From IMG/VR virus record IMGVR_UViG_3300045988_147113: a DNA stretch of 58,419 bases; one strand, written 5' to 3'. Origin of the DNA: a virus. Numbering within the stretch: the first letter of the stretch is position 1; every line of letters starts with the position of its first letter. This document shows, piece by piece, positions 1 through 58,419 of this stretch. The position numbers and the translations under genes are program-made. A model generated the notes under the pieces. The model did not search any database. It saw only the letters and a list, made by a program, of their open reading frames with translations, and was not told where the DNA came from.

Positions 1-119
1 ATTTTTTTTTTCACCGGAATAGGAAGTATGTCACAGAAATATTACACACAGAAAAATACTCTTAAAACCCCAAAAACGTTGAAATTCCAACGTTTTCAGG
101 CCCTAAAAGACGTTTTCAA
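1..119. repeat. Terminal direct repeat, copy 1 (identical to 58301..58419)
   Basis: The first 119 nt recur exactly as the last 119 nt, giving a unit length of 58300 bp. This is either the assembly overlap of a circular or permuted genome, or a true DTR. Confidence 0.9.
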
Positions 120-120
120 A

Positions 121-301
121 TGTGTAACGTTTGTGTGACAAAACCGATTTGTGTGTAACGTTTGTGTGACAAAACCGATTTTGGCGTTTTTACCGCATTA
201 AGGGCATTTTCGCTCGTGTCACACAAACGTTACACACAAATCGATTTTGTCACACAAACGTTACACATTTAGAACTGCTTTTGTCACACAAACGTTACAC
301 A
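121..301. repeat. Dyad-symmetric array of the 19-nt motif TGTGTAACGTTTGTGTGAC (iteron, operator or promoter-like)
   Basis: Forward copies at 121..149 and 152..180 (29-nt units, 31-bp period). Reverse-complement copies at 218..236, 249..267 and 283..301. The array lies in the only large intergenic region between the last and first genes. Confidence 0.85.
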
Positions 302-315
302 TTTAGAAGTGCTTT

Positions 316-924
316 TTAATACCATTCACTCCCTCTAAAACTGGCGTTTGAGGGGTCGTACCGCGTAAAAGACATCTTTCCGACGTTCACGCAAGTCATC
401 GCAAAACAGTCCGGACACCAGACCAAATGATACTGTTCGTCACCGCTACTCAACGGGAACCACTGCTTCGCCAAAGCCTTACGCTTCTTGAACCAGATAT
501 AATTCCTGGTGTTCTCCTCTCTGACATGGAACGCGATATCCTTCGATCGAACCGCAGAAGACATCATCAAACGACGATGCCCGCAAACACGACCATGTCT
601 ATCCATACGAGCAGGAAGCTCATCCATCGCACGACGAATCACTACTCCGCGTGATGGCGACACCGCAGAAAACCATCCATTGGTCTCGATCCATCCAGAT
701 CCATGTCTCTTACAGCGAGGACAATAGGCATTGATCTTTGTCTCGGTCATATCATATGATATTTCGGGATGTGCAAGATCCGTCTGCAACAGCAGAATAT
801 CACTCATGATGATCTCATGTCTCGGCAATAGATCATCGCATGACCCACGATGATTCACTAATCTCGTAATGGTGTTCTGTACATCGCTCATGGGGTTGAT
901 CAGTTCGAATTCGTTAATACGCAT
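316..924 (-). CDS. Hypothetical protein, possible Zn-ribbon
   Basis: 202-aa ORF with CPRC and CPDC pairs. It is the last gene of the unidirectional array. No family recognised. Confidence 0.6.
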   Translation of the reverse strand: MRINEFELINPMSDVQNTITRLVNHRGSCDDLLPRHEIIMSDILLLQTDLAHPEISYDMTETKINAYCPRCKRHGSGWIETNGWFSAVSPSRGVVIRRAMDELPARMDRHGRVCGHRRLMMSSAVRSKDIAFHVREENTRNYIWFKKRKALAKQWFPLSSGDEQYHLVWCPDCFAMTCVNVGKMSFTRYDPSNASFRGSEWY

Positions 925-950
925 GGTTCTCCAAGTAAATTGTTGTGATA

Positions 951-1259
951 TTAAATGTTTGTTCGATAATCGGTATTATATACTACAAACATGTATACAC
1001 GTTGCTGATGGCATGACGGGCATGTTACACGTCGACGTTCGGTATATAGGTCTAGATATTCATCATTGTTATCTAGAATCGGTCGATGCTTTATAGCATA
1101 TGATAGTCCAATTCCGTATGCAGCTGGGTCATGTCTACAGAAACTACCTCTATGCTCGATATATTCTCTAAGTTCTCGAATGTCGAACATATCCAAACGT
1201 AAATTTCGATGACCCATATGTATGCATATAATAGACTTATCATCTTCAGATTTATCCAT
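951..1259 (-). CDS. Hypothetical protein, tandem paralog A
   Basis: 102 aa. Shares H.G.RN...D.FDIREL...GSFC...P.GYGIG and a C-terminal CP.C with the adjacent ORF 1263..1601. Confidence 0.65.
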   Translation of the reverse strand: MDKSEDDKSIICIHMGHRNLRLDMFDIRELREYIEHRGSFCRHDPAAYGIGLSYAIKHRPILDNNDEYLDLYTERRRVTCPSCHQQRVYMFVVYNTDYRTNI

Positions 1260-1262
1260 GTC

Positions 1263-1601
1263 TCACTCCTTCGAATAATCAAACCGTGTTTCCTGGTACC
1301 ATGCAGAGGACGTATCATAGGCACTAAATACATACTCGCGATGCTTGCGGCAATCAGGGCATATCACCTGATGAGTCTCGCTATATATATCCAAAGTGTA
1401 TCCATCGGGTCTCAACATGACCTGATCCCGTTCAATATGAGTTATTTGTCCTATTCCGTATCCAGCAGGATTGTCTCCGCAGAAACTCCCCTTGCTTTCC
1501 GCCCATTCATGTAGTTCTCGAATATCGAACGGATCGTGTTGTATGTTTCGGTATCCCGTATGAACATACACGACAGCCATTCTCCCTTTCGGCATGATCA
1601 C
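1263..1601 (-). CDS. Hypothetical protein, tandem paralog B
   Basis: 112 aa. Collinear similarity to the 951..1259 product. Overlaps the helicase gene by 4 nt. Confidence 0.65.
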   Translation of the reverse strand: MIMPKGRMAVVYVHTGYRNIQHDPFDIRELHEWAESKGSFCGDNPAGYGIGQITHIERDQVMLRPDGYTLDIYSETHQVICPDCRKHREYVFSAYDTSSAWYQETRFDYSKE

Positions 1602-2845
1602 TCCTTTTGTCGCGCACTGCTCCTCAAGAACCCGGAAGTGTTGAAATCCTCCTTGTTCCGAAGCGCCCGGATGATTCCCAGATCCAAAGGCGCGAACGAT
1701 CGCATGATGTAATAGTTCAGGGTCTTGTACGACGTATCGAGTCTGTCGATCCTGCCGGCCGCCTGCTCAGCCTGTTTGTAGCTGTACGGCAGTGACCAAT
1801 ACAGGACCGTATTGCAGCTCGTGCAATTCCAGCCCTCGGATCCAGCCTGAAACTGCACCGCATACACCCAGGAATTCCCCTGAGGCAGATCATCGTGCTG
1901 ACCGCCATTGTACTGGTATACTGGCACGCCTGTGACCTCCTCAAGCTTCAGAATCTGTTCGAGCTCGGCACGCAGCGTGTAGAATATGATCACCTTGCGA
2001 TGATCACGTACCACATGTGCTGCGTATGACAGACGTGTGGGATCCGTATCGATCACCCTCCGCAGATAAAAGCACAGTTCCGTGGCGTTGAGGAACGGCT
2101 CCTCCGTCTCAGGATTCCACCGTGTCTTCATCGCCTTGCGAACCGTCTCCTTATCATATGCGCAGGTCAGCTGATGCACCACACGTTCGGTCTCTCGAGG
2201 CACCTCGCAGGTCACCAGCACTCGGTCACGACACCGGTTCAGATAATCCTCATCGATCCAGCGGTCTATTCTCGGATACTTCGTGTACCGGGAATATACT
2301 GCATGACGACGAAAAAACTCGGTTCGATTGCGGTAGAACCCGTCCGCGACGAATATCGGGCACCAATCGCTCCAGGTATCGGCCGGTGTCGCACTCAGCA
2401 TCACCCAGGGATTCCGTCTGGCGATCCGCACGAACGCCTTGCTCCAGGCTCCGGAACCAATGGCACGTTGCTCGTCGAATACGAACACAGCCGACATATC
2501 GACGTATTTCGTGATGTTATTCCACGAATCCACCGTGACATGAACCTTACCCATCTTCTTCGAATTCTCACCCTGATGCAGGGCATAGCGATAGAGTTCA
2601 TCATCCCATTCGTGGTTATCGCGTTTCTTGGCGGTTGTGATGATCACCAGATCCGGACTCCCCGGCATGATCTGAAACAGCTCGCCATTGGCGTTATGCG
2701 AGGTCCGCACCGTACAGCACTTGGTGACGTACCAATATAACGCCATGATGGACTTGCCGGCGCCAACTCCGGCCGCCAACACCTTGCCCGACCTCAGGGC
2801 CCGCACGCACTCGTGCTGAAACTGTCGTAAGTTGACACCAGGCAT
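1598..2845 (-). CDS. Superfamily-2 helicase (DEAD/SNF2-like)
   Basis: 415 aa with Walker A AGVGAGKS, VFVFDEQR (DExx), MLSATP (motif III) and QAAGRIDR (motif VI). Confidence 0.8.
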   Translation of the reverse strand: MPGVNLRQFQHECVRALRSGKVLAAGVGAGKSIMALYWYVTKCCTVRTSHNANGELFQIMPGSPDLVIITTAKKRDNHEWDDELYRYALHQGENSKKMGKVHVTVDSWNNITKYVDMSAVFVFDEQRAIGSGAWSKAFVRIARRNPWVMLSATPADTWSDWCPIFVADGFYRNRTEFFRRHAVYSRYTKYPRIDRWIDEDYLNRCRDRVLVTCEVPRETERVVHQLTCAYDKETVRKAMKTRWNPETEEPFLNATELCFYLRRVIDTDPTRLSYAAHVVRDHRKVIIFYTLRAELEQILKLEEVTGVPVYQYNGGQHDDLPQGNSWVYAVQFQAGSEGWNCTSCNTVLYWSLPYSYKQAEQAAGRIDRLDTSYKTLNYYIMRSFAPLDLGIIRALRNKEDFNTSGFLRSSARQKE

Positions 2846-2864
2846 AATGTCTCCTAATCATCTA

Positions 2865-3110
2865 TTAAACAAAGAACGGATCGGCATTCTCTTGAATATA
2901 ACTTGTTACGGCAATTGACTTCGAATCCATCAAACTCGTAACTTCATAAATTCTATTATCATCAGACAGATCGGTTACAACGAATGCAAAGAAGTTTCCT
3001 CGAATATATCCTCCAGTCTTTATAGACAGGTGGTAATCCTTTCGTCCCTCAAACAACTTCTTTTCATCAATATAACGACGAACTGCGTATTCAATCATTT
3101 GATAGTTCAT
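2865..3110 (-). CDS. Hypothetical protein
   Basis: ATG at 3110 is preceded by GGAG. The longer ORF-track start (3191) would run through a hairpin-rich spacer. Confidence 0.55.
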   Translation of the reverse strand: MNYQMIEYAVRRYIDEKKLFEGRKDYHLSIKTGGYIRGNFFAFVVTDLSDDNRIYEVTSLMDSKSIAVTSYIQENADPFFV

Positions 3111-3250
3111 TATTTGCTCCTTATACAATAAACCTAGTACTTTAACCGGACAAAATACTAGGTTTATCGCGTTTTTATGAGATGTGGCCACAGAAACCTC
3201 GCGAAACGCGATATATGTTTCCTGGCCACATGTTGAGATAGCTTTTTCGG

Positions 3251-3565
3251 TTATTTTGTCACAGTCGACATGCGTTCTCGCACCATGTCGCCGATGTAAT
3301 ACGCAACGGTCGAGCGTTTCAGTTTGAGAAACTCCTCTTCAGATTGGTTCCAGCTGACAATGGCATGCCGGTCATCCACATAGGATGCCGGCGCCTTGGC
3401 CGTTACCGCCGAAGCGCTCCAGATGAACATGCCGATGGATCGATCGAGGTTGAGACGGACTTTCTTCTTCCATCCCCAGAACCAGGTGTCCTCAACGGGA
3501 TCGTACTCGAATCCGAGGATCTTGAGCTTCCATCGCAAATATGGTCCTATGCTGATTGAGGTCAT
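3251..3565 (-). CDS. Hypothetical protein
   Basis: 104-aa ORF with a 4-nt overlap to the upstream ORF. Confidence 0.6.
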   Translation of the reverse strand: MTSISIGPYLRWKLKILGFEYDPVEDTWFWGWKKKVRLNLDRSIGMFIWSASAVTAKAPASYVDDRHAIVSWNQSEEEFLKLKRSTVAYYIGDMVRERMSTVTK

Positions 3566-3867
3566 GACTCCTCCACGCTCTCCGTAATCACATCATAGAT
3601 CTGTTGCAATCGTTCCGTCGTCTCCGCGCCCAAATGGATATCGGGACGCATGACATGGCTCAGACCAATGCAGACCATGGCCACGAAATGACCATCGGTC
3701 ACCAAGGCCAGACGAGCGGTGAGATGACCGATGTTCTTATGACGCCATTTCGAGAGATTCGGCTGATCGTCGATGTTGCCATCCCAGACGAATCCGAGTT
3801 CGCGAAGCTTGTCGATCCATTCGGCTTTCTCGAGAGCCTGATCATGGGTAAGATTATCCTGTGTCAT
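3562..3867 (-). CDS. Hypothetical protein
   Basis: 101-aa ORF, tightly packed in the operon. Confidence 0.6.
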   Translation of the reverse strand: MTQDNLTHDQALEKAEWIDKLRELGFVWDGNIDDQPNLSKWRHKNIGHLTARLALVTDGHFVAMVCIGLSHVMRPDIHLGAETTERLQQIYDVITESVEES

Positions 3868-3876
3868 GGTGTTCTC

Positions 3877-4083
3877 CTATTCCTGCCAGATCTCACGATT
3901 ATCCATCTCGCGATATTCTTCCCGTGAGATCGGGATATAGACTTGTCGCCGGCAACGCGAACACATTGCCAGACATTCGTACTGCATGGGACTGATTTTC
4001 CATGCATCGGTGATGATGATCGAGGCTCCAGCATGGCATGATAGCTGTCTATGAGCCTTGCCGAATACACTGGCCGGAGCCAT
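3877..4083 (-). CDS. Hypothetical small Cys-rich protein
   Basis: 68 aa with C..C/CSRC cysteines and an acidic tail. Preferred over the overlapping R/S-rich frame 3864..4088. Confidence 0.45.
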   Translation of the reverse strand: MAPASVFGKAHRQLSCHAGASIIITDAWKISPMQYECLAMCSRCRRQVYIPISREEYREMDNREIWQE

Positions 4084-4101
4084 GGCAAATATCCTTTCCC
4101 A

Positions 4102-4587
4102 TCATACGTCTTCGAAGTGGAAGCCGCATAATGTCTGTTGTTTCCTATATCCGTTCAGTATCTGCGAGATCTTGGTCTGGACTGTATGAGGATCCTTATC
4201 GGTGTAGCCATGCTTGATGAGATATTGCGACGTCTCCATGATGGTAGGAAACACCAGATTGAGCTCCACGATACGATTCGGACGATGACGTCCGTGACGC
4301 GCATCGCTGTCGGGATCGCTTTGTTCGCCAAGCCAGGCTATGACCGTACGGTTGCCGTTGAGAATCGCCTCGACGGCAAATAACAGGTCGGGATGCTTGA
4401 TACGGGCATATTCGCGCAGCCACACGTCGTAGTAGCGCGAATATGCCTCCCAGGTGCGCGGCGTGTCGGGATTGATGGACTCCAGCTGTCCCACGGTCTC
4501 GCGACGGATCTTCATCATCTTGCCGACTTGATGCTGCGTGAGTCCAAGCAGGCACCGTGCGCTGCGATATTCGTCAGGCGTTGGCAT
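4102..4587 (-). CDS. HTH (XRE-like) DNA-binding protein with a NUMOD/IENR-like C-terminal module
   Basis: The N-terminus (ARCLLGLTQHQVGKMMKIRRETVGQLE) is a typical XRE HTH. The C-terminus (F.T..E...YL......I...LNGYRK...GFHFE) resembles the DNA-binding tail of the HNH endonuclease at 9677..10144. Confidence 0.65.
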   Translation of the reverse strand: MPTPDEYRSARCLLGLTQHQVGKMMKIRRETVGQLESINPDTPRTWEAYSRYYDVWLREYARIKHPDLLFAVEAILNGNRTVIAWLGEQSDPDSDARHGRHRPNRIVELNLVFPTIMETSQYLIKHGYTDKDPHTVQTKISQILNGYRKQQTLCGFHFEDV

Positions 4588-5140
4588 GGGCCGGTTCCTT
4601 CGGATAGATCAGTCCAAGAGATCCGAGCTGGTCGAATTCTTGGATCACTTGCTTATCGAATTGCGACATATATGTGTCTTTGAGGATGTATCCTTTCAGA
4701 GCTCGTACGGTGAGGCCTCGTCCGATCGCCATATTGAATAGGTTGATGGTGAAGGTTCCATCACTATAGGATTGAGGATACGTCCATGCAAGATCGGCAT
4801 CCGATGCCTCTATAGGTAAATATCCTCGTCTGTTGACCTCATTGACGAACATATAGATCTTATCAGCATCGAGTTCCCACACATCATTTGGTGCGGTTTT
4901 GGGAAAATGATACATGCTGCATTCGACTCTGCGCTTTGTACCGCAGAACGGGCACCAGCTCGTGCATACATACATGCGGCCTTTGTTGGCAACGGCCATC
5001 GGCTTGGTCATAGCCAAAGGCGTATCGCATTGACATTCTCGCATCTTTTCGACAGCGAGAGACATGCCATTATATATCACGATCGGTGCGAACGATGTGC
5101 TGGACAGGGTTATGAACGGCGAAAAAGTCGTGTCGGACAT
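4574..5140 (-). CDS. Hypothetical protein
   Basis: 188-aa ORF with cysteine pairs (CQC, CPFC). Confidence 0.65.
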   Translation of the reverse strand: MSDTTFSPFITLSSTSFAPIVIYNGMSLAVEKMRECQCDTPLAMTKPMAVANKGRMYVCTSWCPFCGTKRRVECSMYHFPKTAPNDVWELDADKIYMFVNEVNRRGYLPIEASDADLAWTYPQSYSDGTFTINLFNMAIGRGLTVRALKGYILKDTYMSQFDKQVIQEFDQLGSLGLIYPKEPAHANA

Positions 5141-5164
5141 GATTACTCCTTGTGTATAGATATA

Positions 5165-5458
5165 TTAATCGTATTTGGTTTCCAATGCCATCGGACGTTC
5201 GGAATTCTCAACCGGACGTTCCTTCTGGCAAACATGCTCCAGGATCCATCGAATCTGTGATGGATCATTGAAATATGGCGCCAGCTCATACCAGAGAAAT
5301 ACATCGCCACTGCCGGTGATGAAGCTCACCCCATGCGGTCCAGCGGATTTGTATTCGAAGACGCTGTTGGCAAGTTCAGGCAAGACATATTCGAATATGT
5401 CTTTGGCGTGTTTGTCATAGACGTCCGAATCAGGCGTTTCAGGTTCATAATTCGCCAC
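5165..5458 (-). CDS. Hypothetical protein
   Basis: 97-aa acidic ORF. Confidence 0.6.
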   Translation of the reverse strand: MANYEPETPDSDVYDKHAKDIFEYVLPELANSVFEYKSAGPHGVSFITGSGDVFLWYELAPYFNDPSQIRWILEHVCQKERPVENSERPMALETKYD

Positions 5459-5657
5459 TGAAGTTCGCCCCCTTCGTCCACAGATACCATTGGTCGAATT
5501 CCACGGTGAATATCACATATTCGGTCGAGTCGTCGACTTCGTATTGATCGTCCTCGTAGAATTTTCTGGTCGCCTTGTTGATGACCAGTTTTAATGAGTG
5601 ATCATCGAAATCCTCAGCCGATTCGACGTTAGATACATCGTCGGGGAATATCAGCAT
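5445..5657 (-). CDS. Hypothetical small acidic protein (trimmed start)
   Basis: ATG at 5657 is preceded by GGGAG. The ORF-track start (5831) would overlap the upstream gene by 119 nt. Confidence 0.45.
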   Translation of the reverse strand: MLIFPDDVSNVESAEDFDDHSLKLVINKATRKFYEDDQYEVDDSTEYVIFTVEFDQWYLWTKGANFSGEL

Positions 5658-5712
5658 GAAGATCTCCCAGAGACGATCGAAGTTGCTCGGCAGATAGGAG
5701 ACATGACAAGCC

Positions 5713-6114
5713 CTAGCAATACTTTTCCGAGATGTCTCGGCCACCCATGCTGTTGCCACTGGCTCGCTGCGACTTGGCAGGTTCCGGGTGTTGCTTGCTA
5801 TCATGGAGTTCCTCCTGATCCTTGATGTCAATGAAACCGCTGGCGTTGCAATCGACGCACTCCATCCAGATATGGATTACCGGATTGCCATGAGCATCTT
5901 CGATTTCCTCCATACGATCCGCATCCAAATATACGATCGGATACTTATATGGTTCAATATAATCATCGGTTAGGACGACATGTTTTCCTTTCACGAGATC
6001 GACAAAGCCGTTGTAACGCTCTGCGATTTGATCAGACGCCTTGCAGACATTGGCATGTTGTCTCGATACCTGATCAACAAGCTTTTTGATATCAAGAGTG
6101 CCAAAATTAATCAT
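5713..6114 (-). CDS. Hypothetical protein
   Basis: ATG at 6114 with AAAGGTG 5 nt upstream. The track start at 6129 is a TTG codon. Confidence 0.6.
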   Translation of the reverse strand: MINFGTLDIKKLVDQVSRQHANVCKASDQIAERYNGFVDLVKGKHVVLTDDYIEPYKYPIVYLDADRMEEIEDAHGNPVIHIWMECVDCNASGFIDIKDQEELHDSKQHPEPAKSQRASGNSMGGRDISEKYC

Positions 6115-6124
6115 AATTACACCT

Positions 6125-6171
6125 TTCAAAAATAAAGGACAGGTACAGGCCGATGACGGCCCATACCTGTC
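6125..6171 (-). terminator. Rho-independent terminator
   Basis: The GACAGGTA...TACCTGTC stem (6138..6171) has an inner GGCCG/CGGCC stem. On the minus strand it is followed by CCTTTATTTTT. Confidence 0.7.
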
Positions 6172-6182
6172 GAAATGTCATG

Positions 6183-6305
6183 TCAGCGGTATCCGCCGGA
6201 CAATGTCTTGACGAACCACCAGAAGAAATATAATCCTCCGGTGAGGATGGAATAGATGCAGACCTTCAGGACGCCAGGTCTTGGGGTTCGATTATCGTAT
6301 GACAT
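6183..6305 (-). CDS. 40-aa hydrophobic mini-protein
   Basis: MSYDNRTPRPGVLKVCIYSILTGGLYFFWWFVKTLSGGYR. Its ATG overlaps the upstream stop (TGATG). A terminator follows. Confidence 0.45.
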   Translation of the reverse strand: MSYDNRTPRPGVLKVCIYSILTGGLYFFWWFVKTLSGGYR

Positions 6306-6832
6306 CAATCCTTCTCCACCTTGTGGAACGTCATGGTGTTCATGGCGGAATCCGGTTCGTCGAAGAATCGAGCTTCATAATCTGATTCCTGAACCGTCAC
6401 CAGCAGCTTCTGCAAATATGCAGTGGTGAACTGATCGTAATGGTTCAGATTGAAGCTTAGCCACGATTCAGTCACGGCGTCGGCGGACACCAGCGGATCG
6501 AGCATCTTGACGGAATCCTCATCCAGCTGGGCGTTGCCATGCGAATTCTTCATCCAGATCTCCGGAGGATTGTAAGACTTGAAGTTGATCTTCACCTGAA
6601 GTGTGTAGATGCCAGGCTCCGTTTCGTCACGGCCCTCATGGAACTTGACGTTCAGGCCAAGGTCCTGAAGCACCTTGGCGTCAGATTCCTCGAGAACGAT
6701 GTTGAAGTTGCGATTGCCGGCCGGATTGTACTTGCCTTCGCGGCCTGCGAAATTCGTCCAGATCAGACGAACGTTCTCGCATTCGATCTTGTTGACGTCA
6801 CCGTTCGGGCGCTTGATGATGTTGATAGGCAT
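6305..6832 (-). CDS. Putative ssDNA-binding protein (gp2.5/DUF2815-like)
   Basis: 175 aa. The N-terminal VRLIWTNFAGREGKYNPAGNRNFNIVL beta-rich region and the acidic C-terminal tail (FFDEPD) fit phage SSBs. It lies in the replication module. The call is tentative. Confidence 0.4.
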   Translation of the reverse strand: MPINIIKRPNGDVNKIECENVRLIWTNFAGREGKYNPAGNRNFNIVLEESDAKVLQDLGLNVKFHEGRDETEPGIYTLQVKINFKSYNPPEIWMKNSHGNAQLDEDSVKMLDPLVSADAVTESWLSFNLNHYDQFTTAYLQKLLVTVQESDYEARFFDEPDSAMNTMTFHKVEKD

Positions 6833-6857
6833 AATGATCTCCTTTTATTAAAATATA

Positions 6858-6887
6858 AAGCCAAAGCCGCATGTGCGACTCAGGCTT
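6858..6887 (-). terminator. Conserved terminator hairpin (AAGCCAAAGCCGCATGTGCGACTC.GGCTT family)
   Basis: A hairpin followed on the minus strand by TTATATTT. Same family as 18402, 21758 and 22808. Confidence 0.65.
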
Positions 6888-6891
6888 ATGA

Positions 6892-7107
6892 TTACTTCTC
6901 AGCGAAAGTGGTTTCGTTGATGTCTTGTTTCTTTGTTAGTTTGTTGACTGCTTTCTTCTCCTTATGATTATTCCAGTGGCGACCGATCCAGGCAAACCAA
7001 GTCATATCCTTATGCTTGATACGATCTTGAATGCCTGCTTCGATCCCCAGCACGACAATCGTGATGAGAATGAAATCAGCGATGGCTTGGCAAATATCAA
7101 CAGACAT
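6892..7107 (-). CDS. Small membrane protein
   Basis: 71 aa with a hydrophobic N-terminal segment. Preceded by an RBS and conserved upstream motif copy 1. Confidence 0.6.
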   Translation of the reverse strand: MSVDICQAIADFILITIVVLGIEAGIQDRIKHKDMTWFAWIGRHWNNHKEKKAVNKLTKKQDINETTFAEK

Positions 7108-7126
7108 GTTGACTCCTTTTCTTGAT

Positions 7127-7158
7127 AGTTCTCATTAAAGGACATGTCTGGTTCGCGA
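7127..7158 (-). promoter_or_regulatory. Conserved upstream motif, copy 1 (minus-strand consensus TCGCGAATGAAACATGTCCTTTAATGAGAACC)
   Basis: Minus strand reads TCGCGAACCAGACATGTCCTTTAATGAGAACT. Located upstream of gene 6892..7107. Confidence 0.6.
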
Positions 7159-7217
7159 AATATAGCCAAAAGACAAAGACCAAGCCGCATGTGCGACTCA
7201 GTCTTTTTTGTCAATTA

Positions 7218-7604
7218 CTAATTTGGATTAACGGTTTTCGTTTCGATTATGTGGCCTTTGCCATCATTCATCTTGACACAGAGATCGTCGATAAATAGTT
7301 TGGCATCCTTAACGATCGTTGATGCTATATTATTAAAATCGTCTATGATCTTCTGCCAACGTTCAACGATGAAATTGTTGTAGAACTTCTGTTTGACGGG
7401 ATCATGCAGATCATTATAAATGTCTGGATAAAGACCTTCAAACTCTTCGTTCCACGAATCAATTTGTTCGTTGAATCGTTTGGCTTGGAAAATATAGCCG
7501 AGCTTGTATAATATCAACAACATTTTGGTGTCAAATGAATCATTATCGATGATATCTCCAGTTTCGATGTCGATGATGACAGGCTTGACATAAATATCGG
7601 TCAT
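7218..7604 (-). CDS. Hypothetical protein
   Basis: 128-aa ORF preceded by motif copy 2. Confidence 0.65.
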   Translation of the reverse strand: MTDIYVKPVIIDIETGDIIDNDSFDTKMLLILYKLGYIFQAKRFNEQIDSWNEEFEGLYPDIYNDLHDPVKQKFYNNFIVERWQKIIDDFNNIASTIVKDAKLFIDDLCVKMNDGKGHIIETKTVNPN

Positions 7605-7626
7605 GATTAACTCCTTAATGTAGTAA

Positions 7627-7657
7627 TAGCTTCATTAAGGGCTATGTTTCTTCCGCG
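7627..7657 (-). promoter_or_regulatory. Conserved upstream motif, copy 2
   Basis: Minus strand reads CGCGGAAGAAACATAGCCCTTAATGAAGCTA. The anti-SD CCTTAATG (7633..7640 on the plus strand as CATTAAGG) pairs perfectly with 7613..7620. Confidence 0.6.
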
Positions 7658-7738
7658 TTAAAAATGATCATCCCACCACAATGGGAACCAAGCTGCGAAA
7701 ATCATAACCAATATGGCGCCTATGAGTAAATATAACAT
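7658..7738 (-). CDS. 26-aa hydrophobic mini-protein
   Basis: MLYLLIGAILVMIFAAWFPLWWDDHF. Its start overlaps the upstream stop as TGATG. Confidence 0.35.
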   Translation of the reverse strand: MLYLLIGAILVMIFAAWFPLWWDDHF

Positions 7739-7932
7739 CAGTTGCTCATCGCGAATTTGAGTAACGAGTTCACGCCCTGGTTACGGCCAAGCTGATACCC
7801 GATGGCGAAAATGCCAAGACCGGCCAATGCCAGATATGCCGGATGATCGAGCACGACATCCTTGAGCGTGGACTTGGATTGATCGATGACCTCGTTGGCG
7901 TCGAGGATCTGAGTGGTGTCATTATCGGACAT
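7738..7932 (-). CDS. Small membrane protein
   Basis: ATG at 7932 with a strong AAGGAG RBS. An alternative upstream start at 7998 is possible. It has a C-terminal TM segment (AYLALAGLGIFAIGY). Confidence 0.55.
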   Translation of the reverse strand: MSDNDTTQILDANEVIDQSKSTLKDVVLDHPAYLALAGLGIFAIGYQLGRNQGVNSLLKFAMSN

Positions 7933-7994
7933 GATTTTCTCCTTGTTTTTTACAATGGTTGGTTGCATTTCGAAATGGACTTTGAATGGAAGTT

Positions 7995-8219
7995 TCATTC
8001 GCAGTCCTCCGAGTCATCCTGGACGAGTCGTACGGTTTCGGCATATGTCACATCCGAAATCCTATCGATATCGCCGGACACCGATACCATTTTTCCGCAT
8101 CCGGTGCAGATGAGGATGCATTTGATCCGGTTTGCAGTAATATCGAAATCAAGAGCTTTGACCTCGGCATCGCAGTTGCAATGCATGAGATCGTCTACTT
8201 CTTCGGTGGTGAGCGGCAT
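7995..8219 (-). CDS. Small Zn-ribbon protein
   Basis: 74 aa with CNC and CTGC pairs. Confidence 0.55.
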   Translation of the reverse strand: MPLTTEEVDDLMHCNCDAEVKALDFDITANRIKCILICTGCGKMVSVSGDIDRISDVTYAETVRLVQDDSEDCE

Positions 8220-8284
8220 GATTACTCCTGTTCTTGGTATACTTTATCGAAAGTAATATTTTCAGACCTCAATTCAAATGAGGT

Positions 8285-8461
8285 CTGATTTTATTCATAA
8301 CTTCCTTCCACATTCAATCGGCACCATTGCCGGACGATCAAATGTCTGCATCATGGCGATATACAAATCGGAATGTCGAGGTATCGGTCGTTGCTTGGGA
8401 ATATAGGTCCATAGATTGACGCTGATCATCAGGACCAGCGCCCAAATTGCAACGATCATAG
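8285..8461 (-). CDS. 58-aa membrane protein (absent from the ORF track)
   Basis: MSITMIVAIWALVLMISVNLW..., with a GGAG RBS. Confidence 0.4.
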
Positions 8462-8470
8462 TAATTGACA

Positions 8471-8557
8471 TGATTGCTCCTTAGAATTTATGATTGTCTA
8501 CAAACCAGCTCATAAGTATAAGCAAGCCGAGTAAAATCATCAAACTTAAAATATCGC
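8471..8557 (-). CDS. 28-aa hydrophobic mini-protein
   Basis: MSVSDILSLMILLGLLILMSWFVDNHKF, with a GAAAGG RBS. Confidence 0.35.
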
Positions 8558-8591
8558 TTACACTCATGAGCTGACCTTTCTGATCCGTATG

Positions 8592-9680
8592 TTATCGAGT
8601 CAAGGAAGCAACCAGATCATTGCTTCCAGGATTCGGCGAAATATAGGGTTCGCCGTTTACCAGCCAGTCGAAATCGCCATACTGCGAAATATCATCTCGT
8701 GCCTCATCGGCGAGATGTTCGTAGTAGGTGTAATCGACTTCGTCTTGTTTGTGACTGTCTCGGAGAACGCTCGATTCCTTCCATCGATAGCCCTTGGTAC
8801 CGGACAGCGCGGCGTAACCGCCGTTGCCGTTGTCGCGAACCAACAGACCTCCACCGCAACCCGGTTGGACCGGACTGAAGGCGCTTACCTTTCCGACGAA
8901 ATCATAGCGATGCTCGTCCTCGGGCAGACCTTCGTTGAAGTCTAGGTAGATCGATGTCGTGGCGGATTTGGTTTCGCAAAGATCCTTGAAATCAATCGTT
9001 TCATGAGAGAACAGCGTCTTGAAGACATATGGTACGGCGAACTGTGCACCCGTTGCCGCCCAACCACCATGCGATGCGGCGTCGTGCCCGTCGTCGCCGT
9101 AACAATGATGGGCGATGTACGTCGCTTTGTTGACGATACACATCTTGTCGTAGATCGCTTCGAGTTCGAAATTGTACCCATATTTTTTACCAAAGTCCAT
9201 AACAAATTGCACGATATACTGGTCGGCATCAGCAATTTTAATGGAGTCGGTTTTTACATGTACAGATACATACCCGAGTTCCATGACTTTTTGCTTAAGC
9301 AAAAGCATAAACAAAGCACCACGTTTAGCGACCATGTTTTCAATATTTCGGTCGTTTGATCTATTTTCAACATCGTTGAATTTCGTTGGAAAATGAGCCG
9401 AAGTCAATCCATAAGTCGAATTGATGACGATCTTCAACGCTTGAGCTAACGACTTGGTGTTTTCGCCTTCTTTAAGAAGCGGAGCTAATGCGCCATCCAT
9501 GCATTTTCGGGCTTTTTCAATTTGACCATGTTTAATGAAAATACGAGCTTTCTTAATATCGCTATACTTTTTAGTATAAGGGCCGAAGAAGTTCATATTC
9601 TCAATGCTTGAAGGATGTAGAGATGACACATCCAACAACGCAACATTGCCAAACATTCCTCCGAGTTTCTGACCGCTCAT
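8592..9680 (-). CDS. Family B DNA polymerase, C-terminal (palm/thumb) fragment
   Basis: Motif A is LLDVSSLHPSS (DxxSLYPS-like), motif B is KIVINSTYG and motif C is VHVKTDSI. Its ATG overlaps the HNH gene stop (ATGA). Confidence 0.8.
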   Translation of the reverse strand: MSGQKLGGMFGNVALLDVSSLHPSSIENMNFFGPYTKKYSDIKKARIFIKHGQIEKARKCMDGALAPLLKEGENTKSLAQALKIVINSTYGLTSAHFPTKFNDVENRSNDRNIENMVAKRGALFMLLLKQKVMELGYVSVHVKTDSIKIADADQYIVQFVMDFGKKYGYNFELEAIYDKMCIVNKATYIAHHCYGDDGHDAASHGGWAATGAQFAVPYVFKTLFSHETIDFKDLCETKSATTSIYLDFNEGLPEDEHRYDFVGKVSAFSPVQPGCGGGLLVRDNGNGGYAALSGTKGYRWKESSVLRDSHKQDEVDYTYYEHLADEARDDISQYGDFDWLVNGEPYISPNPGSNDLVASLTR

Positions 9681-10144
9681 GATTTCTCCACTCGTCGAAT
9701 CGTGAATCCTTTATGTTTTTTGACTTTACCAAGTACAGCCTTCGAAATGTTCGATTTTGTACTATGTAAAGCTTTTGCGCATTCAATTTGGCTATCGAAT
9801 TGTTCTCCAGTTTCAATGATCTCAACCGGATAATGATGACCAGGATGAAGCCCTTCCAAATAAGCATGTTTTAGATTCCTAGAATGAGTAGTCCATTCTA
9901 GGTTATCAACAGCATTATTGGCTTTATCTCCGTCAATATGATTGACTTCGTTCCCCGAATGTTTCGGAATCCAAGTTTCAGCGACCAATCTATGAACGAA
10001 TCCGGCTGAAGTTTGTTGATATCCAGAATCATTAATAAATATTGGAAGCTCTCGGCAATGGCTTTGTCGACAACTCACAATTCGTCCTTTATTGGACACC
10101 AAAATTCTTTGATCTTTCAGCCATTGCCTCCAAAGTTCATCCAT
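9677..10144 (-). CDS. HNH homing endonuclease (NUMOD4-HNH-IENR/NUMOD-like) splitting the polB gene
   Basis: The NHIDGDKANNAVDNLEWTTHSRN HNH core is present. The N-terminal W...LVSNKGRIVS is NUMOD4-like. The gene fills the whole gap between the polymerase fragments. Confidence 0.8.
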   Translation of the reverse strand: MDELWRQWLKDQRILVSNKGRIVSCRQSHCRELPIFINDSGYQQTSAGFVHRLVAETWIPKHSGNEVNHIDGDKANNAVDNLEWTTHSRNLKHAYLEGLHPGHHYPVEIIETGEQFDSQIECAKALHSTKSNISKAVLGKVKKHKGFTIRRVEKS

Positions 10145-10147
10145 GAT

Positions 10148-13123
10148 TCACCTTGTACTTTCTAAGTTCATCCATGAGATTTTATTGGTATCCATTCCGA
10201 ACTCTTTATACATGGCTTCAAATTCCTTTCGTCGTTCTTCGCCAGGTTTTTCATAGGACTTGATCATGGTTGATTGATCGATTCCATTCCCATTTGGCAT
10301 TCCATAAACATGGACGTAGCCGCCCTCACTCGGATATTCTCCAAGATATTTGGACTTATGTTCACGATCGGCGAACTTATCAAAAGTATATCCGGGAAAC
10401 TCTTTATGAAGATCAGGCCATGGAAACTCGTCTTGTGGATGTTTGACATCACCAAACACGATTTGTGTGACATGTTGGTTCGTCGAATCATTCGGCGTGA
10501 GGCCGGACAGATTCGCCAGACCTTGACGGGCCACGAAATCCTCATGAAGATGGTTGAACACCGCTTCCGTCGCTCGGACATCATCCTCGCAATATGATTG
10601 CACCAGATCCCAAAGCTTCGGATCGACCGGCTTGTCCCACGGCATGCCGAGTTCGTGATGATCGATTCCAAGCTCGATCTCCCACTTCTTCAATGACTGC
10701 TTCTTTGCGGAGAAGTCGTAGATATCCGTATAGGAGATGTTGTAGGCATTCTGGAACATGGCGTTTCGACTGCGAGGTCCGCCAGCCACGATATCCTGAG
10801 ACAGGTTGTAGAGCTGTTGGTTGTCATAGCCGAGCCAACCCCACGCATACAGCATATGATTGTCGTATCGTCTGTTGTTGAATCCAACCAGCGCCTTGCC
10901 GCAGAGTTTGCGAACATCCTTCGGATCGGGATTGATCAAGGTCTTCACTGGATGATCCTTCTCATCACCTGCGTCTTTGAAGCAGATCATGAATAGGTTC
11001 GGGAACACCTCTACGTCGTAGAACGTCAGAATATCAGGCGTCCCAGTATGCTTTGGCGGTTCCAAGCTATCGGGTTCATCGGAACGAAGCTTCATATTCG
11101 CCACGACCTTCATGCAATAATCTCGATTATGCGTGGAGTTCATGGCAAAATTGAGAATATCCAGACGCATGTCTTCGACGTTATACTGGATGCCAGACTC
11201 GTACGCTTCGTCCAGCAGCTTACAGATGAAGTCGATCGATGGCTTGGTTCCCGGACAATATTCCTTTCTTAGATTCCCTTTGATGAGATTACGAAGATGC
11301 TGCTCATCTTTGATCGCTTTCTCATTGATCATGGTTTTATCTCCTTTGAGAGGAAGACCGCTGGAAATATGCGCGACTTCGAGATCGTTGCATGTGCTGA
11401 GTTTCCTTCGCAATGCAGACTTCCCTCGATACACCTTGCATTCCACGTTGATATCGATCAGAGGCTTCAGTCTCGTCACGTCACCATCGTAAATATAATG
11501 CAGGTGTACGCCCTTACCGGATTTGCTCAATTCCGCATACGTCGGCGGATACTTCGCGGCTTCGGCAAGATTGCGTTCCAGGCTCTTCTCGCCGTCATCG
11601 CCCTTGAGATCAAAGTCGATGACGATATGATTCTCAGGTACTCGTACCCAATGCAGTTTGGTGGTATCCACATCTTTCAATGTGCTGGTCACCTGATCCC
11701 AAGGCAACCGAGGTCCTCCGGTTGGATTATCGGCGGCGTATTGCGCCGGCCAATTCTGAGCCATGCGATCGAATGCCGAATCGGTCGAATCGAGTTCGAG
11801 TTTTCTCGCTTCGATCGGCTTCGGTTTCTCCACTTTCTCGAATTTATCCCAACGGATTCCCTCGAAACCGGTGTTACGAGTGGATTTGCGACCATTGACG
11901 ATGTTGTCAGTCGTCTTGTTGAAATATGATGACAATTCGAACAGGAAGTCATCACGTTTCATGCGCATGGTCACGTTGCCTTCATCACACCAAACCTTAT
12001 ATTGACGCCAAAGTTCGAGGCCATCGATATGATCGTTATCTTCGAATTGGTCGAGAACGCTTGACAAGAACGAATACATATCATTCGTTCTGGCCACCAT
12101 TTCGGTTGGCACGTAATTGCCATATGCGTTCGGACCCAATTCCTGATAGACCTCTCGGCAATGGTGGGCGATCGCACCGAGTTCGAACTTGATGCCGTCC
12201 ATGGCTTCGAAATATTCAGCATTGTTGAGTTTTCGTCCCGATGGATAGACGTCGATCAACCTTCGGATCAGACCAGATTTGGAGTCGGTGATCTTCACTG
12301 GTTTATTCGAGGCCATGAACAGCATTGTCTTGATCGGAATATCATACTGCTTGACGCCTTTCTCATTGACTTTGATGTATTCATGCGAAACAATGGTGTT
12401 CAACAATGAATTATCATCGATCTTTGAGAGGTCGCCGTCGCTTTGAATGGCCACAAGTGGCGCATTCTTGAACGCAGCAGTGGCGAACTGATATCCCTGA
12501 CCAAGTTCCTTGGCATTGAAGAACGAAACGTAGTTCCCGAACAGTTCCTGAATGATATTCAGAATCGTCGATTTACCGGTACCGGGAGCACCGGTAATGG
12601 CGAAGAATTTCTGAATGCGTTTCTGGTCCTTACCATCTACGATCAGACCTATGCCCCATTCGAGCTTTCGACGCTCGTCCGGGTCATAGATCGTTTCCAT
12701 CAGGCGATCATAGTTCGGCGTCGGACCCTCGATGAGATCATATGGCAATTTGAATGATGCGTAATCCTCTCGAGCAACGTCATCATTGTCAAATATAACC
12801 TTCTGATCCAGCATGATGCTGTTGTCATCGAGGTTCTTCAGTTGGGATAGATATCGGTTCCATTGTCCATTGGACATATTGTCCATGTATTCCGGAGTCA
12901 AGGTCTTGTCCGAATGCGTTGCGATATATTCGCTGATATCCCTATCAATGAGTTCGGAGAGGCGACCGACACTTCTGGACCACAGGTGCGTATCTGGATC
13001 ATATACGGCGTAGAACTGTCCACCCTTGACAATAAGATCCTTGAATCCACGGGCCCTAGGATTCGCAATGACCTTGGTTGCGGTTTTGGTGCTTTTGACT
13101 TCAGTCACTCGTATTTGGTCCAT
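10148..13123 (-). CDS. Fusion replicase: SF3 (D5-like) helicase + AEP primase + PolB 3'-5' exonuclease/N-terminal fragment
   Basis: - Walker A is GAPGTGKST (about 12569..12592).
- AEP motifs are IVIDFDL and SKSGKGVHLHYIY (about 11500..11620).
- Exonuclease motifs are ExoI FYDVEVF, ExoII GFNNRRYDNHML and ExoIII YCEDDVRA.
- GGYV is present just before the C-terminus.
- ATG at 13123 follows AAAGGAG. Confidence 0.75.
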   Translation of the reverse strand: MDQIRVTEVKSTKTATKVIANPRARGFKDLIVKGGQFYAVYDPDTHLWSRSVGRLSELIDRDISEYIATHSDKTLTPEYMDNMSNGQWNRYLSQLKNLDDNSIMLDQKVIFDNDDVAREDYASFKLPYDLIEGPTPNYDRLMETIYDPDERRKLEWGIGLIVDGKDQKRIQKFFAITGAPGTGKSTILNIIQELFGNYVSFFNAKELGQGYQFATAAFKNAPLVAIQSDGDLSKIDDNSLLNTIVSHEYIKVNEKGVKQYDIPIKTMLFMASNKPVKITDSKSGLIRRLIDVYPSGRKLNNAEYFEAMDGIKFELGAIAHHCREVYQELGPNAYGNYVPTEMVARTNDMYSFLSSVLDQFEDNDHIDGLELWRQYKVWCDEGNVTMRMKRDDFLFELSSYFNKTTDNIVNGRKSTRNTGFEGIRWDKFEKVEKPKPIEARKLELDSTDSAFDRMAQNWPAQYAADNPTGGPRLPWDQVTSTLKDVDTTKLHWVRVPENHIVIDFDLKGDDGEKSLERNLAEAAKYPPTYAELSKSGKGVHLHYIYDGDVTRLKPLIDINVECKVYRGKSALRRKLSTCNDLEVAHISSGLPLKGDKTMINEKAIKDEQHLRNLIKGNLRKEYCPGTKPSIDFICKLLDEAYESGIQYNVEDMRLDILNFAMNSTHNRDYCMKVVANMKLRSDEPDSLEPPKHTGTPDILTFYDVEVFPNLFMICFKDAGDEKDHPVKTLINPDPKDVRKLCGKALVGFNNRRYDNHMLYAWGWLGYDNQQLYNLSQDIVAGGPRSRNAMFQNAYNISYTDIYDFSAKKQSLKKWEIELGIDHHELGMPWDKPVDPKLWDLVQSYCEDDVRATEAVFNHLHEDFVARQGLANLSGLTPNDSTNQHVTQIVFGDVKHPQDEFPWPDLHKEFPGYTFDKFADREHKSKYLGEYPSEGGYVHVYGMPNGNGIDQSTMIKSYEKPGEERRKEFEAMYKEFGMDTNKISWMNLESTR

Positions 13124-13135
13124 ACCCACTCCTTT

Positions 13136-13696
13136 CTAGTCCCACTTATATGGAATATCGTGGTCGGAATTGCCGAACAATGTCCACTGATCGAACAGTT
13201 GCATCCGTCGAAGATCCTTGTCGCATCCCTTGATGACGAACAATCCACCATTGCTCCCATCGGTGTTATACTTCCGGTTCATGGTGCGTTCGACAAGCAG
13301 TCGTACCGGTTCGGATGCGTCTCCAACGGCATCGAAATATGAATCCGTGTAGGCTTGCAGATCCATATTTTTGATGAATAGATGCATCCAATCGGCACGA
13401 GACATCTTGAGTGCGAGATCGTTATCGACCCGTAGAATCACTGCGATGAGGAATTCCAGGAAGCTCGTCACTCCTCCCTGGAATTGCGCTTCGCATGGTG
13501 CATGATTGTAATATTCGTAATCGCCACGGAGTTCGAGAGCATCGCCTTCTCGATTGGCATCCATGGCGATACGATAGGTGTAACGGATCGTATCCATCAC
13601 ATGATAGAGTTTGGAATATCCATCATTATCAATACCGACCACATCTTCTAGAAGCCAATCGAAATATGGTTTCACATGTGGTTCGCTCTTAGGCAT
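13136..13696 (-). CDS. Hypothetical protein
   Basis: 186 aa from the ATG at 13696, which overlaps the upstream gene end by 8 nt. Confidence 0.6.
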   Translation of the reverse strand: MPKSEPHVKPYFDWLLEDVVGIDNDGYSKLYHVMDTIRYTYRIAMDANREGDALELRGDYEYYNHAPCEAQFQGGVTSFLEFLIAVILRVDNDLALKMSRADWMHLFIKNMDLQAYTDSYFDAVGDASEPVRLLVERTMNRKYNTDGSNGGLFVIKGCDKDLRRMQLFDQWTLFGNSDHDIPYKWD

Positions 13697-14558
13697 GTCG
13701 GTCCTCCTCATAGGCTTTCCTGGCCATATCTTCGAGAACACGGTGAGATGGCAAGGTGATCTTATCCGGATCGATGCCGAACACCGATTCCTGATATGAT
13801 TCTTCGTGACGTTCAATCACGTAGTCCGTCTCGAACGTGTCATTACGGCAAATCACAACATTCGGATCTTCCTGCCATCCATACTTACCGAATTGCATAA
13901 GTACGGCCATATCGATAAGATCATCCGGACGTTCGACGAGCACTCGTCCTTCGGCGAGTTTGTCGTCTCTGACATAGTAGTCAAGATACACCGTATCGAT
14001 GAAGTCCGGAGCGGTCTTGTGCTCATAGTCGTCGATCATATATGCGGTTCGGTTCGGATCGATGGAGTTCTTGAATCGATGCTCCTTCACTTCGGTGAGC
14101 AGTCCGAGAATGAGATTCTCATCACCTTCGCAAGCATCATATGATGCCTGTTCCTCATCGGTCAACGGCCCATCCCATCGAGGATTGCCGTCATGGATTT
14201 CGAATCGCGCGAAGATCTTGGTTTCGTCTTTGGTCAAGGTTTCAGCCTCCTCTATCTTGGGTTTGATTGCTTCGAGTTCTTTTTTGGCGTCGGCTATGTC
14301 GCTATCGTACATATCGAGACGATCGGACCGTTCTTGGAGATCCTTCTCGTATGCCGCTTTGCGTTCCTCGTAAGCGGCATCCATGGCATCGAGCTGACGT
14401 CCTTTGGATTGACGTTGCTCCTCGAGCTGATTGACTTCGTCCTCCAGCTGTCGAAGCGGTATATACTTTCGATATACACCGAAATATCCGATGACGGTCG
14501 TGACGGCGACACCGGCCAGAAATCCGATGCCGGCGAATATCAGATTCTCACGATTCAT
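13689..14558 (-). CDS. Membrane-anchored coiled-coil protein
   Basis: ATG at 14558 after AAAGGAG. It has an N-terminal TM segment (LIFAGIGFLAGVAVTTVIGYF) and then a charged coiled-coil region. Confidence 0.65.
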   Translation of the reverse strand: MNRENLIFAGIGFLAGVAVTTVIGYFGVYRKYIPLRQLEDEVNQLEEQRQSKGRQLDAMDAAYEERKAAYEKDLQERSDRLDMYDSDIADAKKELEAIKPKIEEAETLTKDETKIFARFEIHDGNPRWDGPLTDEEQASYDACEGDENLILGLLTEVKEHRFKNSIDPNRTAYMIDDYEHKTAPDFIDTVYLDYYVRDDKLAEGRVLVERPDDLIDMAVLMQFGKYGWQEDPNVVICRNDTFETDYVIERHEESYQESVFGIDPDKITLPSHRVLEDMARKAYEEDRHA

Positions 14559-14612
14559 GTTCGCTCCTTTCGAATAAAAAGGGAGCGCCACGATTCCAAT
14601 GACGCTCCCGTA

Positions 14613-15527
14613 TCAGATCTGATCGTAGACGATGCCGTCGCAGTTGAACTGAAGAAGAATCTCTTCCTTGCCATCCCATGGGCAATCCTTGACGTTATCC
14701 CACGGATCATCGCTGCAACCGAATACGCCGAAGTCGACAATCGAATCGTGATCAGGCGTATTGATCCAACCGAGCACAGCGCCTTCCTTGGTATCAGGAA
14801 GACCGAGCAGACGATAGACATCGTTCAAGAACAGATGCCCGGTGTAATCGAGCTTGTTCTGAGCACGATCCAATGCGGACTTCAACATCACGGTATTCAT
14901 ATCCGGTGATTCGTGATCCCAGATCTGAGAATCCGGTCCGAACCATTTATCGGTCGGACTCAGCGTCTGGACGTTCTGCTCCTTCTTGGTCTCGATGATC
15001 TTGCCTTTGTCGTCGGCGACTTCGACGGTGTCGATGTTCTGATAGAACTTCTTATCGACCTCTTCTCCATACTGGGCCACGACACGTTCGCGGTAATCAC
15101 TAAACTTGGCGCTTACAGCAGCGAATGCCGAAGCAACCGCCGTGTATCGAGTCTGGAGGATGTTGTGTGCCGACAGAATGCAGGCGATGCTCAAGCCGGT
15201 CAGAATAATGGTCGGAGCATAGAGCTTCGCGTAAGCCACGGTGGTGCGCATATAGATAATCTGCTTCGACGAAGCCGCTTCATTGACCGTGAAATCACCA
15301 TCATCGAGCTCGCCGTTGTCCACCATCTTTTCGAGGGTTTCGACGCGGCTCATCTCGGTTTCATGGTTCTTCTTCACGTCATCGATATGCATGGTCGACC
15401 GACATGCGGTGACTGTTGCGGCGACGCCAAGCACGATGCCCGAATATGTCAGGATTTCCGGGCCATGTTTCTTCAGAAAGAGACCGCTCTTAGCTGCGGT
15501 TTTGACCAATGTGCTTTTAATGGACAT
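14613..15527 (-). CDS. Membrane protein, paralog of 17611..18363
   Basis: 304 aa. The two proteins share an architecture: an N-terminal K..G.EILT..G..GV TM hairpin, a second TM segment and a C-terminal globular part with GW...D motifs. Confidence 0.65.
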   Translation of the reverse strand: MSIKSTLVKTAAKSGLFLKKHGPEILTYSGIVLGVAATVTACRSTMHIDDVKKNHETEMSRVETLEKMVDNGELDDGDFTVNEAASSKQIIYMRTTVAYAKLYAPTIILTGLSIACILSAHNILQTRYTAVASAFAAVSAKFSDYRERVVAQYGEEVDKKFYQNIDTVEVADDKGKIIETKKEQNVQTLSPTDKWFGPDSQIWDHESPDMNTVMLKSALDRAQNKLDYTGHLFLNDVYRLLGLPDTKEGAVLGWINTPDHDSIVDFGVFGCSDDPWDNVKDCPWDGKEEILLQFNCDGIVYDQI

Positions 15528-15536
15528 GTTTGCTCC

Positions 15537-15731
15537 TTATTTGTTTTTGTAGGCGAACTCGGTTTGCAGAGTCCACTTGTTGGTTGATTCCCAGCGAAAC
15601 ACATAATGCGCTCCACTGAATAATATGATCAATGCCGTATGGTTATCTATTCGGCGGTATTTCTGAACTCGCTCCGAGAGTTCCGGGAAAAGCTGTTGGA
15701 ATTTCACCATGGCAAGAAAACGATCCATCAT
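15537..15731 (-). CDS. Hypothetical protein
   Basis: 64-aa ORF with a 4-nt overlap to the upstream ORF. Confidence 0.5.
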   Translation of the reverse strand: MMDRFLAMVKFQQLFPELSERVQKYRRIDNHTALIILFSGAHYVFRWESTNKWTLQTEFAYKNK

Positions 15732-16015
15732 ATCTCCTCGATCGTGCCGAAATCATTATTCGGATCGGACGTATATAGATATTTCCGTCCATCCCTGGTT
15801 GTAATCACGGCCGTATTCGGCAATCGTCCCGGCCAATCAATAGTGATATCAATCGTCAAGTTCGCTATCTCTGGAAAATGTCGAAACAGGCGATGCAACC
15901 ATGATCTATTGATCAAGGATATCGTTCTGGCTCGATCGGACTCCCGAATATCGTCGACAGTCAACAGCATCTGATGATCGGTTTTATCGATGCCGTCTAT
16001 GATTGGATATGCCAT
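15728..16015 (-). CDS. Hypothetical protein
   Basis: 95-aa ORF. Confidence 0.55.
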   Translation of the reverse strand: MAYPIIDGIDKTDHQMLLTVDDIRESDRARTISLINRSWLHRLFRHFPEIANLTIDITIDWPGRLPNTAVITTRDGRKYLYTSDPNNDFGTIEEI

Positions 16016-16150
16016 TCTGATCGTTCCTCGCTTGCTCTTTGATTGCTCGCACTCGTTTGAGCACGATCGGTATTTGTTCGTCTGTCATTTTATCGACTTT
16101 ATAAGCCCATGACGGACTCGAATACCAGTTCCTCAGCTCGTCCCGGTCGC

Positions 16151-16789
16151 TCATTGCAGGTGCTCCGTAGGTGGAAGTTCCACAATATATCCGCCATAGA
16201 TCGATCGAACACGGCTACCACGAATGTCATGCCAGCCCCAGTTCTGATCGGTGTACTCAGCGGTGATTCCGGCAAATTCGTAGAAGTCCTTCACCCGAAC
16301 GACACCATATTGCTGAATATAATCGTTCATGGCCGTCAAGACGTTTTCAGCCGACGGCTTGTCAGGAAACACGACTTTGCTGAAATCGTGGCGTTCACGA
16401 ACTGTGCTGTCGATCACACGTCGATTGCTCGACATGGCGTTATAGTTCGTGTTCTGCGAATAGCTCGGGTTATCACGTCGAACCAATCGAGGACTGGTCG
16501 GGCGATAATCGGACGCGCTCATACCATACACCATTCGTTTCGTTCCGCCGATGACCATATCGACGAACGTATCCTTAAGCGCTGGCACTAGCACATCGGT
16601 CAGCATATACATCATGACGTCTTTCGGATCACCACCGAAGAAGCGCTTTACGCCTTTCTCGACCATGGTATCCTCTTTGAGTTTACCATGAGCGACTGCT
16701 GATTTCTTCGGCGCTTCTTTGGATTCCGGAAGACCCAAGTTCTGTCGAGAGACATCGACGACTAATGGCTTGCGATCGTCTTCAGCCAT
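16151..16789 (-). CDS. Hypothetical protein
   Basis: ATG at 16789 has AAAGGA 8 nt upstream. The track start at 16798 lacks RBS spacing. Confidence 0.6.
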   Translation of the reverse strand: MAEDDRKPLVVDVSRQNLGLPESKEAPKKSAVAHGKLKEDTMVEKGVKRFFGGDPKDVMMYMLTDVLVPALKDTFVDMVIGGTKRMVYGMSASDYRPTSPRLVRRDNPSYSQNTNYNAMSSNRRVIDSTVRERHDFSKVVFPDKPSAENVLTAMNDYIQQYGVVRVKDFYEFAGITAEYTDQNWGWHDIRGSRVRSIYGGYIVELPPTEHLQ

Positions 16790-16869
16790 GCTCTTCATCC
16801 TTTCGAAATAGACACGGAAAGGGCCTAGACATCGTCCAAACCCTTTCCTTGTTACTTAATATATGAGAA

Positions 16870-17328
16870 TCAGTTATTCTGCTGGTTCAGCTGAGCGAGA
16901 TACTGCGCCGCTTCCGGCGTGAGTGCAGCCTTAGCCGAGCCGTTGCTGATGGCATTCAGGCGATCGGACAAGGCCTTCGGCACCAGACCAGTGAAGAATC
17001 GCGTAGCGAACTGGTCATCGGACATCAGCTTGCCCAACAGACTGTCGTACGCTTCAGACTCCATGAAGATCTTGGTAGTTTCGGGATTCTTTACGAAATG
17101 CGCTTCGCCATCGACTTCGGTTCGCTTGCCATACGATGCCTTGATCAGATCGTCGATCAGATCGAACGTATCATCCGGAGACGCCTTTCCGGAAGTCACG
17201 GCTTCAAGCTTTTCCTGGATGCCGTCCTTCAGCAGTTGACGCATTTCGCGCATGGTGAGATGGAAATATGCATCCATGGTCTTGCTGCTGCCGTCGATGT
17301 CCTCGTAGGAAATGGTTTCCTTGATCAT
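16870..17328 (-). CDS. Hypothetical protein
   Basis: 152-aa ORF. Confidence 0.6.
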   Translation of the reverse strand: MIKETISYEDIDGSSKTMDAYFHLTMREMRQLLKDGIQEKLEAVTSGKASPDDTFDLIDDLIKASYGKRTEVDGEAHFVKNPETTKIFMESEAYDSLLGKLMSDDQFATRFFTGLVPKALSDRLNAISNGSAKAALTPEAAQYLAQLNQQNN

Positions 17329-17329
17329 G

Positions 17330-17590
17330 TTAGTTTTCCTCCTGTTGGTTGGACATAGCCACTTTTTGTTGGGCTATGAGTTGTTTGAGTTCCATATCCT
17401 GCTGAATCGCTTCGCGAATATCACGATCGCGTTGCGCCAGAATATGGTCCCCGGTTATACGGAATGCATACTTACCCGCAAGCTGAGTAAGCACGCCCGT
17501 ACAGATGGATTTGCCCAATCGGATGCCAAGAGGCTTCAGATATGGAGCGGCCGCTTTACCGGCTTGGGCGAGTAGGGAAATATAAGACAT
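17330..17590 (-). CDS. Hypothetical protein
   Basis: ATG at 17590 follows AAGGAG. Confidence 0.55.
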   Translation of the reverse strand: MSYISLLAQAGKAAAPYLKPLGIRLGKSICTGVLTQLAGKYAFRITGDHILAQRDRDIREAIQQDMELKQLIAQQKVAMSNQQEEN

Positions 17591-17610
17591 GATTTGCTCC
17601 TTGTTGATAC

Positions 17611-18363
17611 TCAAATAAGATTGCGATAGTCAGCCATCGGCGATTCGTGGAAATTCACCACAAGTGCCGGTTTCCCGTCAGGGGTCAGCGCGGTGCTGAA
17701 ACTCAGTTCGATTGGATGATCCGACGTCCAACCGAGATCATCGCCACAACCGATATAGGGCAGATCCAAGGCTTCATAGAAGTCATTTAACGATGCATAC
17801 ATTTCAGCATTCATCTTGTAATTGACGTCATTCTGGGCCTTGCGGATCTTCTCCAGTGTTGACGGGAAGAACCGTCCGCTGAACCCGTCCATGCACAGCA
17901 CATTGCCGTCGCCGATGACCACGGCCGAAGCGTCGTCTTTGGATTTTGCGATTTGATCCTTAGCTACGGCCGCTTCGATTTCCTTGGCTTTCTTTTCGCC
18001 GACGATCTCGTGCACTTTATCGCGATAGATGGTCGCTGCTTCCTGGGCCATGGTATATGCCGAGGAATATGCGATGATCTTATGTGTGGCGGTCTGATGG
18101 GCTCCGACGATCGCAGTAATCGTCGCACCGACAGTCAACGCGGTCGGAATATAACATGGAGCGATTCGTTTGACGAGCTCCTTCTTGTCACATGGCTTGC
18201 CATCGAGCTCCATGCGATACTCCAGCAGACGATCATTCGCCTGAATGGTATCTCGCGATGCCATGATGGCGGTTCCGATCACGCCCACCACTGCCGTGCC
18301 TGTGAGAATCGTATGGGAATTTCTTCCTAGAAATTTTCGTCCTTTGGTGATAATATCGTTCAC
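17611..18363 (-). CDS. Membrane protein, paralog of 14613..15527 (GTG start)
   Basis: GTG at 18363 follows AGAAAGG. The track ATG at 18447 would place the terminator hairpin 18402..18433 inside the gene. Confidence 0.55.
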   Translation of the reverse strand: MNDIITKGRKFLGRNSHTILTGTAVVGVIGTAIMASRDTIQANDRLLEYRMELDGKPCDKKELVKRIAPCYIPTALTVGATITAIVGAHQTATHKIIAYSSAYTMAQEAATIYRDKVHEIVGEKKAKEIEAAVAKDQIAKSKDDASAVVIGDGNVLCMDGFSGRFFPSTLEKIRKAQNDVNYKMNAEMYASLNDFYEALDLPYIGCGDDLGWTSDHPIELSFSTALTPDGKPALVVNFHESPMADYRNLI

Positions 18364-18401
18364 TATAATGGCCTTTCTTATGAACGATCGAAAAAAAATA
18401 T

Positions 18402-18433
18402 AAAGCCAAAGCCGCATGTGCGACTTGGGCTTT
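18402..18433 (-). terminator. Conserved terminator hairpin
   Basis: AAAGCCAAAGCCGCATGTGCGACTTGGGCTTT, followed on the minus strand by ATATTTTTTTT. Confidence 0.7.
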
Positions 18434-18443
18434 ATAGAACAAT

Positions 18444-18701
18444 TCACTCTTGCGAGGAATCTGTGGATTCAGCGTTGGACTTCGATTCATCGGATGAGGA
18501 ATAGTCCCAATCGTCGTCCTCGTCGTCAATATCTTCGGACTTTCCCAGGTGAATCAGCAGTGCGAGTCCTGCGGCGGCAGCGGCTCCAATGGTGATATCC
18601 CTGATACGGTCCTTGTGATCTTTGACGAACTGGACGATCTTGTTGGGCTTCTTCTCCTCGGTCTCGACGACTTCGGTGGTTTCCTTGTTCTGATCTTCCA
18701 T
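18444..18701 (-). CDS. Small acidic protein with one TM segment
   Basis: Starts MEDQNKETTEV at 18701. The TM segment is ITIGAAAAAGLALLI. Preceded by motif copy 3. Confidence 0.6.
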   Translation of the reverse strand: MEDQNKETTEVVETEEKKPNKIVQFVKDHKDRIRDITIGAAAAAGLALLIHLGKSEDIDDEDDDWDYSSSDESKSNAESTDSSQE

Positions 18702-18727
18702 GATTGTTCCTTTCATTAGGTTGTGTA

Positions 18728-18759
18728 TGGTTCTCATTAAGGGGGATGTATGGTTCGCG
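18728..18759 (-). promoter_or_regulatory. Conserved upstream motif, copy 3
   Basis: Minus strand reads CGCGAACCATACATCCCCCTTAATGAGAACCA. Confidence 0.55.
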
Positions 18760-18760
18760 T

Positions 18761-19147
18761 TTAACCGAGCCAGCTCTCTTCTAGTTCGCCGGAAGGATAA
18801 CGTCCTCGTTCGTCGTTATGACGAACGACCTTCATATAAGTGTTCTCGATCTCGGTCTGGGAAAATCCGAAAGCGAATGCGATATTTACCAGCGTCTGGT
18901 ATACGTCGCAGAACTCTTCGAGGGAATGCTGGCGAAGTGCTTCGTAATCGGCTTCCGGATCATTCTGTCCTTTCAGCTGGTCTTTGATCGCTTCCGTCAA
19001 TTCGGCCGCTTCTTCGAGTGTCTTGAGCGGAGCCTGTTTTCCTTCCGGAATCTGATTGCTATCAAAAGCCAATCCGACTGGAAAATGAACTTCCTGTTCT
19101 CCGGTATTCAAATATACGCCGTATTCTTTCGGGTTATCCCAACTCAT
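18761..19147 (-). CDS. Putative MazG-like nucleotide pyrophosphohydrolase
   Basis: 128 aa. SLEEFCDVYQTLVNIAFAFGFSQTEIENTYMKVVRHNDERG fits the MazG EExxD...helix...K..N..R pattern. The call is tentative. Confidence 0.4.
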   Translation of the reverse strand: MSWDNPKEYGVYLNTGEQEVHFPVGLAFDSNQIPEGKQAPLKTLEEAAELTEAIKDQLKGQNDPEADYEALRQHSLEEFCDVYQTLVNIAFAFGFSQTEIENTYMKVVRHNDERGRYPSGELEESWLG

Positions 19148-19314
19148 AATAAACCTCCAAGTTTCTTTTCGATTCGTGACTTCAGAAAACGGCTTTTGAA
19201 ATCGGCACGATTGTCGGGATTACTGAAATATAATGTCGCCATTCCAGCCAATGGAATAATGACTTTCGTGATCCACAGCCGTGCTTCACGATATAATTCG
19301 ATTTTATTTTTCAT
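19144..19314 (-). CDS. Small membrane protein
   Basis: 56 aa from the ATG at 19314 (AAGGAG RBS). The TM segment is VIIPLAGMATLYF. Confidence 0.5.
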   Translation of the reverse strand: MKNKIELYREARLWITKVIIPLAGMATLYFSNPDNRADFKSRFLKSRIEKKLGGLL

Positions 19315-19376
19315 GTTTTGCTCCTTAAAAGTTAAAGCCAAAGCCACATGTGTGAAATGCGGCCTTAGCCTTGAGG

Positions 19377-19562
19377 TCATTTGGTACTGTTTTGTTTCAT
19401 ATATTCAGCAATCATCGGATCTTCCTCCAGAGACTCTTTCTCTTGAGCTTTCTTTCCGATGTGGTAGAGAACGCCGATTCCGGCGATTCCCAATAGCATC
19501 GAAATAGCAAAGTAGATGAGGCTAGAGATGGTGTACTTTCCGAAGAAGGTGCTAAACTTCAT
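19377..19562 (-). CDS. Small membrane protein, paralog of 21511..21690
   Basis: 61 aa, MKFSTFFGKYTISSLIYFAISMLLGIAGIGVLYHIGKKA... The N-terminal two thirds are nearly identical to the paralog at DNA level. Confidence 0.65.
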   Translation of the reverse strand: MKFSTFFGKYTISSLIYFAISMLLGIAGIGVLYHIGKKAQEKESLEEDPMIAEYMKQNSTK

Positions 19563-19586
19563 GATAACTCCTTTATTGATGGTTAA

Positions 19587-19619
19587 TGGTTCTCATTAAA
19601 GGGTGTGTTTCATTTGCGA
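19587..19619 (-). promoter_or_regulatory. Conserved upstream motif, copy 4
   Basis: Minus strand reads TCGCAAATGAAACACACCCTTTAATGAGAACCA. Confidence 0.6.
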
Positions 19620-20081
19620 TTACATATATTCATATTCGGCATTCCCCAACGACCATCGTTCTGCTCCCCACACACGAAATATCCATCGAGTCATGCCGTT
19701 TTCGACAAAGAACAGCGATACACCTTGCGATGATCGTATAATGGCTTGTCTGAAATCGCAGTCGAGCAGCCATGGCGCTATCTGCTCGAGAAAACAAGTA
19801 AATTCATTCTTCGGAGTATGGATATCAAAATCCGCATCGACAATTGTCATATTCGTGGCGTTTCTCACCGCTTCGGTTTGGATGCAGACAGCGCCGTGGT
19901 CATCCACGTACACCCAGAATGATACGCCATTCGGTCGAACATACTGATACCAGCCGCTGATGGCGTTGTGTGGCACTTGATACGACCTATCCATGATCTT
20001 GGGAAAGAGTTCCGATGCCACCTTCTCATTGTGCAACTGCTCGCGTAAATTCGGTGGTTGATGCTTCAATGAAATTAACAT
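19620..20081 (-). CDS. Hypothetical protein
   Basis: 153-aa ORF. Confidence 0.6.
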   Translation of the reverse strand: MLISLKHQPPNLREQLHNEKVASELFPKIMDRSYQVPHNAISGWYQYVRPNGVSFWVYVDDHGAVCIQTEAVRNATNMTIVDADFDIHTPKNEFTCFLEQIAPWLLDCDFRQAIIRSSQGVSLFFVENGMTRWIFRVWGAERWSLGNAEYEYM

Positions 20082-20100
20082 GTTTTCTCCTTAGCTATAA

Positions 20101-20772
20101 TCAGAATTCCGGATCATGATCGAACACCGGTTGTGGTGCTCGTTCATAATTGATTTCTCCGCGATTGAACGCGTTCATATATCGAAGAATCCGATCGACT
20201 TCTTCGGTCACGGTTCGACTGGTATCATATCCCCCTTTCGAGAATTCCTCGAAATTGACCCATCGTTTGCCGTTGGACATCATGTCCATGACATCGGTAA
20301 GCCGTTCTTCGAGTACAGCGAACTGGGCGGCATCGTCGCGTTCCCTACGACTGATTTCCTCCGGATTGTCGCCTCGAAGAAGTAGTCGCTGATATCGAAT
20401 GTTGTCATCGATATGCAGATAGACTCCGAATCGATCGGTGATGCGGTCTTTGATGGTCAAATATCCAGTCGGATCAAGAATGGTCACGGTGTCGTCATCG
20501 GCATTGATATCCTGAAGATTCACGCCGTAACGCCACGTACTGAATATGGTCCGATATTCTCGAACGGCTACCAAATCCGGCAAAGCCGCATCGAATTCGG
20601 CATCGTCAACGAACCAGTAATCGACACCATCCTCTTCGTTATCGCGAGGAGGACGTGTGGTCACCGATACGACTCGCCGAAACCCTCGACGAGCAAGTTC
20701 TTCGGCAATGGACGTCTTACCCGAACCCTGCTTGCCAAGAAGGACAATATGATTGGTATAAGCACCGGTCAT
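20101..20772 (-). CDS. Guanylate kinase-like nucleoside monophosphate kinase
   Basis: P-loop GKQGSGKTS, then SVTTRPPRDNEEDGVDYWFVDDAEF, which matches the Gmk signature TTR.PR..E.DG.DY.FV. Confidence 0.7.
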   Translation of the reverse strand: MTGAYTNHIVLLGKQGSGKTSIAEELARRGFRRVVSVTTRPPRDNEEDGVDYWFVDDAEFDAALPDLVAVREYRTIFSTWRYGVNLQDINADDDTVTILDPTGYLTIKDRITDRFGVYLHIDDNIRYQRLLLRGDNPEEISRRERDDAAQFAVLEERLTDVMDMMSNGKRWVNFEEFSKGGYDTSRTVTEEVDRILRYMNAFNRGEINYERAPQPVFDHDPEF

Positions 20773-20773
20773 G

Positions 20774-21031
20774 TTACCACTTCCTTACCTGGAAATTGGC
20801 ATAGAATATATCGTTGATCGCGTCAAGTCCGTCCATGATCTGAACATCGTACTCATCCCAGGTTTCGATCGGAATATCAATGCGACGCTCATATAGTCTG
20901 CAAGGAATATCACGTCCAAGCATCCAGGCATAGAACATATTCAGAGCGATTTTTGGTCCTGAAATATGAGGCGATACCTTATTATGAAATTTGCGAGTGA
21001 ATTTAAGTCGTCCGACTGGTCTTCTCGCCAT
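20774..21031 (-). CDS. Hypothetical protein
   Basis: 85-aa ORF. Confidence 0.5.
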   Translation of the reverse strand: MARRPVGRLKFTRKFHNKVSPHISGPKIALNMFYAWMLGRDIPCRLYERRIDIPIETWDEYDVQIMDGLDAINDIFYANFQVRKW

Positions 21032-21086
21032 GTTTTTACTCCTAAAATAAAAAGCGAATGGCCAAGTGTCATTCGCCAGTAATGTG

Positions 21087-21353
21087 TCAGTCGTGGTAGG
21101 CTTGGTCCGACAATGCTTTCAGATAACGTCGTACGACGTCAAGCTGTAGACTTGCGGTTCCGAGCTTGTCCATGACGATGCACACAGCATGGCGTTTGCG
21201 TTCTTGGCCATTCGGCAGTTGATCATAATATCCTTCGTTGAGACGACGGATCACGAGATCAACATTGTCCTCTTCCTGTTCTTTGTCCCAAAGTTCCTTG
21301 ACGCGGTCCTTTGCGGTGCTGAACAGATTCTTGGATGTTGTCTTGATATCCAT
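21087..21353 (-). CDS. Hypothetical protein
   Basis: 88-aa ORF preceded by motif copy 5. Confidence 0.6.
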   Translation of the reverse strand: MDIKTTSKNLFSTAKDRVKELWDKEQEEDNVDLVIRRLNEGYYDQLPNGQERKRHAVCIVMDKLGTASLQLDVVRRYLKALSDQAYHD

Positions 21354-21374
21354 GTTTCTCCTTTTTGTGGATTA

Positions 21375-21406
21375 TTCGGTCATTAAAGGCCATGGATGAA
21401 TCGCGG
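21375..21406 (-). promoter_or_regulatory. Conserved upstream motif, copy 5
   Basis: Minus strand reads CCGCGATTCATCCATGGCCTTTAATGACCGAA. Confidence 0.55.
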
Positions 21407-21510
21407 CACCATGGAAACGAATGCAGCGATGACAATAAACATAATATGCTCTTGACATCGAAAAAAGCCAAAGCCGCATGTGTGAAATGCGGCCTTAGCC
21501 TTGGATGTCA

Positions 21511-21690
21511 TTAGTCATTATTTAGATTCATGTCATCAGCAGTGATCGGATTCTCCTCGTCATCCTTCTCTTCAGCTTTCTTTCCGATGTGGTAGAGAAC
21601 GCCGATTCCGGCGATTCCCAATAGCATCGAAAATGCAGTGTAGATAAGGGTGCAGATGGTGTACTTTCCGAAGAAGGTGCTAAACTTCAT
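21511..21690 (-). CDS. Small membrane protein, paralog of 19377..19562 (absent from the ORF track)
   Basis: 59 aa, MKFSTFFGKYTICTLIYTAFSMLLGIAGIGVLYHIGKKAEEKDDEENPITADDMNLNND. It has the same RBS and leader as the paralog. Confidence 0.6.
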   Translation of the reverse strand: MKFSTFFGKYTICTLIYTAFSMLLGIAGIGVLYHIGKKAEEKDDEENPITADDMNLNND

Positions 21691-21714
21691 GATAACTCCT
21701 TTATTGATGGTTAA

Positions 21715-21747
21715 TGGTTCTCATTAAAGGGTGTGTTTCATTCGCGA
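21715..21747 (-). promoter_or_regulatory. Conserved upstream motif, copy 6
   Basis: Minus strand reads TCGCGAATGAAACACACCCTTTAATGAGAACCA. Confidence 0.6.
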
Positions 21748-21757
21748 CTGCAAATAT

Positions 21758-21789
21758 AAAGCCAAAGCCGCATGTGCGACTCTGGCTTT
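21758..21789 (-). terminator. Conserved terminator hairpin
   Basis: AAAGCCAAAGCCGCATGTGCGACTCTGGCTTT, followed on the minus strand by ATATTT. Confidence 0.7.
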
Positions 21790-21813
21790 TGACGTAATCC
21801 TATAGATCACATG

Positions 21814-22209
21814 TCAGATCTTCGGTTTGGGCAGAAACCCGAGGCTTCTCGAACTGATGGTGTGATTTGTTTCGAATCCCAGCAGGATGACGATTCCAGC
21901 GAGCGAGACCCCGGCTTTCACGACGGTTTCGATGAGGCTCTTCCGATGGTCATTATAGTCGTTCTTGACGGCGACCAGCGACTTCAGCGATTCCAGATTG
22001 TGGTTCGTCATTTCATCATGACGCTCCACAACCGAACTCGTGACGTTGCCGTCGCCATCAAGAGTGTCTCTTGTGACTTCGGAAGTCCTTGTCAAATCGT
22101 CGCTCAAATCGGATTCGTTCTCCGGATTCATCTCCTCTTTGAGACGATCCAAATATGCATCGATCTGTTCATCGAACTTCTGATTAATGCTCTTCGATTG
22201 ATTGGACAT
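21814..22209 (-). CDS. Hypothetical protein with a C-terminal TM segment
   Basis: 131 aa with an acidic N-terminal part and the TM segment VKAGVSLAGIVILLGF. Confidence 0.6.
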   Translation of the reverse strand: MSNQSKSINQKFDEQIDAYLDRLKEEMNPENESDLSDDLTRTSEVTRDTLDGDGNVTSSVVERHDEMTNHNLESLKSLVAVKNDYNDHRKSLIETVVKAGVSLAGIVILLGFETNHTISSRSLGFLPKPKI

Positions 22210-22227
22210 GTTTGCTCCTTTCGGTTA

Positions 22228-22259
22228 TGTTGTCATTAAAGGCGATGATTCATGCGCGA
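22228..22259 (-). promoter_or_regulatory. Conserved upstream motif, copy 7
   Basis: Minus strand reads TCGCGCATGAATCATCGCCTTTAATGACAACA. Confidence 0.55.
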
Positions 22260-22381
22260 AAAAAAATATAAACGCCATGTCCTGTCTCAGTGGTGGTACG
22301 TGACGTTACAGCTATACTCAACATATCGGATAAATGAGAAGCCGTGTGATTAACGGCTTGTCATTATTAGGATTGATCAAG

Positions 22382-22486
22382 CTAGAACAATCCGCAGACG
22401 ATGAGGACAATCGCAATAACGAATATAGCGATAATGGCGATTGCGCCCCAGACGACGGTCTTGAAAATAGTCTTGATGAGGTCCAT
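22382..22486 (-). CDS. 34-aa hydrophobic mini-protein
   Basis: MDLIKTIFKTVVWGAIAIIAIFVIAIVLIVCGLF, with an AAGGAG RBS and motif copy 8 upstream. Confidence 0.45.
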   Translation of the reverse strand: MDLIKTIFKTVVWGAIAIIAIFVIAIVLIVCGLF

Positions 22487-22508
22487 AATAACTCCTTTGG
22501 TTGATATA

Positions 22509-22542
22509 TAGCTTCTCATTAAGGACCATGATTAATTCGCGA
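22509..22542 (-). promoter_or_regulatory. Conserved upstream motif, copy 8
   Basis: Minus strand reads TCGCGAATTAATCATGGTCCTTAATGAGAAGCTA. Confidence 0.55.
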
Positions 22543-22653
22543 ATACATCATCAAGCTCCTTGCCCAAAAATATAAACCATACGCATCATCGGACAAGAAG
22601 CAAAGCAGATGGCTTTGCTTCTATTGATCATTCCTGATTAGAGGAAATGGTGT

Positions 22654-22740
22654 TCAGTGTTCTTGCGTCAAAGCGACCGCATAGTACTCTCCAGCGAGAG
22701 CAGCGATTGCGATGGCAATGGCGGAAATTCCAGCGAACAT
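22654..22740 (-). CDS. 28-aa hydrophobic mini-protein
   Basis: MFAGISAIAIAIAALAGEYYAVALTQEH, with an AAAGGAG RBS and motif copy 9 upstream. Confidence 0.4.
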   Translation of the reverse strand: MFAGISAIAIAIAALAGEYYAVALTQEH

Positions 22741-22763
22741 AGTTTTCTCCTTTAATGATGGTA

Positions 22764-22796
22764 TGGTTCTCATTAAAGGACATGTTTCATTCGCGA
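22764..22796 (-). promoter_or_regulatory. Conserved upstream motif, copy 9
   Basis: Minus strand reads TCGCGAATGAAACATGTCCTTTAATGAGAACCA. A perfect 10-bp stem forms between 22749..22758 and 22770..22779 and includes the SD. Confidence 0.6.
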
Positions 22797-22807
22797 CTGC
22801 AAATATA

Positions 22808-22837
22808 AAGCCAAAGCCGCATGTGCGACTCTGGCTT
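22808..22837 (-). terminator. Conserved terminator hairpin
   Basis: AAGCCAAAGCCGCATGTGCGACTCTGGCTT, followed on the minus strand by TATATTT. Confidence 0.7.
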
Positions 22838-22842
22838 GATGA

Positions 22843-23097
22843 TCATTCATCAATATACATTTTTTCAGCGATCTTTTTTGCGATTTGATCTCGACGTCCG
22901 TGTCCCCACGTAGTGATGGTTATACACAAGGTTGGATGATCGTAAAATGGATACGTTACTATGGCATGGTTATAGCTCTTTACGTATGGTAAAGAGCCGA
23001 CCACGTTAAGAATCGTGTTCACTTGATCTTGGTCCTTGCAATAGCCATCGGCAGTGAAAGACTCGGTTCGGTTCAAAATCTTGTCGATGATAAGCAT
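22843..23097 (-). CDS. Hypothetical protein
   Basis: 84 aa from the ATG at 23097 (AAAGGAG RBS). Confidence 0.55.
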   Translation of the reverse strand: MLIIDKILNRTESFTADGYCKDQDQVNTILNVVGSLPYVKSYNHAIVTYPFYDHPTLCITITTWGHGRRDQIAKKIAEKMYIDE

Positions 23098-23120
23098 GAT
23101 TACTCCTTTGATATTGTTGA

Positions 23121-23153
23121 ATTTCTTCAATAAAGGACATGTATCATGCGCGA
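23121..23153 (-). promoter_or_regulatory. Conserved upstream motif, copy 10
   Basis: Minus strand reads TCGCGCATGATACATGTCCTTTATTGAAGAAAT. Confidence 0.5.
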
Positions 23154-23161
23154 AAAAAAAT

Positions 23162-23193
23162 AAAGAGCAAGCCGCACATGCGGCTTGCTCTTT
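23162..23193 (-). terminator. Terminator hairpin
   Basis: AAAGAGCAAGCCGCACATGCGGCTTGCTCTTT is a perfect palindromic stem with a T-run on the minus strand. Confidence 0.7.
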
Positions 23194-23403
23194 TCAGACG
23201 AGAGTGATGGTCTTCAGATAATCTGCGAATGCACTCATGTCTTCCAGGTTGGTACTGACCATGATCACCCGAAGCTTCTTTGTCTTGGTCGTAAGAATAC
23301 CGCTCTCCGTTTCCGGATCGCAGTGGTTCTTGATCCACTGAACAAGCTTCAGGCAGGTGTGCTGGCTGTACTGTTGGCTGACATAAGTAAACGTATCGTT
23401 CAT
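23194..23403 (-). CDS. Hypothetical protein
   Basis: 69 aa from the ATG at 23403 (AAGGAG RBS). Confidence 0.55.
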   Translation of the reverse strand: MNDTFTYVSQQYSQHTCLKLVQWIKNHCDPETESGILTTKTKKLRVIMVSTNLEDMSAFADYLKTITLV

Positions 23404-23424
23404 GATTGCTCCTTTATGATAGAT

Positions 23425-23457
23425 TCTCTTGTCATTAAAGGCCATGTACGATTCGCG
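23425..23457 (-). promoter_or_regulatory. Conserved upstream motif, copy 11
   Basis: Minus strand reads CGCGAATCGTACATGGCCTTTAATGACAAGAGA. Confidence 0.55.
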
Positions 23458-23469
23458 TCGAGACAAAAT

Positions 23470-23502
23470 ATAAGAGCCCATGCGCGCGGCATAGGCTCTT
23501 AT
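23470..23502 (-). terminator. Terminator hairpin (ATAAGAGCCCATGCG....GCATAGGCTCTTAT family)
   Basis: Near-identical to the hairpin at 23847..23879. Confidence 0.65.
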
Positions 23503-23508
23503 ATGATA

Positions 23509-23805
23509 TCATTCGGCATCGCTCTCGGTGGTGTCGTCCGGATCGGTCGAAGTGTTCCACTGATCCTTGGCACGCTTCAGCAGCTCATTGATGCCCCAGC
23601 TCAGTGCCATGCAGATACCGGAAACCGTGGACAGACCGGCCGTGGCGGCGTCCATGCCGTGGACGTGACCGAGCTGCGTGCAGACACCGGCGATCACGAT
23701 CAGCAGCACACTGAGTGCAGGCAGATATCGACGCGCGGCCTTGACGAGGCCGTCGTAACCTGAATCGGTGAGAAATGACGTATTCTGATTGGCGTGTTCG
23801 GCCAT
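23509..23805 (-). CDS. Putative holin (two TM segments, charged C-terminus)
   Basis: 98 aa. The TM segments are LPALSVLLIVIAGVCTQLG and LSTVSGICMALSWGI, and the tail is acidic. It lies downstream of the tail-fibre genes. Confidence 0.5.
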   Translation of the reverse strand: MAEHANQNTSFLTDSGYDGLVKAARRYLPALSVLLIVIAGVCTQLGHVHGMDAATAGLSTVSGICMALSWGINELLKRAKDQWNTSTDPDDTTESDAE

Positions 23806-23846
23806 AATATATGGTCCTTTCTTCTATGGTTTGCGTGAGAAAAAAC

Positions 23847-23879
23847 ATAAGAGCCCATGCGTGGCGCATAGGCTCTTAT
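23847..23879 (-). terminator. Terminator hairpin
   Basis: ATAAGAGCCCATGCGTGGCGCATAGGCTCTTAT. Confidence 0.65.
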
Positions 23880-23882
23880 ACT

Positions 23883-24176
23883 TTATTCTGAAATTAATGC
23901 CTCCATGATGGCTTTAAATTTCCTGTGTGGAGTCATGAGGTATTTCAATGTCTTAACGATGGATCTACTAATAAACCGAAGGGTATACTTCTGCTCGAAT
24001 ATCATGCATCTTACCAGTCCGCGTTTTTCGACGACTACGCATGGCATGCAAATATCGCTGTCGTACGCGACACAGGTGAGCGCCAAATATCCAAGATATG
24101 TTATACCCCTGATTATGCATATATCGTTCTTGAATTGTACTTCATAGTTGCCACAAGGGTTCTTGCTGTTTTTCAT
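23883..24176 (-). CDS. Hypothetical Cys-rich protein
   Basis: 97 aa from the ATG at 24176. Confidence 0.5.
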   Translation of the reverse strand: MKNSKNPCGNYEVQFKNDICIIRGITYLGYLALTCVAYDSDICMPCVVVEKRGLVRCMIFEQKYTLRFISRSIVKTLKYLMTPHRKFKAIMEALISE

Positions 24177-24188
24177 AATGGCTCCTTT

Positions 24189-24214
24189 CATAAAGGGCCA
24201 TGTATGTCACGCGA
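24189..24214 (-). promoter_or_regulatory. Conserved upstream motif, copy 12 (degenerate)
   Basis: Minus strand reads TCGCGTGACATACATGGCCCTTTATG. Confidence 0.45.
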
Positions 24215-24218
24215 CGTC

Positions 24219-24545
24219 TTAATGATCCATAGTACTATGAATCGACGAAATCGATTTGAACGGAAGGTCCGATATGTCATCGATCATTTTCTTCGCCAGA
24301 CCGTTTGATCCGGACTCCAGATACGGGTTGCCAAGATACTTCATGAAGTCGTCGTATTCCTCATGAGCAATCCATCCGCGGTCAATGAATTTCTGGCCCT
24401 CCTCTATAATTTGGTAATGTGCCATACCACGGGTCATAAGAAGTCCGGTATCTTTTTGTTTTGCTTTATACAAGATCAACGTCCACAATCCGCCGGATGC
24501 AAATACCGATCCAGCAATTGTGGTCAACATTTCGATCCAATGCAT
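24219..24545 (-). CDS. Membrane protein, holin-like or lysis-associated
   Basis: 108 aa with an N-terminal TM segment (LTTIAGSVFASGGLWTLILY). It lies immediately downstream of the fibre-tip cassettes. Confidence 0.45.
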   Translation of the reverse strand: MHWIEMLTTIAGSVFASGGLWTLILYKAKQKDTGLLMTRGMAHYQIIEEGQKFIDRGWIAHEEYDDFMKYLGNPYLESGSNGLAKKMIDDISDLPFKSISSIHSTMDH

Positions 24546-24567
24546 TGATATGATCCTTTCTATATAA

Positions 24568-25235
24568 TATATCGGAGGCTCCTGGGAGGCGTATGCTCCC
24601 GGAAGGACGCTGGTGGGTGTGGATGAGAAACATCCACTTAACAGTACTGGCGGAAGCGAGACACATAGTCATAATCCAGGCACTCTTAGTGCACAGGTCT
24701 CGCTTGACGGACAGAACACCGTCGTACGACGTGTCAGGATCCCTGACTTTGTCGGCGATGTTCGACATATTGGCGATATCTATGGCGGTTCATTCAACGC
24801 AACCTGGGGAGCTGCCATCGTCGGACATTCTGACCCCGCGAGCTCGATGGAACCGTATGTCGCCGTTTGTTATTGGCGTAGAATCGCTTAAGCAACACGG
24901 CACCAATAGCATACTGAAATGTAAGGCGGTTCGATTGGCAAAATACCAGCAACCTTGGTTCCGACATGCGTTGATTGGTACTTCCAGTTAATTGGAGCGC
25001 GCATGTCGGCCGATAAACCAGTTCTTACGCTGGCTGATGCATGATAACCACGATTCCATTCAACTTGGATGTTTCCATTTCCATCAATGTGCAGCGCCGT
25101 TGCTAGATCGGTATCTTTTCCGACATCAACGGTTTTCGCACCGCCCTGCTTGTTGAGGGTGAAGTCAGTATCCGTTGCGGACACACCCACCAGCGTCCTT
25201 CCGGGAGCATACGCCTCCCAGGAGCCTCCGATATA
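24568..25235. mobile_element. Invertible DNA segment 1 (intragenic inverton in a tail-fibre tip gene)
   Basis: A perfect 54-bp inverted repeat: 24568..24621 is the reverse complement of 25182..25235. The repeat flanks 560 bp that hold two convergent alternative 3' gene ends. Confidence 0.8.
24622..24891 (+). other. Silent alternative C-terminal cassette for gene 24888..25349
   Basis: It has no own start or RBS. The frame continues the IR-encoded YIGGSWEAYAPGRTLVGV into DEKHPLNSTGGSETHSHNPG...SSMEPYVAVCYWRRIA, a tail-collar-like ending. Confidence 0.75.
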
Positions 25236-25349
25236 GGACGCCGGCGAAGTGTTGGTGGATGTCGCCAGAATCGTGCCGACCGGCCAAAACGTATTACGAA
25301 TCTTCGCAATAAGATGTTGTACGCCTGCCTGATCCAAATATGCAACCAT
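24888..25349 (-). CDS. Tail-fibre tip / receptor-binding protein C (tail-collar-like), current orientation
   Basis: 153 aa from MVAYLDQAGVQHL (ATG at 25349). It ends PPYISVCYWCRVA. The N-terminus is paralogous to gene 25692..26137. Confidence 0.7.
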   Translation of the reverse strand: MVAYLDQAGVQHLIAKIRNTFWPVGTILATSTNTSPASYIGGSWEAYAPGRTLVGVSATDTDFTLNKQGGAKTVDVGKDTDLATALHIDGNGNIQVEWNRGYHASASVRTGLSADMRAPINWKYQSTHVGTKVAGILPIEPPYISVCYWCRVA

Positions 25350-25374
25350 TGTAGGTCTTGCCTTTCCGTGAGGA

Positions 25375-25946
25375 GTCGGCAAAACCGGCGGAGAGAAGAC
25401 GCATAAACATACGTACGGCATTGTGTTCGGTACTAGTTATGGAATGTGTGTATTGACAGACGATCGACCTTCACCACATATTGGTCTCATCGATTATTCT
25501 CTGACCGTTGGCAATCGTATTCGGCGACACGGCATTCCAACTATCAGTACAATCACGAACAGCTTTGCGGATACGGTCTATGGATCATTTGGTGAAAATA
25601 AACAGCTGGCACTTCGAATGAATGAAGCACACACCACGACAAACTCATCAATGGAGCCATATATCGCCGTCTATGTTTGGAGGCGCACCGCTTAAGCCGT
25701 CCTTCGCCAAATATAAACCGCGATATATGGCTGCAAGTTGTTATGCGGTTTGTCGTTTCCGATAGCAATCGTAACTGCGCCAATCCAGTGGGAATCAGCC
25801 CCAGGGGTTGCTAATGTAGCTAAGCGAACACCGTAATCGTGGTCAACGTCCCTAAACAAAGCAGCGCTCGTTCCTGGAGCATGCGAATGTTTTGCTAATT
25901 CATCAATAGTTAGTTTATGCGTCTTCTCTCCGCCGGTTTTGCCGAC
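25375..25946. mobile_element. Invertible DNA segment 2 (intragenic inverton in the second tail-fibre tip gene)
   Basis: A perfect 34-bp inverted repeat: 25375..25408 is the reverse complement of 25913..25946. The repeat encodes VGKTGGEKTHK in frame on both arms and flanks 504 bp with two convergent 3' ends. Confidence 0.8.
25409..25695 (+). other. Silent alternative C-terminal cassette for gene 25692..26137
   Basis: The frame opens after the TGA at 25369..25371 and reads GVGKTGGEKTHK-HTYGIVFGTSYG...SSMEPYIAVYVWRRTA. No RBS or start context. Confidence 0.75.
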
Positions 25947-26137
25947 GGTGAAGTCTGTATCGGTGTCCGATGCAGAGACCATTACTCGTCCCTGCGCATA
26001 GCGTTCCCAGGTGCCACCGAATAAACTCGCCGGGGACGTGCTGTCAGTGCTGAAATAGAGAGATCCAACGGGCTGGATCCGGTCAAGAACCTTCCTGACT
26101 AGATACCGAGCCCCCCCTCGTCAAGATAAGCTACCAT
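25692..26137 (-). CDS. Tail-fibre tip / receptor-binding protein B (tail-collar-like), interrupted by a frameshift at a G7 run
   Basis: The ATG at 26137 follows AGGAGG. It reads MVAYLDEGG and then stops at 26099..26101. The -1 frame continues ARYLVRKVLDRIQPVGSLYF...GGEKTHKLTIDELAKHSHAPG...NLQPYIAVYIWRRTA and is collinear with gene C. Confidence 0.65.
26111..26117 (-). other. Homopolymeric G7 (C7 on the plus strand) slippery or phase-variable tract
   Basis: It reads G GGG GGG in the zero frame. An eighth G, or a -1 slip, restores the full-length fibre-tip ORF. Confidence 0.8.
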
Positions 26138-26161
26138 GATATCATACCTCCTAAAACATCA

Positions 26162-26833
26162 TCAAATTCTGAAGAAACCGTCGATTGTGTTGTTAGAAAT
26201 CGAGCCGATCGCATCGAGTTTCGCTTTATCGCCTTTAGACATCAAACCGTCTTTTGACGGTGTTGCGAGACCGATGGCTCCGGTGACGTTGCTCGAGAGA
26301 CCGTCGAGTTTCTTCTTGTCTGCTGCCGACATAAGGCCATTAACCGACTGAGTGGCTACGGAGTATGTCGTGTTGTTGTCCGGAGGGACAGCCCATGTAC
26401 CGTCGCTTCTCAGATAGCGGTTGTTCTCACCTGTTGCCGGAGCAGGAACAAGGCCAGCCTTTCCAGCTGCCGATGTCGTTGCCCCTCCCATGTTTCCGTA
26501 AGTCGTATCCTGCGTGGTGAACGTCGATGCCGTGCCGTTGCCTTTGGTCACCGTGACCGTGCGGCCGGATGCGGTGACGGACTTCACATACGTCGAGGCG
26601 ATGTTCTGACCGACGGAATCGTTGGTGGCGGCATTGGCGTTGGCGACGGCTGACGTGATATCGCTGCCCGGATGCTTGTGGCTTTTAGGAGCGAATATGC
26701 CGGTGAGAACGCTCTTCAACACGGACCACAACACGATTCGAGTGCCTGCGGTGCCCTGCGTCGAGTCGATGATGAAACAGTCGGAATCAGCCGGTGCTCC
26801 GGTGATCTTGGTATAACTGTTGATTCGCGCCAT
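26162..26833 (-). CDS. Tail fibre protein
   Basis: 223 aa. It carries the typical fibre motifs LRSDGTWAVP, NGLMSAADKKKLDGL and DGLMSKGDKAKLDAI. Confidence 0.7.
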   Translation of the reverse strand: MARINSYTKITGAPADSDCFIIDSTQGTAGTRIVLWSVLKSVLTGIFAPKSHKHPGSDITSAVANANAATNDSVGQNIASTYVKSVTASGRTVTVTKGNGTASTFTTQDTTYGNMGGATTSAAGKAGLVPAPATGENNRYLRSDGTWAVPPDNNTTYSVATQSVNGLMSAADKKKLDGLSSNVTGAIGLATPSKDGLMSKGDKAKLDAIGSISNNTIDGFFRI

Positions 26834-26845
26834 GACAGCCTCCTA

Positions 26846-27754
26846 TCAGGATTCGACCCACTGGGTCACTCCGGAAGCACCGGGCTCCCAGACATTGCCG
26901 GACACCGTTGAAGCCCATCGCTTGCCATTATGACGCACCACGGCACCTTCGGCATAGGCGTTGTTCGCATCGGTCGGCTGAGTCCACTCGGAGACGGCGT
27001 CACTCTTCAATGTCCAACCGTCGACTCCGGGTTCGTGCATGTTGTAGTCCTCATTGGAGGACCACTGCTGATCATCATGCATGACGACGGCCGCTGAATC
27101 ATACGCGTTCTCCGCGCTGTTCGGCTGAATCCATCGTGCGACCCCATCGACCGGCTTCGTCAGATCCATCCACTTGTCGGTAGCCGCATCAGGAACCGTG
27201 TTGGCCGAGACATCACCATGGGCCTGATACAGGCTCTGCTGATAACGGACGATGTCGTTTGCAATGTATGTCTTCGACGCGTCCCAGTTCGGGAGAATCG
27301 CTGCGACCTGCATCAGTTCGTCCGTGGATAGAGACGGAGCGATTTTCTGCACAATGAGACGAATCGCCGACTTTTCAGCGGCCGCAACAGCCGCACTGGC
27401 CTGGGCGTCTGCCTTCTCCTTGGCGATCTTATCGAGTTCTTCAGCGGTATACGGGATGTATCGCTGGATCTCCTCCTGTTCATCCCAGGCTTCCTTGGCT
27501 TCAACGCCTGGGACATCAATGATGGTCTTTACATCCTTGCCGAAGACGATCTTATGACCGTCCTCATCGAGAACCGGAGTGCCATCCGGACCAGTCTCAT
27601 AGTATTCTTTAAGCACCTCGACATGGGATACTTCCTCGACGCCTTCAACAGCGTCGTGATGGACGGTAATGGTCTCGTCAACGAGCTTGCCGGCGTTTAG
27701 ATCAATGTCTTCCAGCTTGAGTTCGTTCCCGTGTGCATCGAGAATTCTTGTCAT
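26846..27754 (-). CDS. Tail protein with three CBM5/12-like carbohydrate-binding repeats
   Basis: The C-terminal repeats are Y.A.D.V.Y....Y......P....W, YDSAAVVMHDDQQW...EPGVDGW and YAEGAVVRHNGKRW...EPGASGVTQW. Confidence 0.55.
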   Translation of the reverse strand: MTRILDAHGNELKLEDIDLNAGKLVDETITVHHDAVEGVEEVSHVEVLKEYYETGPDGTPVLDEDGHKIVFGKDVKTIIDVPGVEAKEAWDEQEEIQRYIPYTAEELDKIAKEKADAQASAAVAAAEKSAIRLIVQKIAPSLSTDELMQVAAILPNWDASKTYIANDIVRYQQSLYQAHGDVSANTVPDAATDKWMDLTKPVDGVARWIQPNSAENAYDSAAVVMHDDQQWSSNEDYNMHEPGVDGWTLKSDAVSEWTQPTDANNAYAEGAVVRHNGKRWASTVSGNVWEPGASGVTQWVES

Positions 27755-27764
27755 TTTGACTCCT

Positions 27765-28391
27765 TTATTTGATGGCGAACATGCTATCGATCGTGGAATT
27801 TGAAATTGGACTCAGCACTTTCGGATCCAGCGTTGATTTGTGAATGAAATCCTGGAATTGCGATTCCCATTGCTTGATCAGGTTCGCCGAATCGAACGTA
27901 TTATTCACCAGTTCAGCGAATGGGGTGTCGCGTCCGATCTGATTCGTGATGTTCGATTGAGAGATTGCGGTGGCGCCGTTATTGACGCGAATGTCGGCGA
28001 GAACATACTCACAAACCGTCGATGTGTTTTCGAGCTGCGGTCGTGACGGCGAACCGGACGCCTGTCCTTGTTTGATGTAGATTCGATTCCATCGGACCGA
28101 CGTCGACTTGTCGACGCGGAGCACCACTGCATCGATGCGAGGCATGGACGGTGATGCGCCGCCCAATGTCAGACGTTCGTCGGCGGTGACCACGGTCCAT
28201 GTATGATTGAACCATGCTCGGCCGGTGCCGACCGTCACCACCATGCCGCCGACGGCGGTCACGACCATGCCTTTGCCCCATGTACGGAAGACGCCATCGT
28301 TGATGACACCGTCGAACATGGAGCCGAAAGCATCGGCGTCATATGTTCGGTCGTGATTGACCGAATTGAAGAATCCTGAAGTATATGTCAT
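27765..28391 (-). CDS. Tail / baseplate structural protein (BppU-like N-terminus)
   Basis: 209 aa from the ATG at 28391, starting MTYTSGFFNSVNHDRTYDADAFGSMFDGVINDGVF. It ends ISNSTIDSMFAIK, like the fibre gene 26162..26833. Confidence 0.55.
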   Translation of the reverse strand: MTYTSGFFNSVNHDRTYDADAFGSMFDGVINDGVFRTWGKGMVVTAVGGMVVTVGTGRAWFNHTWTVVTADERLTLGGASPSMPRIDAVVLRVDKSTSVRWNRIYIKQGQASGSPSRPQLENTSTVCEYVLADIRVNNGATAISQSNITNQIGRDTPFAELVNNTFDSANLIKQWESQFQDFIHKSTLDPKVLSPISNSTIDSMFAIK

Positions 28392-28407
28392 TGAGATCTC
28401 CTTTTGA

Positions 28408-29661
28408 TCAGATGAATCCCTCATTGATGGTACTGCCGTAATTATCCAGCACGTAATTGCCGTACGAATCCTCAAGTGCATCGATGCCTTCGGTGGAAAA
28501 CGGCGTGAACGTCGGGTATTCACGGTAACCGTTATCGTCCTCATTACGAACGTACTCGGTGATACGTGCGGTCTTGTTGACACCGTAGGTGTTATCGAAC
28601 TGGATGATGTCGCCGATATCATAGTCGCGATGATACCGAACCGAGCCAAGTAAAGCGATTTCGGCATCGAACGAGTCGTTGGATTTCTGCGCTTTCAATT
28701 CGTCTCGGCCGTACTTTTCCAATTCAGGATATATGTCGTGGTCGGGACGAGGATGGTTATCAGCATCATTCAACTTAACGTCGGAATCCGTATAGAACGT
28801 TTCCCGGATGTCCCAACCAGAACGACCGGAGTTGTTCGGCACGTATTTGATCAGACGACGGGTCACGTTATCCTTGGTCTCCTCTGTCGAGGCGACATAT
28901 GCCGAATTGAAGAATTCGGTATCATCTTCAGTGGTATCTGAAGAGATAAGATTGTCGAATCTCGGCGAAAAGACCATATAGGGGTTCTTGATCTGTTCAT
29001 ATGAACGATCGGCACCTTCGAGAACCGAAAACGACAGATAGGACGATTGCCAATGATCATCGGACTTCAGATCGAGAGAGAACCCCAAGTCATAAGTATC
29101 GCATATCGTCTTGATGGCATCATAGACGTAATCGCCATCGAATTCGAAGGTTTTCCTGTACTTCGGATCCAGTGGTTGTGAATTATCGGTTGCTATTTTG
29201 AAGTTCGGAATCTTTCGTGCAGGTTCCGAAGGTTTGATGATGTTTTCGTTCAATATCGTCTTGATGATCTCTCGAGGATCGACAGATTCATACTTGACTT
29301 TCTTCGGAATCACACGTCGAAGCAGCAACGATTCAAGCGAACGGCCGGAGATAACCAATTGATCGCCATCTTCGATGTCCGTACTTAGTTCGGTTTTCTC
29401 AATGATCATGACGTCATTACGAGTCTCGATCTTTCGACCATTTTTATCAAGTACAGGAGGTTCGATCAGCCATAGATAAAAGCCTCGAGGAAACATGTTG
29501 ATATTTGCCATAGAAGCTGGGAGGTAGAGTTCGAAGTCGCCATACCCAGAATATCGTTCAGTCCAAATGAGTGAACTGAACGTATCACATAAGCTGACGA
29601 CTTCGAAACTCTTATCGAGCACGAACAGCTGCATGGAACGTTTGTTTAACTGTTCAGCCAT
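28408..29661 (-). CDS. Tail-associated protein (ReqiPepy6 Gp37-like / Tal-like)
   Basis: 417 aa. The N-terminus is LFVLDKSFEVVSLCDTFSSLIWTERYSGYGDFELYLP. It lies directly after Dit. Confidence 0.6.
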   Translation of the reverse strand: MAEQLNKRSMQLFVLDKSFEVVSLCDTFSSLIWTERYSGYGDFELYLPASMANINMFPRGFYLWLIEPPVLDKNGRKIETRNDVMIIEKTELSTDIEDGDQLVISGRSLESLLLRRVIPKKVKYESVDPREIIKTILNENIIKPSEPARKIPNFKIATDNSQPLDPKYRKTFEFDGDYVYDAIKTICDTYDLGFSLDLKSDDHWQSSYLSFSVLEGADRSYEQIKNPYMVFSPRFDNLISSDTTEDDTEFFNSAYVASTEETKDNVTRRLIKYVPNNSGRSGWDIRETFYTDSDVKLNDADNHPRPDHDIYPELEKYGRDELKAQKSNDSFDAEIALLGSVRYHRDYDIGDIIQFDNTYGVNKTARITEYVRNEDDNGYREYPTFTPFSTEGIDALEDSYGNYVLDNYGSTINEGFI

Positions 29662-29667
29662 ATAACG

Positions 29668-30597
29668 TCACACTCCTGTATACAACGTTTCGTTCTCGAT
29701 TGACATCCTGATATTATCAACACCCGAATCAGCGGAATACACGATGGTGTTCGCACCTTTATGCAACGTGATGAATCTCACATCTCGATTGATGGCGTTG
29801 AGAATGTTATACGAGATACCGTCTCGTATAATTTCAACTGATTTCTGCTTTGGAATGGTACAAATAACCAATTCGTCGCCGGATTTGATACCATCGGGGA
29901 TGATCTGTCGGACCTTATCCGTAAAGACGTCGATCTCCTGACCGGCCTCTTCATTGTAGATGCGAATATTATTCGCCGGGCCATCAAATGACATACGGAT
30001 GATCACGCCGACTTCGGATTCGCCATCATAGACGATGTTTTTCGAATGCATATTCTGAATGGCACCAAACCACAATGGTTTAGGTTCATTCACCGGATTA
30101 TTTGCCCAGTTGAATGGGAATTCGAATACCGGTTCGACATTGGAAAAAGAGGTGACCCTATTCAACTCGTTGTCGATCCTGAACCATGGGTCAGGACATT
30201 TGATGACGATGGATGACGACTCTTTTTCGGAAAATAACGAAACGTCATTCGATTCGACGATGCCGGTCGTAAGAACCGAACGAGTGTCGGCATGAAACAC
30301 CAAGGTGACTTCCTCTTTTTCGGGAAAATACTTGTATGTTCCATGCCGAAGGTCCTCAATGTTCTTACCCGATTCCGGATAATACGCGAGGTTGATGGTA
30401 ATCTCGCGTTCGTCCTTACGGGCACCATTGAAGATCACACCATCGGTGGTGACGGTATTGCTGGTTTGAAGCACGGCATCGACCGGTCCGAGACCGTCAA
30501 TGGCGACGACGTTATAGCCAGTCGCCATTGGGTTTCGGATGGGGAGATCGAGCGTGTCGCCACGAGCATTCGTAACAGTCATAGACTGAAACATCAT
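29668..30597 (-). CDS. Distal tail protein (Dit, siphovirus tail component)
   Basis: 309 aa, immediately downstream of the TMP with a 4-nt overlap. The N-terminus is typical of Dit. Confidence 0.65.
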   Translation of the reverse strand: MMFQSMTVTNARGDTLDLPIRNPMATGYNVVAIDGLGPVDAVLQTSNTVTTDGVIFNGARKDEREITINLAYYPESGKNIEDLRHGTYKYFPEKEEVTLVFHADTRSVLTTGIVESNDVSLFSEKESSSIVIKCPDPWFRIDNELNRVTSFSNVEPVFEFPFNWANNPVNEPKPLWFGAIQNMHSKNIVYDGESEVGVIIRMSFDGPANNIRIYNEEAGQEIDVFTDKVRQIIPDGIKSGDELVICTIPKQKSVEIIRDGISYNILNAINRDVRFITLHKGANTIVYSADSGVDNIRMSIENETLYTGV

Positions 30598-33500
30598 CGA
30601 CCTCCATTTCGATTCATTTGCTCGAATTGACGGAACTGCGTACGGGTCTGCTTGTAGATATCATAACGACTGAGCGCCTTCGGAGAAGTGTTGTTCTGCG
30701 TGAAGTCGTAGTTGTTGATGATCTGCTGAGGGGTCTTCTCAACACTTTCGGCAGCACGACCGGCATCCCTCTGGCGAGGCATCGCAGTGATCTTGTCGAT
30801 CATCTTGGACGAATATCCGATGCCAACTGTGTCGGACAGCATGGAATTCAGATATGCGGCTTGACCCTCGACGACCGATAGATCCATCACCGGAGTGATG
30901 GTCGGATTGACATCGAATTCCGGAATATCGAGCTTGCCGATGTTGCTCAACGAGGAATCGACAACGTCGATGCCGCTCGTCATCATGGTCTTTGCGGCTC
31001 GAACAACTCCACCGACATTGTCGGCGATGCCGTTCTCCAAGCCCTTGTCGAACCACATACCGACCTTGGCCATGACACGTGACGGCGATTTGATCTTGCC
31101 TGCTTCCTTAGCTGCCTCAACAGCATTCGACACGGCATCTGCTGCGGCCTGGCTGACAACACCGGAATTGCGTGAGATACCCACGGCCAAACCGACTGCC
31201 AGATAGGAACCGGCACTCTCGAAGCTTCCCCGATATGCACGAGCACCGTTGACAGCGGCACTCAGCGCGTTATTGAAGATGCCCGAAAGATTGCCGATAC
31301 CAGAACGCATGCCGCTGCCCAGACTGTTCGCCAAACTACGTCCCTCTTGCGAGAAACGACCGTTGTACGAGGAAATCGCCTGAGCGACCAGGTTGAGACC
31401 GGTACGAGTGGCTCCGATTATCGGCGTGAACGATGCCTGCCAGATCGAAGCGAAACCGCTCAACCAAGTGGCGAGAGCATTCAATGCCGAACGGATCTGG
31501 TTTGCTCCAGAATTCGCAGCACTTGCAGCGGCACTCATCTGAGACGAGAGATTACCGCTCAGATTGATACCACTGAAAGCGGAATTCAGGGCATTCACGG
31601 ATCCGGTCAAGGTCGTTGTGCCAGTGCTCAACGCCGTGTTCAACTCGGACAGACCAGTGCTAATGGAACTATTGGCATTTTGAATGGCCCTGACCAGAGA
31701 CATGAACGATGTCGCGGCGAGCGTGGACACGGCTTGCTGGAACGCCGTGACTCCGCCATACTCGGCAGGCATTCCGCCCATGACCTTGGACAACGAACCA
31801 ACGGCACTGACGCTGGCCGAAATATTCGAGAAGTCCAGTCCAGCTACATGGGATGTGTAGTTCGACAATCCGACACCAAGCTGAGTAGCAGCCGTGATGA
31901 ATCCGACCGATGTACCTTCCATCTTCATGCCGCCAAGACCGTTGACGACATTGATTAACGAACGCAATGGAGCGAACGTCGGTGTGATGGCATCCGGAGC
32001 CACCTCGGAAACGGCGTTGTAGTATCCAGCCAGACCGTTGCCGAGCTGTGTTGCAGCAGCCTTTATGGGACCGAAATCGCCGACCTGACTGAAGTCGCTC
32101 TTCAGAATCTCGGTCAACGACTTAACTGCCGGAACAGTGTTCTGAATGGCTCCGACGTTGACATCATCACCGGATACGGCTTTGCCATATCCGGCAAGTG
32201 CCTCGCCGAGACCCTTCAGGCCTTCAGTGAGCGTGCCCCAGTTCTTACCACCGACAATCTTCTGCCACCAACCGTCATCAGAAGGAACGTTCTGAAGTAC
32301 GTTGTTCAGCGTCTTAACGGCTGGAACCGTCTTCTGAATGGCTTCAATATTGACGCCGTCTCCGGAGATGGCTTTGCCATATCCAGCAAGCGCCTTACCC
32401 ATTCCAGTGAGTCCGGTGGACAGCGTGCTCCAGTCCTTGCCACCGGCGATCTTCTGCCACCAGCCGTCATCGGAAGGAACAGCATTCAGCACACCGTTCA
32501 ATCCGTTGAGTGCTTCGATAGAAGCACTTATCGGTCCGGGCTGAAGTCCAGTCACGGTAATACCGTACATCTTCAACGCCATGCCCATTTGGACGAGGCC
32601 GTTGGATAAGGTGCTCCAGTCCTTACTACCGGCAATCCTCTGCCAAAGCCCATCGTCGGCAGGAAGCGCATTCAGCACTTGTGTCAATGCTTGAGCAGCC
32701 ATGGCAGACGACACGATGGATGCTGAATCCAAATCAGCAACCACTGCGGAGTAGTCTTTTAATGCTTGGCCAAGCGGTACCAGCTTGGTTCCGAAATTCT
32801 CAATACCATCGCCACCGGTTATGAAACTGGTGATGGCATCGAGAAGATTCGAAGCCGTGAGCTTGAGCACCACATTAGCCAAAGTATCAACTGCCGTTGC
32901 GACAGAGCCATCGATCTCTTTGGCTCCGGCAATGAATGGCTTCAGATTGGTCATGAAGTTGGACAAACCGGTAGCCAATGCCGGCAGCGAACTTCCAATC
33001 GCTCCCATGATGGCACCGGTAATAGCACCGGCAATGGATCCGATGAATCCGCCAAGTGCGGCTCCGATCTTCGCCATGAACGCAGCGCCTTCAGACACTA
33101 ACCAGTCGACGCCGGGTATCTGCTTAATGGCACCAGCGGCAACGACGATGGCAGAGAGACCGGCGATGAAGGTCGCCAAAGCGGTGACGCCACTCATAGC
33201 GGCACCGACGTTGATCAGGCTCATGATCGCTGCCGTTGCGGATATGGCCAGAATGGTTCCGGACAACGACGCTGCGATGGTGCCAACGCTGTCGATGTTC
33301 ATGGCGGACATCAGTCCGAAGACCAATGCCAACTCGGTCAGGATTGCAGCCATTGCCGAGCCGACAGCCAGAACACCGAGGACGTTCTTCTTCGCGGTCT
33401 CCATGATCTTGAATGCGCCGGTCATGGCGATCAAGGCCGTGGATAGCGATACCGCCGATGCCACGGTGTTGACTGGATTCAGCAGATTCATGAGCGCGAA

Positions 33501-36500
33501 GACACCGGTAAGGGCTGTCATGAGCCCGATCATGGTGCCGCCAACCATCAGTGCTCCAATGACATCTTTCTTCATCTTTGCCAACGCCTTGAATATCAAG
33601 GCCATGACTCCAACGGAAAGAAGTAGCGAAGTAAGCACCGATGGATCGAGATTGCGTATCGAATCAGCGATGGCAGTGAATATGGCGGTCATGATATTGC
33701 CAAGAGCTGCTGTAATCTCCGGAGCATGACCGGCCACGGCGTTAAGCGCTGCAACCAGAATGGTTACAAGACTGTCGGTGATGGTGTCAGCGTGTGCGGC
33801 AACCACCTGCAATATCTTATCGATCATTGCTACGACGGTTTCGGCGACTGCCGGAACTTGCTGGACAAGCCACGCCATAAGATCCCTGAGAATCGATGAC
33901 AACGCGTCAAGAATCTGAGGCAAAGCAGCCACGATCACCTGAAGAACGCCGATCAACGCGGTCACCAAAGACTTCGCCAATGCCGGAATGAACTGAATCA
34001 GAGCGTCGAGCGCCGTCGCCAGAATGCCACCGGCAGCGGACCCGGTGGCTGCGAGAGCGGTGAGGCCAGCTCCGGCAAGTGCCATGCCGGCGCCGATGGC
34101 GAGGCAGGCGAGACCGAACACGCCCATGGCTTTGGCGACTGCCATAAGCTCTGCGGCCATCGGGCCGAGAACCGTGCCTGCGAATCCGAGTCCGAGAAGA
34201 GCCCCATAGAATCCAGTCAACCCAGTAATGAGCTGCTTAAGATCCATCGATCCCATAAGACGGATGGCGACGGCAAGGACCGTGATTCCAGCGGCGAATG
34301 CCATCATCCCTGCGGCTTGACCAGCCATGTTGTTGGGCATGAGATTCATGGCCGCAACCATACCCGCTAAAGCCAAACCGAAACCGCTGAGACCCTTGGC
34401 CAGACTATTCAGATCCATTCCGCCAAGGACCTTGATCGGAATGGTCAATGCAACAGCCGCCGTGGCAAATGACAATATAGCGGCTGAAGCCATCAGCATT
34501 CCGGCAAATTGGCCATTGAACTTGCTGAATAGTGCCATGGCTCCGGCGAAGGCGCCGAGGGTGATGACCAAAGCGCCGACGCCTTTGGCGAGGTCATCAA
34601 GATCCATGCCGCCGAGCACCTTGATCGGGACCGCAAGAAGCACCATGGCGGTCGCGAATGCCATGATGGCCGCTGCGGACTTCCCATAACTGCCGCCTAT
34701 ACCTTGGATATAACCGAGTCCGGCCATCGCGCCGGCGAGGACGCCCAAGCCAATCGCTATCGAACCGAGACCCTTAGCAAGATCATCAAGGTCCATAGTG
34801 CCAAGGATCTTGACCGCGGCGGCAAGAGGAATCAGAGCCGTCGCCATCAAGAGAATATTCTTGCCGACACCGGAATAATCAGCACCGAATTTCGCACCGG
34901 CGCCAAGACCGCCCATGGCTGTGGTCAGAAGAACGATGCCCAGTGCGACGGCATTCATGGAACGCGCAAGGTCATCGGGTTTGACGCTCGCAATCATGAG
35001 AATAGCTCCGGCGAGCACGGCCAAGGAGGAAGCCATCAATATGAATCCAGTGCCCAACTTAATCATGTTGGTGCCGACGGCATTCAGTCGTTCTGGCTTG
35101 GCCGTTCCCATCAAAGCGATTGATCCGCCGAGAGCGACGATCGCAGTGGCCATCGAACCAAATATCACTGCGATTTGCGCTGGATCCATGTCCTTGAGCA
35201 TATAGGCGGCTTCAGCCATAAGCTTCATGGAAGCGCCAAGCGCCACCATGGCCAAAGCGACCTTATTCAACGCATCGAAATCAAAGACCAGTTTTCCGGC
35301 TTTGTTGGTTACTTCTGCCAAAGCAGCAAGTCCAGTCATCATGCCGGTCATGACGGCAATGATGGCGGTCATGGCGCCAAGCGCCGGCATGATCTTTTCG
35401 GTCCTAATGGTCGACAATTGTGTTAAGGCGTCAGCAAGCAAGTTGATCGATGCGGCAATAGCGGCGATCGAAACGATCTTGAACGACTTGGCGAAATCCT
35501 TAAATGAATTACCGATATCATCGAGAGTCTTCTTCAGAGCGCCTTTGAAGGTCGACTTCTCAAGATCATCGCCAACTTCATTGAGTCCCTTGATGAACTT
35601 TCTAAGACCGACGAGAACGCCAGTCAATAAACCACCATTGATCAACGACAGAATCTGATCGAGGGTGATCTTACCGTTAAGATCGCCGAAGAATCGCTGA
35701 ATAGCTTCTCCGATTTCCCGAACACGATCGCCAATCCAATCAAATACCGGTTGAAGCGATTGCACTGCCGAAGCGATCTTATCCGAAACCTTCTGAGCGA
35801 TATCAGGAACGGTTCCGAATTTATCTTGGAATGCCTGTTGGAATTCGATACCGTATCGATCGACTTCTTTAGTCCAATCGGCCAAGGCGTTGCTGATAAT
35901 ACCGAGAATATCGGGGAATCCAGAAGAGCCCTTCTTTAAGCCATCAAACATGCCATCGAATACACCACTGATGGATTTGCCAATGGTTTCGACGACGGTT
36001 CCAAGCGACGAGAATGCAGATTCCCAGAATTTAATAAGATTGGTAACAACCTGAGATTGTCGAACGTATGCAGCAAATGCTCTGGCACCATCAATAACCG
36101 ATGAAGCGATATTAATGAATGCTCCAGAGATTTTTCCAGCAAAGCCAAGCAATACACCGAAGCCCTTGGCTACCAAACCAACAGCACCGAGAAGTGCCTT
36201 AAATGCTGTCGCCACAACCTTGGTAGTTGTTCCAATGACATTCAGCAACTGAGGCGAAGGCTTCAGCCCTTCGGTGAACTTGCGGAAAGCTTCAGTAAGT
36301 GCATAAATGGTATCACCACTCATGCTAGGCATGACTTCGTCCCAAGCCTTGCCCACCGCCTGAATGATCGTCTTCAGGGAATTCCAAACATTAGCTAGGC
36401 CCTGAATGACATTCTCTCGACCGGACATCCGCTGCATTTTGTTGGCGAAATCATCAGCGGAAATACTGCCATTTTGAAGACCTGCATTGAGTGCGTTTAG

Positions 36501-38288
36501 TTGGTTGATCTGCGCATTAGTGATGCCGAGATTCTGTTTCTTCGCATCGTCATAGCCGTTAACCTCTTGGGTCAAGCGGTTAACGCTATCTTTCAGAATA
36601 TTAGCGTTGACCCATCCTTTTCGCAACGACTTCTCAAATGAGCCGTATTCCTGAATGGCAGCACTTGCTCCGGCACCGGCTGCGTCTCCGGTCTCCTTTA
36701 ATATGTCATTAAATCGCTGGGTATCGACAATTCCTTGATTCACCAGCTGCTTGTATCCGGACGAGAACCCGGAAGACAGTAACTGGTTTCGAGCCTGCGA
36801 TTGGGCGTTGATGATGTTATTGATCTCGTCGGAAACACCGGTCCACAGATCCTTGGCTTCTTCGAAATCACCAAACAGGATTTGCATCGACTGAGCCCAA
36901 CCCGAACCGACTGCTTCCTTGGCGGTATCAATAAGCTGCGAGAATGTCTTGACCTTGGTCGCGGCATCCTGAGCGGTCTGGGCGAGCTGGACAAGCTGAC
37001 GAGCTTCTTCCTCGGTGTAGCCCTTGGAGACGAGCGACTGAACGGCCTTCTCGACATCAGTGATGTCCATGGCTAGGATGTTCAGCGACTGGGTCAGAAC
37101 ATCCGAAGTCAGCCAACCCTTCTGAAGTGAATCACGGAATGAACCCTCAGCAGCGATATACTTCTTAGCACCAGTTCCGAGTTTCTCAGAAGTCTGAACC
37201 AACAGATCCTGGAATACCTGACCACCCATACCGGCGTTGACAACAGAGTTCCAATCCATCAGCTTCACGGTTCCAGTAGCCAGAGCCTGGGATAGCTGAT
37301 ACATAGCGGTCGAGGCCTGAGCAGAACTTGAACCAGAAATGGCCGCGAGGTTGGCGATACCCTTGATCGAGTTCACCGAAGTTTGCAGATCAACACCGGC
37401 AGCTGTGAACGTACCGATGTTCCTGGTCATTTCAGTGAAATTATAAATAGTCTTATCAGCGTAGGTATTAAGCTGATTCAGAGCGGTATTGACCTGAGTG
37501 AGATTGGTTCCCTCCTTCTGGGTGTTGGCAAGAATGGTCTGAACCGAGTTCAGCTGAGTCTCATACTCTTCGAAACCGCTACGAATGCCATTGGTCAGAT
37601 TACTGGCAAGTTGCATGCCATACGTAGCAGCTTTGGCCGCAAGATTGCCCATGGCAACAACGCCGATGGCCTCAAGGGCCTTGAAATGCGGTTGAACCGC
37701 ATCAAGCTGCTCGCCGATAGGTGTGGCCTTGAAGGTATTCACACCGTCCATCAAGGAATCCCTCATGGAAGAGATTCCCATTTTGACGTTTTCAACGCCC
37801 TTCTGAATCGGGCCCAAATCGACACGATTGGCCGCATCATTGATACCATCAATCGCGTCAACGGTTTGTTGAATACCGACAGTATTGGTGCCGATCTTTC
37901 CGATTGCAGAGTTTGCTTCAGCGGCAGACTGCTGCACCTGATCGGACATCTTGTTCGCAGCGGATGCGACACCGGTTAAATTGACGTTATCGGAAGCGGC
38001 GCCAATCTGTTGAACACTCTTCTGAGCGCTCGAACCCATCTCAGCAAAGTTGTCAGCCGCTTTTGACGTGGCTTTGCTGACATCCCTTTGCATATCAGAT
38101 GCGGACTTGGAGACACTATCAAACTTGACTTTCTTGGCAGCTTTATCGAGCTCTTCAAACGACTTGGTGTCGCTGAAATTGAACGCTTTCTTGAGCTGCT
38201 CCAAAGCCTTGGTAACACGAGATACGCCTTGCTGCAAGGACGAATCGTCCATGGACAGCTTGACCACACGTTCGTCGATGTTAGCCAT
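30594..38288 (-). CDS. Tail tape-measure protein (2564 aa)
   Basis: A giant Ala/Gly/Leu-rich ORF with hydrophobic tandem repeats. It lies between the chaperone-like genes and Dit. Confidence 0.85.
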   Translation of the reverse strand: MANIDERVVKLSMDDSSLQQGVSRVTKALEQLKKAFNFSDTKSFEELDKAAKKVKFDSVSKSASDMQRDVSKATSKAADNFAEMGSSAQKSVQQIGAASDNVNLTGVASAANKMSDQVQQSAAEANSAIGKIGTNTVGIQQTVDAIDGINDAANRVDLGPIQKGVENVKMGISSMRDSLMDGVNTFKATPIGEQLDAVQPHFKALEAIGVVAMGNLAAKAATYGMQLASNLTNGIRSGFEEYETQLNSVQTILANTQKEGTNLTQVNTALNQLNTYADKTIYNFTEMTRNIGTFTAAGVDLQTSVNSIKGIANLAAISGSSSAQASTAMYQLSQALATGTVKLMDWNSVVNAGMGGQVFQDLLVQTSEKLGTGAKKYIAAEGSFRDSLQKGWLTSDVLTQSLNILAMDITDVEKAVQSLVSKGYTEEEARQLVQLAQTAQDAATKVKTFSQLIDTAKEAVGSGWAQSMQILFGDFEEAKDLWTGVSDEINNIINAQSQARNQLLSSGFSSGYKQLVNQGIVDTQRFNDILKETGDAAGAGASAAIQEYGSFEKSLRKGWVNANILKDSVNRLTQEVNGYDDAKKQNLGITNAQINQLNALNAGLQNGSISADDFANKMQRMSGRENVIQGLANVWNSLKTIIQAVGKAWDEVMPSMSGDTIYALTEAFRKFTEGLKPSPQLLNVIGTTTKVVATAFKALLGAVGLVAKGFGVLLGFAGKISGAFINIASSVIDGARAFAAYVRQSQVVTNLIKFWESAFSSLGTVVETIGKSISGVFDGMFDGLKKGSSGFPDILGIISNALADWTKEVDRYGIEFQQAFQDKFGTVPDIAQKVSDKIASAVQSLQPVFDWIGDRVREIGEAIQRFFGDLNGKITLDQILSLINGGLLTGVLVGLRKFIKGLNEVGDDLEKSTFKGALKKTLDDIGNSFKDFAKSFKIVSIAAIAASINLLADALTQLSTIRTEKIMPALGAMTAIIAVMTGMMTGLAALAEVTNKAGKLVFDFDALNKVALAMVALGASMKLMAEAAYMLKDMDPAQIAVIFGSMATAIVALGGSIALMGTAKPERLNAVGTNMIKLGTGFILMASSLAVLAGAILMIASVKPDDLARSMNAVALGIVLLTTAMGGLGAGAKFGADYSGVGKNILLMATALIPLAAAVKILGTMDLDDLAKGLGSIAIGLGVLAGAMAGLGYIQGIGGSYGKSAAAIMAFATAMVLLAVPIKVLGGMDLDDLAKGVGALVITLGAFAGAMALFSKFNGQFAGMLMASAAILSFATAAVALTIPIKVLGGMDLNSLAKGLSGFGLALAGMVAAMNLMPNNMAGQAAGMMAFAAGITVLAVAIRLMGSMDLKQLITGLTGFYGALLGLGFAGTVLGPMAAELMAVAKAMGVFGLACLAIGAGMALAGAGLTALAATGSAAGGILATALDALIQFIPALAKSLVTALIGVLQVIVAALPQILDALSSILRDLMAWLVQQVPAVAETVVAMIDKILQVVAAHADTITDSLVTILVAALNAVAGHAPEITAALGNIMTAIFTAIADSIRNLDPSVLTSLLLSVGVMALIFKALAKMKKDVIGALMVGGTMIGLMTALTGVFALMNLLNPVNTVASAVSLSTALIAMTGAFKIMETAKKNVLGVLAVGSAMAAILTELALVFGLMSAMNIDSVGTIAASLSGTILAISATAAIMSLINVGAAMSGVTALATFIAGLSAIVVAAGAIKQIPGVDWLVSEGAAFMAKIGAALGGFIGSIAGAITGAIMGAIGSSLPALATGLSNFMTNLKPFIAGAKEIDGSVATAVDTLANVVLKLTASNLLDAITSFITGGDGIENFGTKLVPLGQALKDYSAVVADLDSASIVSSAMAAQALTQVLNALPADDGLWQRIAGSKDWSTLSNGLVQMGMALKMYGITVTGLQPGPISASIEALNGLNGVLNAVPSDDGWWQKIAGGKDWSTLSTGLTGMGKALAGYGKAISGDGVNIEAIQKTVPAVKTLNNVLQNVPSDDGWWQKIVGGKNWGTLTEGLKGLGEALAGYGKAVSGDDVNVGAIQNTVPAVKSLTEILKSDFSQVGDFGPIKAAATQLGNGLAGYYNAVSEVAPDAITPTFAPLRSLINVVNGLGGMKMEGTSVGFITAATQLGVGLSNYTSHVAGLDFSNISASVSAVGSLSKVMGGMPAEYGGVTAFQQAVSTLAATSFMSLVRAIQNANSSISTGLSELNTALSTGTTTLTGSVNALNSAFSGINLSGNLSSQMSAAASAANSGANQIRSALNALATWLSGFASIWQASFTPIIGATRTGLNLVAQAISSYNGRFSQEGRSLANSLGSGMRSGIGNLSGIFNNALSAAVNGARAYRGSFESAGSYLAVGLAVGISRNSGVVSQAAADAVSNAVEAAKEAGKIKSPSRVMAKVGMWFDKGLENGIADNVGGVVRAAKTMMTSGIDVVDSSLSNIGKLDIPEFDVNPTITPVMDLSVVEGQAAYLNSMLSDTVGIGYSSKMIDKITAMPRQRDAGRAAESVEKTPQQIINNYDFTQNNTSPKALSRYDIYKQTRTQFRQFEQMNRNGGR

Positions 38289-38664
38289 TAGTCACCGCCC
38301 TCCAGGCCTCATCGGCCAATTGATCAAATGTTTTTGCAAGCGCCGGGTTGATGTAATCGCGTCCAGCGACGTATCCACCAGTTCCGGTGCCGTGTCCATA
38401 CTGGAGAATAATGGCGATGTTCACGCCATCGTTGACATTGGAATTGGTAAAAATAATTTCGGATCGATGTTTCGACCTATGAACCTCATATCCCCAGGAA
38501 GCGGCTGTCGCGCCGCTATCAACAGGTGTGGCGTTGGACAAAGCATCAACGCCTCGACGTCCGATTCGATCCAGTACTTTGAGATACCGTTGCTCTTTGA
38601 TGCTAGTGATAAAACGATCAAGGCCACTGAAGTCGCCGTTAACCTCAACCCTGATACCCGTCAT
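38281..38664 (-). CDS. HK97 gp10-like head-tail/tail-completion protein
   Basis: 127 aa. ALSNATPVDSGATAASWGYEV matches the gp10-family P.DTG.L..S motif. Its position directly before the TMP is unusual. Confidence 0.45.
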   Translation of the reverse strand: MTGIRVEVNGDFSGLDRFITSIKEQRYLKVLDRIGRRGVDALSNATPVDSGATAASWGYEVHRSKHRSEIIFTNSNVNDGVNIAIILQYGHGTGTGGYVAGRDYINPALAKTFDQLADEAWRAVTNG

Positions 38665-38666
38665 GA

Positions 38667-39224
38667 CTAACCTCTCGTGTTAAAACGTTTACGATTCTCC
38701 GCAAGGATGCGAGCACGTTCGGCTCTGTTGTCTTTGGCACTCATACGATTGTGTTTATCGCCCTTCGAATTTTCCACATCGATAAGACGTATCAATGTCA
38801 GCAAACGATTGATATGCCAATATTGAGCGCTCCAATCAATGCCTCGAGCAGTCATCGCGGCATAAATGGTCTCGGAAGACGTGAACGAATTGACATGGGT
38901 TTTCGTTTCGCGTCGATCTTTGATCACCGTCGCGGTATGAGGATCGGCAATGTACTCCTGAATGGCCTGCCTATCGGCATCGGTCAAGCGAAAATATAAA
39001 GAAAGGGCATGTTCAGAATCCTGGTCCATGCACCAAATGTAATAATTGCTCTCCTCTTCAGTCTTGGATACCTTGGAGAAGAACGGCTTCTTAAATTTTG
39101 ATTCCCATTTTGAGATTGCGACAAGATTATGCTCGAGCCTAAGGGTTACGGCAGGAGCGGCTGCAACAAATGTTCCAGTGTTCTCGTCATAACCCTCAAC
39201 CTCTGGAAGAGTGAGCTCGAGCAT
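38667..39224 (-). CDS. Putative tail assembly chaperone
   Basis: 185 aa, upstream of the TMP. The call rests on position only; no clear motif. Confidence 0.35.
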   Translation of the reverse strand: MLELTLPEVEGYDENTGTFVAAAPAVTLRLEHNLVAISKWESKFKKPFFSKVSKTEEESNYYIWCMDQDSEHALSLYFRLTDADRQAIQEYIADPHTATVIKDRRETKTHVNSFTSSETIYAAMTARGIDWSAQYWHINRLLTLIRLIDVENSKGDKHNRMSAKDNRAERARILAENRKRFNTRG

Positions 39225-39233
39225 AATTATTCC

Positions 39234-40355
39234 TTACCTAACGCGAAGAACCTGACCAGGATAGATAAGATCAGGATTCGCCAAACCATTCAGATCACGA
39301 ATGTGCTGCCAGCTGGTGCCGTATCGAGCGGCGATGGCCGACAGAGTATCTCCAGGCTGAACCGTGTGGTATTCGGCAATCGACTGTGGTGATCCTCCGG
39401 AAATATTCAGCACTTCACCTGGATAAATCAAGTCGGGATTGCCGGAATGGAATCCGCTGATCTGAGACTGATCCACACCAAGTTTTGCGGCGATCGTCGA
39501 CAGTGTATCGTTGGGCCGAACCGTATATGTCCGACCCGGGGATACGGGAGCAGCGAGCTTCTGATTCACCAACGCCTGAACGGCAGCATAACGACCGCCG
39601 AGCTTCTGCTTGCGAGCATCACCGTCACCGAATTCGCCGCGAATCACGGCATTGGCGAGATCGTCATCGGAACGTCCGGCAAGCGGATCGGCAGGCTGCG
39701 AAGGAGAAACATTCGAAGCGTTTCCGCCGCCAGTCACATACTTGTCGAACGTGGCGCCATCGCCGTAGAACTTGTTCAGATCCAGATTTCCGCCATAGCC
39801 AGGAAGGCGACCGGTGGAAGAATACTGGCGAATGACGCAAGCGTAAGCACCTTCGTTCCACGGAGTGTCCTGATATCCGGTAGGATTCATATTCGCATAC
39901 TGCGCGATCCACAGCCCACAGTTCTGACGATTGGCGACAGCGGCGACCTGAGCATAATAAGATGCCGACGAGTAAATGAGCGGAGGAATTCCCGTACGAG
40001 CCTTCACCTGAGCGACAACTTGTTCAAGATACCCCTCATTGCCCCAAGCGGAATTCTCTTGAGATTCCCAATCGATACAGAACAGACCTTTGCCAACCCA
40101 ATTGGCACAATTGTCGACGAAGAAATTGGCTTCGGCGATGGCGTTGCCACCGGAGACGTAATGATAGACGCCGAAACGCTTTCCGGACTGACGTGCCTGC
40201 TCAACTTGTCGAGCGCAGTCAGGAGAAACATATCCAGTCCCCTGAGTGGCCTTTGCGATGACGAAATCGGCGGGAACAGCGGTAAGATCGATGTAGGCCT
40301 GCCAATTCGAGATATCGATACCATTGAGAAACATGATATCTCTTTTGAGAGACAT
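39234..40355 (-). CDS. Endolysin: GH25 muramidase + Cpl-7-like domain + two LysM domains
   Basis: The N-terminus (GIDISNWQ...[12 protein letters not shown]...GVYHY) is GH25. The middle ([37 protein letters not shown]) is Cpl-7-like. The C-terminus has 2x Y.V..GDTLS.IA...G LysM repeats. Confidence 0.85.
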
Positions 40356-40505
40356 GATAGCTCCTTTCCGTTATAATGGTCAGGCCCTCTGAAAGATGAT
40401 GGCCAAGAGAACGTATAGCATCAATTGTGGCTAATGTTGTTATCTTCCAGAGAGTCTGACCACCATAAAGGTGGCCAGGAAGAATTACTTCCTATTTTGA
40501 ACGAC

Positions 40506-41252
40506 TCAGGACAGGGCGAGTGCGTTCGGTTCGTCGAGATCGAGAGCGGACATTTCGGAGGACGCAGCTGCTGATGCAGCTGCGTCGGTCTTGAACATGG
40601 CAATCACTTCGGCAATCGTAGGCAGAGTCGGACTAGTGGAGCCCGCACCACGTCCGTACAGCTTGTCTTCGAGTGCCTTGAGCTTGTTCGCATCGACCTT
40701 GGTGGAGTCGATGGTAACCTGAGCGGTTGAAGTCACGCCATCGACACCGACTTCGACCGGATCGGTGCTGATCTCCCAGCTCAGGGTCTGTGCCTCAGGA
40801 GAATCATTGACGGTCGCATATTCGCGATCGGACGGGGCTGCGGTGGCACCATAGATCAGGTGCAGCTTGTAGCCATAGTTGATGCCAGCGGTGTCGTTGC
40901 CGACCTTGGTACGATACGAGAAACCGAACTTGCGACGAGCCTGCTGACCAACGGTAACGCCCTTAACCGGAGTGGCCTGACCATCACACGGAGCGAACTC
41001 CGGCGGATAAGTGAAGGCCTCGATGGTGGCGCCGAATTCCTCAGCGGAAGTCAGAGTCAGGTACTTGATGTTATCGGCGTACTGAGCGGACGCTTCAGCG
41101 CCGGAAGGCGATTCGGTGACGCCAGTCAGACCGTTCCAAGCGACACCGGCATCGTAGCCGCTGCCGTCCTCCTTCATGACGAACAGAACGCCACGATCGA
41201 CGCCAGTCTCATACGTACGTTCACCGGTCTTATCCCAAACAAGAGCTGCCAT
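40506..41252 (-). CDS. Major tail protein
   Basis: 248 aa with a strong RBS. The N-terminus (AALVWDKTGERTYETGVDRGVLF) is typical of phi13/TP901-type major tail proteins. Hairpins lie downstream. Confidence 0.6.
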   Translation of the reverse strand: MAALVWDKTGERTYETGVDRGVLFVMKEDGSGYDAGVAWNGLTGVTESPSGAEASAQYADNIKYLTLTSAEEFGATIEAFTYPPEFAPCDGQATPVKGVTVGQQARRKFGFSYRTKVGNDTAGINYGYKLHLIYGATAAPSDREYATVNDSPEAQTLSWEISTDPVEVGVDGVTSTAQVTIDSTKVDANKLKALEDKLYGRGAGSTSPTLPTIAEVIAMFKTDAAASAAASSEMSALDLDEPNALALS

Positions 41253-41264
41253 GGGATACTCCTT

Positions 41265-41618
41265 TCAGAAATAAATGACAAATGAGTCGTGATGCAGATT
41301 TTCAGTGACGTAATGCCTGTCGAAAAGGCATTTCGGAAGCATCGCGACTCGATCTGGTATGGATGAATCGGGATCTTTTTCGATGACAGTCACCTGGTAA
41401 CGCTTCTCATAGATATATGGCGCGTCATCAGCGAACTGTGTATCGGCACTCGTCCGTTCATAAACGATTGCAGGATATTCGATTCTTGATGGAGCCTGAA
41501 AATAAACATGCCCCGAGAAATTCGGTGTTACATTGCGAACATCATCGGGAAGTGCCTCATAAGCTTCACTCATGAGATTCTCAAGTATCCGTTGTAGTTC
41601 CTCACGGGGTCTGCTCAT
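41265..41618 (-). CDS. Head-tail / tail-completion protein (hypothetical)
   Basis: 117 aa from the ATG at 41618. The call rests on position only. Confidence 0.4.
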   Translation of the reverse strand: MSRPREELQRILENLMSEAYEALPDDVRNVTPNFSGHVYFQAPSRIEYPAIVYERTSADTQFADDAPYIYEKRYQVTVIEKDPDSSIPDRVAMLPKCLFDRHYVTENLHHDSFVIYF

Positions 41619-41925
41619 GATACTCACTTCCCAGTTGCAATATAACACGTGGACGCTGGATCTGAACGGACGTGATTTTCCACAATCCGCCCATCCAACG
41701 CACATAACGCAACGCTTGCAGATGATTGTTGAAATACGGGTCCAAGATGATCGATATCGACTGATCCAGTCGCATCGGTTCATTCACCTCGGACCCGGTA
41801 TCCCAACGAACGGTATTGCGAACGACAGTGCCTGTATACTGTCGTTCGACAATTTCATCTCGATATACACCGGGAGCCGTCTTCACCTGTTCCGCGAATC
41901 CTACTGCTCCAGCGAATCGGGCCAT
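41602..41925 (-). CDS. Head-tail joining (head closure) protein
   Basis: 107 aa. Size, position and sequence pattern resemble SPP1 gp16/HK97-type head-tail adaptors. Confidence 0.45.
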   Translation of the reverse strand: MARFAGAVGFAEQVKTAPGVYRDEIVERQYTGTVVRNTVRWDTGSEVNEPMRLDQSISIILDPYFNNHLQALRYVRWMGGLWKITSVQIQRPRVILQLGSEYHEQTP

Positions 41926-41939
41926 TGATCACCTTTATA

Positions 41940-42509
41940 TCAAGCGGACAGTCCCGGAAGCACTGCCTTACCGAACTTGCGAGCCTTGCCATCGGCGGTC
42001 AATTCAACCACGGAGATGACCTGACCCTTGGTCCCGACAATCTTCTGTCCTGCGGAGAGCGCAGTCCATTCGGAAGTCGTCACCGTCTGATCATACATGA
42101 TCGTCGGAGCGCCGTTCGCTTCGGTCACACGATAATACAGAGCATTGCCGGTTTCAAGATCGGGGTTCACCGTCACCAAATATTCACCGGACATCGGCGT
42201 GACGCCGACCGTCAATTCGCCAAGCGTCGGAGCGGTCACCGTGATCTGGGCCTCACCGGTCACTTTGCTGCCGTCCTGAGCGGAAGCCACGATATGGGCA
42301 AAACCAGCGGTCTTTCCAGTCACCACACCGGATTCCGACACGGAAGCTACAGAGTCCTCCTTGGAAGACCACTTGACATTTTGATTGGTTGCATCAGTGG
42401 GAGTGATCGTCGCCTTGAGCTGTGTAGTGCCTCCGACCGCGATCGACTGCGTGGAAGGAGCGACCGTGATGGCGGTCACCTTCTTGTCAGTCGATTCAGG
42501 AGGCGTCAC
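41940..42509 (-). CDS. Big_2 Ig-like domain protein (probable capsid decoration)
   Basis: ITVAPSTQSIAVGGTTQLKATITPTDATNQNVKWSSKEDSVASVSESGVVTGKTAG is a canonical Big_2 domain. The gene overlaps the capsid gene end by 4 nt. Confidence 0.7.
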   Translation of the reverse strand: MTPPESTDKKVTAITVAPSTQSIAVGGTTQLKATITPTDATNQNVKWSSKEDSVASVSESGVVTGKTAGFAHIVASAQDGSKVTGEAQITVTAPTLGELTVGVTPMSGEYLVTVNPDLETGNALYYRVTEANGAPTIMYDQTVTTSEWTALSAGQKIVGTKGQVISVVELTADGKARKFGKAVLPGLSA

Positions 42510-44440
42510 TCTTTTGGGGCTGCCTCGATCACGATCGCGGACTTCGGCTTGGTCAAAGCGGCCGACATACGAGTCTCAATCAGATACTTGTACTGGTTGT
42601 AATCAATGTCGAAGTCGTTGAACGACGTCACATCGCCGCCACGATCGGTGCCGACGGTAATATCGCGAGGATCGATGATGATAGCCTGAAGAATATTATT
42701 GTTCTTCAGCTTGAAGTTCTCAAGCAGCGGAACCTCAACGATCTTCTGGACACCGAGCTCGAAGGCCAGAGCGGCGTCGGAATCGTACAGACGACGACCC
42801 ATCTGATCACGCTGCACAGCGAAGCTGGCGTGCAGGGTCGGGGAAACATATGCAGTCAAGACGCCCGAACCCATGTAACCGACCTTGGACTGACGAATGC
42901 GGTCAACCAGAGCGGTCTGGGTTTCATCGGCCTTGCCCACGGAATGCATGACGTACAGATCGTCGTCGGAAACGACCGGACGGATGCATTCGGTGTTGAT
43001 GTGATCCTCGGCGGAAACATCACGGCCGTCGCCGATAAGGATTGCACGGGCGACTTCCTCATCGAGCTGAATACGCATCTCACGCATCAGGAAGTTCACC
43101 ACGGAGAACTCGGTGATGTCAAGCACATCATCACGGTCCACCTTCTGCTTCTTGTAGATGGTAGTCGGCGTGGTCTGACGCTTGTACGCCGTAATCATTT
43201 CATCGAACTTGCGATGATTGTTGTTACGATCAAGCGTGTAACCCTTAGCACGAGCCTCATCCGGAGTCAGATCCACATATGCGGACTTGATGCGAGTCCA
43301 CGGAACCTTGTGGACGCCATTCAGAAGGCCGGCGACCCACTCGGTGTCGCGCTTGTACAGATCAGGCTCAGTGCGCTCGGCACGGGCATCCGGGAAGAAC
43401 ACGTTGATGTTCTTGATGCCGTAATCCTGGGCGTGCTGAAGCACGAACTTCTGGAGAGAGCCGGACGGATCGCGCTGAGCAGCTCGGAAGAAGTTCTCCT
43501 GAGCATGGGTGAAATCAGTAGCGCCCTTCACACCTTCAGAATGCATAAAGCTCTGATAATCATCAGAATGCTCAAAAGACGTAGCGCCTTCGGTAGCATT
43601 GTGTTCGAAGATATTCATTTCATCTCCTTCATCCGCCGACTGTTCGACGGTTTGCTGTTTATTGGATTGTTCGCCCTCGGTCTTGGCCGATGTGGTCTTA
43701 CCCTCATTCAGAGCCATACCGACAAGGCCTTCGACAAGCGCCTTCTGCTTATCGTTCAGACTGTCGTAGACCTTCTGAGGATCCTCGTCATCCGATTCAG
43801 AATCGGAATTGTCAGAATCAGTTTCTTTGGATTTTGCGGTTTGTTTGGCAGAACCGTCGGAAACTGGTTCATCCTCTTTCTCGTGCTTCTCCGCATTTGC
43901 ATCTGCGTGAAGCACTTCATTCAGAGAATCTTCAGAGAATACCTCCGAAGGATCTCCAGACTCGTCACCTTGTTCGATCTCGCACAGGAAATTAGCGCTG
44001 ATCGAGGATGGATCCTCAAACGAGTCACCGTCATCAGAATGACGAATCACATTATCAATAGTCGCCTCTGGGTTAGCCCCAGCAAAGACCAACGACACTT
44101 CACGGATCTTACCATGAAGCACATCGGCTCCTTCCTGGACTACCTTATTGGCGGCAATGGACAGCGACATCATATCGCCGTGTTGAATGATGCCACGAGC
44201 AGCCTTACCGGCATCGGTATCGTTCAAATAGCCATATGCATAGACGCCGTCATCACGGTTTTCCAGCAACGCCTTACCGATCACTGAAAGCGGACTGGTA
44301 TGATCATGCTGGAACACCAGAGGAACCACGGTGCCATCCTGATCGGCAAACGCGTTTTTACGAATGACTCGGCCATCGGAGCAAAGAACATCGTTCTTTG
44401 TAGCGTAGCCACTGAAATCACTCTTAAAGCCATCAGCCAT
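42506..44440 (-). CDS. Fused prohead protease (HK97/S78-like) - major capsid protein (HK97 fold)
   Basis: ATG at 44440 follows AAAGGAG. The N-terminal about 140 aa look protease-like (VPLVFQHDH...GKIREVSLVFAGANP). An acidic linker follows. The C-terminal about 380 aa look capsid-like (...RIQLDEEVARAILIGDGR...). Confidence 0.6.
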   Translation of the reverse strand: MADGFKSDFSGYATKNDVLCSDGRVIRKNAFADQDGTVVPLVFQHDHTSPLSVIGKALLENRDDGVYAYGYLNDTDAGKAARGIIQHGDMMSLSIAANKVVQEGADVLHGKIREVSLVFAGANPEATIDNVIRHSDDGDSFEDPSSISANFLCEIEQGDESGDPSEVFSEDSLNEVLHADANAEKHEKEDEPVSDGSAKQTAKSKETDSDNSDSESDDEDPQKVYDSLNDKQKALVEGLVGMALNEGKTTSAKTEGEQSNKQQTVEQSADEGDEMNIFEHNATEGATSFEHSDDYQSFMHSEGVKGATDFTHAQENFFRAAQRDPSGSLQKFVLQHAQDYGIKNINVFFPDARAERTEPDLYKRDTEWVAGLLNGVHKVPWTRIKSAYVDLTPDEARAKGYTLDRNNNHRKFDEMITAYKRQTTPTTIYKKQKVDRDDVLDITEFSVVNFLMREMRIQLDEEVARAILIGDGRDVSAEDHINTECIRPVVSDDDLYVMHSVGKADETQTALVDRIRQSKVGYMGSGVLTAYVSPTLHASFAVQRDQMGRRLYDSDAALAFELGVQKIVEVPLLENFKLKNNNILQAIIIDPRDITVGTDRGGDVTSFNDFDIDYNQYKYLIETRMSAALTKPKSAIVIEAAPKE

Positions 44441-44467
44441 ATGGATCACTCCTTTCTCGAATTAATG

Positions 44468-44977
44468 TTATTTCTTCGTTCTAGACTTTTTCTTCGTCTG
44501 AACAGCTTTGGTCATCGAAGCATCGGAATAGAGTTTATTGATTTCACTATCCAGAGTCTTCGAATAATCAGAACGAGTCTTCTGCGCAAACTCGATATAC
44601 TTCTTCTGAAAATCGGCTTTAGCTCGAGCATTGTCTTCGCGCAATCCTGCGATCTTGCGTTGAATCTGCTTACCGAGCGTCTTCTTTTTTTCAGGAGTGA
44701 GTTGTTTCATCTGCAATTGCAACTGACGAATCTGATTAGACATTTCCACTGAAGCTGAATAAATCTTTTGATTCCGATTACTCTGTTCCTTCTTGAGAAC
44801 CGAGTGACGTTCCTCTCGGATTCGTTTGGTAATATAAGCTTTCGCTTGCTTACCTTCGTCATTCAACGTCTTGCCTTGAGTATCATATCCTTTAAGTTGT
44901 CTAGTCTTCATGTAATATTCATGAGCTTTGACTGGATCATAATACTTTGATGCATAGTGTTCAAACGATTCGGTCAT
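44468..44977 (-). CDS. Coiled-coil basic protein (scaffold-like or minor head protein)
   Basis: 169 aa, K/Q/E-rich, between the portal and capsid genes. Confidence 0.45.
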   Translation of the reverse strand: MTESFEHYASKYYDPVKAHEYYMKTRQLKGYDTQGKTLNDEGKQAKAYITKRIREERHSVLKKEQSNRNQKIYSASVEMSNQIRQLQLQMKQLTPEKKKTLGKQIQRKIAGLREDNARAKADFQKKYIEFAQKTRSDYSKTLDSEINKLYSDASMTKAVQTKKKSRTKK

Positions 44978-46302
44978 TTTAGTTCTTTTTCAAGGTCTGC
45001 AAGATCGGCATCATTCTTATCGAACGCTGCTGTTTCCGCATCGTATCGTTCCTGGGTCATTGGTTCTTCGTCAGAGCCTTCGGACTGACCTTCATCGGTA
45101 AGACCGGACATATCTGATCCGGAATCAGCCTTGTTGAGATTCTTGTTACGAAGTTCATCGGCAGCAGGATCGTCGACTCGAGACATGCCGAGAACGGAAC
45201 GGAATTCGTTCGAGGTCATGATCTCGTTTCTGGTGAACTTATCAGCGAGTTCAGCAATCTGATCGACCGGAGCCAGCTTGAACGGATCTCGGAAGAATTT
45301 AATGGTCTGTCCTTGAGATCGAGCGGTCTTCGTGAGGAACTTGGCGTTCATTGCATCACAGATCGACGAGATGATTGGTTCAATCGTGCGATTGTGATAG
45401 TTCAGCATTTCCTCAGCAGTAGCGGTGCCATTAGCAATGGCTTCCGATACACCCAATTGACCGTACAGTATGGTTGTCAGGTATTTGATATGTTCGAGAA
45501 GATTGTTCTCAACAGATCGATTCAACTGGGTAATACGTTCAGTACCATCGGTATAGGCAATACCATACTTCGAACCAGTGAGCTGCTTTTCAATTTCGGA
45601 ACGACGACGTTCGGCTTCCTTACGGCGAGCATCAGACTTAATCGTATATGGAAGCTGAAGAATCAAATCCAATTTTCCAGAACTGGATTGATCATCAATC
45701 GCATCCGAAAGATTAAGTTTCCGAATCAATCGCTGAAGCGTCGAATTCGGTTCATTCATGACCGAGTATAGCGGGTTCTCGACGATTGCCACCCAGGTCT
45801 TGGGAAGAACAAGTTCTTCTCGTTGACCTGAAATATCGTTATATACCGATACTCGAACATGCTGCGGCATCCAAGCAATAATCCTGCCGACCCTCAGTTC
45901 ATAAATGTCGTATGAACCGGATGAGTTCGGATTATCAGATGTCTTTACCGGAACAGCAGCTGCGACTCCATCATCGAACATGGTGGTTGTCAAATCATGA
46001 ATGAACTGACGACCGGTTTGATCGATATTAGCCGCAACATTGAGGCAATCATCCAAAGGATCCTTGATTTCCTCAATGTATTGGCCTTGAGCATCCAATC
46101 GGCAATGTCGAATTGTCAGTGTCGACACGTCGAGAGCAACCCTATTATACAACGCCGAAACAATAGACCGTTCGTTTCCACCGGTGAAATAAGGCCGATC
46201 GGGATTCAACGAATATGATTGTCCAACGTTTGGAATATACTTTCCTGGAGGAGTCGAAAAAGCATTCCAGAATTTGCTGATTCTTGTTAATGCGGTAGCC
46301 AT
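44974..46302 (-). CDS. Portal protein
   Basis: 442 aa between the TerL and capsid genes. Acidic C-terminus. Confidence 0.6.
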   Translation of the reverse strand: MATALTRISKFWNAFSTPPGKYIPNVGQSYSLNPDRPYFTGGNERSIVSALYNRVALDVSTLTIRHCRLDAQGQYIEEIKDPLDDCLNVAANIDQTGRQFIHDLTTTMFDDGVAAAVPVKTSDNPNSSGSYDIYELRVGRIIAWMPQHVRVSVYNDISGQREELVLPKTWVAIVENPLYSVMNEPNSTLQRLIRKLNLSDAIDDQSSSGKLDLILQLPYTIKSDARRKEAERRRSEIEKQLTGSKYGIAYTDGTERITQLNRSVENNLLEHIKYLTTILYGQLGVSEAIANGTATAEEMLNYHNRTIEPIISSICDAMNAKFLTKTARSQGQTIKFFRDPFKLAPVDQIAELADKFTRNEIMTSNEFRSVLGMSRVDDPAADELRNKNLNKADSGSDMSGLTDEGQSEGSDEEPMTQERYDAETAAFDKNDADLADLEKELK

Positions 46303-46303
46303 G

Positions 46304-46603
46304 TCAGTTCATCACCTTCTTTCGAACGGCTTTAGCAACGAACTGGTTGTTCGACGGCTTCTTTCGAACTGCCTTAGCCGCAGGCATATTTGAAACCCAT
46401 GATTCTGGAATTAATTTCTCCAATCCCAGAGCCTTGGCGCGTTGCTTGATCCACGCTTTGGCTTTCTCAGGGTCTTTGGAGCGACCATACGAACTAATGG
46501 CATTCTTCAAATCTTTTTCGTTACGAATTGGAAAGCTTCCATCAGGAAGAGCCTCCCCTTCCTGCGAAAGTTTTTTGCGAAGAGCAGCCTTAAATTCAGC
46601 CAT
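46304..46603 (-). CDS. Hypothetical basic protein
   Basis: 99-aa ORF between TerL and the portal gene. Confidence 0.5.
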   Translation of the reverse strand: MAEFKAALRKKLSQEGEALPDGSFPIRNEKDLKNAISSYGRSKDPEKAKAWIKQRAKALGLEKLIPESWVSNMPAAKAVRKKPSNNQFVAKAVRKKVMN

Positions 46604-46614
46604 GATTCACCTCC

Positions 46615-48381
46615 TTACTCGAATGCATCTCGATTGTTCTTGAATGCTATAAAAGCATCCATCATTGCGGCAACGGCATCGATCTTATCTTCGCGACGAG
46701 CCTTGTATAGCTTTCGATTACCGTTGGTATCTTCCAATGTCATACAATTTGCCATGGTGAATGACATCAATGATTCATCAAACAGCAAACGACGATCTTC
46801 AGCGAGTTTCTTCAATTCACCAAGCGGAACGGATTCCGTCTTGGCTCCTTGAATAACTTTCTCAATAGCGAAAGCACCGTTGTCTTGAGTCCATCGTTCA
46901 ACGAATCGTTTGGCATTGTACGGATCATAACCGAATGCGCGAACATCATACTGGCAATCAATGATGTGTTGATCGAGATCATCGTACACCAGATCCATGT
47001 CAAGAGTGGTCCCCTCCATGATATGCAAAGAACCTTCTCGAATGAATTCCTCATACTTCTGACGAGCGGCTGTAGGAAGTTTTGTCAAGGTATACTCAGA
47101 AATATAATTTCGAGTCTTGATTCCGAACACTTCACCACGCAGCGGGAACATGAAGGTGAACGAACAGAAATCATCGCCTTGTGAAAGATCGGCACCGAGT
47201 GCGCATGGTAATCCCCAGAAGTCCTTCTTGGTGTGTGGCTTTGTTTCCTCATACGTAAAGAAGTAGGTGTAGCCTTCCATAGGGATACCGAAACGTTTAG
47301 CCAAAATATCATTACGATTGGCCGGTGCTTTCTCAGCACGTTCGACATCGTTCTGTAGCGTTTCATACGTTACGGTGATGCCAATGTTCGGATTTGATTT
47401 CATCCAAGTTGAAGGATCGGCGACCTCTTTGACATCATCCTGTCGATAGTAAAATATCGAGGTGTGAAAGTCCTGATACTCGCCTTTCAGAATACTCATA
47501 AGCTCAAGCTTGATGGTATCACCGACCGAATTACGGACGGTGCCTTCAGACGACGTCGCCACGATCAGCCAATCGGAACCGCCTCTATCGGATTGTTCTT
47601 TAGAAGCGCCTTGGGCCAATGCACCGACGACATCTTCGCGAGTATCGCCAGAAAGCCACTCGTCAACAGTAGCGATCTTAGGTCGAGCGCCCTGAAGTTT
47701 ATCGATGGACATCGGACGAACTTCGACAAGACTGTTCGTCGGAAAATATTGAATACCAGCCTTTGTCGATGCCAGCATAACCTGATTGCCAGTGACACCG
47801 CCACTTCGTCCTGGGAGTTTTCCCTGTGTCATCATCTTGATCGCCGGTCCTGGAGCTCGCTGAATAGCGGTGCGAATCGGCGACATAATCTCATCGGCAA
47901 GCTTCATGGTCGGTGCCACGACAATTCCGGTGGTGGTATTCGGATCGCACAGTAGCATGTATGCCTGCAAGCATGTCGCATACAATGACTTGGCATTACC
48001 ACGGGAAACGATCAAATACTGTCGATTGATCAAACGCTTTTTGATGCGTTTGTTGACGTAATGGCCTCCAGGACGATCAGCATTCGGAATATAGACTGAT
48101 CGGTCCACAAAATAATACCATCCGAAGATCTGCTCGCCCCATAGCTTGAACGAATCAAGCAAATGAAGTGGAGAGCCATCGGTCAACACAAGTTCGTGCT
48201 CGCAGAAATTCACCCAATGCTCGACAGCGGTATCATCATAGTAAATGCCAGGATTTGCGATCATGGCATCTATACGATTCATCTCCATCGAAATTTCACG
48301 ACATACCGGGATTTCACCCGATATCACTTTCTGACGAAACTTACCATAGTATCGCGGAGTCGCAGTGTTTGACAGTGTCAT
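46615..48381 (-). CDS. terL: Terminase large subunit
   Basis: 588 aa. It has a Walker A-like VSRGNAKS and a C-terminal nuclease region with FGYDPYNAKRF, typical of Terminase_1-type TerL. Confidence 0.8.
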   Translation of the reverse strand: MTLSNTATPRYYGKFRQKVISGEIPVCREISMEMNRIDAMIANPGIYYDDTAVEHWVNFCEHELVLTDGSPLHLLDSFKLWGEQIFGWYYFVDRSVYIPNADRPGGHYVNKRIKKRLINRQYLIVSRGNAKSLYATCLQAYMLLCDPNTTTGIVVAPTMKLADEIMSPIRTAIQRAPGPAIKMMTQGKLPGRSGGVTGNQVMLASTKAGIQYFPTNSLVEVRPMSIDKLQGARPKIATVDEWLSGDTREDVVGALAQGASKEQSDRGGSDWLIVATSSEGTVRNSVGDTIKLELMSILKGEYQDFHTSIFYYRQDDVKEVADPSTWMKSNPNIGITVTYETLQNDVERAEKAPANRNDILAKRFGIPMEGYTYFFTYEETKPHTKKDFWGLPCALGADLSQGDDFCSFTFMFPLRGEVFGIKTRNYISEYTLTKLPTAARQKYEEFIREGSLHIMEGTTLDMDLVYDDLDQHIIDCQYDVRAFGYDPYNAKRFVERWTQDNGAFAIEKVIQGAKTESVPLGELKKLAEDRRLLFDESLMSFTMANCMTLEDTNGNRKLYKARREDKIDAVAAMMDAFIAFKNNRDAFE

Positions 48382-48384
48382 ACG

Positions 48385-48927
48385 CTACTTCTTTTTCTTT
48401 TTCGGCTTCGCATGTCGTGGAGTAGAAGGCGCGATCTTGCTTTCAGCATATCCTTTGAGAGCCGTCTTAAGATAATCTTTGGCGATTTCTTTGCCTGCAT
48501 CGATGGCCATGGATTTTCCGGTATCCAACATGAAATGAATGAATTTCTGGCCTTTGGATCGTGATGCCTCTTTCTGCTGAGCCGTCAATCGGTTATAATT
48601 GGCTATGGCATTGGTTCGATTCACCCAATCGTTAATCTCTTGAGTGGACATATCCTGAACCTTCATGCGAGAAAGACGCTGGTATTTCTCATGGTCGGAT
48701 TCTTTGCGAACTGCCTTGGAACTTTCAGATGAATCTTTCCTAGGCGCCTGAGATCCTTCAGTTGAGTCCTTACCGGAATTCTTGTCGGAATCGCCTTCCC
48801 AATCTTTCTTGCCGCGAGCGGCTTGAAGTTCTTTGGTCGAACGTCGACGTCCCCATTTCATACCGAGGATGCCGAAATGTTCAAAACATTGCTCGACTGG
48901 ATCAATGGCTTCAATGTCGTTATCCAT
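48385..48927 (-). CDS. Hypothetical protein (GILGMKWGRRR motif)
   Basis: ATG at 48927 follows GAAGGAG. It has a low-complexity Ser/Lys-rich centre. Confidence 0.5.
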   Translation of the reverse strand: MDNDIEAIDPVEQCFEHFGILGMKWGRRRSTKELQAARGKKDWEGDSDKNSGKDSTEGSQAPRKDSSESSKAVRKESDHEKYQRLSRMKVQDMSTQEINDWVNRTNAIANYNRLTAQQKEASRSKGQKFIHFMLDTGKSMAIDAGKEIAKDYLKTALKGYAESKIAPSTPRHAKPKKKKK

Positions 48928-49279
48928 CAAATGCTCCTTCCGCGTTGACATTCAATCGCCATTCAAGCTCTTGAATCTGTTTTTCCATAGATTGCACGAG
49001 GAATGAATTGGACGGAGGATCAAACAGCAATCGTGTCTTGAGATAGATATAGGTTTTAATTCCATTGAGTTGTGATACGTCACTGGTAAGATTATGCCAA
49101 ACCTCGCTCTCGGAAGTGATCTGAAATCCGTCCGAAGGTCCGATTCCTATCTGATGCAAAGTCATCAATGCCGAATTGATATCAATGATAATTTCCGGAT
49201 CAAAACCATTAAACGTTTCATCGATGCCGAGCATCTGCTTGATGGTGTTCAGGATCGAAGACTGCAATAGCGTACCCAT
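48920..49279 (-). CDS. Hypothetical protein
   Basis: 119-aa ORF. Confidence 0.55.
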   Translation of the reverse strand: MGTLLQSSILNTIKQMLGIDETFNGFDPEIIIDINSALMTLHQIGIGPSDGFQITSESEVWHNLTSDVSQLNGIKTYIYLKTRLLFDPPSNSFLVQSMEKQIQELEWRLNVNAEGAFDG

Positions 49280-49285
49280 TGATCC

Positions 49286-49858
49286 TCATTTCACTCTGAC
49301 GGTAACATCTTGTTCGAGATGTTCGTCATTGACATCATAACTAAAATACAACGTGTATACGTTGTTGGCGATCATCGGTTGGATCTTTGCTTTCAACACC
49401 GTATAATCGCTTCGAATCGCTTGCACTTCGCAATCGCCCGAAGCCTCAATAGTATCACCATTCGTGAGAGACCACAGTGCATTGGTGACCTCAAACGGAT
49501 GATGATCGGTACTGTTGATGGCGATGGATACCCTACGATCTTCTCCGCATAAAAACGTTTCCGATTCAAGCATACGATGACTCCTTCCGGCATCGGCGAA
49601 CGGCAGGCCGTCTCGCATCAAACGTATGACATACGGATACAAGACAAGCCGGCACTTGGTTTTAGCGTTGCCGATATACTGGATTTTCACGAATCCATCG
49701 AAATGGCCTCTGGCTCCTCGATCGTTCTCGGCCCACAACTCCATATGCAGCAGATTCGGGGACCAATCGCAATACCCATACCAGTAATCCGGCTTGTCTT
49801 TTAGGGGTCGCAACGGTATTTCGACACCGTCGACTTCTCCCCATACCCGTATGATCAT
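49286..49858 (-). CDS. Hypothetical protein
   Basis: 190-aa ORF. Confidence 0.55.
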   Translation of the reverse strand: MIIRVWGEVDGVEIPLRPLKDKPDYWYGYCDWSPNLLHMELWAENDRGARGHFDGFVKIQYIGNAKTKCRLVLYPYVIRLMRDGLPFADAGRSHRMLESETFLCGEDRRVSIAINSTDHHPFEVTNALWSLTNGDTIEASGDCEVQAIRSDYTVLKAKIQPMIANNVYTLYFSYDVNDEHLEQDVTVRVK

Positions 49859-49870
49859 GATGTGATCCTA

Positions 49871-50833
49871 TCAGACGTTGGCGACGGGGTCGGTCACCTT
49901 GAAGGTGAAGACGATTTGACCGCCGGCATCGACGGTGGTAGCGGACGCCTTGATATCGGTAATCACCGGCTTGGTGGTATCGATCGTGACGTTGCGCACA
50001 ACCTGCGTGGTCTTGCCGAGCGAATCGGTGGCGATGATCGTGATCGTGTGACGACCATCAGTGGCGAGAGTGATCGCCTTGCTGAACGACCCATTGGCAC
50101 CGAGAGTGACGGGTTCAGCAGTACCGCTGTCGACCTTGATAACGACCTTGGAGATGGTGACGCCAGCGACCGCTGTAGTAGCAGCGCCTGCAACGGTGAT
50201 GGTCTTGGAGTTGGTAAGCAGATTGTCCGCCGGAGAGGTGATGTTAAGGGCCGGAGCCGCGGTCGAAATGGTGAAGTTCGACGTAAGGACAGTGCCAGCA
50301 TTGCCATCGTTATCGGCGAATTCGAAAGTGACCTTATTGGCGCCATCGGAAAGGTTCTTCGCCGTGTACTTGACAAGGGTCTTGCCAGCATCGGCGCCGG
50401 AACCGGCTTCAATAGTGTAACCATCGGCTTCGCCAGCCTTCAACGGAATGACGGTGTTATTCACCTTCAGCTTGAAGCTGGCGTTGTTCAAACCGGATCC
50501 GCCATTATCAGACACAGCGATGACCACGTTCTGAGTGTCGGTACCGAGCACAGAACCATTAGACGGGGTACGAATCTGACCCTCAGGCTTGGTCTTCTCG
50601 AGAACGCGAATCTTCAGTTGGGCGCCATACGTGGGATCATTGGAATTAACAGTCGCAGAGTTTCCAGCCTGATCTTGAGCAAAGACTTCGGCCTTGTATA
50701 CATGATCGGGCTGACCATACGAAGACGTGGCAGGTGCCGTCGCAGTGGCTGTCCACAACTGAGTATCAACATTATAAGTCGCCACAAGTTCCTGACCGTT
50801 GAACCGTACGACTGCTTTCTTGATATTGGACAT
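49871..50833 (-). CDS. Ig-like repeat protein
   Basis: 320 aa of Thr/Val/Ala-rich beta-strand repeats (...TITIIATDSLGKTTQVVRNVTIDTTKPVITDIKASATTVDAGGQIVFTFKVTD). Confidence 0.6.
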   Translation of the reverse strand: MSNIKKAVVRFNGQELVATYNVDTQLWTATATAPATSSYGQPDHVYKAEVFAQDQAGNSATVNSNDPTYGAQLKIRVLEKTKPEGQIRTPSNGSVLGTDTQNVVIAVSDNGGSGLNNASFKLKVNNTVIPLKAGEADGYTIEAGSGADAGKTLVKYTAKNLSDGANKVTFEFADNDGNAGTVLTSNFTISTAAPALNITSPADNLLTNSKTITVAGAATTAVAGVTISKVVIKVDSGTAEPVTLGANGSFSKAITLATDGRHTITIIATDSLGKTTQVVRNVTIDTTKPVITDIKASATTVDAGGQIVFTFKVTDPVANV

Positions 50834-50844
50834 TTTTTTTCTTT

Positions 50845-51006
50845 CTAGTAAATCGGTAAACCGAAATTGATCTTCGAACCATGGTCATCATAAATGTTGA
50901 CGTAGTTCGAATCCTTAAGACCATCATCGACGATCTTAAAACTGAATATGATCTGTTGCCCTGATTCCACGGTGTGGGGTGAGGATTCGACATCTATGAT
51001 TTCCAT
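50845..51006 (-). CDS. 53-aa Ig-like fragment protein (absent from the ORF track)
   Basis: MEIIDVESSPHTVESGQQIIFSFKIVDDGLKDSNYVNIYDDHGSKINFGLPIY resembles the C-terminal repeat of the downstream 320-aa protein. Confidence 0.4.
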   Translation of the reverse strand: MEIIDVESSPHTVESGQQIIFSFKIVDDGLKDSNYVNIYDDHGSKINFGLPIY

Positions 51007-51021
51007 TGATAGACGCCTATC

Positions 51022-51249
51022 CTATGCGTGTGGCAATATTTGGCAACTTTCAGCAACGATACGATCGCCATCTTTTGTATCGAGACAGATCCAAGAAATG
51101 TCGCCGGTTTTAACCGTTCGCACTTCCTGTTGCTGATCCCTGATGACAATCATGAAACTGCACACGATGCCTAGAAGAATCGCTGAGATCAATGCCGACA
51201 TTATCGCCGAAACAAATGCTATGATCTCAAATGTGGTATGTTTGTTCAT
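51022..51249 (-). CDS. Small membrane protein
   Basis: ATG at 51249 follows GGAGGTG. The TM segment is IIAFVSAIMSALISAILLGIVCSFMIVI. Confidence 0.55.
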   Translation of the reverse strand: MNKHTTFEIIAFVSAIMSALISAILLGIVCSFMIVIRDQQQEVRTVKTGDISWICLDTKDGDRIVAESCQILPHA

Positions 51250-51251
51250 GT

Positions 51252-51668
51252 TCACCTCCATGGTATCATATCGTTCGGAAAACGTTCATTCATGATCCGA
51301 AGTTGGCCTTTGTCGCCGTAGTGAATGGCATTATGGGTTGCCAGAGAACACGAGATAAGAAACTCTGGATCAAGCATGTTGCGATCTGCATGTTCGATCT
51401 GATCGGGAGTCAATGGATTCATGTGATGAATCATGATCTTTCCTGGTATCGGGAAATCCCGATGACCTAGATCAAAGCCATTGTCTCGAGCGATGACATA
51501 ATCTCGAACATCATACCATTCTTTCGAATGATAGAATCTCTGATTCATCCATCGTTCGTTACCGAATGTCGGACGAGCGACTGTTCCATTCAGAGCCAGA
51601 TACTCGAAACGTTCTTCATACGATTCGATACACATGAGTTCTGAATAAGTTCGAACAATGCCATTCAT
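51252..51668 (-). CDS. HNH endonuclease (packaging-associated type)
   Basis: 138 aa with IHHMNP...HNAIH HNH motifs. It lies in the packaging module. Confidence 0.7.
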   Translation of the reverse strand: MNGIVRTYSELMCIESYEERFEYLALNGTVARPTFGNERWMNQRFYHSKEWYDVRDYVIARDNGFDLGHRDFPIPGKIMIHHMNPLTPDQIEHADRNMLDPEFLISCSLATHNAIHYGDKGQLRIMNERFPNDMIPWR

Positions 51669-52222
51669 GATCGAGCCTCGGTGACACCTATCTGGTTCTG
51701 GTAGTGGGAACCAAGTTCGACCGAACCATACATCCGATCAACTGTGGTATTGAGACGAATAAAGCACAACTGACCGATGAGCATTCCAGGCTTTAATAGA
51801 ATCGGGAATTGATTCTCGTTTTTGATTTCCAAGGTTATGGTTCCTTGAAAACCAGGATCGATGAACCCAGCCGTGACATGTGTCATCAGACCGATACGTC
51901 CCAACGACGATTTTCCTTCGAAATGACACGCCAGGTAATCTGGGATCGATACTGATTCGACGGTCGATCCGAGAACGAATTCGCCAGGGCGAAGAATATA
52001 TTCCATGTTGGCGACGTTGAGGGTATCCATCGATACGCCACGTAATTCTTTCGATAAACCGTTAATCAGATGCATCGCTGAATCGTTAGTCTTCACGAAT
52101 CGCTTGATTCGCGAATCGAGTCGAACATCATAACTGCACGGCTGCAATTGATCTTCATCGAATGGATCGATCAAACCGCGAATTGTGGCAAGGCCTCGAA
52201 TGGTTCTATCCGATAAAATCAT
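51665..52222 (-). CDS. dcd: dCTP deaminase (Dcd/dUTPase superfamily)
   Basis: MILSDRTI..., QPCSYDVRL and GKSSLGRIGLMTHVTAGFIDPGFQGTITLEIKN...GMLIGQLCF match Dcd signatures. Confidence 0.8.
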   Translation of the reverse strand: MILSDRTIRGLATIRGLIDPFDEDQLQPCSYDVRLDSRIKRFVKTNDSAMHLINGLSKELRGVSMDTLNVANMEYILRPGEFVLGSTVESVSIPDYLACHFEGKSSLGRIGLMTHVTAGFIDPGFQGTITLEIKNENQFPILLKPGMLIGQLCFIRLNTTVDRMYGSVELGSHYQNQIGVTEARS

Positions 52223-52560
52223 TCTTCCACCTCTTCTTCGCCGGATGGCATGATGTAGCCCTGCATGGCTTTGACTGCTTCTTGGAAAAGCTTGGTTTGA
52301 TCTTCAAAGCTATTGATGGCGTGGGTCTGCGCTTCGATCTTGCGATTCTCATACCGCATCTTCTCCATCTCGAGTTGGTTTCGAGATGAAGCTTGCTTCA
52401 AAAAGTGCACTGTCTCTGCCGAGGAAGCGGTCCCCTCTCTTAAACGACGTTCAACAAGATCCATAGCTAGTGCTTCGAGCTGTTGCTCACGTCCTTCCGG
52501 AGTTCTTTCTGGAATAAGTGGAGGGGAGATGGGTTCCTCGACCCGTTTACGACGAGCCAT
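52219..52560 (-). CDS. Small coiled-coil protein, possible terminase small subunit
   Basis: 113 aa from MARRKRVEEP (AAGGAG RBS). It is the first gene after the 650-bp non-coding block. No HTH recognised. Confidence 0.3.
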   Translation of the reverse strand: MARRKRVEEPISPPLIPERTPEGREQQLEALAMDLVERRLREGTASSAETVHFLKQASSRNQLEMEKMRYENRKIEAQTHAINSFEDQTKLFQEAVKAMQGYIMPSGEEEVEE

Positions 52561-52984
52561 ATGGACATCATCTCCTTTTGTTAGCGGATTCTCAACGCTA
52601 TCGCAGAGTTTTCTAGGGGTATTGGGGAGAATCATGCTCGATCCAAGGGAGTATTTCCACCGTTTCGCAGCGGTACATGTATCGGAAACTAATTCGGAGA
52701 GCACCCAACACCCCCGGAGAACCCTACGAGAGCTAAAAAGCAATTCCAAAATATCCCCCGCGGGGTATTTTCGAGTTGCCGGGCGATGCTATAGGGGGTG
52801 TGTTTTTCACGACCCCTCCCCCCGGTATCTCAAAAGAGATCCTAGGGTTGGGCATCTCAATAATTTTGAATTCGAACGAATCTAAATTCAAAATTATTCT
52901 TTGATATGAATTATAAACCATCCATAGATGGTTGCAGTCGAATGAAAGTTAATTCATTCGCATTTAATTGATTTCGATTTGCAA

Positions 52985-53212
52985 CGACAACGAATGATAA
53001 CAATCAGCATCGATGAACGATGTGATTCATATAGGCAAATGCTATTCGTTGCTCATATGAATCACATCATTCATCATTGTTGCTGTTGTTATTCATGCAT
53101 GTCGACAACGAATGATAACAATCAGCATCGATGAACGATGTGATTCATATAGGCAAATGCTATTCGTTGCTCATATGAATCACATCATTCATCATTGTTG
53201 CTGTTGTTATTC
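52985..53212. repeat. Two perfect 110-bp tandem repeats, each a long imperfect hairpin
   Basis: 52985..53094 is identical to 53103..53212 (118-bp period, ATGCATGT spacer). Within each unit, GATGAACGATGTGATTCATAT pairs with ATATGAATCACATCATTCATC. Confidence 0.9.
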
Positions 53213-53512
53213 GTTTGATGCAGCAGACGGAACTTCGCGCCATGAAGGACGCTTAGCTAATGTGTACACACCCAAAGGATCATGAGCAAAGAGATCTCGA
53301 ATCATTCGAGCATACTCGATGGCTTGATCCTCATCAGACATGTTGTCATAACCCATGAACATTTGGTTGACTAAACCACATGTATCATAGCCCATGGCAA
53401 TGTCTAGATTCATCCACCCTTCGAAATCAACGAATGGATTGATAGGGTTGTCCACTGTGGTTACCAATACATCATGTCTAAGGCATGCTTGCTCTAGCGG
53501 TGATAATGTCAT
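53207..53512 (-). CDS. Hypothetical protein
   Basis: 101-aa ORF downstream of the RNAP-like gene. Confidence 0.55.
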   Translation of the reverse strand: MTLSPLEQACLRHDVLVTTVDNPINPFVDFEGWMNLDIAMGYDTCGLVNQMFMGYDNMSDEDQAIEYARMIRDLFAHDPLGVYTLAKRPSWREVPSAASNE

Positions 53513-53518
53513 ACTTCA

Positions 53519-56320
53519 TCACTTCCCAAGATTCTCAGACAATGTTGAAGTCGAAATACCCAAAGCATCTGCGACTTCTGCATTGGTATAGCCAGCATTC
53601 ATGAGCGATTTCGCTCTAGCAATAGCCCAAGAAGGAAGCTTTTCTTTCTTTCTCGGAGTAGCTAGTTCTCGAACTCGATCAGGATCGGCGTATTGCAGTA
53701 TCTCACGAAGACGATTTGCTGAGATGGCCCTTGCTTGAATTGCCTCCCAGTCTCGATCCGTAAGATCCACCCTCTTGGATTGAATACCAACAATAGCTCT
53801 AGCTCGTTTGAGTTCCTTTTGTCCAGCTTTCTTCAGATCTTCCTTATCATAGTCAGGATGATCCTCTTTGATGGCACGAAGTCTCTCATTGGCTATGACC
53901 TGAGCCTTTCGTTCCAGGGGCTGGTTCTTCTTGGCTTCGTTGAGCTGGGCTACCATCTTCTTAACTTCGGGGGCGTATTGTTTTCTAGCCTGGGGGTCCA
54001 CTTTGAAAGGCTCTGCCTGGAGGTAGGCCTTTCGAGATTGGTTACCCAAATCTTTCATGCCGTTAGAGTAACGGGCATAAATAGATTCCATCAAAGTCCC
54101 AGAAGAAAGTTCCCTAGCATCCTTGGCCTCGGCGAGTTTCGTAGACTTCGTAATATTGGGGACTGTTTCATAACGAACAACCTCACCCTTCGAATTACGA
54201 ACCGCTCGATGATGAGATTCACCGGTAAGTTCATAACGTTTCTCACCAGTCTCAGGATCAATCGGGCCGCCATTCTTCATGGATCGGGGCTTGCGCTCCG
54301 GAAGACGAACTACACCCTTAGCCCTTGAAACAAGAGTAGAAGCGCCACCACTTTGGAACTTTTCCTTGAGGGCCTTAATGTTATTATCCGTCTCGGATTG
54401 TTTCCAATCAAGCTTATGCTTTTCGGAATCAATCACCACCATGGAATGACGAACCGCACGAACCAATTCATCAGGACGAGCGCCTTGGATTGTCATATCG
54501 GTAATCAAATTGGATACGATACCCATCTGACGCTGCTTCATCTCAGGAGAAATCAAACGCTTGTCATTGGGCTTGATGTCCTTTGGCAAGGCGTATGATT
54601 CCTTGGGATCAAATCCTTGAAGCCCCTTCAATGGAGCAGCGTTCTTGATCTGACCGCTTTTATTTGGAATTACCTGTACGGTATCTCCATCAAAATCGGC
54701 ACCCGATAGACGTTCGGCGACCTTGGAATTAATACCCACTGCATCCTTGGCATTGCCGATATATTTGAGACCTTCCTTGTTGCGATTGTTCACCACAAGT
54801 TCAGGCATCTCAAATCGACCAGCGTGCGGGTATCGAACCAGCATCACCTTCTCGCCATTTCGGTAGTTCGGAGCATAAATCTCACGATCGCTCAACGAAT
54901 TGATCGGAAGGATCACATGAGACTTCTGACGGGGAACAGCGGCAGCCTTCAAAGAAACGGCAGCAGAATCGCATTCGTCGGCAAACTCTTGAAGAAGCTT
55001 TTGCTTGACGACTGGATTGGTCAACGATTTGATTTCTTTAAGATTCAATCGAGAACGATCCAGAGCAATGCCAAGTTGCTGAGAAGCAAACGAAGGTTCC
55101 TGCTTGGAAAGCATCTGAGATGGTAGATTCTTAGACCAACCATCCCAATCACCTTCGGTATTCAAAATATTCAAAGACGATTGTTTTCTCTTACCGGTTT
55201 TTGGATCCACATAAGTAGGTTGCAAACGAACGGCTGCCTTGAATGGGTTCTCCGTATCGATGACTTCTGTTCCGTTGGCAGACTTGATAGTCTGCATCTT
55301 CTTCAGAACATCCATCTTCGGAGTGCCCTTGTGTTTGTTGGTACAGAAAGCCACATCAACACCAGGTGGGAACGACCGAGGATCACCAACGAGTGCCATG
55401 CCTTTGAGGTAGTGGGTACCGTCAACGGCAATTCGAACCTGAGCGTAACGTTTACCATCCGGCAACTGAAGATCAGGAGCCTTGGGATTGATCAGCATCA
55501 CACCGTCTCGTTCGACGCCTTTGAAACCAGCAAACTTGTCTTCAGCATAAACGATCTTAACTCGCTTACTGTCGATTGAGACTGGAGGCTTCAGTGCTCC
55601 GGAAAATCCTGCTGGAATGTCATCGAGGTTCTTCGCCAAAGAAGCAATACGCTCACGATGAGCGTACAGACCTTCCGGGCCTGAAACCTTGACACCGGGA
55701 GCGGTCAACAGCTTGAGGGTCGTCTTCTGGCCAGGACCAGTGCCGAGCTGATTCTCATACATGTAGTGGACTTCGTAACCATTATCGACCGCCATCTGCA
55801 CTGCGACCTTGAGCTTATCGGCAGAAGTTCCCAGATATAATTCTGAGGATTTACCGATATCAAGACCACCGTTCTTCGGAACCGAAGCCATAAGCTTTTC
55901 TGAGATGTCGGTAGCGATGTCCTTACGAACTTCACGACCATCTTTGAGCCAGCCACGGACTGTCGATTCAGAACGTCCAAGCTCTTTGCCGATGGCTGTG
56001 GCACCCCAACCTTGCTTCTGAAGATTCAGCGCTCGGTTGCGAGTATAGTTCTCGGCTTCATTCCATGCCATGGAATATCGTGCTCGGTATTCGGTTGTAG
56101 TCATGCCAAGCGCTCGTGCGATCTCTGTTGAATTGCTGATCCCTTGCTCTTTGAGCCGAGCCACTTGACCCAGCAAGCCATTGGCTCTGGTCAAGGAATC
56201 CTCATCGCCAGAACCCCATTTGTACCGTCCGGAATGCGGAGTGGCTCCTTGATGTGGGATACCGTAATGCTCGAAGTCATACAACGACTCGTCATCACCG
56301 GAATATGACTCTTCAGCCAT
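53519..56320 (-). CDS. Putative single-subunit two-barrel (YonO-like) DNA-dependent RNA polymerase with terminal HTH modules
   Basis: 933 aa.
- VMLVRYPHAGRFEM...GINSKVAERLSGADFDGDTVQVI (ADFDGD at 54683..54700) mirrors the beta-prime DPBB motifs R.P.lH and NADFDGD.
- The upstream DKFAGFKGV resembles the beta DPBB motif GDKmAGRHGnKGV.
- HTH-like segments lie at both termini. Confidence 0.6.
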   Translation of the reverse strand: MAEESYSGDDESLYDFEHYGIPHQGATPHSGRYKWGSGDEDSLTRANGLLGQVARLKEQGISNSTEIARALGMTTTEYRARYSMAWNEAENYTRNRALNLQKQGWGATAIGKELGRSESTVRGWLKDGREVRKDIATDISEKLMASVPKNGGLDIGKSSELYLGTSADKLKVAVQMAVDNGYEVHYMYENQLGTGPGQKTTLKLLTAPGVKVSGPEGLYAHRERIASLAKNLDDIPAGFSGALKPPVSIDSKRVKIVYAEDKFAGFKGVERDGVMLINPKAPDLQLPDGKRYAQVRIAVDGTHYLKGMALVGDPRSFPPGVDVAFCTNKHKGTPKMDVLKKMQTIKSANGTEVIDTENPFKAAVRLQPTYVDPKTGKRKQSSLNILNTEGDWDGWSKNLPSQMLSKQEPSFASQQLGIALDRSRLNLKEIKSLTNPVVKQKLLQEFADECDSAAVSLKAAAVPRQKSHVILPINSLSDREIYAPNYRNGEKVMLVRYPHAGRFEMPELVVNNRNKEGLKYIGNAKDAVGINSKVAERLSGADFDGDTVQVIPNKSGQIKNAAPLKGLQGFDPKESYALPKDIKPNDKRLISPEMKQRQMGIVSNLITDMTIQGARPDELVRAVRHSMVVIDSEKHKLDWKQSETDNNIKALKEKFQSGGASTLVSRAKGVVRLPERKPRSMKNGGPIDPETGEKRYELTGESHHRAVRNSKGEVVRYETVPNITKSTKLAEAKDARELSSGTLMESIYARYSNGMKDLGNQSRKAYLQAEPFKVDPQARKQYAPEVKKMVAQLNEAKKNQPLERKAQVIANERLRAIKEDHPDYDKEDLKKAGQKELKRARAIVGIQSKRVDLTDRDWEAIQARAISANRLREILQYADPDRVRELATPRKKEKLPSWAIARAKSLMNAGYTNAEVADALGISTSTLSENLGK

Positions 56321-56333
56321 AATCCGCTCCTTT

Positions 56334-56927
56334 CTAGAAGATCAATTTATTAGCTTTCGCTTCGGCGCGAAGTTCACGAATCATCTTATCATCATGAACG
56401 ATAAGATTCATAACATCCTTGATGGTTTCCGGATCAGTAAACTCTTCAATGCGAACTTCATCATTCTGATAGAGTCGGCATTCAAAATTGATATCATCTG
56501 GTTTGATGTTGTACTCGAGACAGAACAGAGCGCAATACACATGCAGCTGTCCGAACTCGAGCACATCCTTCTGACCGGTCTTGAGATCAAATACTCGAAG
56601 AAGTTTCTTCTTGGGATCGAATCCGATAAGATCGGCAGTCCCGAAACAATACTCGCTGTAATAGAGCACCACTTCCGGACTCATGTTGTATCCGAGACCA
56701 TCATTGATGAACTCGTTGATGGTCTCATGGTTGCGCGGCATCTTCCGACCCATCCTATTCGCAAACTCGGCGAAGGCGTGAAGCTGTGTGCCACGTTCTT
56801 TCATGAGATTGGAATAGAAGATATCCTTGAAGTGCTCATCGTCGTAGTTGAGCCAGACATGATGACTGGCACTCAAATATGCATGCTTACCTTGAAGGTC
56901 AGTGTGCTGATTGAACGTGAATGTCAT
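56334..56927 (-). CDS. PD-(D/E)XK nuclease (RecB/Cas4-like exonuclease fold)
   Basis: 197 aa from the ATG at 56927. GTADLIGFDPKKKLLRVFDLKTGQ fits the D...(D/E).K motif. Confidence 0.5.
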   Translation of the reverse strand: MTFTFNQHTDLQGKHAYLSASHHVWLNYDDEHFKDIFYSNLMKERGTQLHAFAEFANRMGRKMPRNHETINEFINDGLGYNMSPEVVLYYSEYCFGTADLIGFDPKKKLLRVFDLKTGQKDVLEFGQLHVYCALFCLEYNIKPDDINFECRLYQNDEVRIEEFTDPETIKDVMNLIVHDDKMIRELRAEAKANKLIF

Positions 56928-56958
56928 GATGACCCCTAAAATGAAAAGCCGTGATTCC

Positions 56959-57258
56959 CTAGGCTTTGGATAGATATCGCTTGACTTGGTCCACCACATC
57001 GTCTTCATTCGAAGGATCGACAAACGAAGCAAAACCGCCATCGTCGTTGATCTTCTGAACGAAGTGATCCTGATTTGGTCGATGGGATGCGGTGGCTGAG
57101 CGTTTGACTTCCAGCGAAGCAAATCGGCCATGTGCGAGGATCAAGAGATCCGGGATGCCTTGCACTTGGTTCGCATCGGCTTTCATGACAATGGATCCTG
57201 GAATCTCGGTCCTCAATCGCTTGACCAGTTTACGCTGGAAGTCTCGCTCTAAAACCAT
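56959..57258 (-). CDS. VRR-NUC domain nuclease
   Basis: 99 aa. GIPDLLILAHGRFASLEVKR is the VRR-NUC PD...(E)VK core. Confidence 0.65.
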   Translation of the reverse strand: MVLERDFQRKLVKRLRTEIPGSIVMKADANQVQGIPDLLILAHGRFASLEVKRSATASHRPNQDHFVQKINDDGGFASFVDPSNEDDVVDQVKRYLSKA

Positions 57259-57368
57259 GAAAAAACCTCCAACCGTAAAATACGGGAGATACCTGTAGTT
57301 ATATGTATATTCTATCCATTATGGGAAATGTACGAGACGATGTTTGTGCACAAATGTGCACAAATGAT

Positions 57369-57734
57369 CTAGATGTATTCAGCAACGAAGTTATCCGACC
57401 ATATGCCCCTTCCACACAACAGATCTCGCAACGAAGAAAGACTAAAGCCTTTCTTGATGCTTGCTTCGTAAATGTTCGGAAATACTTCCGAAGTGCCATA
57501 TCGAAGCGTGGTGATCTTAATCGGATGATCCTGGTACTTCCGAACTGGATGTAACGGTACCACATGCATCCATCCGATCTTGATGATCTCATCGCCGTTA
57601 TGCTCGACGAGTTCGCACTTGGCGTCCTCCAGCTGCATTCCGGCATAGTAACTATAGTCGTCGATGTCCTGGCAGATATGATCGTCTTCCATGACTCGCA
57701 TGGACTGTTCGAATATTGGTTCGCGAAAACGCAT
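57369..57734 (-). CDS. Hypothetical early protein
   Basis: 121 aa from the ATG at 57734 (AGGAGG RBS). Confidence 0.55.
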   Translation of the reverse strand: MRFREPIFEQSMRVMEDDHICQDIDDYSYYAGMQLEDAKCELVEHNGDEIIKIGWMHVVPLHPVRKYQDHPIKITTLRYGTSEVFPNIYEASIKKGFSLSSLRDLLCGRGIWSDNFVAEYI

Positions 57735-57742
57735 GGTTCCTC

Positions 57743-58207
57743 CTAATACACTCGATGGGCATCGGTAATGTACACATGTACAAGATGCCGGCACTTCACG
57801 CAATAGACGATATGCAACAACAAGCGAACACCATTCAAATCGATTTGACTCGGAGCATCATCTCGAATAACTGGTGCGGTCACTTCCCAGCTCTCTCGGT
57901 TATGGTTGCAATTAATCCCCTCTGTCGACATTTGCTGTGCGATCTGTCGAATGGCGTCGGCATCGACGTGAGGGATCTTATCGAGCGGCACCATGAGTTT
58001 GGTTCGCTTGCGACATCCAGAACAATAACACGCCAGGACGAAATCGTTCATGGAAAAATTACGGCGTTCCTGAGGTGTGAGTTCATCTGGATCGATCTTC
58101 GGGATACTGATGCATACCGGAGTCCCTGGTTGACATCTACACCCAATCATGTCGTGGGCGATTTCGTAAATGGTTTCTCGATTACCATCGAGGATGAAAT
58201 AAGTCAT
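57743..58207 (-). CDS. Hypothetical Cys-rich early protein
   Basis: 154 aa from the ATG at 58207 (AAAGGAA RBS). It has several CxxC pairs. It is the first gene after the repeat array. Confidence 0.55.
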   Translation of the reverse strand: MTYFILDGNRETIYEIAHDMIGCRCQPGTPVCISIPKIDPDELTPQERRNFSMNDFVLACYCSGCRKRTKLMVPLDKIPHVDADAIRQIAQQMSTEGINCNHNRESWEVTAPVIRDDAPSQIDLNGVRLLLHIVYCVKCRHLVHVYITDAHRVY

Positions 58208-58241
58208 GACGGTTCCTTTCTGCAAAAAAGTGGTTTTCAAA

Positions 58242-58261
58242 TGTGTAACGTTTGTGTGACA
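58242..58261. repeat. Third forward copy of the TGTGTAACGTTTGTGTGAC motif
   Basis: Shares GTTTTCAAATGTGTAACGTTTGTGTGACA with the copy at 113..140. It sits about 35 nt upstream of the first early gene start (58207). On the circular map this makes 3 forward and 3 reverse copies. Confidence 0.85.
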
Positions 58262-58300
58262 TAGGTTATACTTTATATCTTTTCATATTATAATGATTAT

Positions 58301-58419
58301 ATTTTTTTTTTCACCGGAATAGGAAGTATGTCACAGAAATATTACACACAGAAAAATACTCTTAAAACCCCAAAAACGTTGAAATTCCAACGTTTTCAGG
58401 CCCTAAAAGACGTTTTCAA
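58301..58419. repeat. Terminal direct repeat, copy 2
   Basis: Exact copy of 1..119. Confidence 0.9.

What the first reader, a model, noticed from the sequence alone, without database searches (positions are those of the whole stretch)
121..301. 3 + 3 dyad-symmetric array of a 19-nt repeat at the junction between the last and first genes
**Forward copies** of TGTGTAACGTTTGTGTGAC lie at 58242, 121 and 152. The latter two are 29-nt units with a 31-bp period.

**Reverse-complement copies** lie at 218, 249 and 283. The latter two carry a shared 3' extension, TTTAGAA(C/G)TGCTTTT.

The forward and reverse copies converge on a 37-bp spacer (181..217). The motif contains the AACGTT palindrome. The array occupies the only intergenic region where transcription of the whole unidirectional genome must start and end, and it lies next to an AT-rich stretch with TATAAT boxes (58280..58300).

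Candidate functions are an origin of replication (iterons), operators for the HTH protein or for the HTH modules of the RNAP-like protein, or packaging-recognition repeats.
Basis: seen in the sequence. Interest (0 to 1): 0.65.

Follow-up and report, generated by a model that had tools for sequence, protein, structure and literature searches.

The report
Binding-site array for a phage zinc-ribbon protein
The repeats are real: seven 19-bp docking sites in fixed geometry, apparently read by the phage's own small zinc-ribbon protein encoded next door, and most likely marking the replication origin of a human-gut phage, with matched protein and site variants in related phages.

Summary
The six exact 19-mers are real (0.02 expected by chance), and there is a seventh, degenerate copy. 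The "3+3 dyad" comes from the linear display. Bases 1-119 repeat 58301-58419, an assembly overlap of a 58,300-bp circle.

Read along the coding (minus) strand, the layout is FFF, a 47-bp A-tract spacer, RR, a 72-bp palindrome segment, then F, a 69-bp spacer, R, then the ribosome-binding site. That 69-bp spacer is the most AT-rich stretch in the genome. The layout recurs in 33 distinct relatives.

The left half of the 19-mer exists as alleles that change in all copies together. These alleles track two spots in the 202-aa protein encoded just upstream (316-924):
- K72 with AACG (11/11) and R72 with ACAA (20/20).
- H110 with TGTGT (18/18) and N110 with TATGT (11/13).

Across about 28 kb, no other fixed difference separates type 3 from the other types. 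I conclude that this orphan zinc-ribbon protein binds the array (about 0.8).

The most likely role is an iteron-type replication origin laid out like a SaPI ori (about 0.45). The main rival is an operator switch for the downstream nuclease/RNA-polymerase operon (about 0.3). A packaging role is rejected, because relatives' contigs end at a cos-like site about 5.5 kb away. The HTH protein and the RNAP-like protein show no co-variation with the alleles.

The parts
283..301 (-). Site F1. Reads TGTGTAACGTTTGTGTGAC on the coding (minus) strand and is preceded there by AAAAGCACTTCTAAA (302-316).
   Evidence: Exact match; extension.
249..267 (-). Site F2, preceded on the coding strand by AAAAGCAGTTCTAAA (268-282).
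218..236 (-). Site F3. It lies 31 bp from F2 here and 20 bp from F2 in most relatives, an 11-bp (one helical turn) difference.
171..217 (.). Central spacer between the inward-facing groups. Its length is held at 47-49 bp and it carries phased A-tracts, but its sequence varies freely (at least 3 haplotypes).
152..170 (+). Site R1, in the opposite orientation. Its constant half, TTTGTGTGAC, faces the spacer.
121..139 (+). Site R2, followed on the coding strand by TTTGAAAACGTCTTTT (120-105).
49..120 (-). A 72-bp segment between R2 and F4 that has exactly the same length in all relatives. It contains the invariant palindrome AAAACGTTG-N7-CAACGTTTT (73-96) and a U-run, so it could be an intrinsic terminator or a second protein site.
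   Evidence: No compensatory changes support the hairpin.
30..48 (-). Site F4, degenerate (TGTGTAATATTTCTGTGAC); the same DNA as 58330-58348. It changes allele together with the other copies.
58261..58329 (.). A 69-bp spacer between F4 and R3 with 20% GC, the most AT-rich 69-bp window in the genome. Candidate unwinding element and/or promoter region.
   Evidence: lowest-GC window of 58,300. Length 68-69 bp and GC 14-29% in all relatives, in two unrelated sequence haplotypes.
58287..58314 (-). Sigma-70-like promoter match: GTGAAA, 16 nt, TATAAT.
   Evidence: 10 of 12 positions match; the count is no higher than in shuffles, so this is weak.
58242..58260 (+). Site R3, ending 22 bp before the ribosome-binding site AAAGGAAC (58212-58219) of the first gene of the next operon. 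Followed on the coding strand by TTTGAAAACCACTTTT.
316..924 (-). Gene for the 202-aa Cys/His-rich protein, the inferred binder. Putative zinc ligands are C68, C71, C114, H116 and C170, C173, C178. Specificity residues are K72 (709-711) and 107-113 (586-606).
57743..58207 (-). First gene after the array: a 154-aa Cys-rich protein, homologous to BitterVaud1 gp66. It does not co-vary with the 19-mer alleles.
1..119 (.). Assembly overlap, identical to 58301-58419. Not a biological terminal repeat.

Best explanation
The array is a fixed-geometry set of seven asymmetric 19-bp sites on double-stranded DNA. The sites are bound by the phage's own 202-aa zinc-ribbon-type protein, encoded immediately upstream (316-924).

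How the protein reads the site (inferred):
- Each site is two direct half-sites 11 bp apart, TGTGTAAC and TGTGTGAC.
- The variable left half is read by the first Cys/His module. Residue 72 tracks bases 7-9, and residues 107-113, especially residue 110, track bases 1-5.
- The invariant right half is read by an invariant part of the protein.

Layout: the sites form two inward-facing groups. The first is FFF and RR around a length-conserved, A-tract (bent) spacer. The second is F and R around the most AT-rich 69 bp of the genome.

Most likely role: an iteron-type origin of replication placed directly after its recognition-protein gene at the end of the replication module. The bound protein would bend or wrap the DNA, open the AT-rich spacer and recruit the phage's D5-like (SF3) primase-helicase-polymerase. 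Because site R3 abuts the start of the downstream nuclease/RNA-polymerase operon, binding probably also gates that operon.

Shown by sequence comparison: the sites, their geometry, and the protein-site co-variation. Inferred: binding itself (my estimate ~0.8) and origin function (~0.45, which is the confidence given for this explanation).
For: 1. The sites are real and confined to this region.

2. All copies in a genome change allele together. Among close relatives (RdRP-like protein 98-99% identical) and more diverged homologues there are three alleles, TGTGTAACG, TGTGTACAA and TATGTACAA, plus a fourth, AACTTAACG. Spacers recombine freely between them.

3. Co-variation with the 202-aa protein in 33 distinct protein+array sequences from IMG/VR, ENA, Logan and human-gut metagenomes:
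- K72 with AACG, 11/11; R72 with ACAA, 20/20.
- H110 with TGTGT, 18/18.
- N110 with TATGT, 11 of 13. The exceptions are one mixed array and one AACTT array whose protein carries KNTNSKI at 107-113.
- The same pairing holds on backbones only 66-86% identical to the window protein.

4. In alignments covering window 52871-58300 and 1-23129 (5,975 variable columns in the 23-kb alignment), the only fixed differences between type 3 and the other types outside the sites are six columns in codons 107-113, all amino-acid-changing.

5. Both specificity clusters abut invariant Cys/His residues: C68, C71, C114 and H116.

6. Origin-like features:
- Near-identical 19-bp repeats at roughly 2-3 helical turns (20, 31, 34 bp).
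- The gene-then-sites arrangement at the end of the replication module (helicase at 1598-2845; D5-like primase-helicase-polymerase at 10148-13129).
- Inward-facing sites bracketing the lowest-GC window of the genome.
- Invariant distances (72 bp; 87-88 bp) despite unrelated spacer sequences.

7. This matches the SaPI ori as described in PMC9371898: 6-12 iterons immediately downstream of rep, an AT-rich centre, at least two iterons on each side pointing in opposite directions, and cognate specificity.

8. Analogous convergent arrays sit at the same syntenic spot in distant relatives: BitterVaud1 (2F+3R), the L035/L041 group (2F+3R+F+R), Circum, FP_oengus and L029.
Against: - No binding or replication data exist, and read mapping was unavailable.
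- The co-varying gene is adjacent to the array, so linkage is a confounder. It is mitigated by shuffled haplotypes between and within the array, but not eliminated.
- Four arrays are mosaic. In L104, a K72 protein sits with ACAA sites at F4 and R3. In L016, an N110 protein sits with 4 TGTGT sites. Specificity may therefore be loose, or unit B may be dispensable.
- The protein is an orphan: no Pfam, NCBIfam, PHROG or PDB match, AF2 pLDDT 49. Nothing marks it as an initiator.
- There are no DnaA boxes in the region and GC skew is uninformative.
- The AT-rich spacer must also hold the operon's promoter if the upstream hairpin terminates transcription. All origin-like features except the iteron-like identity of the sites are equally compatible with an operator/promoter complex.
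- Window 23-52.8 kb was not scanned for other co-varying genes.
Confidence: 0.45

Rival explanations
1. Operator switch only. The 202-aa protein is a transcription regulator made at the end of the replication-module transcript. It binds F4 and R3 on either side of the promoter of the next operon (154-aa protein, nucleases, RdRP-like RNA polymerase). With the upstream FFF/RR cluster it forms a looped repression or activation complex that times expression of the phage RNA polymerase. Allele diversity would then reflect type-specific cross-regulation between co-infecting phages.
For: - R3 ends 22 bp before the ribosome-binding site and lies just downstream of -10-like hexamers. F4 lies about 60-80 bp upstream, and a sigma-70-like match sits between them.
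- Distances are fixed at 87-88 and 72 bp.
- The regulator gene lies next to its target.
- In BitterVaud1 the equivalent promoter region is packed with 22-bp palindromic, operator-like sites.
- Small zinc-ribbon genes directly follow the arrays in many relatives, as expected for autoregulated factors.
Against: - Six of seven sites are identical, whereas operators usually differ in graded fashion.
- Five sites lie upstream of a terminator-like hairpin, about 90-250 bp from the promoter.
- The two spacer haplotypes share AT-richness and length but no aligned -35/-10.
- In FP_oengus a strong separate promoter lies downstream of the site-flanked AT-rich element.
- The promoter match is no better than in shuffles.
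Confidence: 0.3
2. RNA-level element. Unit A is transcribed as the 3' UTR of gene 202 and folds into a very long hairpin that terminates, stabilises or processes the long transcript. On this view the DNA repeats are incidental.
For: The predicted RNA hairpin has a free energy of -123.5 kcal/mol (z = -14.7). It is followed by a second hairpin and a U-run.
Against: - A hairpin does not need internally repeated 19-mers.
- F4 and R3 lie outside it, yet switch allele with it.
- Arm spacing differs by 11 bp between relatives without compensation on the other arm.
- Co-variation with a protein, together with sites in both orientations, fits recognition of double-stranded DNA.
- No compensatory changes support the terminator hairpin.
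Confidence: 0.07
3. Polar barrier. The two opposed groups of asymmetric sites, with their bound protein, form a Tus-Ter or RTP-Ter-like trap. The trap would stop replication forks or read-through transcription at the boundary between the long operon and the RNA-polymerase operon.
For: - The sites are asymmetric and lie in two opposed groups next to the binder's gene, as with B. subtilis rtp and its inverted Ter sites (established knowledge, not tested here).
- The position is at an operon boundary.
Against: - The protein has no similarity to Tus or RTP.
- A trap does not explain the conserved AT-rich spacer bracketed by F4 and R3.
- No data on fork movement exist.
Confidence: 0.07
4. The array consists of packaging-recognition (cos/pac) repeats or is part of a direct terminal repeat.
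For: The window begins and ends inside the region with a direct repeat.
Against: - The repeat is exactly 119 bp. That is a default MEGAHIT k-mer size (my knowledge), so it is an assembly overlap.
- At least 8 relatives' contigs end within 3 nt of each other at a GC-rich site equivalent to window ~52,786-52,790, downstream of the RNAP-like gene. Annotated relatives have the same arrangement, with the RdRP-like gene about 300-450 bp from the right end of the record.
- The terminase, portal and HNH genes lie at 44.9-51.7 kb.
- Other relatives' contigs read straight through the array.
Confidence: 0.03
5. The sites are operators or promoters read by the HTH modules of the 933-aa RdRP-like RNA polymerase, or by the 161-aa HTH protein.
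For: Both proteins carry HTH motifs. The constant half-site could be read by a protein that does not vary.
Against: - Neither gene has any substitution that tracks the alleles.
- The motif is absent from the rest of the genome, so it is not a dispersed polymerase promoter.
- Sites in both orientations do not fit promoters in a genome transcribed in one direction.
Confidence: 0.05

Closest known systems
SaPI (staphylococcal pathogenicity island) replication origins with Rep/PriRep
   Same: Iterons lie immediately downstream of the initiator ORF. Sets on the two sides of an AT-rich stretch point in opposite directions. There are 6-12 sites, with element-specific initiator/iteron matching. The replicon uses a D5/SF3-type primase-helicase (PMC9371898).
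   Different: - SaPI iterons are 5-6 bp and are read by a winged-helix domain of the helicase itself.
- Here the sites are 19-bp bipartite units, and the inferred reader is a separate 202-aa Cys/His-rich orphan protein.
- There are two dyad units, and only the second has an AT-rich centre.
- Replication function is untested.
Lambdoid phage ori iterons and O protein; iteron plasmids (P1, F, R6K, pPS10)
   Same: About 19-22-bp near-identical repeats at whole helical turns, next to bent and AT-rich DNA. Initiator specificity co-varies with iteron type among close relatives. The initiator gene is next to or overlaps its ori. (Established knowledge; review PMC4980987 listed, not read.)
   Different: Those iterons are direct repeats on one side of the unwinding element and their initiators are winged-helix proteins. 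Here the groups are inverted and the protein is unrelated.
Dyad-symmetric origins of SF3-helicase viruses (SV40 T-antigen, papillomavirus E1/E2, HSV oriS/UL9) and phage P4 ori/crr with the alpha protein
   Same: Inverted recognition sites flank the DNA that is melted. In papillomavirus a separate site-specific protein (E2) can recruit the SF3 helicase. P4 alpha is a D5-like primase-helicase that binds repeated octamers. (From memory; a lead, not a test.)
   Different: No sequence or structural relationship was shown, and the hosts and proteins are unrelated.
Asymmetric phage repressor sites (mycobacteriophage L5 gp71 stoperators; P1 C1 operators) and R1 parC/ParR
   Same: Asymmetric, near-identical sites are read by a phage-encoded protein. 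In parC, two sets of repeats flank a promoter. (Established knowledge.)
   Different: Stoperators and C1 operators are dispersed genome-wide, whereas these sites are confined to one 420-bp region. No ParA- or ParM-type partner was seen among the genes examined, and no repressor-type (HTH) binder is implicated.
The equivalent non-coding regions of related phages (Bifidobacterium phage BitterVaud1, Arthrobacter cluster AK such as Circum, Faecalibacterium FP_oengus)
   Same: Same synteny: replication genes, array, (zinc-ribbon gene), VRR-Nuc endonuclease, Cas4-like exonuclease, RdRP-like polymerase, right end. Convergent repeat groups and an AT-rich stretch are present.
   Different: The repeat sequences are unrelated (TGCACAAATGATT; TGGCCA / CCCACTTTT types), and the 202-aa family is absent outside the window's own lineage. 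I found no published description of these arrays.

Membership tests
Iteron-type replication origin | Three or more near-identical repeats of about 17-22 bp, spaced at roughly whole helical turns | tested here: met
   Six identical 19-mers plus one degenerate copy. Spacings within groups are 34, 31, 31 and (in relatives) 20 bp.
Iteron-type replication origin | Adjacent AT-rich DNA-unwinding region | tested here: met
   The 69-bp spacer 58261-58329 is the lowest-GC window of the genome (20%). It is bracketed by F4 and R3, with length and AT-richness conserved. Actual melting was not tested.
Iteron-type replication origin | Cognate site-specific protein encoded nearby whose specificity matches the repeats | tested here: met
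   Residue 72 and residues 107-113 of the adjacent 202-aa protein co-vary with the site alleles in 33 distinct genomes. Physical binding was not tested.
Iteron-type replication origin | The site supports initiation of DNA synthesis, and the protein is required for replication | not testable with these tools
   Read mapping was unavailable and GC skew is uninformative.
Iteron-type replication origin | Binder belongs to a known initiator family (Rep_3/RepA, lambda O, DnaA-like, winged-helix of SF3 Rep) | tested here: not met
   No Pfam, NCBIfam, PHROG or PDB-sequence match, and no fold match. This lowers confidence that it is a member of a known initiator family, not that it works like one.
Repressor-operator control region | Sites overlap or flank a mapped promoter | tested here: inconclusive
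   One weak sigma-70-like match lies between F4 and R3, and R3 abuts the ribosome-binding site. No transcription-start data exist.
Repressor-operator control region | Binder is a recognisable transcription-factor fold (HTH, RHH, and so on) | tested here: not met
   The 202-aa protein has no such domain. Local Foldseek matches to the NrdR zinc ribbon have E of 0.3 or worse on a model with pLDDT 49.
cos/pac packaging site or direct terminal repeat | Coincides with the physical ends of virion DNA, next to the terminase genes | tested here: not met
   Contig ends cluster at window ~52,786-52,790. The 119-bp overlap is an assembly artefact. TerL lies at 46615-48381.
Tus-Ter / RTP-Ter fork trap | Opposed groups of asymmetric sites bound by a Tus- or RTP-family protein that arrests forks in one orientation | tested here: inconclusive
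   The geometry is compatible. The protein family is not met. Arrest is not testable here.
Promoter set of a phage-encoded RNA polymerase | Motif dispersed upstream of many genes in the direction of transcription | tested here: not met
   All copies lie within one 420-bp region and occur in both orientations.
CRISPR array | Direct repeats of constant orientation separated by unique spacers of similar length | tested here: not met
   The copies occur in both orientations with spacings from 20 to 91 bp.

The most novel reading that the evidence does not exclude
The 202-aa protein is a new kind of two-module zinc-ribbon DNA reader. Its natural allelic series (K72/R72; H110/N110; KNTNSKI at 107-113) amounts to a simple residue-to-base code. 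Co-circulating lytic gut phages use it as a private origin (replication 'incompatibility types'), kept diverse by selection against sharing replication or control machinery with competitors or parasites during co-infection. The same module may couple origin firing to expression of the phage's RdRP-like RNA polymerase.
Probability: 0.25. Interest if true: 0.75.

Novelty: new variant of a known kind. Interest (0 to 1): 0.58.

Why it matters
This phage belongs to a large, poorly understood group that infects Actinobacteria and Firmicutes, including human-gut members. The group's hallmark is an RdRP-like single-subunit RNA polymerase. No origin, promoter or regulator has been defined for it in the papers I could find.

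The analysis pins a conserved control region to one candidate protein. It also supplies ready-made specificity mutants: one to four amino-acid changes matched to one to three base changes. Binding, origin function and type-specific interference therefore become directly testable.

If confirmed, the result would add a new DNA-recognition module. It would also be an example of diversifying selection on replication or regulatory specificity in lytic phages.

Tried and rejected
- Nucleotide searches of both ends against 50,697 phage records found nothing.
- GC and AT skew show no inflection that could mark an origin.
- DnaA boxes are at chance level genome-wide and absent from the region.
- For the 202-aa protein, Pfam, PHROGs, NCBIfam and a PDB profile search gave nothing. 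An exhaustive HMM search found only its own 50%-identity cluster plus three marginal hits.
- The AlphaFold model was poor (pLDDT 49), so the Foldseek hits (best E 0.26, NrdR zinc ribbon locally) are not evidence.
- I did not fold the 154-aa protein, because only 76-96% identical homologues were retrievable.
- The terminator-like hairpin has no compensatory substitutions.
- The flanking motifs AAAAGTGG and TTTGAAAACNNCTTTT are not dispersed in the genome, so they are not a polymerase promoter set.
- The genome-contig scan gave only single chance hits, mostly in cyanobacteria. No prophage or plasmid copy and no host clue emerged.
- Literature searches for described arrays in cluster AK, cluster BI or YonO-like phages found none.
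- Rejected: a direct terminal repeat or packaging site; the HTH protein or the RNAP as the allele-specific binder; a CRISPR array; simple hitch-hiking as the sole cause of the co-variation.
Full report
**What is in the sequence**

The 19-mer TGTGTAACGTTTGTGTGAC is present exactly six times: at 58242, 121 and 152 on the plus strand, and at 218, 249 and 283 on the minus strand. A seventh copy with three mismatches lies at 30-48 (minus) and appears again at 58330-58348. Shuffled sequence gives 0.02 matches.

The half-site TGTGTRAC occurs 13 times in 58 kb, 12 of them here.

**Topology**

Bases 1-119 are identical to 58301-58419, and no other overlap length between 100 and 139 bp matches. 119 is a default MEGAHIT k-mer size (my own knowledge), so I read this as the overlap of a circularly assembled 58,300-bp contig, not a biological terminal repeat. 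The copy at 58242 is therefore 179 bp from the copy at 121, and the region is one continuous stretch of about 375 bp of non-coding DNA.

All long ORFs are on the minus strand. Read along that strand, the order is:
- the stop of the 202-aa gene (316-924);
- F1, F2, F3;
- a 47-bp spacer;
- R1, R2;
- a 72-bp segment with an invariant palindrome and a U-run;
- F4, the degenerate copy;
- a 69-bp AT-rich spacer;
- R3;
- the ribosome-binding site and ATG (58207) of a 154-aa gene.

Start-to-start distances are 34, 31, 66, 31, 91 and 88 bp. So the "3+3 dyad" is really two inward-facing units, FFF/RR and F/R.

**What phage this is**

The 933-aa protein matches PHROG 4291 ("RNA-dependent RNA polymerase", 1062 bits) and carries HTH motifs at both ends. 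Its relatives are about 250 phages of Arthrobacter (cluster AK), Gordonia, Streptomyces, Curtobacterium, Bifidobacterium (BitterVaud1, 51% identity), Lactococcus and Faecalibacterium. This is the group discussed in bioRxiv 10.1101/842583, where the protein is proposed to be a YonO-like or crAss-like RNA polymerase.

Synteny is conserved: helicase, non-coding region, small genes, VRR-Nuc endonuclease, Cas4-like exonuclease, polymerase, then the right end of the genome. Metagenome contig names that carry the array say human gut.

**Physical ends**

At least eight contigs of close relatives, several of them 55-60 kb, stop within 3 nt of each other at ...GGGGGAGGGGGTCGTGAAAAACACACCCCCTATGG(CAT). 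This corresponds to window ~52,786-52,790, downstream of the polymerase gene. In annotated relatives the polymerase gene also sits 300-450 bp from the right end.

The terminase, portal and HNH genes are at 44.9-51.7 kb. Other contigs read straight through the array. The array is therefore not the packaging site.

**The key result: alleles that change in concert, matched to one protein**

In 17 IMG/VR genomes whose polymerase is 98-99% identical to the window's, the array has the same architecture. The left half of the 19-mer, however, comes in three versions: TGTGTAACG (window type), TGTGTACAA and TATGTACAA. In almost all genomes every copy, including the degenerate F4, carries the same version. 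The right half, TTTGTGTGAC, is constant.

The central spacer and the AT-rich spacer each exist in several unrelated haplotypes that are shuffled with respect to the repeat version. Recombination therefore acts within the region, yet the sites stay uniform.

In a 10.4-kb alignment, the only columns outside the sites that separate TATGT genomes from the rest are six columns at window 588-605. These are codons 107-113 of the 202-aa gene and give M107K, D108N, H110N and V113I. The one amino-acid change separating AACG from ACAA genomes is K72R.

A second alignment of 23 kb covers the whole replication module and has 5,975 variable columns. It gives the same six columns and nothing else for type 3. 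The HTH gene, the D5-like primase-helicase-polymerase, the 154-aa gene and the polymerase show no such signal.

**Independent test**

I treated the pairing as a prediction and fetched homologues of the 202-aa protein that are only 66-86% identical, together with their contigs. I also fetched further human-gut metagenome contigs. In 33 distinct protein+array sequences:
- K72 goes with AACG in 11 of 11, and R72 with ACAA in 20 of 20.
- H110 goes with TGTGT in 18 of 18.
- N110 goes with TATGT in 11 of 13.
- The two N110 exceptions are L016 (4 TGTGT and 3 TATGT sites) and L082. In L082 residues 107-113 read KNTNSKI, and the one visible site begins AACTT while keeping AACG, as expected for K72.

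Three further arrays are mosaic (L095, L102, L104).

Both variable patches sit next to invariant Cys/His residues (C68, C71; C114, H116). A second invariant Cys cluster (C170, C173, C178) lies further on. A His-to-Asn change paired with a G-to-A change is what direct base contact would predict (general knowledge of protein-DNA contacts; inference).

I therefore conclude, at about 0.8, that this protein binds the 19-mers as double-stranded DNA. One module would read the variable half-site and an invariant part the constant half-site. Linkage alone is an unlikely explanation for three reasons:
- Polymorphisms between codon 113 and the array are not associated with type.
- Haplotypes within the array are shuffled relative to type.
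- The pairing recurs on divergent backbones.

**The protein**

It is an orphan. There is no Pfam, PHROG, NCBIfam or PDB-sequence match, and an exhaustive profile search finds only its own cluster. The AlphaFold model is unreliable (pLDDT 49), so the Foldseek output carries no weight.

The 154-aa product of the gene after the array is Cys-rich with a similar CxxC...CxH spacing. It is homologous to BitterVaud1 gp66, which sits just before that phage's array (E = 2e-10). Small proteins with two CxxC motifs flank the arrays of several distant relatives.

**Geometry**
- The R2-to-F4 segment is exactly 72 bp in every genome examined.
- F4-to-R3 is 87-88 bp, with a 68-69-bp spacer of 14-29% GC, whatever its sequence. 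In the window this spacer is the single most AT-rich 69-bp stretch of the genome.
- The FFF/RR spacer keeps 47-49 bp and phased A-tracts while its sequence drifts.
- F2-F3 differs by 11 bp, one helical turn, between the window and most relatives.

Such rigidity points to a defined nucleoprotein complex.

**Function**

I rank an iteron-type origin first (about 0.45). The grounds are:
- near-identical 19-bp repeats at two to three helical turns;
- a position immediately after the recognition protein's gene, at the end of the replication module;
- opposed sites bracketing the easiest-to-melt DNA;
- bent DNA in the central spacer;
- matched protein and site specificity types.

The layout is close to that described for SaPI origins, which belong to replicons that also use D5/SF3-type primase-helicases. 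There, 6-12 iterons lie directly downstream of rep, around an AT-rich centre, with at least two on each side pointing in opposite directions (PMC9371898). This phage's 993-aa protein has DUF5906 and Pox_D5 helicase domains.

The main rival (about 0.3) is a pure transcription switch. F4 and R3 flank the only place where a promoter for the nuclease/polymerase operon can lie. A weak sigma-70-like match is there, and R3 abuts the ribosome-binding site. The two readings are not exclusive.

Less likely readings are:
- an RNA hairpin role (one search gives -123.5 kcal/mol, but F4 and R3 and the protein co-variation argue for DNA recognition, and one search shows no covariation);
- a polar barrier;
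- sites for the polymerase or the HTH protein.

**Generality**

Distant relatives carry different repeats at the same spot, often with the same convergent plan:
- BitterVaud1: TGCACAAATGATT as 2F+3R, then a hairpin, an AT-rich stretch and 22-bp palindromes.
- The L035/L036/L041 group: CTGCCCACTTTT as 2F+3R+F+R.
- Circum: TGGCCA-type repeats.
- FP_oengus: TGGCCA / CCCACTTTT repeats flanking an AT-rich stretch.
- L029: ATGTAGCACAAAAA, six copies.

I found no description of these arrays in the literature available to me.

**Verdict**

It is wrong about the likely binders, the packaging role and the uniqueness of the intergenic region. The array is a new variant of a known kind, an iteron- or operator-like array with a cognate binder. 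Its unusual features are a clear natural specificity series and an orphan zinc-ribbon reader.

Noticed in passing
window 52,786-52,813 (minus-strand reading ...GTCGTGAAAAACACACCCCCTATAG|CAT): At least eight contigs of close relatives end within 3 nt of each other at this GC-rich site. It is probably the cos-type physical end of the genome. It places the RdRP-like polymerase operon at the right end, as in Arthrobacter cluster AK phages.
   Followed up: partly
window 52985-53094 and 53103-53212: A perfect 110-nt tandem duplication (118-bp period). Each copy contains a 34-nt-arm inverted repeat. It lies between the 101-aa gene after the polymerase and the cos-like end, so it might be a terminase-binding or terminator element.
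   Followed up: no
window 21380-23504, 6850-6887 and 7168-7205: A dispersed intergenic cassette of about 40-80 nt, with seven copies in 21.4-23.5 kb and two near 7 kb. It combines a GC-rich hairpin (AAGCC..GCATGTGCGAC..GGCTT), an AT-rich run and CGCGAATGAAACA just upstream of small minus-strand ORFs. These are better candidates for repeated promoter/terminator units than the 19-mer.
   Followed up: no
window 57299-57646 versus 57369-57733: The mechanical 115-aa ORF at 57299-57646 has an implausible composition. The real second gene is probably 57369-57733 (121 aa), with AGGAGGAA before its ATG. Gene callers on relatives' contigs agree.
   Followed up: partly
L016, L095, L102, L104 (arrays of relatives): These arrays mix two alleles. 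In L104, for example, unit A is AACG with a K72 protein but F4 and R3 are ACAA. In L016, the F copies are TGTGT and the R copies TATGT with an N110 protein. Either specificity is tolerant or these are recent recombinants or conversion intermediates.
   Followed up: partly
L087 (Faecalibacterium phage FP_oengus) 3045-3440: The annotated 870-bp gap upstream of the nuclease genes contains an unannotated 131-aa ORF with two CxxC motifs. It is preceded by a strong extended -10 promoter (TTGAAC, 17 nt, TG-TAATAT) and by TGGCCA / CCCACTTTT repeats flanking an AT-rich stretch.
   Followed up: partly
window 58226-58241; L005 6687-7021; L035 4871-5170; L087 2750-2930: A CCCACTTTT / AAAAGTGG(G/C)CA-type motif recurs in the arrays of distant relatives with hosts in different phyla. 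A similar string, AAAACCACTTTTTT, sits right after R3 in the window's lineage. This may be an older, shared recognition element.
   Followed up: partly
window 73-96: The palindrome AAAACGTTG-N7-CAACGTTTT is invariant in all relatives, and related half-sites (TGAAAACGT) occur next to R2. It could be a second protein's site rather than, or as well as, a terminator stem.
   Followed up: partly
window 32096-32678 and 34381-34817: In-frame 186-192-nt tandem repeats lie inside the 2564-aa gene, which is presumably the tape-measure protein.
   Followed up: no

What the first reader, a model, noticed from the sequence alone, without database searches (positions are those of the whole stretch)
8592..13123. 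Family B DNA polymerase gene split just upstream of motif A by a free-standing HNH homing endonuclease gene
- **N-terminal fragment.** It carries ExoI, ExoII and ExoIII and the pre-motif-A GGYV, and ends at 10148.
- **Endonuclease.** The HNH ORF (9677..10144) begins 3 nt after the N-fragment's stop codon.
- **C-terminal fragment.** Its start (MSGQKLGGMFGNVALLDVSSLHPSS, motif A) overlaps the HNH stop as ATGA.
- **What this excludes.** No non-coding sequence is left for a group I intron core. I saw no intein splice blocks (no Cys/Ser/Thr +1 context and no HN at the end).

The polymerase must therefore function as two polypeptides, cut within about 60 residues of the catalytic DxxSLYPS site. That site is a classical target for selfish elements. 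The arrangement is comparable to split gp43 in some T4-like phages and split PolB in some archaea.
Basis: partly seen in the sequence, partly recalled or inferred. Interest (0 to 1): 0.7.

Follow-up and report, generated by a model that had tools for sequence, protein, structure and literature searches.

The report
Phage DNA polymerase split by endonuclease
A phage's replicative family B DNA polymerase is encoded as two separate genes with a selfish HNH endonuclease gene wedged between them; near-identical phages carry the same gene unbroken, which makes this a clear but not unprecedented case of a mobile element passing on a broken essential gene.

Summary
On the minus strand lie:
- a 993-aa gene (13129..10148) with SF3 helicase, primase-like region, DEDDy exonuclease and the pre-motif-A GGYV strand;
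- a 155-aa HNH_3/NUMOD endonuclease gene (10144..9677);
- a 362-aa gene (9680..8592) with polymerase motifs A, B and C.

The two polymerase pieces match one 1304-position PHROG profile end to end. Profile and fold searches place the C half in family B.

No intron or intein signal was found. Relatives rule out splicing as the usual way of rejoining the halves at this split point. Their gap ranges from 59 nt to 3.6 kb holding about ten ORFs, one of them on the opposite strand; another relative carries a thymidylate synthase gene there. Almost every split C gene has its own Shine-Dalgarno site.

Three further results:
- About 20 contigs that are 92-100% identical in flanking DNA have one unbroken ~1370-aa gene, with a 75-aa linker where the window is split.
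- The split allele differs from them by a ~1.35-kb, low-GC (0.40 vs 0.51) patch centred on the HNH gene. This is a co-conversion signature.
- Two near-identical relatives carry different in-frame deletions of the HNH catalytic core, while both polymerase halves stay under purifying selection.

This is a new member of a known kind (split gp43 of T4-like phages; Aeh1 NrdA).

The parts
10148..13129 (-). N-terminal polymerase gene (993 aa): SF3 helicase, primase-like region, DEDDy 3'-5' exonuclease domain, pre-motif-A strand and a tail.
   Evidence: ORF list. Pfam DUF5906 and Pox_D5. PHROG 4210 'DNA polymerase', residues 6-940 to profile positions 6-949, score 1162.8 bits. The exonuclease-domain model's best fold hits are family B polymerases: phi29, Pol epsilon, RB69, KOD. 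Purifying selection within the split group: 181 synonymous-only vs 34 amino-acid-changing codons.
12569..12592 (-). Walker A P-loop GAPGTGKS of the SF3 (D5-like) helicase module.
11495..11623 (-). Primase-like motifs VIDFDL ... SGKGVHLHY. The AEP (archaeo-eukaryotic primase) type is my own reading; only weak PHROG primase hits support it.
   Evidence: for coordinates. phrog_3022 'DNA primase', E 0.0011, at residues 499-550. The assignment as AEP is an inference.
10568..11023 (-). Exonuclease motifs: ExoI at 11003-11023, ExoII at 10850-10885, ExoIII at 10568-10594.
   Evidence: D705, E707, N751, Y755, D756, Y846 and D850 are invariant in the 12-sequence alignment A2. In the 42-sequence alignment A3, N751, Y755, D756, Y846 and D850 stay invariant, while D705 and E707 are conserved in at least 90% of sequences.
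10298..10324 (-). GGYVHVYGM: the last segment of the N gene shared with the whole clade. It is the pre-motif-A strand, equivalent to GGYVxEP of classical PolB.
   Evidence: Alignment with unsplit homologues. Alignment of the family profile to E. coli Pol II GGYVMDSRPGLYDSVLVLDYKSLYPS.
10148..10297 (-). N-terminal tail: 49 residues (10297..10151) plus the stop codon (10150..10148). It is homologous to the 5' two-thirds of the 75-aa linker of the unsplit sister allele and is predicted helical.
   Evidence: Helices at model residues 57-70 and 75-87 in the P0001 model, and at 272-278 and 283-296 in the window model. Relaxed constraint: 1 synonymous-only vs 6 amino-acid-changing codons.
10180..10183 (-). 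A-run that is one base shorter than in four near-identical relatives. This frameshifts the last 10 residues of the N tail (ISWMNLESTR* instead of (N/D)LMDELRKYKVNHG*).
10133..10177 (-). Exact 14-nt direct repeat TCATGGATGAACTT, at 10164-10177 in the N tail and at 10133-10146 at the HNH start.
   Evidence: Two matches in the window against 0.07 expected. MDE(E)LW is the native start of the HNH family. DLIDEL is native to the tail of the HNH-less relative L006.
9677..10144 (-). Free-standing HNH homing endonuclease gene (155 aa). The catalytic core is at 9875-9997 and the NUMOD-like DNA-binding part at 9725-9799. A Shine-Dalgarno-like AAGGTG lies at 10149-10154.
   Evidence: Pfam HNH_3 35.1 bits (cut-off 24.8) and I-HmuI_NUMOD-like 24.1 bits. 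phrog_59 E 2.6e-34. 923 homologues, typically 155-165 aa. Absent from about 20 near-identical sister contigs. Internally deleted in L124 and L125.
8592..9680 (-). C-terminal polymerase gene (362 aa) covering palm, fingers and thumb. Motif A is at 9606-9662, motif B at 9408-9434 and motif C at 9243-9260. Its own Shine-Dalgarno GGAG lies at 9686-9689, inside the HNH 3' end.
   Evidence: PHROG 4210, residues 8-347 to profile positions 953-1291. Family profile vs PDB: E. coli Pol II E 2.6e-8. Foldseek: the top 50 hits are all family B polymerases. 52 synonymous-only vs 7 amino-acid-changing codons.
9150..10500 (.). Mosaic, low-GC recombination patch (~1.35 kb). It carries the N tail, the HNH gene, the C head and motifs A-C, and it distinguishes the split allele from the unsplit allele of otherwise 92-100% identical phages.
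   Evidence: The identity profile against L010 and L013 drops from 0.92-1.00 to 0.60-0.78 within this stretch only. GC is 0.397 here, against 0.51-0.52 in the sister and 0.487 window-wide. The boundaries are good to about 100 nt.

Best explanation
The window encodes a large phage replicase (SF3 helicase, primase-like region, proofreading exonuclease, family B polymerase). The replicase is expressed from two adjacent genes as two polypeptides.

**Where the break lies**
- The break sits in a clade-specific, partly disordered linker.
- The linker lies between the GGYV strand and the motif-A strand of the palm, about 10 residues before the catalytic aspartate.

**What occupies the gap**
- A free-standing HNH_3/NUMOD homing endonuclease gene fills the gap exactly.
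- It uses a Shine-Dalgarno site inside the end of the N gene, and it supplies the Shine-Dalgarno site for the C gene.
- The three genes are probably co-transcribed and translationally coupled.

**How the polymerase works**
- No RNA or protein splicing is involved.
- Inferred: the N fragment contributes the exonuclease domain and one palm strand, the C fragment contributes the rest of the palm, the fingers and the thumb, and the two associate non-covalently. The helical N tail may help.

**How the allele arrived**
- Inferred from the mosaic patch: the split allele entered this phage lineage by double-strand-break repair or recombination with a divergent, lower-GC donor that already had the split.
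- About 350 nt upstream and about 530 nt downstream were co-converted along with the endonuclease gene. An unsplit, linker-containing gene was thereby converted into a two-gene one.

**What is happening now**
- The endonuclease gene is decaying in the population, while both polymerase halves are maintained.
For: **Shown here**
- ORF geometry and overlaps.
- The two halves are complementary on one profile.
- Family B membership by profile (E. coli Pol II E 2.6e-8) and by fold (top 50 Foldseek hits, probability 1.0). The exonuclease fold's best hits are phi29, Pol epsilon, RB69 and KOD.
- The HNH gene passes the Pfam threshold and belongs to a family of 923 proteins.
- No Rfam hit at E<=10 in 9300-10700 or at gathering score window-wide. 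The tail RNA is not unusually structured, z = -0.22. No Hint or intein domain at Pfam E<=0.01.
- Relatives share the split point but differ in the gap:
  - 59 nt (L120/L121);
  - 206 nt (L006, L026, L063);
  - a 213-aa ORF of unknown function (BitterVaud1);
  - DUF6275 plus a 41%-identical HNH (L122);
  - thymidylate synthase (L123);
  - 3.6 kb with about 10 ORFs, one on the opposite strand (L118/L119).
- A GGAG or GGAGG lies 5-12 nt (17 nt in L123) before the start of 14 of the 15 split C genes examined; BitterVaud1 has only GGCGG.
- About 20 sister contigs have one ~1370-aa ORF with a 75-aa linker. The linker's disordered segment, model residues 89-104, is where the window is split.
- The 1.35-kb low-GC patch is centred on the HNH gene.
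- Two independent in-frame deletions of the HNH core (L124, L125) and one premature stop (L008).
- Selection within the split group, counted as synonymous-only vs amino-acid-changing codons: N gene 181:34, C gene 52:7, HNH 8:8.

**From the literature**
- The split 43A and 43B of Aeromonas phage 25 co-purify and are active (PMC2988022, citing Petrov 2010).
Against: - There is no direct evidence for transcripts, proteins, assembly or polymerase activity. Heterodimer formation is inferred from conservation and by analogy.
- The donor of the patch is not in the data. The patch could therefore reflect ordinary mosaic recombination rather than endonuclease-initiated homing.
- The endonuclease's cleavage site is unknown.
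- The N tail shows relaxed constraint (1 synonymous-only vs 6 amino-acid-changing codons) and is frameshifted at its end in this window. The short-tail relatives lack most of it. Its proposed role in assembly is therefore weak.
- The exonuclease-domain fold match is modest (best E 6e-3).
Confidence: 0.85

Rival explanations
1. The intervening sequence is a self-splicing group I (or group II) intron that carries the HNH ORF. Splicing would restore a single polymerase mRNA and a single-chain enzyme.
For: - Phage DNA polymerase genes are classical hosts of group I introns with HNH ORFs, for example SPO1/I-HmuI (own knowledge; cited in PMC2988022).
- The N reading frame runs about 150 nt beyond the last residue shared with distant homologues. 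This could have hidden intron sequence.
Against: - No Rfam match at E<=10 over 9300-10700, and none at gathering score in the whole window.
- The 171-nt segment upstream of the HNH gene folds no better than shuffled sequence, z = -0.22.
- That segment is protein-coding. It is homologous to an in-frame linker kept open in about 20 sister contigs, with 24 synonymous-only vs 13 amino-acid-changing codons.
- Only about 20 nt remain 3' of the HNH ORF.
- Relatives with the same split point hold 59 nt, or several unrelated genes, in the gap.
- Nearly all split C genes have their own Shine-Dalgarno site and start codon.
Confidence: 0.03
2. This is a 'fractured gene'. The N tail and C head would be the halves of a split intein, which trans-splices the two polypeptides into one polymerase, with the endonuclease gene lying between them as in Dassa et al. 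2009.
For: - The architecture (enzyme half, free-standing endonuclease gene, enzyme half, in a phage replication gene) is the one described for fractured genes (PMC2677866).
Against: - The C head is only 5-8 residues before the conserved LGG, and the N tail is 20-55 residues. To my knowledge split inteins need roughly 100 plus 35 residues.
- No Hint or intein domain at Pfam E<=0.01.
- I see no Cys/Ser/Ala at a plausible N-splice junction, no terminal His-Asn, and no Cys/Ser/Thr at +1 before LGGMFGNV.
- In the unsplit sister allele the tail and head are simply continuous as a retained linker. This shows they are not excised.
Confidence: 0.02
3. The polymerase gene is broken and non-functional in this lineage, or the split is an assembly or sequencing artefact. 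Replication would rely on another enzyme.
For: - The window has a unique 1-nt deletion in a homopolymer in the N tail.
- One relative, L087, has a deletion plus frameshift in the gene.
Against: - The same split with the HNH gene is seen in five independent assemblies (window, L007, L008, L124, L125).
- Both halves are under strong purifying selection within that group: 181:34 and 52:7 synonymous-only vs amino-acid-changing codons.
- All catalytic motifs are intact.
- Split genes at the same point occur across a clade with 100% bootstrap support, and nearly all have conserved translation signals.
Confidence: 0.05
4. The split long predates the HNH gene. The gap is simply a permissive intergenic site, and the HNH gene landed there like any other accessory gene ('moron') and has no homing relationship to the polymerase gene.
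For: - Gaps at the same point are empty or hold unrelated cargo, including thymidylate synthase and many small ORFs.
- A neighbour-joining tree places the unsplit forms inside the split clade.
- The review of T4-like phages raises the same possibility for phage 25 vs 44RR (PMC2988022).
Against: - Within this species the HNH gene and the split co-occur. Together they are delimited by a single recombination patch against an unsplit background.
- HNH genes of the same family sit in the gap in a 65%-identical relative (L122). They also sit at a second, independent split point before FPGY (L034, L129, L032).
- This rival is partly compatible with the main explanation. The split may be old in the donor lineage.
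Confidence: 0.2

Closest known systems
Split gp43 (43A/43B) family B polymerase of T4-related Aeromonas phages 25 and 44RR (Petrov, Ratnayaka & Karam 2010, as summarised in PMC2988022)
   Same: - A phage PolB encoded by two adjacent genes.
- In one phage the gap holds a free-standing homing endonuclease gene (seg43(25)); in a relative it holds only an untranslated spacer.
- Here too there are both endonuclease-occupied gaps (window, L122) and empty gaps (L120, 59 nt).
- The same open question arises of whether the endonuclease caused the split or invaded an existing one.
- The phage 25 halves co-purify and are active, which makes a two-subunit enzyme plausible here.
   Different: - A different PolB lineage: here it is fused to an SF3 helicase and a primase-like region, and Pfam DNA_pol_B does not recognise it.
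- A different endonuclease family: HNH_3/NUMOD rather than a GIY-YIG seg.
- I could not compare the split positions, because the primary paper is not in the library.
- Here an unsplit allele with a 75-aa linker coexists in phages that are 92-100% identical in flanking DNA, and a co-conversion patch is visible.
Aeh1 NrdA split by the HNH endonuclease gene mobE (Crona et al. 2011, PMC3045599)
   Same: - An essential DNA-metabolism gene fragmented by a free-standing HNH endonuclease gene.
- The two polypeptides carry extra C- and N-terminal tails at the break.
- Function is restored by protein-protein assembly, not splicing.
   Different: - A different enzyme.
- In Aeh1 the tails were shown experimentally to be essential. 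Here the tail looks weakly constrained and is much shorter in many relatives, and nothing has been tested.
- Here the tails correspond to a linker that also exists in an unsplit form.
[quoted passage not shown] 2009, PMC2677866)
   Same: - Gene order: enzyme half, endonuclease gene, enzyme half, in phage DNA synthesis genes.
   Different: - No split-intein halves are present here. The flanks are too short, there are no Hint blocks and no splice-junction residues.
- The halves must stay separate.
Split archaeal PolB of Methanobacteriales and Nanoarchaeum equitans (Kelman 1999 and Choi 2006, as discussed in PMC4104785)
   Same: - A family B polymerase encoded in two pieces.
- The split is attributed to the activity of a selfish element.
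   Different: - The archaeal cases are linked to inteins (erratic excision or trans-splicing), not to a free-standing HNH gene.
- From my own recollection, not checked here, the archaeal split points correspond to intein insertion sites in or after the catalytic motifs.
I-HmuI-type HNH endonucleases of Bacillus phage SPO1/SP82 DNA polymerase introns (own knowledge; Landthaler & Shub reference cited in PMC2988022)
   Same: - The same protein architecture: an HNH core plus an I-HmuI NUMOD-like DNA-binding module (Pfam PF13392 and PF22083).
- The same kind of target gene, a phage DNA polymerase.
   Different: - I-HmuI is encoded inside a self-splicing group I intron, so the polymerase stays single-chain.
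- Here the gene is free-standing and the polymerase is left in two pieces.

Membership tests
Family B DNA polymerase | Motif A (DxxSLYPS), preceded by the GGxVxEP strand. | tested here: met
   The window has GGYVHVYGM at the end of N and GGMFGNVALLDVSSLHPSS in C. The family profile aligns to E. coli Pol II GGYVMDSRPGLYDSVLVLDYKSLYPS (coordinates).
Family B DNA polymerase | Motif B (KxxxNSxYG) and motif C (DTDS). | tested here: met
   KIVINSTYG and HVKTDS align to Pol II KIIMNAFYG and YGDTDS. Deviation: the first Asp of DTD is Lys throughout this family, and only the second Asp is kept (T244, D245 and S246 are invariant in A1).
Family B DNA polymerase | Overall palm, fingers and thumb fold of PolB. 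| tested here: met
   The model of P0001 (sister-allele C half plus linker; pLDDT 80.9) was searched against the PDB. The top 50 Foldseek hits are all family B polymerases (Pol alpha, Pol II, KOD/9N, Pol delta, ASFV), with E down to 4e-8 and probability 1.0.
Family B DNA polymerase | N-terminal DEDDy 3'-5' exonuclease domain with ExoI, ExoII and ExoIII. | tested here: met
   The motif residues are invariant in A2, and in A3 they are invariant or conserved in at least 90% of sequences. For the window's exonuclease model (pLDDT 81.3) the best fold hits are phi29 polymerase (E 6e-3, probability 0.98), Pol epsilon, RB69 and KOD. The sequence profile alone gave nothing significant in the PDB.
Family B DNA polymerase | Recognition by the curated Pfam DNA_pol_B model (PF00136). 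| tested here: inconclusive
   There is no hit for the window fragments at E<=0.01. Relatives give only sub-threshold hits (E 0.025-0.083; 12-14 bits against a cut-off of 23). This is a divergent lineage; membership rests on the profile-vs-PDB and fold results.
Free-standing HNH homing endonuclease (I-HmuI-like, HNH_3 plus NUMOD) | Intact HNH catalytic core. | tested here: met
   PF13392 scores 35.1 bits against a cut-off of 24.8. The core VHRLV...VNHIDGD...NLEW..H is present. phrog_59 E 2.6e-34.
Free-standing HNH homing endonuclease (I-HmuI-like, HNH_3 plus NUMOD) | Own translation signals; not embedded in an intron or intein. | tested here: met
   A Shine-Dalgarno-like AAGGTG lies 5 nt before the ATG, and the gene has its own stop codon. 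No intron or intein signal was found.
Free-standing HNH homing endonuclease (I-HmuI-like, HNH_3 plus NUMOD) | Presence/absence polymorphism between closely related genomes, with flanking co-conversion. | tested here: met
   The gene is present in 5 contigs and absent from about 20 sister contigs that are 92-100% identical outside a 1.35-kb patch centred on it.
Free-standing HNH homing endonuclease (I-HmuI-like, HNH_3 plus NUMOD) | Site-specific cleavage of the endonuclease-less allele. | not testable with these tools
   This needs an in vitro cleavage assay on the sister (L009/L010-type) linker and motif-A region.
Two-subunit split PolB (as 43A/43B of Aeromonas phages 25 and 44RR) | Two adjacent genes that together cover one complete PolB without overlap or loss. 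| tested here: met
   PHROG 4210 profile positions 6-949 and 953-1291; alignment with unsplit homologues.
Two-subunit split PolB (as 43A/43B of Aeromonas phages 25 and 44RR) | Both halves maintained by selection and separately translated. | tested here: met
   Synonymous-only vs amino-acid-changing codons are 181:34 (N) and 52:7 (C). Of the 15 split C genes examined, 14 have GGAG or GGAGG upstream of the start, mostly 5-12 nt away.
Two-subunit split PolB (as 43A/43B of Aeromonas phages 25 and 44RR) | The halves physically associate and polymerise DNA. | not testable with these tools
   No multimer prediction or experiment was available. This was shown for phage 25 only (PMC2988022).
Group I intron | Conserved catalytic core (P3-P9) detectable by covariance model. 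| tested here: not met
   No Rfam match at E<=10 in 9300-10700, and none at gathering score in the window. Folding z-score -0.22.
Intein or split intein | Hint-domain blocks and splice-junction residues, in frame with the host protein. | tested here: not met
   No Pfam intein or Hint hit. The HNH ORF is separated by a stop codon, and the C gene is in another frame. The tails are too short and lack junction residues.

The most novel reading that the evidence does not exclude
**Spread of the split state.** Fission of this essential replicase is a transmissible and reversible allelic state. A homing endonuclease spreads a pre-adapted 'split cassette' (N tail, endonuclease gene, C head, catalytic motifs A-C) into unsplit genes by co-conversion.

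**Reversal.** After the endonuclease decays, the two genes can re-fuse. This would leave the former tails as a 75-aa in-frame linker 'scar', as in the sister allele and in L087.

**Further use of the gap.** Alternatively, the gap can become a landing pad for cargo genes, such as thymidylate synthase or the 3.6-kb ORF arrays.

**A second cycle.** A second split point before FPGY, with the same endonuclease family, would be an independent instance of the same cycle.
Probability: 0.35. Interest if true: 0.6.

Novelty: new member of a known kind. Interest (0 to 1): 0.45.

Why it matters
Splitting of essential phage genes by free-standing homing endonucleases is known from only a few experimentally studied cases: T4-like gp43, Aeh1 NrdA, and T4 gp39/gp60.

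This locus adds a different PolB lineage, a helicase-primase-PolB fusion common in gut and actinobacterial siphoviruses. It offers an unusually complete natural series:
- unsplit with no linker;
- unsplit with a linker;
- split with an empty gap;
- split with an intact endonuclease gene;
- split with a decaying endonuclease gene;
- split with cargo genes in the gap.

Unsplit and split alleles also occur in phages 92-100% identical outside the patch.

This makes three questions directly testable:
- How does a polymerase tolerate a break one strand away from its catalytic aspartate?
- Do the tails mediate assembly?
- Can homing itself convert a one-gene enzyme into a two-gene one?

It also matters for annotation. 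Pfam misses the polymerase domain, and the closest GenBank phage, BitterVaud1, labels all three genes 'hypothetical protein'.

Tried and rejected
**Searches that found nothing or little**
- Megablast of the region against GenBank phages: no match.
- Single-sequence phmmer of either fragment against PDB sequences: nothing. A family profile was needed.
- Exonuclease-domain profile against PDB sequences: only Pol gamma exonuclease at E 0.58. A fold search was needed.
- Pfam and PHROG scans of the 213-aa ORF in the BitterVaud1 gap: no hits.

**Ideas considered and rejected**
- Group I or II intron, tested with Rfam in permissive mode on 9300-10700 and at gathering score window-wide: nothing.
- Promoter and terminator scan for independent transcription units between the three genes: nothing above background.
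- Intein or split intein: rejected on frame, length and the absence of Hint hits.
- Stop-codon read-through giving an N-HNH fusion (in the window the two share a frame across a TGA): rejected, because the four closest relatives have the HNH gene in another frame.
- The apparent splits in L004 and L005 (gene calls of 462 and 365 aa): these are artefacts of N-runs or frame breaks in scaffolds, not real splits.

**Technical limits**
- The repeat finder did not report the 14-nt direct repeat. It was confirmed with the DNA search.
- The first tree run timed out and was redone with a faster distance routine. Internal bootstrap values are low, and mosaicism makes the gene tree an unreliable guide to the order of fission and fusion.
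- The N-side homologue search returned only short proteins, so it gave no statistics on full-length versus split N genes.
- The primary paper on split gp43 (Petrov 2010) is not in the library, so the split positions could not be compared.

Full report
**What is in the sequence.** Three tightly packed genes lie on the minus strand.
- The first runs from 13129 (GTG; an ATG lies at 13123) to a TGA at 10150..10148 and encodes 993 residues.
- After three bases (ATC) comes a 155-residue ORF, 10144..9677.
- Its stop overlaps, as ATGA, the start of a 362-residue ORF, 9680..8592.
- AAGGTG lies 5 nt before the second start codon and GGAG lies 5 nt before the third.
- A consensus scan finds no promoter or terminator of note between the genes, so co-transcription with coupled translation is the simplest reading.

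**Are the outer genes two halves of one polymerase?** Yes.
- Both match a single PHROG family (phrog_4210, 'DNA polymerase', 1304 positions). N residues 6-940 cover profile positions 6-949, and C residues 8-347 cover positions 953-1291.
- In uninterrupted homologues (Faecalibacterium phage FP_oengus, 1337 aa; Curtobacterium phage Pippin15) the sequence reads GGYVYAEPGMYTNVALLD.
- In the window the N gene ends GGYVHVYGM plus a 49-residue tail, and the C gene starts MSGQKL-GGMFGNVALLD.
- The N gene also carries a DUF5906/D5-type SF3 helicase and a primase-like region. The whole is therefore a helicase, primase-like, exonuclease and polymerase fusion.

**Is it family B?** Pfam does not recognise the polymerase part. 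Relatives give only sub-threshold DNA_pol_B hits.
- A profile of 43 C-half homologues hits E. coli Pol II at E 2.6e-8, and also hits archaeal PolB and Pol alpha. The alignment places the pre-motif-A strand and motifs A, B and C in register.
- An AlphaFold model of P0001 (pLDDT 80.9) was searched against the PDB. P0001 is the sister-allele protein that runs from FPGY through the linker to the C terminus. The top 50 Foldseek hits are all family B polymerases, with probability 1.0.
- The exonuclease region has invariant or near-invariant DEDDy residues. Its model (pLDDT 81.3) best matches phi29, Pol epsilon, RB69 and KOD polymerases, though only modestly (best E 6e-3).
- Motif C reads KTDS rather than DTDS throughout this lineage.

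**The middle gene.**
- It passes the Pfam HNH_3 threshold and has an I-HmuI NUMOD-like C-terminal part. It matches PHROG 59 at E 2.6e-34.
- It belongs to a family of more than 900 proteins, mostly 155-165 aa, that start MDE(E)LW.
- This is the architecture of phage homing endonucleases.

**Splicing?**
- Permissive Rfam scans find no intron family.
- The RNA upstream of the HNH gene folds no better than shuffled controls.
- No Hint or intein domain is detected.
- The C gene is in a different frame from the HNH gene.
- The flanks are too short for split inteins.

The decisive evidence is comparative. A search with the C half returned, as its best 120 hits, only short stand-alone proteins. Where I fetched the DNA, relatives share the same split point: their C genes start M-x(3-8)-LGG[MFI]FGNV. 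Their gaps differ widely:

| Relative | Content of the gap |
|---|---|
| L120/L121 | 59 nt |
| L006, L026, L063 | 206 nt, with a 56-aa ORF |
| Bifidobacterium phage BitterVaud1 | a 213-aa ORF with no family match |
| L122 | DUF6275 plus an HNH 41% identical to the window's |
| L123 | an 83-aa ORF, thymidylate synthase and a 57-aa ORF |
| L118/L119 | 3.6 kb with about ten ORFs, one on the opposite strand |

.

Of the 15 split C genes examined, 14 have a GGAG or GGAGG upstream of the start, mostly 5-12 nt away. BitterVaud1 has only GGCGG. Splicing cannot be the usual way of rejoining the halves at this split point. The enzyme must work as two polypeptides.

**The unsplit allele.** About 20 IMG/VR contigs (L004, L009-L025, L027, L059) have one uninterrupted ORF of ~1370 aa through the site.
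- Relative to distant homologues they carry a 75-aa in-frame linker: GGYVWVYGM-ANGDNG...TGKDRLERYREVYRSQDMDFDTMHPDLAKRLEGYSYDGTDQFMPELPDKK-LGGMFGNV.
- The window's N tail and C head are homologous to the two ends of this linker.
- In the model the linker forms two helices (residues 57-70 and 75-87), followed by a disordered stretch (residues 89-104, pLDDT about 35). That disordered stretch is where the window is broken.
- The linker is kept open and under moderate purifying selection: 24 synonymous-only vs 13 amino-acid-changing codons.

**How the split allele got here.**
- The window is 92-100% identical in nucleotides to these unsplit sister contigs along the polymerase gene and its neighbours.
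- The exception is a stretch from about 10500 to about 9150. There, identity falls to 0.60-0.78 where the sequences can be aligned.
- That ~1.35-kb patch is centred on the HNH gene. Its GC content is 0.397, against 0.51-0.52 in the sister and 0.487 for the whole window.
- The patch contains the N tail, the HNH gene, the C head and motifs A-C.
- This is what co-conversion of flanking markers during endonuclease-initiated repair would leave. I infer that a donor which already had the split supplied the whole cassette. The donor itself is not in the data.

**The endonuclease is decaying.** Four further contigs carry the same split allele at about 96% identity: L007, L008, L124 and L125.
- L124 and L125 have different in-frame deletions, of 165 nt and 141 nt, that remove the HNH catalytic core.
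- L008 has a premature stop.
- Within this group the N and C genes show 181:34 and 52:7 synonymous-only vs amino-acid-changing codons. The HNH gene shows 8:8.
- The polymerase halves are therefore maintained while the selfish gene degenerates, as expected late in a homing cycle.

**Details specific to this window.**
- The A-run at 10180-10183 is one base shorter than in all four relatives. The last 10 residues of the N tail are therefore frameshifted, and the '3 nt after the stop' geometry is unique to this window. In the relatives the N stop overlaps HNH codons 2-3. This may be a real mutation or a homopolymer sequencing error.
- An exact 14-nt direct repeat, TCATGGATGAACTT, occurs in the tail and at the HNH start. 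Both copies seem native to their contexts. It may mark microhomology at the junction, but I cannot show that.

**Wider pattern.**
- A second split point lies about 35 residues upstream, just before FPGY(E/T)F. It occurs in other branches of the family.
- It again appears both with an HNH_3/NUMOD gene in the gap (L034, L129, L032) and without one (L126-L128, 15-nt gap; L040, a 108-aa ORF).
- A neighbour-joining tree of C halves gives the first split clade 100% bootstrap support. It nests the unsplit-with-linker forms (the L009 group and L087) inside it.
- Taken at face value this suggests re-fusion. However, internal support is low, and the recombination shown above makes the gene tree unreliable on this point.

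**Comparison with what is known.**
- The closest parallel is the split gp43 of T4-related Aeromonas phages. Phage 25 has a seg endonuclease gene between 43A and 43B, phage 44RR has only an untranslated spacer, and the two halves co-purify and are active (PMC2988022, summarising Petrov et al. 2010).
- Aeh1 NrdA, split by the HNH gene mobE, assembles through tails created at the break (PMC3045599).
- 'Fractured genes' combine the same gene order with split inteins (PMC2677866). That does not apply here.
- Archaeal split PolBs are linked to inteins (PMC4104785).
- The present case is therefore a new member of a known kind. It differs in PolB lineage and in endonuclease family, and it comes with an unusually informative set of natural alleles.

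**What is shown and what is inferred.**
- Shown: the gene geometry, the complementarity of the halves, family B membership, HNH identity, the absence of detectable intron or intein, the unsplit sister allele, the mosaic patch, endonuclease decay, and selection on both halves.
- Inferred: non-covalent assembly and activity of the two polypeptides, any role for the tail, endonuclease-initiated homing as the cause of the patch, and the order of fission and fusion in the clade.

Noticed in passing
window 10180-10183: The A-run is one base shorter than in all four near-identical relatives (L007, L008, L124, L125). This frameshifts the last 10 residues of the N-gene tail. It is either a real mutation or a homopolymer sequencing error.
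   Followed up: yes
window 10133-10146 and 10164-10177: An exact 14-nt direct repeat, TCATGGATGAACTT, lies in the polymerase tail and at the HNH start (2 matches vs 0.07 expected). Recombination between the copies would fuse the N gene in frame to the HNH gene. Its origin (junction microhomology or coincidence of two MDEL codings) is unresolved.
   Followed up: partly
L034 1616-6167; L129 1276-5592; L126 1774-5676; L040 56-4119; L032: A second, independent split point in the same polymerase family lies just before FPGY(E/T)F, about 35 residues upstream of the window's. It occurs both with an HNH_3/NUMOD gene in the gap (L034, L129, L032) and without one (L126-L128, 15-nt gap, seen in 17 contigs; L040, a 108-aa ORF).
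   Followed up: partly
L123 3573-5008; L118 1419-5000: In split relatives the gap between the two polymerase genes holds cargo. L123 has a thymidylate synthase gene plus two small ORFs. L118/L119 have 3.6 kb with about ten small ORFs, one on the opposite strand. The break has become an ordinary insertion hot spot.
   Followed up: partly
L087 about 1950-2070: This rumen metagenome-assembled-genome contig has an unsplit, linker-containing polymerase (71% identical). The segment FPGY...KSKY is deleted, with a frameshift. It is either a defective gene or an assembly error.
   Followed up: partly
L001 5352-5993 (Bifidobacterium phage BitterVaud1, MT006236): The gap of the closest GenBank phage holds a 213-aa ORF with an acidic N terminus and no Pfam or PHROG match. 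All three genes are annotated 'hypothetical protein' in the record.
   Followed up: partly
one search hit list (for example P0241, P0254, P0260, P0273, P0291): The search with the exonuclease region returned only proteins of 220-550 aa, some on contigs of 50-170 kb. This hints that the exonuclease domain may be a separate gene in some relatives, which would be further fission points. It could also be a limitation of the word index.
   Followed up: no
window about 14504-15949, 7152-7780, 5952-6271 and 4168-4470: There are other stretches where the window drops to 0.63-0.82 identity against the otherwise 92-98% identical sister contigs L010 and L013. Mosaic exchange is therefore not confined to the polymerase patch.
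   Followed up: no
window, whole: The longest ORFs of the 58-kb window are mostly on the minus strand. No tRNA gene and no Rfam family at gathering score was found. Related IMG/VR contigs are 55-60 kb, so the window is probably a near-complete siphovirus-like genome. The closest isolate infects Bifidobacterium.
   Followed up: partly
L008 about 4984 (HNH codon 150): The HNH gene of L008 has a premature TGA six codons before the normal stop. This adds to the two internal deletions in L124 and L125 as evidence of endonuclease decay.
   Followed up: yes

What the first reader, a model, noticed from the sequence alone, without database searches (positions are those of the whole stretch)
18728..24214. 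At least 12 copies of a 33-nt upstream motif containing an anti-Shine-Dalgarno element with compensatory covariation
**Motif.** A strongly conserved motif lies upstream of 12 small genes. On the coding strand its consensus is TCGCGAATGAAACATGTCCTTTAATGAGAACC.

**Copy positions.**
- Main cluster: 18728, 19587, 21375, 21715, 22228, 22509, 22764, 23121, 23425 and 24189.
- Second cluster: 7127 and 7627.

**Not a sigma-70/sigma-A promoter.** No hexamer pair has 16-18-nt spacing, and the CGCG...ACATG...CCTTTAATGA blocks are far better conserved than normal promoters.

**Anti-SD pairing.** The CCTTT(AATGA) part is complementary to the AAAGG(AG) SD about 20 nt downstream. At 22749..22779 this forms a perfect 10-bp stem. 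At 7613..7640 both arms have lost one A (CCTTAATG/CATTAAGG), which preserves pairing and so represents compensatory change.

**Interpretation.** The motif is a candidate phage-specific promoter, possibly for the encoded RNAP-like protein. It is fused to an SD-sequestering or 5'-stabilising hairpin.
Basis: seen in the sequence. Interest (0 to 1): 0.78.

Follow-up and report, generated by a model that had tools for sequence, protein, structure and literature searches.

The report
Promoter motif of phage-encoded RNA polymerase
Twelve copies of a 26-32-nt sequence in front of small early genes of this phage are most likely the promoters read by the phage's own single-chain RNA polymerase, an element shared by a very large group of phages of Gram-positive bacteria, while the proposed ribosome-site-masking hairpin is not supported.

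Summary
The motif is real. There are exactly 12 copies, all on the coding (-) strand. They align without gaps over 26 nt (CGCG-N7-CAT-N2-CCTTTAATGA) and end 23-32 nt (once 11 nt) before the start codons of small ORFan genes. About half lie directly behind terminator hairpins.

The window is a siphovirus genome related to Bifidobacterium phage BitterVaud1. Its 933-aa protein has an aDFDGD catalytic loop, a QDE-1 / Thermus-phage-gp62-like two-barrel fold and terminal HTH domains, so it is a YonO-like single-subunit RNA polymerase.

Homologous multi-copy motifs in the same register occur in seven other polymerase-bearing lineages infecting Bifidobacterium, Faecalibacterium, Lactococcus, Arthrobacter and Streptomyces. 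A profile built only from those lineages recovers the window's copies. In loci chosen by the polymerase alone, it finds 33 hits, all co-oriented and upstream of the polymerase operon.

The geometry is not sigma-A-like. There is no -35 element, position 20 is T where sigma-A needs A, and some copies have an SD starting 3 nt after the hexamer.

I therefore read the motif as the phage polymerase's promoter (confidence about 0.6).

The anti-SD covariation claim fails. Within-genome permutation gives p=0.13, pairing is no better than shuffled, and CCTTT is absent in most lineages.

The parts
24188..24213 (-). Motif copy 1 (CGCGTGACATACATGGCCCTTTATGA). Short-leader type: the SD AAGGAG starts right after the motif and the ATG is 11 nt downstream, opening a 97-aa ORF (24176-23883).
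23432..23457 (-). Motif copy 2. It lies directly behind the terminator hairpin at 23504-23468, and the ATG is 28 nt downstream (69-aa ORF).
23127..23152 (-). Motif copy 3. It lies behind the terminator at 23193-23162, and the ATG is 29 nt downstream (84-aa ORF).
22770..22795 (-). It lies behind the terminator at 22837-22808. Its leader can form the perfect 10-bp stem with the SD region.
22516..22541 (-). Motif copy 5. The ATG is 29 nt downstream, opening a 34-aa ORF.
22233..22258 (-). Motif copy 6. It is preceded by a T-run, and the ATG is 23 nt downstream (131-aa ORF).
21721..21746 (-). Motif copy 7. Its terminator+motif segment duplicates that of copy 4, and its motif+leader+gene 5' end duplicates that of copy 9.
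21380..21405 (-). Motif copy 8. The ATG is 26 nt downstream (88-aa ORF).
19593..19618 (-). Motif copy 9 (CGCA variant). It is part of the 195-nt duplication with copy 7.
18734..18759 (-). Motif copy 10 (CCCTTAATGA variant). An 85-aa ORF follows.
7632..7657 (-). Motif copy 11, in the replication module downstream of the DNA polymerase genes. Its leader forms the 8-bp CCTTAATG/CATTAAGG stem. A 128-aa ORF follows.
7132..7157 (-). Motif copy 12. It lies behind the terminator at 7206-7175, and a 71-aa ORF follows.
53519..56320 (-). Gene for the 933-aa single-subunit two-barrel RNA polymerase homologue (YonO/QDE-1-like). It has HTH domains at about aa 55-130 and 895-931 and the catalytic loop GADFDGD at aa 540-546. 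It is the proposed reader of the motif.
57316..57341 (-). Possible 13th, divergent copy (ATCGTCTCGTACATTTCCCATAATGG) in the gap upstream of the 99-aa ORF / exonuclease / RNAP gene set. Bona fide copies occupy this position in other lineages.
22808..22837 (-). Representative of the intrinsic-terminator-like hairpin family that directly precedes motif copies. Other members lie at 23468-23504, 23162-23193, 21759-21788 and 7175-7206.

Best explanation
**What it is.** The 26-32-nt element (TT-CGCG-aAnnAnA-CAT-nn-CC-TTTAAT-GA-gaa) is the promoter used by the phage's own single-chain, two-barrel (YonO-like) RNA polymerase, the 933-aa product of 53519-56320.

**Layout in the genome.** The element drives short transcription units for small early ORFan genes, plus two units in the replication module. 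Many of these units are separated from the preceding unit by an intrinsic-terminator-like hairpin.

**How it probably works (inferred).**
- The polymerase's fused helix-turn-helix domains, one of them sigma-70-region-4-like, read the double-stranded upstream blocks (CGCG at positions 1-4, ACA at positions 11-13).
- The AT-rich hexamer at positions 19-24 is melted.
- RNA synthesis starts at or just after the conserved T24-G25-A26, in the purine-rich GA(G/A)A.
- This gives leaders of about 25-32 nt, or about 10 nt in short-leader copies, that carry the SD.

**Shown versus inferred.**
- Shown: the motif, its placement, its homology across lineages and its linkage to the polymerase gene.
- Inferred: that the polymerase, rather than another factor, reads the motif; the position of the start site; and a possible delivery of the polymerase in the virion.

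**The CCTTT/AAAGG complementarity.** This is mostly a by-product of a pyrimidine block lying next to a purine-rich SD.
For: **(1) The motif is a discrete, oriented, gene-proximal signal.**
- There are 12 copies scoring 34-58 bits and nothing else above -7, all on the coding strand.
- The distance from motif end to ATG is 23-32 nt in 11 of 12 copies.
- Terminator hairpins lie immediately upstream of at least 5 copies. Any transcript of the downstream gene must therefore start between terminator and ATG, where the motif is the only conserved sequence.

**(2) The phage encodes one RNA polymerase and no sigma factor.**
- The 933-aa protein matches phrog_4291 at E=0 and Pfam RdRP weakly, and has HTH domains at both ends.
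- It carries the only DFDGD motif in the window.
- The AlphaFold2 model (pLDDT 80.5) matches QDE-1 (E 1e-8), Thermus phage P74 gp62 RNAP (E 5e-7) and RDR2, and then weakly matches the large subunits of multisubunit RNAPs.
- The 65 other proteins scanned against Pfam give no sigma factor or RNAP subunit. The larger proteins scanned separately also give none.
- Many family members have precomputed Sigma70_r4 hits.

**(3) The motif is inherited with the polymerase.** Homologous multi-copy families occur in the same register, with C12 and T24 invariant and A13 and T21 >=90% conserved:
- BitterVaud1, 7 copies
- FP_oengus, at least 12 copies, and Scap1, 6 copies
- P078, 9 copies, and Mudcat, 7 copies
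- Caterpillar, 8 copies
- Phage 1706, at least 10 copies

The hosts span Actinobacteria and Firmicutes.

**(4) Independent profile test.**
- A profile built from those lineages only ranks the window's copies as hits 1-11 and 13.
- In 56 loci selected by the RNAP protein alone (39-46% identity, plus two 98-99% window-like loci that gave no hit), it gives 33 hits. All 33 are on the RNAP strand and lie 0.9-1.3 kb upstream of the RNAP start where the full 2-kb flank is held.

**(5) The geometry is not sigma-A-like.**
- There is no -35 element at 16-18 nt spacing and no TGn extension.
- Position 20 is T in all 12 window copies, where sigma-A needs A(-11). The same holds in the FP_oengus and TTTTAT lineages.
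- Thirty non-redundant copies have an SD starting at positions 27-29. Eight of these lie right behind a terminator, so the start site must be at or before about position 27.
- In the RNAP-operon copies, a hairpin begins exactly at position 27.

**(6) Precedent.** In Thermus phage P23-45, strongly conserved motifs at -30..+1 define the promoters of its two single-subunit two-barrel RNAPs (PMC10770324).
Against: - There are no start-site, binding or activity data for any member of this polymerase family. Its polymerase activity is itself inferred from sequence and fold.
- In six of eight lineages the hexamer at positions 19-24 is TATAAT or TATAGT, a perfect match to the minimal sigma-A -10 box (TAnnnT). 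Host RNAP plus a phage factor therefore remains possible there.
- The polymerase gene is itself preceded by a motif copy in many lineages. If the polymerase reads the motif, it must arrive with the virion or be seeded by host transcription.
- Virion association rests only on 'structural protein' annotations of the 1706 and ReqiPoco6 homologues. I could not read the source papers.
- By analogy, YonO of SPbeta transcribes late genes from a single promoter, not early genes (PMC5467207).
- No polymerase-lacking relatives were available as negative controls.
Confidence: 0.6

Rival explanations
1. The motif is an early or middle promoter used by the host RNA polymerase with sigma-A. The hexamer at positions 19-24 acts as the -10 box, and a phage protein bound to the conserved upstream blocks (CGCG at about -30, ACA at about -19) replaces the missing -35 contact. 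This would work like T4 MotA/AsiA sigma appropriation. The phage polymerase would then transcribe something else, for example the late genes, as YonO does.
For: - The hexamer is TATAAT or TATAGT in BitterVaud1, Mudcat, Caterpillar, P078, 1706 and Scap1.
- The CGCG block lies where a -30 activator box would lie (my reading of the register).
- The polymerase operon itself carries the motif. This is natural if host RNAP expresses the polymerase as an early gene.
- YonO transcribes late genes (PMC5467207).
- No motif lies in front of the structural genes.
Against: - In this window all 12 copies have T at the position equivalent to A(-11). The same is true of FP_oengus and the many TTTTAT-type copies. 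By established knowledge of sigma-70 -10 recognition, such hexamers are essentially inactive.
- There is no TGn extension.
- In short-leader copies behind terminators the SD occupies positions 27-32, exactly where a sigma-A start site (positions 29-33) would fall.
- No candidate activator other than the HTH-bearing polymerase was found.
Confidence: 0.17
2. The functional core is an RNA hairpin in which the motif's CCTTTAATGA pairs with the downstream (TCATT)AAAGG. This would sequester the SD or stabilise the 5' end, and would be maintained by compensatory change.
For: - Four of 11 independent leaders fold better than shuffles: z -2.8, -4.7, -2.2 and -3.65 for copies 24213, 22795, 21746 and 7657.
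- There is a small cognate advantage in 87 metagenomic copies, -6.30 versus -5.78 kcal/mol, p=0.0008.
- AAAGGAG is the SD form in 10 of 11 motif genes.
Against: - Seven of 11 leaders show no excess structure.
- The cognate advantage disappears under within-genome permutation, p=0.13.
- The pair count equals the shuffled value, the inner five pairs are only 30-52% paired, and a +1 slide is as good.
- CCTTT is not conserved in BitterVaud1, Mudcat, Caterpillar, P078, 1706 or Scap1.
- The loop length varies from 3 to about 17 nt.
- If the start site is at about positions 25-27, the 5' arm is not in the RNA.
Confidence: 0.06
3. The repeats are primarily recombination 'boundary sequences' that promote shuffling of small gene cassettes. 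This was proposed for the 32-bp repeat of cluster AU Arthrobacter phages.
For: - The cluster AU repeat is the same element.
- The window shows cassette mosaicism whose breakpoints fall at motif or terminator: 19435-19629 versus 21563-21757, and 21714-21788 versus 22763-22837.
Against: Recombination substrates need not have any of the following properties, all of which are seen here:
- Strict strand orientation.
- A fixed distance to start codons.
- Position directly after terminators.
- Invariant single bases (C12, T24; A13 and T21 >=90%) kept across phyla at low overall identity.

Shuffling is better seen as a side effect of repeated promoters, as described for T4-type promoter/stem-loop cassettes (from my own knowledge, not checked here).
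Confidence: 0.05
4. The motif is an operator for a phage DNA-binding regulator, with repressor or 'stoperator'-like multi-copy oriented sites, rather than a promoter.
For: - Multi-copy, single-orientation, intergenic 13-14-bp stoperators exist in cluster A/CA actinophages (PMC13313380).
- TTCGCGAA is an 8-bp palindrome in the window's consensus (sequence).
Against: - The conserved span is 26-32 nt and asymmetric.
- The palindrome is not kept in other lineages.
- Pfam scans of the window's proteins listed no repressor or integrase; only one weak HTH_3 hit was found.
- Copies follow terminators, so a promoter is still needed at each site, and no other conserved sequence is available there.
Confidence: 0.07

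Closest known systems
Promoters of the single-subunit two-barrel RNA polymerases of Thermus phage P23-45 (TMP-fused virion RNAP gp96 and non-virion RNAP gp64; Chaban et al. 2024, PMC10770324)
   Same: - The phage encodes a QDE-1/YonO-type two-barrel RNAP. The window's model hits the P74 gp62 structure 8f5m.
- A strongly conserved motif of about 30 nt lies in many copies upstream of pre-early or early genes, within -30..+1.
- The argument from co-occurrence of motif and polymerase is the same.
   Different: - The polymerase lineage is different, and it has fused N- and C-terminal HTH domains.
- The motif sequence is different.
- The hosts are Gram-positive mesophiles.
- The window has only one RNAP and an ordinary tape-measure protein.
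- No start-site or ChIP data exist here.
YonO of Bacillus prophage SPbeta (Forrest et al. 2017, PMC5467207)
   Same: - It is a single-chain homologue of multisubunit RNAPs with the DxDGD loop.
- It is phage-encoded and independent of host RNAP subunits.
- The family link was made by Koert et al. (bioRxiv 10.1101/842583).
   Different: - YonO transcribes one long late operon from a single start site.
- Its promoter is explicitly unknown.
- Here there is a multi-copy candidate promoter in front of early-type genes.
- The polymerase here carries HTH domains, which could make it self-sufficient.
32-bp intergenic 'boundary' repeat of cluster AU Arthrobacter phages (Giantsbane preprint, 10.1101/2020.01.10.891226)
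   Same: It is the same element in the same register. I verified this in phage Caterpillar: CTCGCrAGAATTACAynGCCTATAATGAy in 8 copies, with terminators upstream.
   Different: - It was interpreted there as a recombination signal.
- It was not linked to the polymerase.
- It was not recognised outside cluster AU.
T7-type phage promoters (own knowledge, not tested here)
   Same: - It is a contiguous conserved element of about 23-30 nt in many co-oriented copies.
- An AT-rich melting box lies immediately before a purine-rich initiation region. Scap1's TTATAGTGAGA even resembles T7's TATAGGGAGA.
   Different: - The polymerase fold is unrelated: right-hand Pol I-like for T7 versus two-barrel here.
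- The resemblance is functional only.
T4 middle promoters (MotA box at -30 plus sigma-70 -10; own knowledge)
   Same: A conserved box about 30 nt upstream plus a TAnnnT hexamer without a -35 element is the architecture that the sigma-A rival requires.
   Different: - The window's hexamer lacks A(-11).
- The SD placement implies a start site too close to the hexamer.

Membership tests
Promoter of a phage-encoded single-subunit RNA polymerase | The genome encodes its own RNA polymerase. | tested here: met
   - phrog_4291 at E=0.
- GADFDGD catalytic loop.
- AlphaFold2 model matches QDE-1, P74 gp62 and RDR2.

. Enzymatic activity was not tested.
Promoter of a phage-encoded single-subunit RNA polymerase | A long (over 20 nt) conserved motif occurs in multiple copies, co-oriented with the genes and lying between genes. 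| tested here: met
   - 12 copies, all on the - strand, with about 48 bits of information.
- Motif ends 11-32 nt before the start codons.

Promoter of a phage-encoded single-subunit RNA polymerase | The motif co-occurs phylogenetically with the polymerase. | tested here: met
   - Eight lineages carry both.
- A profile built without window sequences finds the window's copies.
- 33 of 33 co-oriented hits occur in RNAP-selected loci.
- No polymerase-lacking relatives were available as negative controls.
Promoter of a phage-encoded single-subunit RNA polymerase | Primary transcripts start at a fixed position relative to the motif, and the polymerase initiates specifically in vitro. | not testable with these tools
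   Only an indirect bound is available: the start site lies at or before about position 27, from SD placement behind terminators and from hairpins starting at position 27.
Sigma-70/sigma-A promoter | -35 and -10 hexamers separated by 16-18 nt, or a TGn-extended -10. | tested here: not met
   - The consensus scan finds no such pair at the motif sites.
- TCGCGA lies 13-14 nt from the hexamer.
- Positions 16-17 are not TG.
Sigma-70/sigma-A promoter | A at -11 and T at -7 of the -10 hexamer. | tested here: not met
   The window hexamer is TTTAAT, CTTAAT, TTTATT or CTTTAT, with T at position 20 in 12 of 12 copies. The feature is met in six other lineages (TATAAT/TATAGT).
SD-sequestering or 5' RNA hairpin (structured cis-regulatory leader) | The helix is conserved across copies and supported by covariation. 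| tested here: not met
   - 63.6% paired versus 63.0% shuffled; 2 pairs with double changes versus 2.3 expected; the +1 slide is equal.
- Within-genome permutation gives p=0.13.
- 7 of 11 leaders are unstructured.
Known RNA families (Rfam 15) | A match at the gathering score. | tested here: not met
   There are no matches in the window. The only match in the 18-24.6 kb scan is an unrelated sRNA model at E=0.14.
YonO-like / QDE-1-like two-barrel RNA polymerases (for the 933-aa protein) | A DxDGD Mg-binding loop in a double-psi beta-barrel, and overall fold similarity. | tested here: met
   - DFDGD at aa 542-546 is invariant in 30 homologues.
- Foldseek probability is 1.0 to QDE-1 and P74 gp62, although TM-scores are only about 0.3-0.4.
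- Pfam RdRP scores E=0.006, below the curated cut-off.

The most novel reading that the evidence does not exclude
The motif and the 933-aa protein together form a self-contained transcription system made of one protein and one promoter. A sigma-independent two-barrel RNA polymerase would recognise a promoter of about 27 bp through its own fused HTH domains, one of them sigma-region-4-like. It would be carried in the virion and so start the early programme, including its own gene, without host RNAP. The system would be shared by thousands of siphoviruses of Actinobacteria and Firmicutes. That would give the first defined promoter for the YonO-like branch, and a natural example of promoter recognition built into a single-chain relative of cellular RNAPs.
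Probability: 0.33. Interest if true: 0.82.

Novelty: new variant of a known kind. Interest (0 to 1): 0.62.

Why it matters
**Open question addressed.** How single-chain relatives of cellular RNA polymerases (YonO-like enzymes) find promoters is an open question. The YonO paper states that its promoter, and any need for factors, are unknown.

**What this finding offers.**
- The polymerase family is very large, with at least 7,868 protein clusters.
- It comes with a sharply defined candidate promoter conserved from Lactococcus to Streptomyces phages.
- The polymerase carries built-in DNA-binding domains.
- Several cultured phage-host pairs are available: Arthrobacter, Lactococcus, Streptomyces and Bifidobacterium asteroides.

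**What becomes testable.**
- Start-site mapping under rifampicin.
- In-vitro initiation on a 30-bp template.
- Swapping HTH domains against motif variants (CGCG versus TTTA at positions 1-4; A versus T at position 20).

**If confirmed.**
- It could yield a compact orthogonal expression system for Gram-positive bacteria.
- It would reinterpret the 'boundary sequences' reported in actinophage genomes.

**Negative result.** The anti-SD idea should not be propagated as a covariation-supported structure.

Tried and rejected
- **Megablast of 18-25 kb against GenBank phages:** no match. Relatives were found only at protein level.
- **Sequence search of the polymerase against PDB:** only spurious RecA-fusion hits to the HTH region. 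Fold search was needed.
- **The 993-aa ORF as the polymerase:** rejected. It is a D5-type primase/DNA polymerase.
- **A second RNAP fused to the 2,564-aa tape-measure protein, as in P23-45:** rejected. It has only TMP_3 and a coiled-coil hit, and no second DFDGD exists in any frame.
- **A phage sigma factor:** none found.
- **Sigma-70-like promoters:** none coincide with the motif sites in 6-26 kb, and they are not enriched over shuffles in 44-58 kb, with 15 found versus 22 expected.
- **Virion association of the polymerase:** the Summer et al. 2011 paper on ReqiPepy6/Poco6 could not be read. Only GenBank annotations support this point.
- **Literature searches for a described promoter in this phage group:** found only the cluster AU 'boundary repeat' preprint.
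- **An apparent motif after the terminator at 18402-18432:** on inspection it is just the SD plus GTG start of the DUF6353 gene.
- **The across-genome cognate/non-cognate hairpin test (p=0.0008):** rejected as evidence, because within-genome permutation removes it.
- **Script access:** loci L003-L005 were not available to scripts, so their copies were taken from the repeat-finder output.

Full report

Yes, for the motif. Every one of the 12 listed positions holds a copy on the - strand. The copies align without a single gap over 26 nt, from CGCG to TGA.

A 42-nt weight matrix built from them splits the window cleanly. The 12 sites score 34-58 bits. The best other site on either strand scores below -7. 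The summed information is about 48 bits. "At least 12" is therefore exactly 12 clear copies. One divergent candidate lies at 57316-57341.

All predicted genes of the window lie on the - strand, so the motif is always co-oriented with transcription. The motif ends 23-32 nt before the start codon in 11 cases and 11 nt before it in one case. The downstream genes are small ORFans of 28-131 aa.

Strong terminator-like hairpins with T-runs lie directly upstream of the copies at 23457, 23152, 22795, 21746 and 7157.

The copies are not all independent. Regions 19435-19629 and 21563-21757 are a 93% duplication covering motif, leader and gene start. Regions 21714-21788 and 22763-22837 are a 96% duplication covering terminator and motif.

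**2. What is the genome, and what is the "RNAP-like protein"?**

The window is a siphovirus genome, circularly permuted and reverse-complemented relative to the usual map. It encodes:
- TerL, portal and protease-capsid proteins, a 2,564-aa tape measure, Dit and a ReqiPepy6-Gp37-like tail protein.
- A lysin and a primase/DNA polymerase split by an HNH gene.
- A helicase and an exonuclease.

The 933-aa ORF (53519-56320, -) has the following properties:
- It matches phrog_4291 ("RNA-dependent RNA polymerase") at E=0.
- It matches Pfam RdRP weakly.
- It has HTH domains at both ends.
- It contains GADFDGD, the only DFDGD in any frame of the window.
- This loop is invariant in 30 homologues.

An AlphaFold2 model (pLDDT 80.5, pTM 0.69) matches QDE-1 at E about 1e-8. 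It matches the Thermus phage P74 gp62 RNAP at E 5e-7 and plant RDR2, and then weakly the largest subunits of multisubunit RNAPs.

Koert et al. (bioRxiv 10.1101/842583) had already noted this protein. They described it as a YonO/crAss-like RdRP homologue with terminal HTH domains. They called it the signature of an "actinobacteriophage supercluster" plus the Lactococcus 1706-like and Faecalibacterium phages. They say nothing about promoters.

The closest isolate is Bifidobacterium phage BitterVaud1, at 50.7% identity and syntenic. The family has at least 7,868 protein clusters, many with precomputed Sigma70_r4 hits.

No sigma factor, second RNAP or RNAP subunit was found in the window. The 993-aa ORF at 10148-13129 is a primase/polymerase, not an RNAP.

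**3. The motif travels with the polymerase.**

De novo repeat searches in other polymerase-bearing phages each returned a multi-copy intergenic family that aligns gaplessly with the window's motif:

| Phage | Motif family | Copies |
|---|---|---|
| BitterVaud1 | TTCGCGAnnnnnAACATCGCTTATAATGAA | 7 |
| Faecalibacterium FP_oengus | GACGCGAAAAAtnCAgnnnCCTTTATGG | at least 12 |
| Streptomyces Scap1 | TCGCAAGtTTtaCAtGCnTTATAGTGAGACCCC | 6 |
| Lactococcus P078 | TTTAwsTTTTACATACCCTATAATGA | 9 |
| Arthrobacter Mudcat | CGCGTAAAtTACAyGGGCTATAATGAGAACC | 7 |
| Arthrobacter Caterpillar | CTCGCrAGAATTACAynGCCTATAATGAy | 8 |
| Lactococcus 1706 | CACAwGTTTTACATAyACTATAGTAGA | at least 10 |

In the 56-sequence alignment of these non-window copies, C12 and T24 are invariant, and A13 and T21 are at least 90% conserved. 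FP_oengus and Caterpillar also have a repeated terminator family just upstream of the motif.

A sequence profile built from those 56 copies only, with no window sequence, was run over the window with filters off. It ranks the window's copies as hits 1-11 and 13, all on the - strand and in full register.

The same profile was run on 56 IMG/VR loci fetched solely by the RNAP protein. Most have RNAPs 39-46% identical to the window's; two are 98-99% window-like and gave no hit. The profile gives 33 hits. All 33 are on the RNAP's strand, and they lie about 0.9-1.3 kb upstream of its start where the full 2-kb flank is held. None lies elsewhere.

A pattern scan of IMG/VR returned 119 loci. Within these, 267 PWM-positive copies always share one strand per locus. 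Several of those contigs are the ones that carry the 98-99% identical RNAP.

**4. Is it a sigma-A promoter after all?**

The hexamer at positions 19-24 is TATAAT or TATAGT in six lineages, which looks like a -10 box. Four observations argue against that reading:
- No -35-like hexamer lies 16-18 nt upstream in any lineage, and there is no TGn.
- All 12 window copies have T where sigma-A needs the flipped-out A(-11). So do FP_oengus and the many TTTTAT-type copies.
- Thirty non-redundant copies have a canonical SD beginning at motif positions 27-29, followed by an ORF of at least 40 codons. Eight of these lie directly behind a terminator hairpin and T-run. For such genes a promoter-initiated mRNA carries its SD only if the start site is at or before about position 27. 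That is at most 3 nt after the hexamer, whereas a sigma-A start would fall at positions 29-33.
- In the copies upstream of the RNAP operon, a hairpin (AGAGAGAAGG...CCTTCTCTC plus a T-run) begins exactly at position 27. This is as expected if transcripts begin just before it.

The conserved CGCG and ACA blocks have no counterpart in sigma-A promoters, yet they persist in phages of hosts from two phyla. I therefore rank the host-RNAP-plus-activator model second (0.17), not zero.

**5. Mechanism proposed (confidence about 0.6).**

The element is the promoter of the phage's HTH-fused two-barrel RNAP.
- The upstream blocks are read as duplex DNA by the fused HTH domains.
- The AT-rich hexamer melts.
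- Initiation occurs at about positions 24-27, in the purine-rich GA(G/A)A.
- Short units are closed by intrinsic terminators.

This parallels Thermus phage P23-45. There, strongly conserved motifs at -30..+1 mark the promoters of two single-subunit two-barrel RNAPs, and motif presence tracks polymerase presence among relatives (PMC10770324).

The polymerase operon itself carries a motif copy in many lineages. The enzyme therefore probably arrives with the virion, or is seeded by host transcription. The homologues in phages 1706 and ReqiPoco6 are annotated "structural protein". That fits virion delivery, but I could not read the underlying papers, so this step is a lead and not a result.

The structural genes have no motif. 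The 44-58 kb stretch, which holds the head genes and the RNAP operon, shows no enrichment of sigma-70-like sites. How the structural genes are transcribed is open. One possibility is read-through around the circularised genome, since all genes point in one direction.

**6. The anti-SD hairpin.**

The complementarity is literally present, because CCTTT faces the AAAGG of the SD. As a general, selected structure, however, it fails every test I could apply:
- Seven of 11 independent window leaders fold no better than dinucleotide shuffles.
- Window cognate versus non-cognate duplex energies are -8.05 versus -7.21 kcal/mol, p=0.053. This is driven by 2-3 copies, one of which is a self-overlap.
- In 87 non-redundant metagenomic copies there is a 0.5 kcal/mol cognate advantage, p=0.0008. 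Permuting partners only within each genome removes it: -6.63 versus -6.48, p=0.13. It is therefore a lineage effect.
- The formal pair count on 87 constructs gives 63.6% paired versus 63.0 +/- 0.5% shuffled. Covariation is 0.120 versus 0.109 (22 of 500 shuffles reach it). There are 2 pairs with double changes versus 2.3 expected. The inner five pairs are only 30-52% paired. A register slid by +1 does as well, at 62.1%.
- The CCTTT block is not conserved in six of the seven other lineages.
- The inferred start site would leave it out of the RNA.

A role in a few individual copies, or in read-through transcripts, cannot be excluded.

**7. Comparison with what is known, and novelty.**

- The polymerase family is known from sequence analysis.
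- The repeat was seen once, in cluster AU Arthrobacter phages. There it was read as a recombination "boundary sequence". I confirmed that it is the same element.
- YonO's promoter is explicitly unknown.
- The P23-45 work gives the precedent for motif-defined promoters of two-barrel phage RNAPs.

In the searchable literature I found no description of three things:
- The link between this motif and this polymerase.
- The motif's conservation across Actinobacteria and Firmicutes phages.
- Its presence upstream of the polymerase operon.

I class the finding as a new variant of a known kind: a phage-polymerase-specific promoter, here for an uncharacterised HTH-fused YonO-like polymerase.

No Rfam family covers the sites.

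**8. Verdict.**

| Item | Verdict |
|---|---|
| Observation | Partly confirmed: motif yes, covariation no |
| Interpretation | Partly supported: promoter for the phage polymerase likely, SD-sequestering hairpin not supported |
| Interest | 0.62 |

The finding gives a concrete, testable handle on promoter recognition by single-chain relatives of cellular RNAPs, in culturable systems. It rests entirely on comparative sequence evidence.

Noticed in passing
window 8592-13129 (-): The primase/DNA-polymerase gene (phrog_4210, about 1,300 aa in relatives) is split into a 993-aa N-terminal ORF (10148-13129) and a 362-aa C-terminal ORF (8592-9680). A free-standing HNH endonuclease gene (9677-10144) lies between them.
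   Followed up: partly
window ~52975-53210: Two tandem copies of a non-coding unit of about 118 bp (AATAACAACAGCAACAATGATGAATGATGTGATTCATATGAGC...CATTCGTTGTCG) lie after the RNAP gene and one small ORF. At this point the map wraps from the right end to the left end, so this may be the genome terminus, a packaging site or an origin.
   Followed up: no
window 6838-6887, 7175-7206, 18402-18432, 21759-21788, 22808-22837 (-): A conserved terminator-hairpin family (AAGCCnnAGTCGCACATGCGGCTTnGnCTT plus a T-run) recurs between early genes. FP_oengus and Caterpillar have analogous repeated terminator families upstream of their motif copies.
   Followed up: partly
L170:1011-1085, L172:765-840, L156:700-775, L163:324-400, L165:1014-1090 (and others): In diverse relatives, the motif copy upstream of the nuclease-RNAP operon is followed, starting exactly at motif position 27, by a purine-rich hairpin and T-run (AGAGAGAAGG-loop-CCTTCTCTC-TTTT). 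This could be a promoter-proximal terminator or attenuator, a small RNA, or a 5' stabiliser controlling polymerase expression.
   Followed up: no
window 57316-57341 (-): A divergent motif-like site (ATCGTCTCGTACATTTCCCATAATGG) lies in the 110-nt gap upstream of the 99-aa ORF / exonuclease / RNAP genes. It keeps ACAT, CC and ATAATG but lacks CGCG. The pan-lineage profile scores it only weakly (7.3 bits).
   Followed up: partly
window 19435-19629 and 21563-21757; 21714-21788 and 22763-22837: Recent duplications have breakpoints at the motif or terminator. One carries motif + leader + the first ~125 nt of a gene, and the other carries terminator + motif. This suggests that promoter/terminator cassettes mediate shuffling of early genes.
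   Followed up: partly
window 14613-15527 and 17611-18447 (-): Two paralogous DUF6353 proteins (E 1e-54 and 2e-61) are encoded in the early/replication arm. Their function is unknown.
   Followed up: no
L007 (Lactococcus phage 1706) 32083-35172; L006 (ReqiPoco6) 2806-5526: The RNAP homologues of these two phages are annotated 'structural protein' in GenBank. This hints that the polymerase is a virion component.
   Followed up: partly
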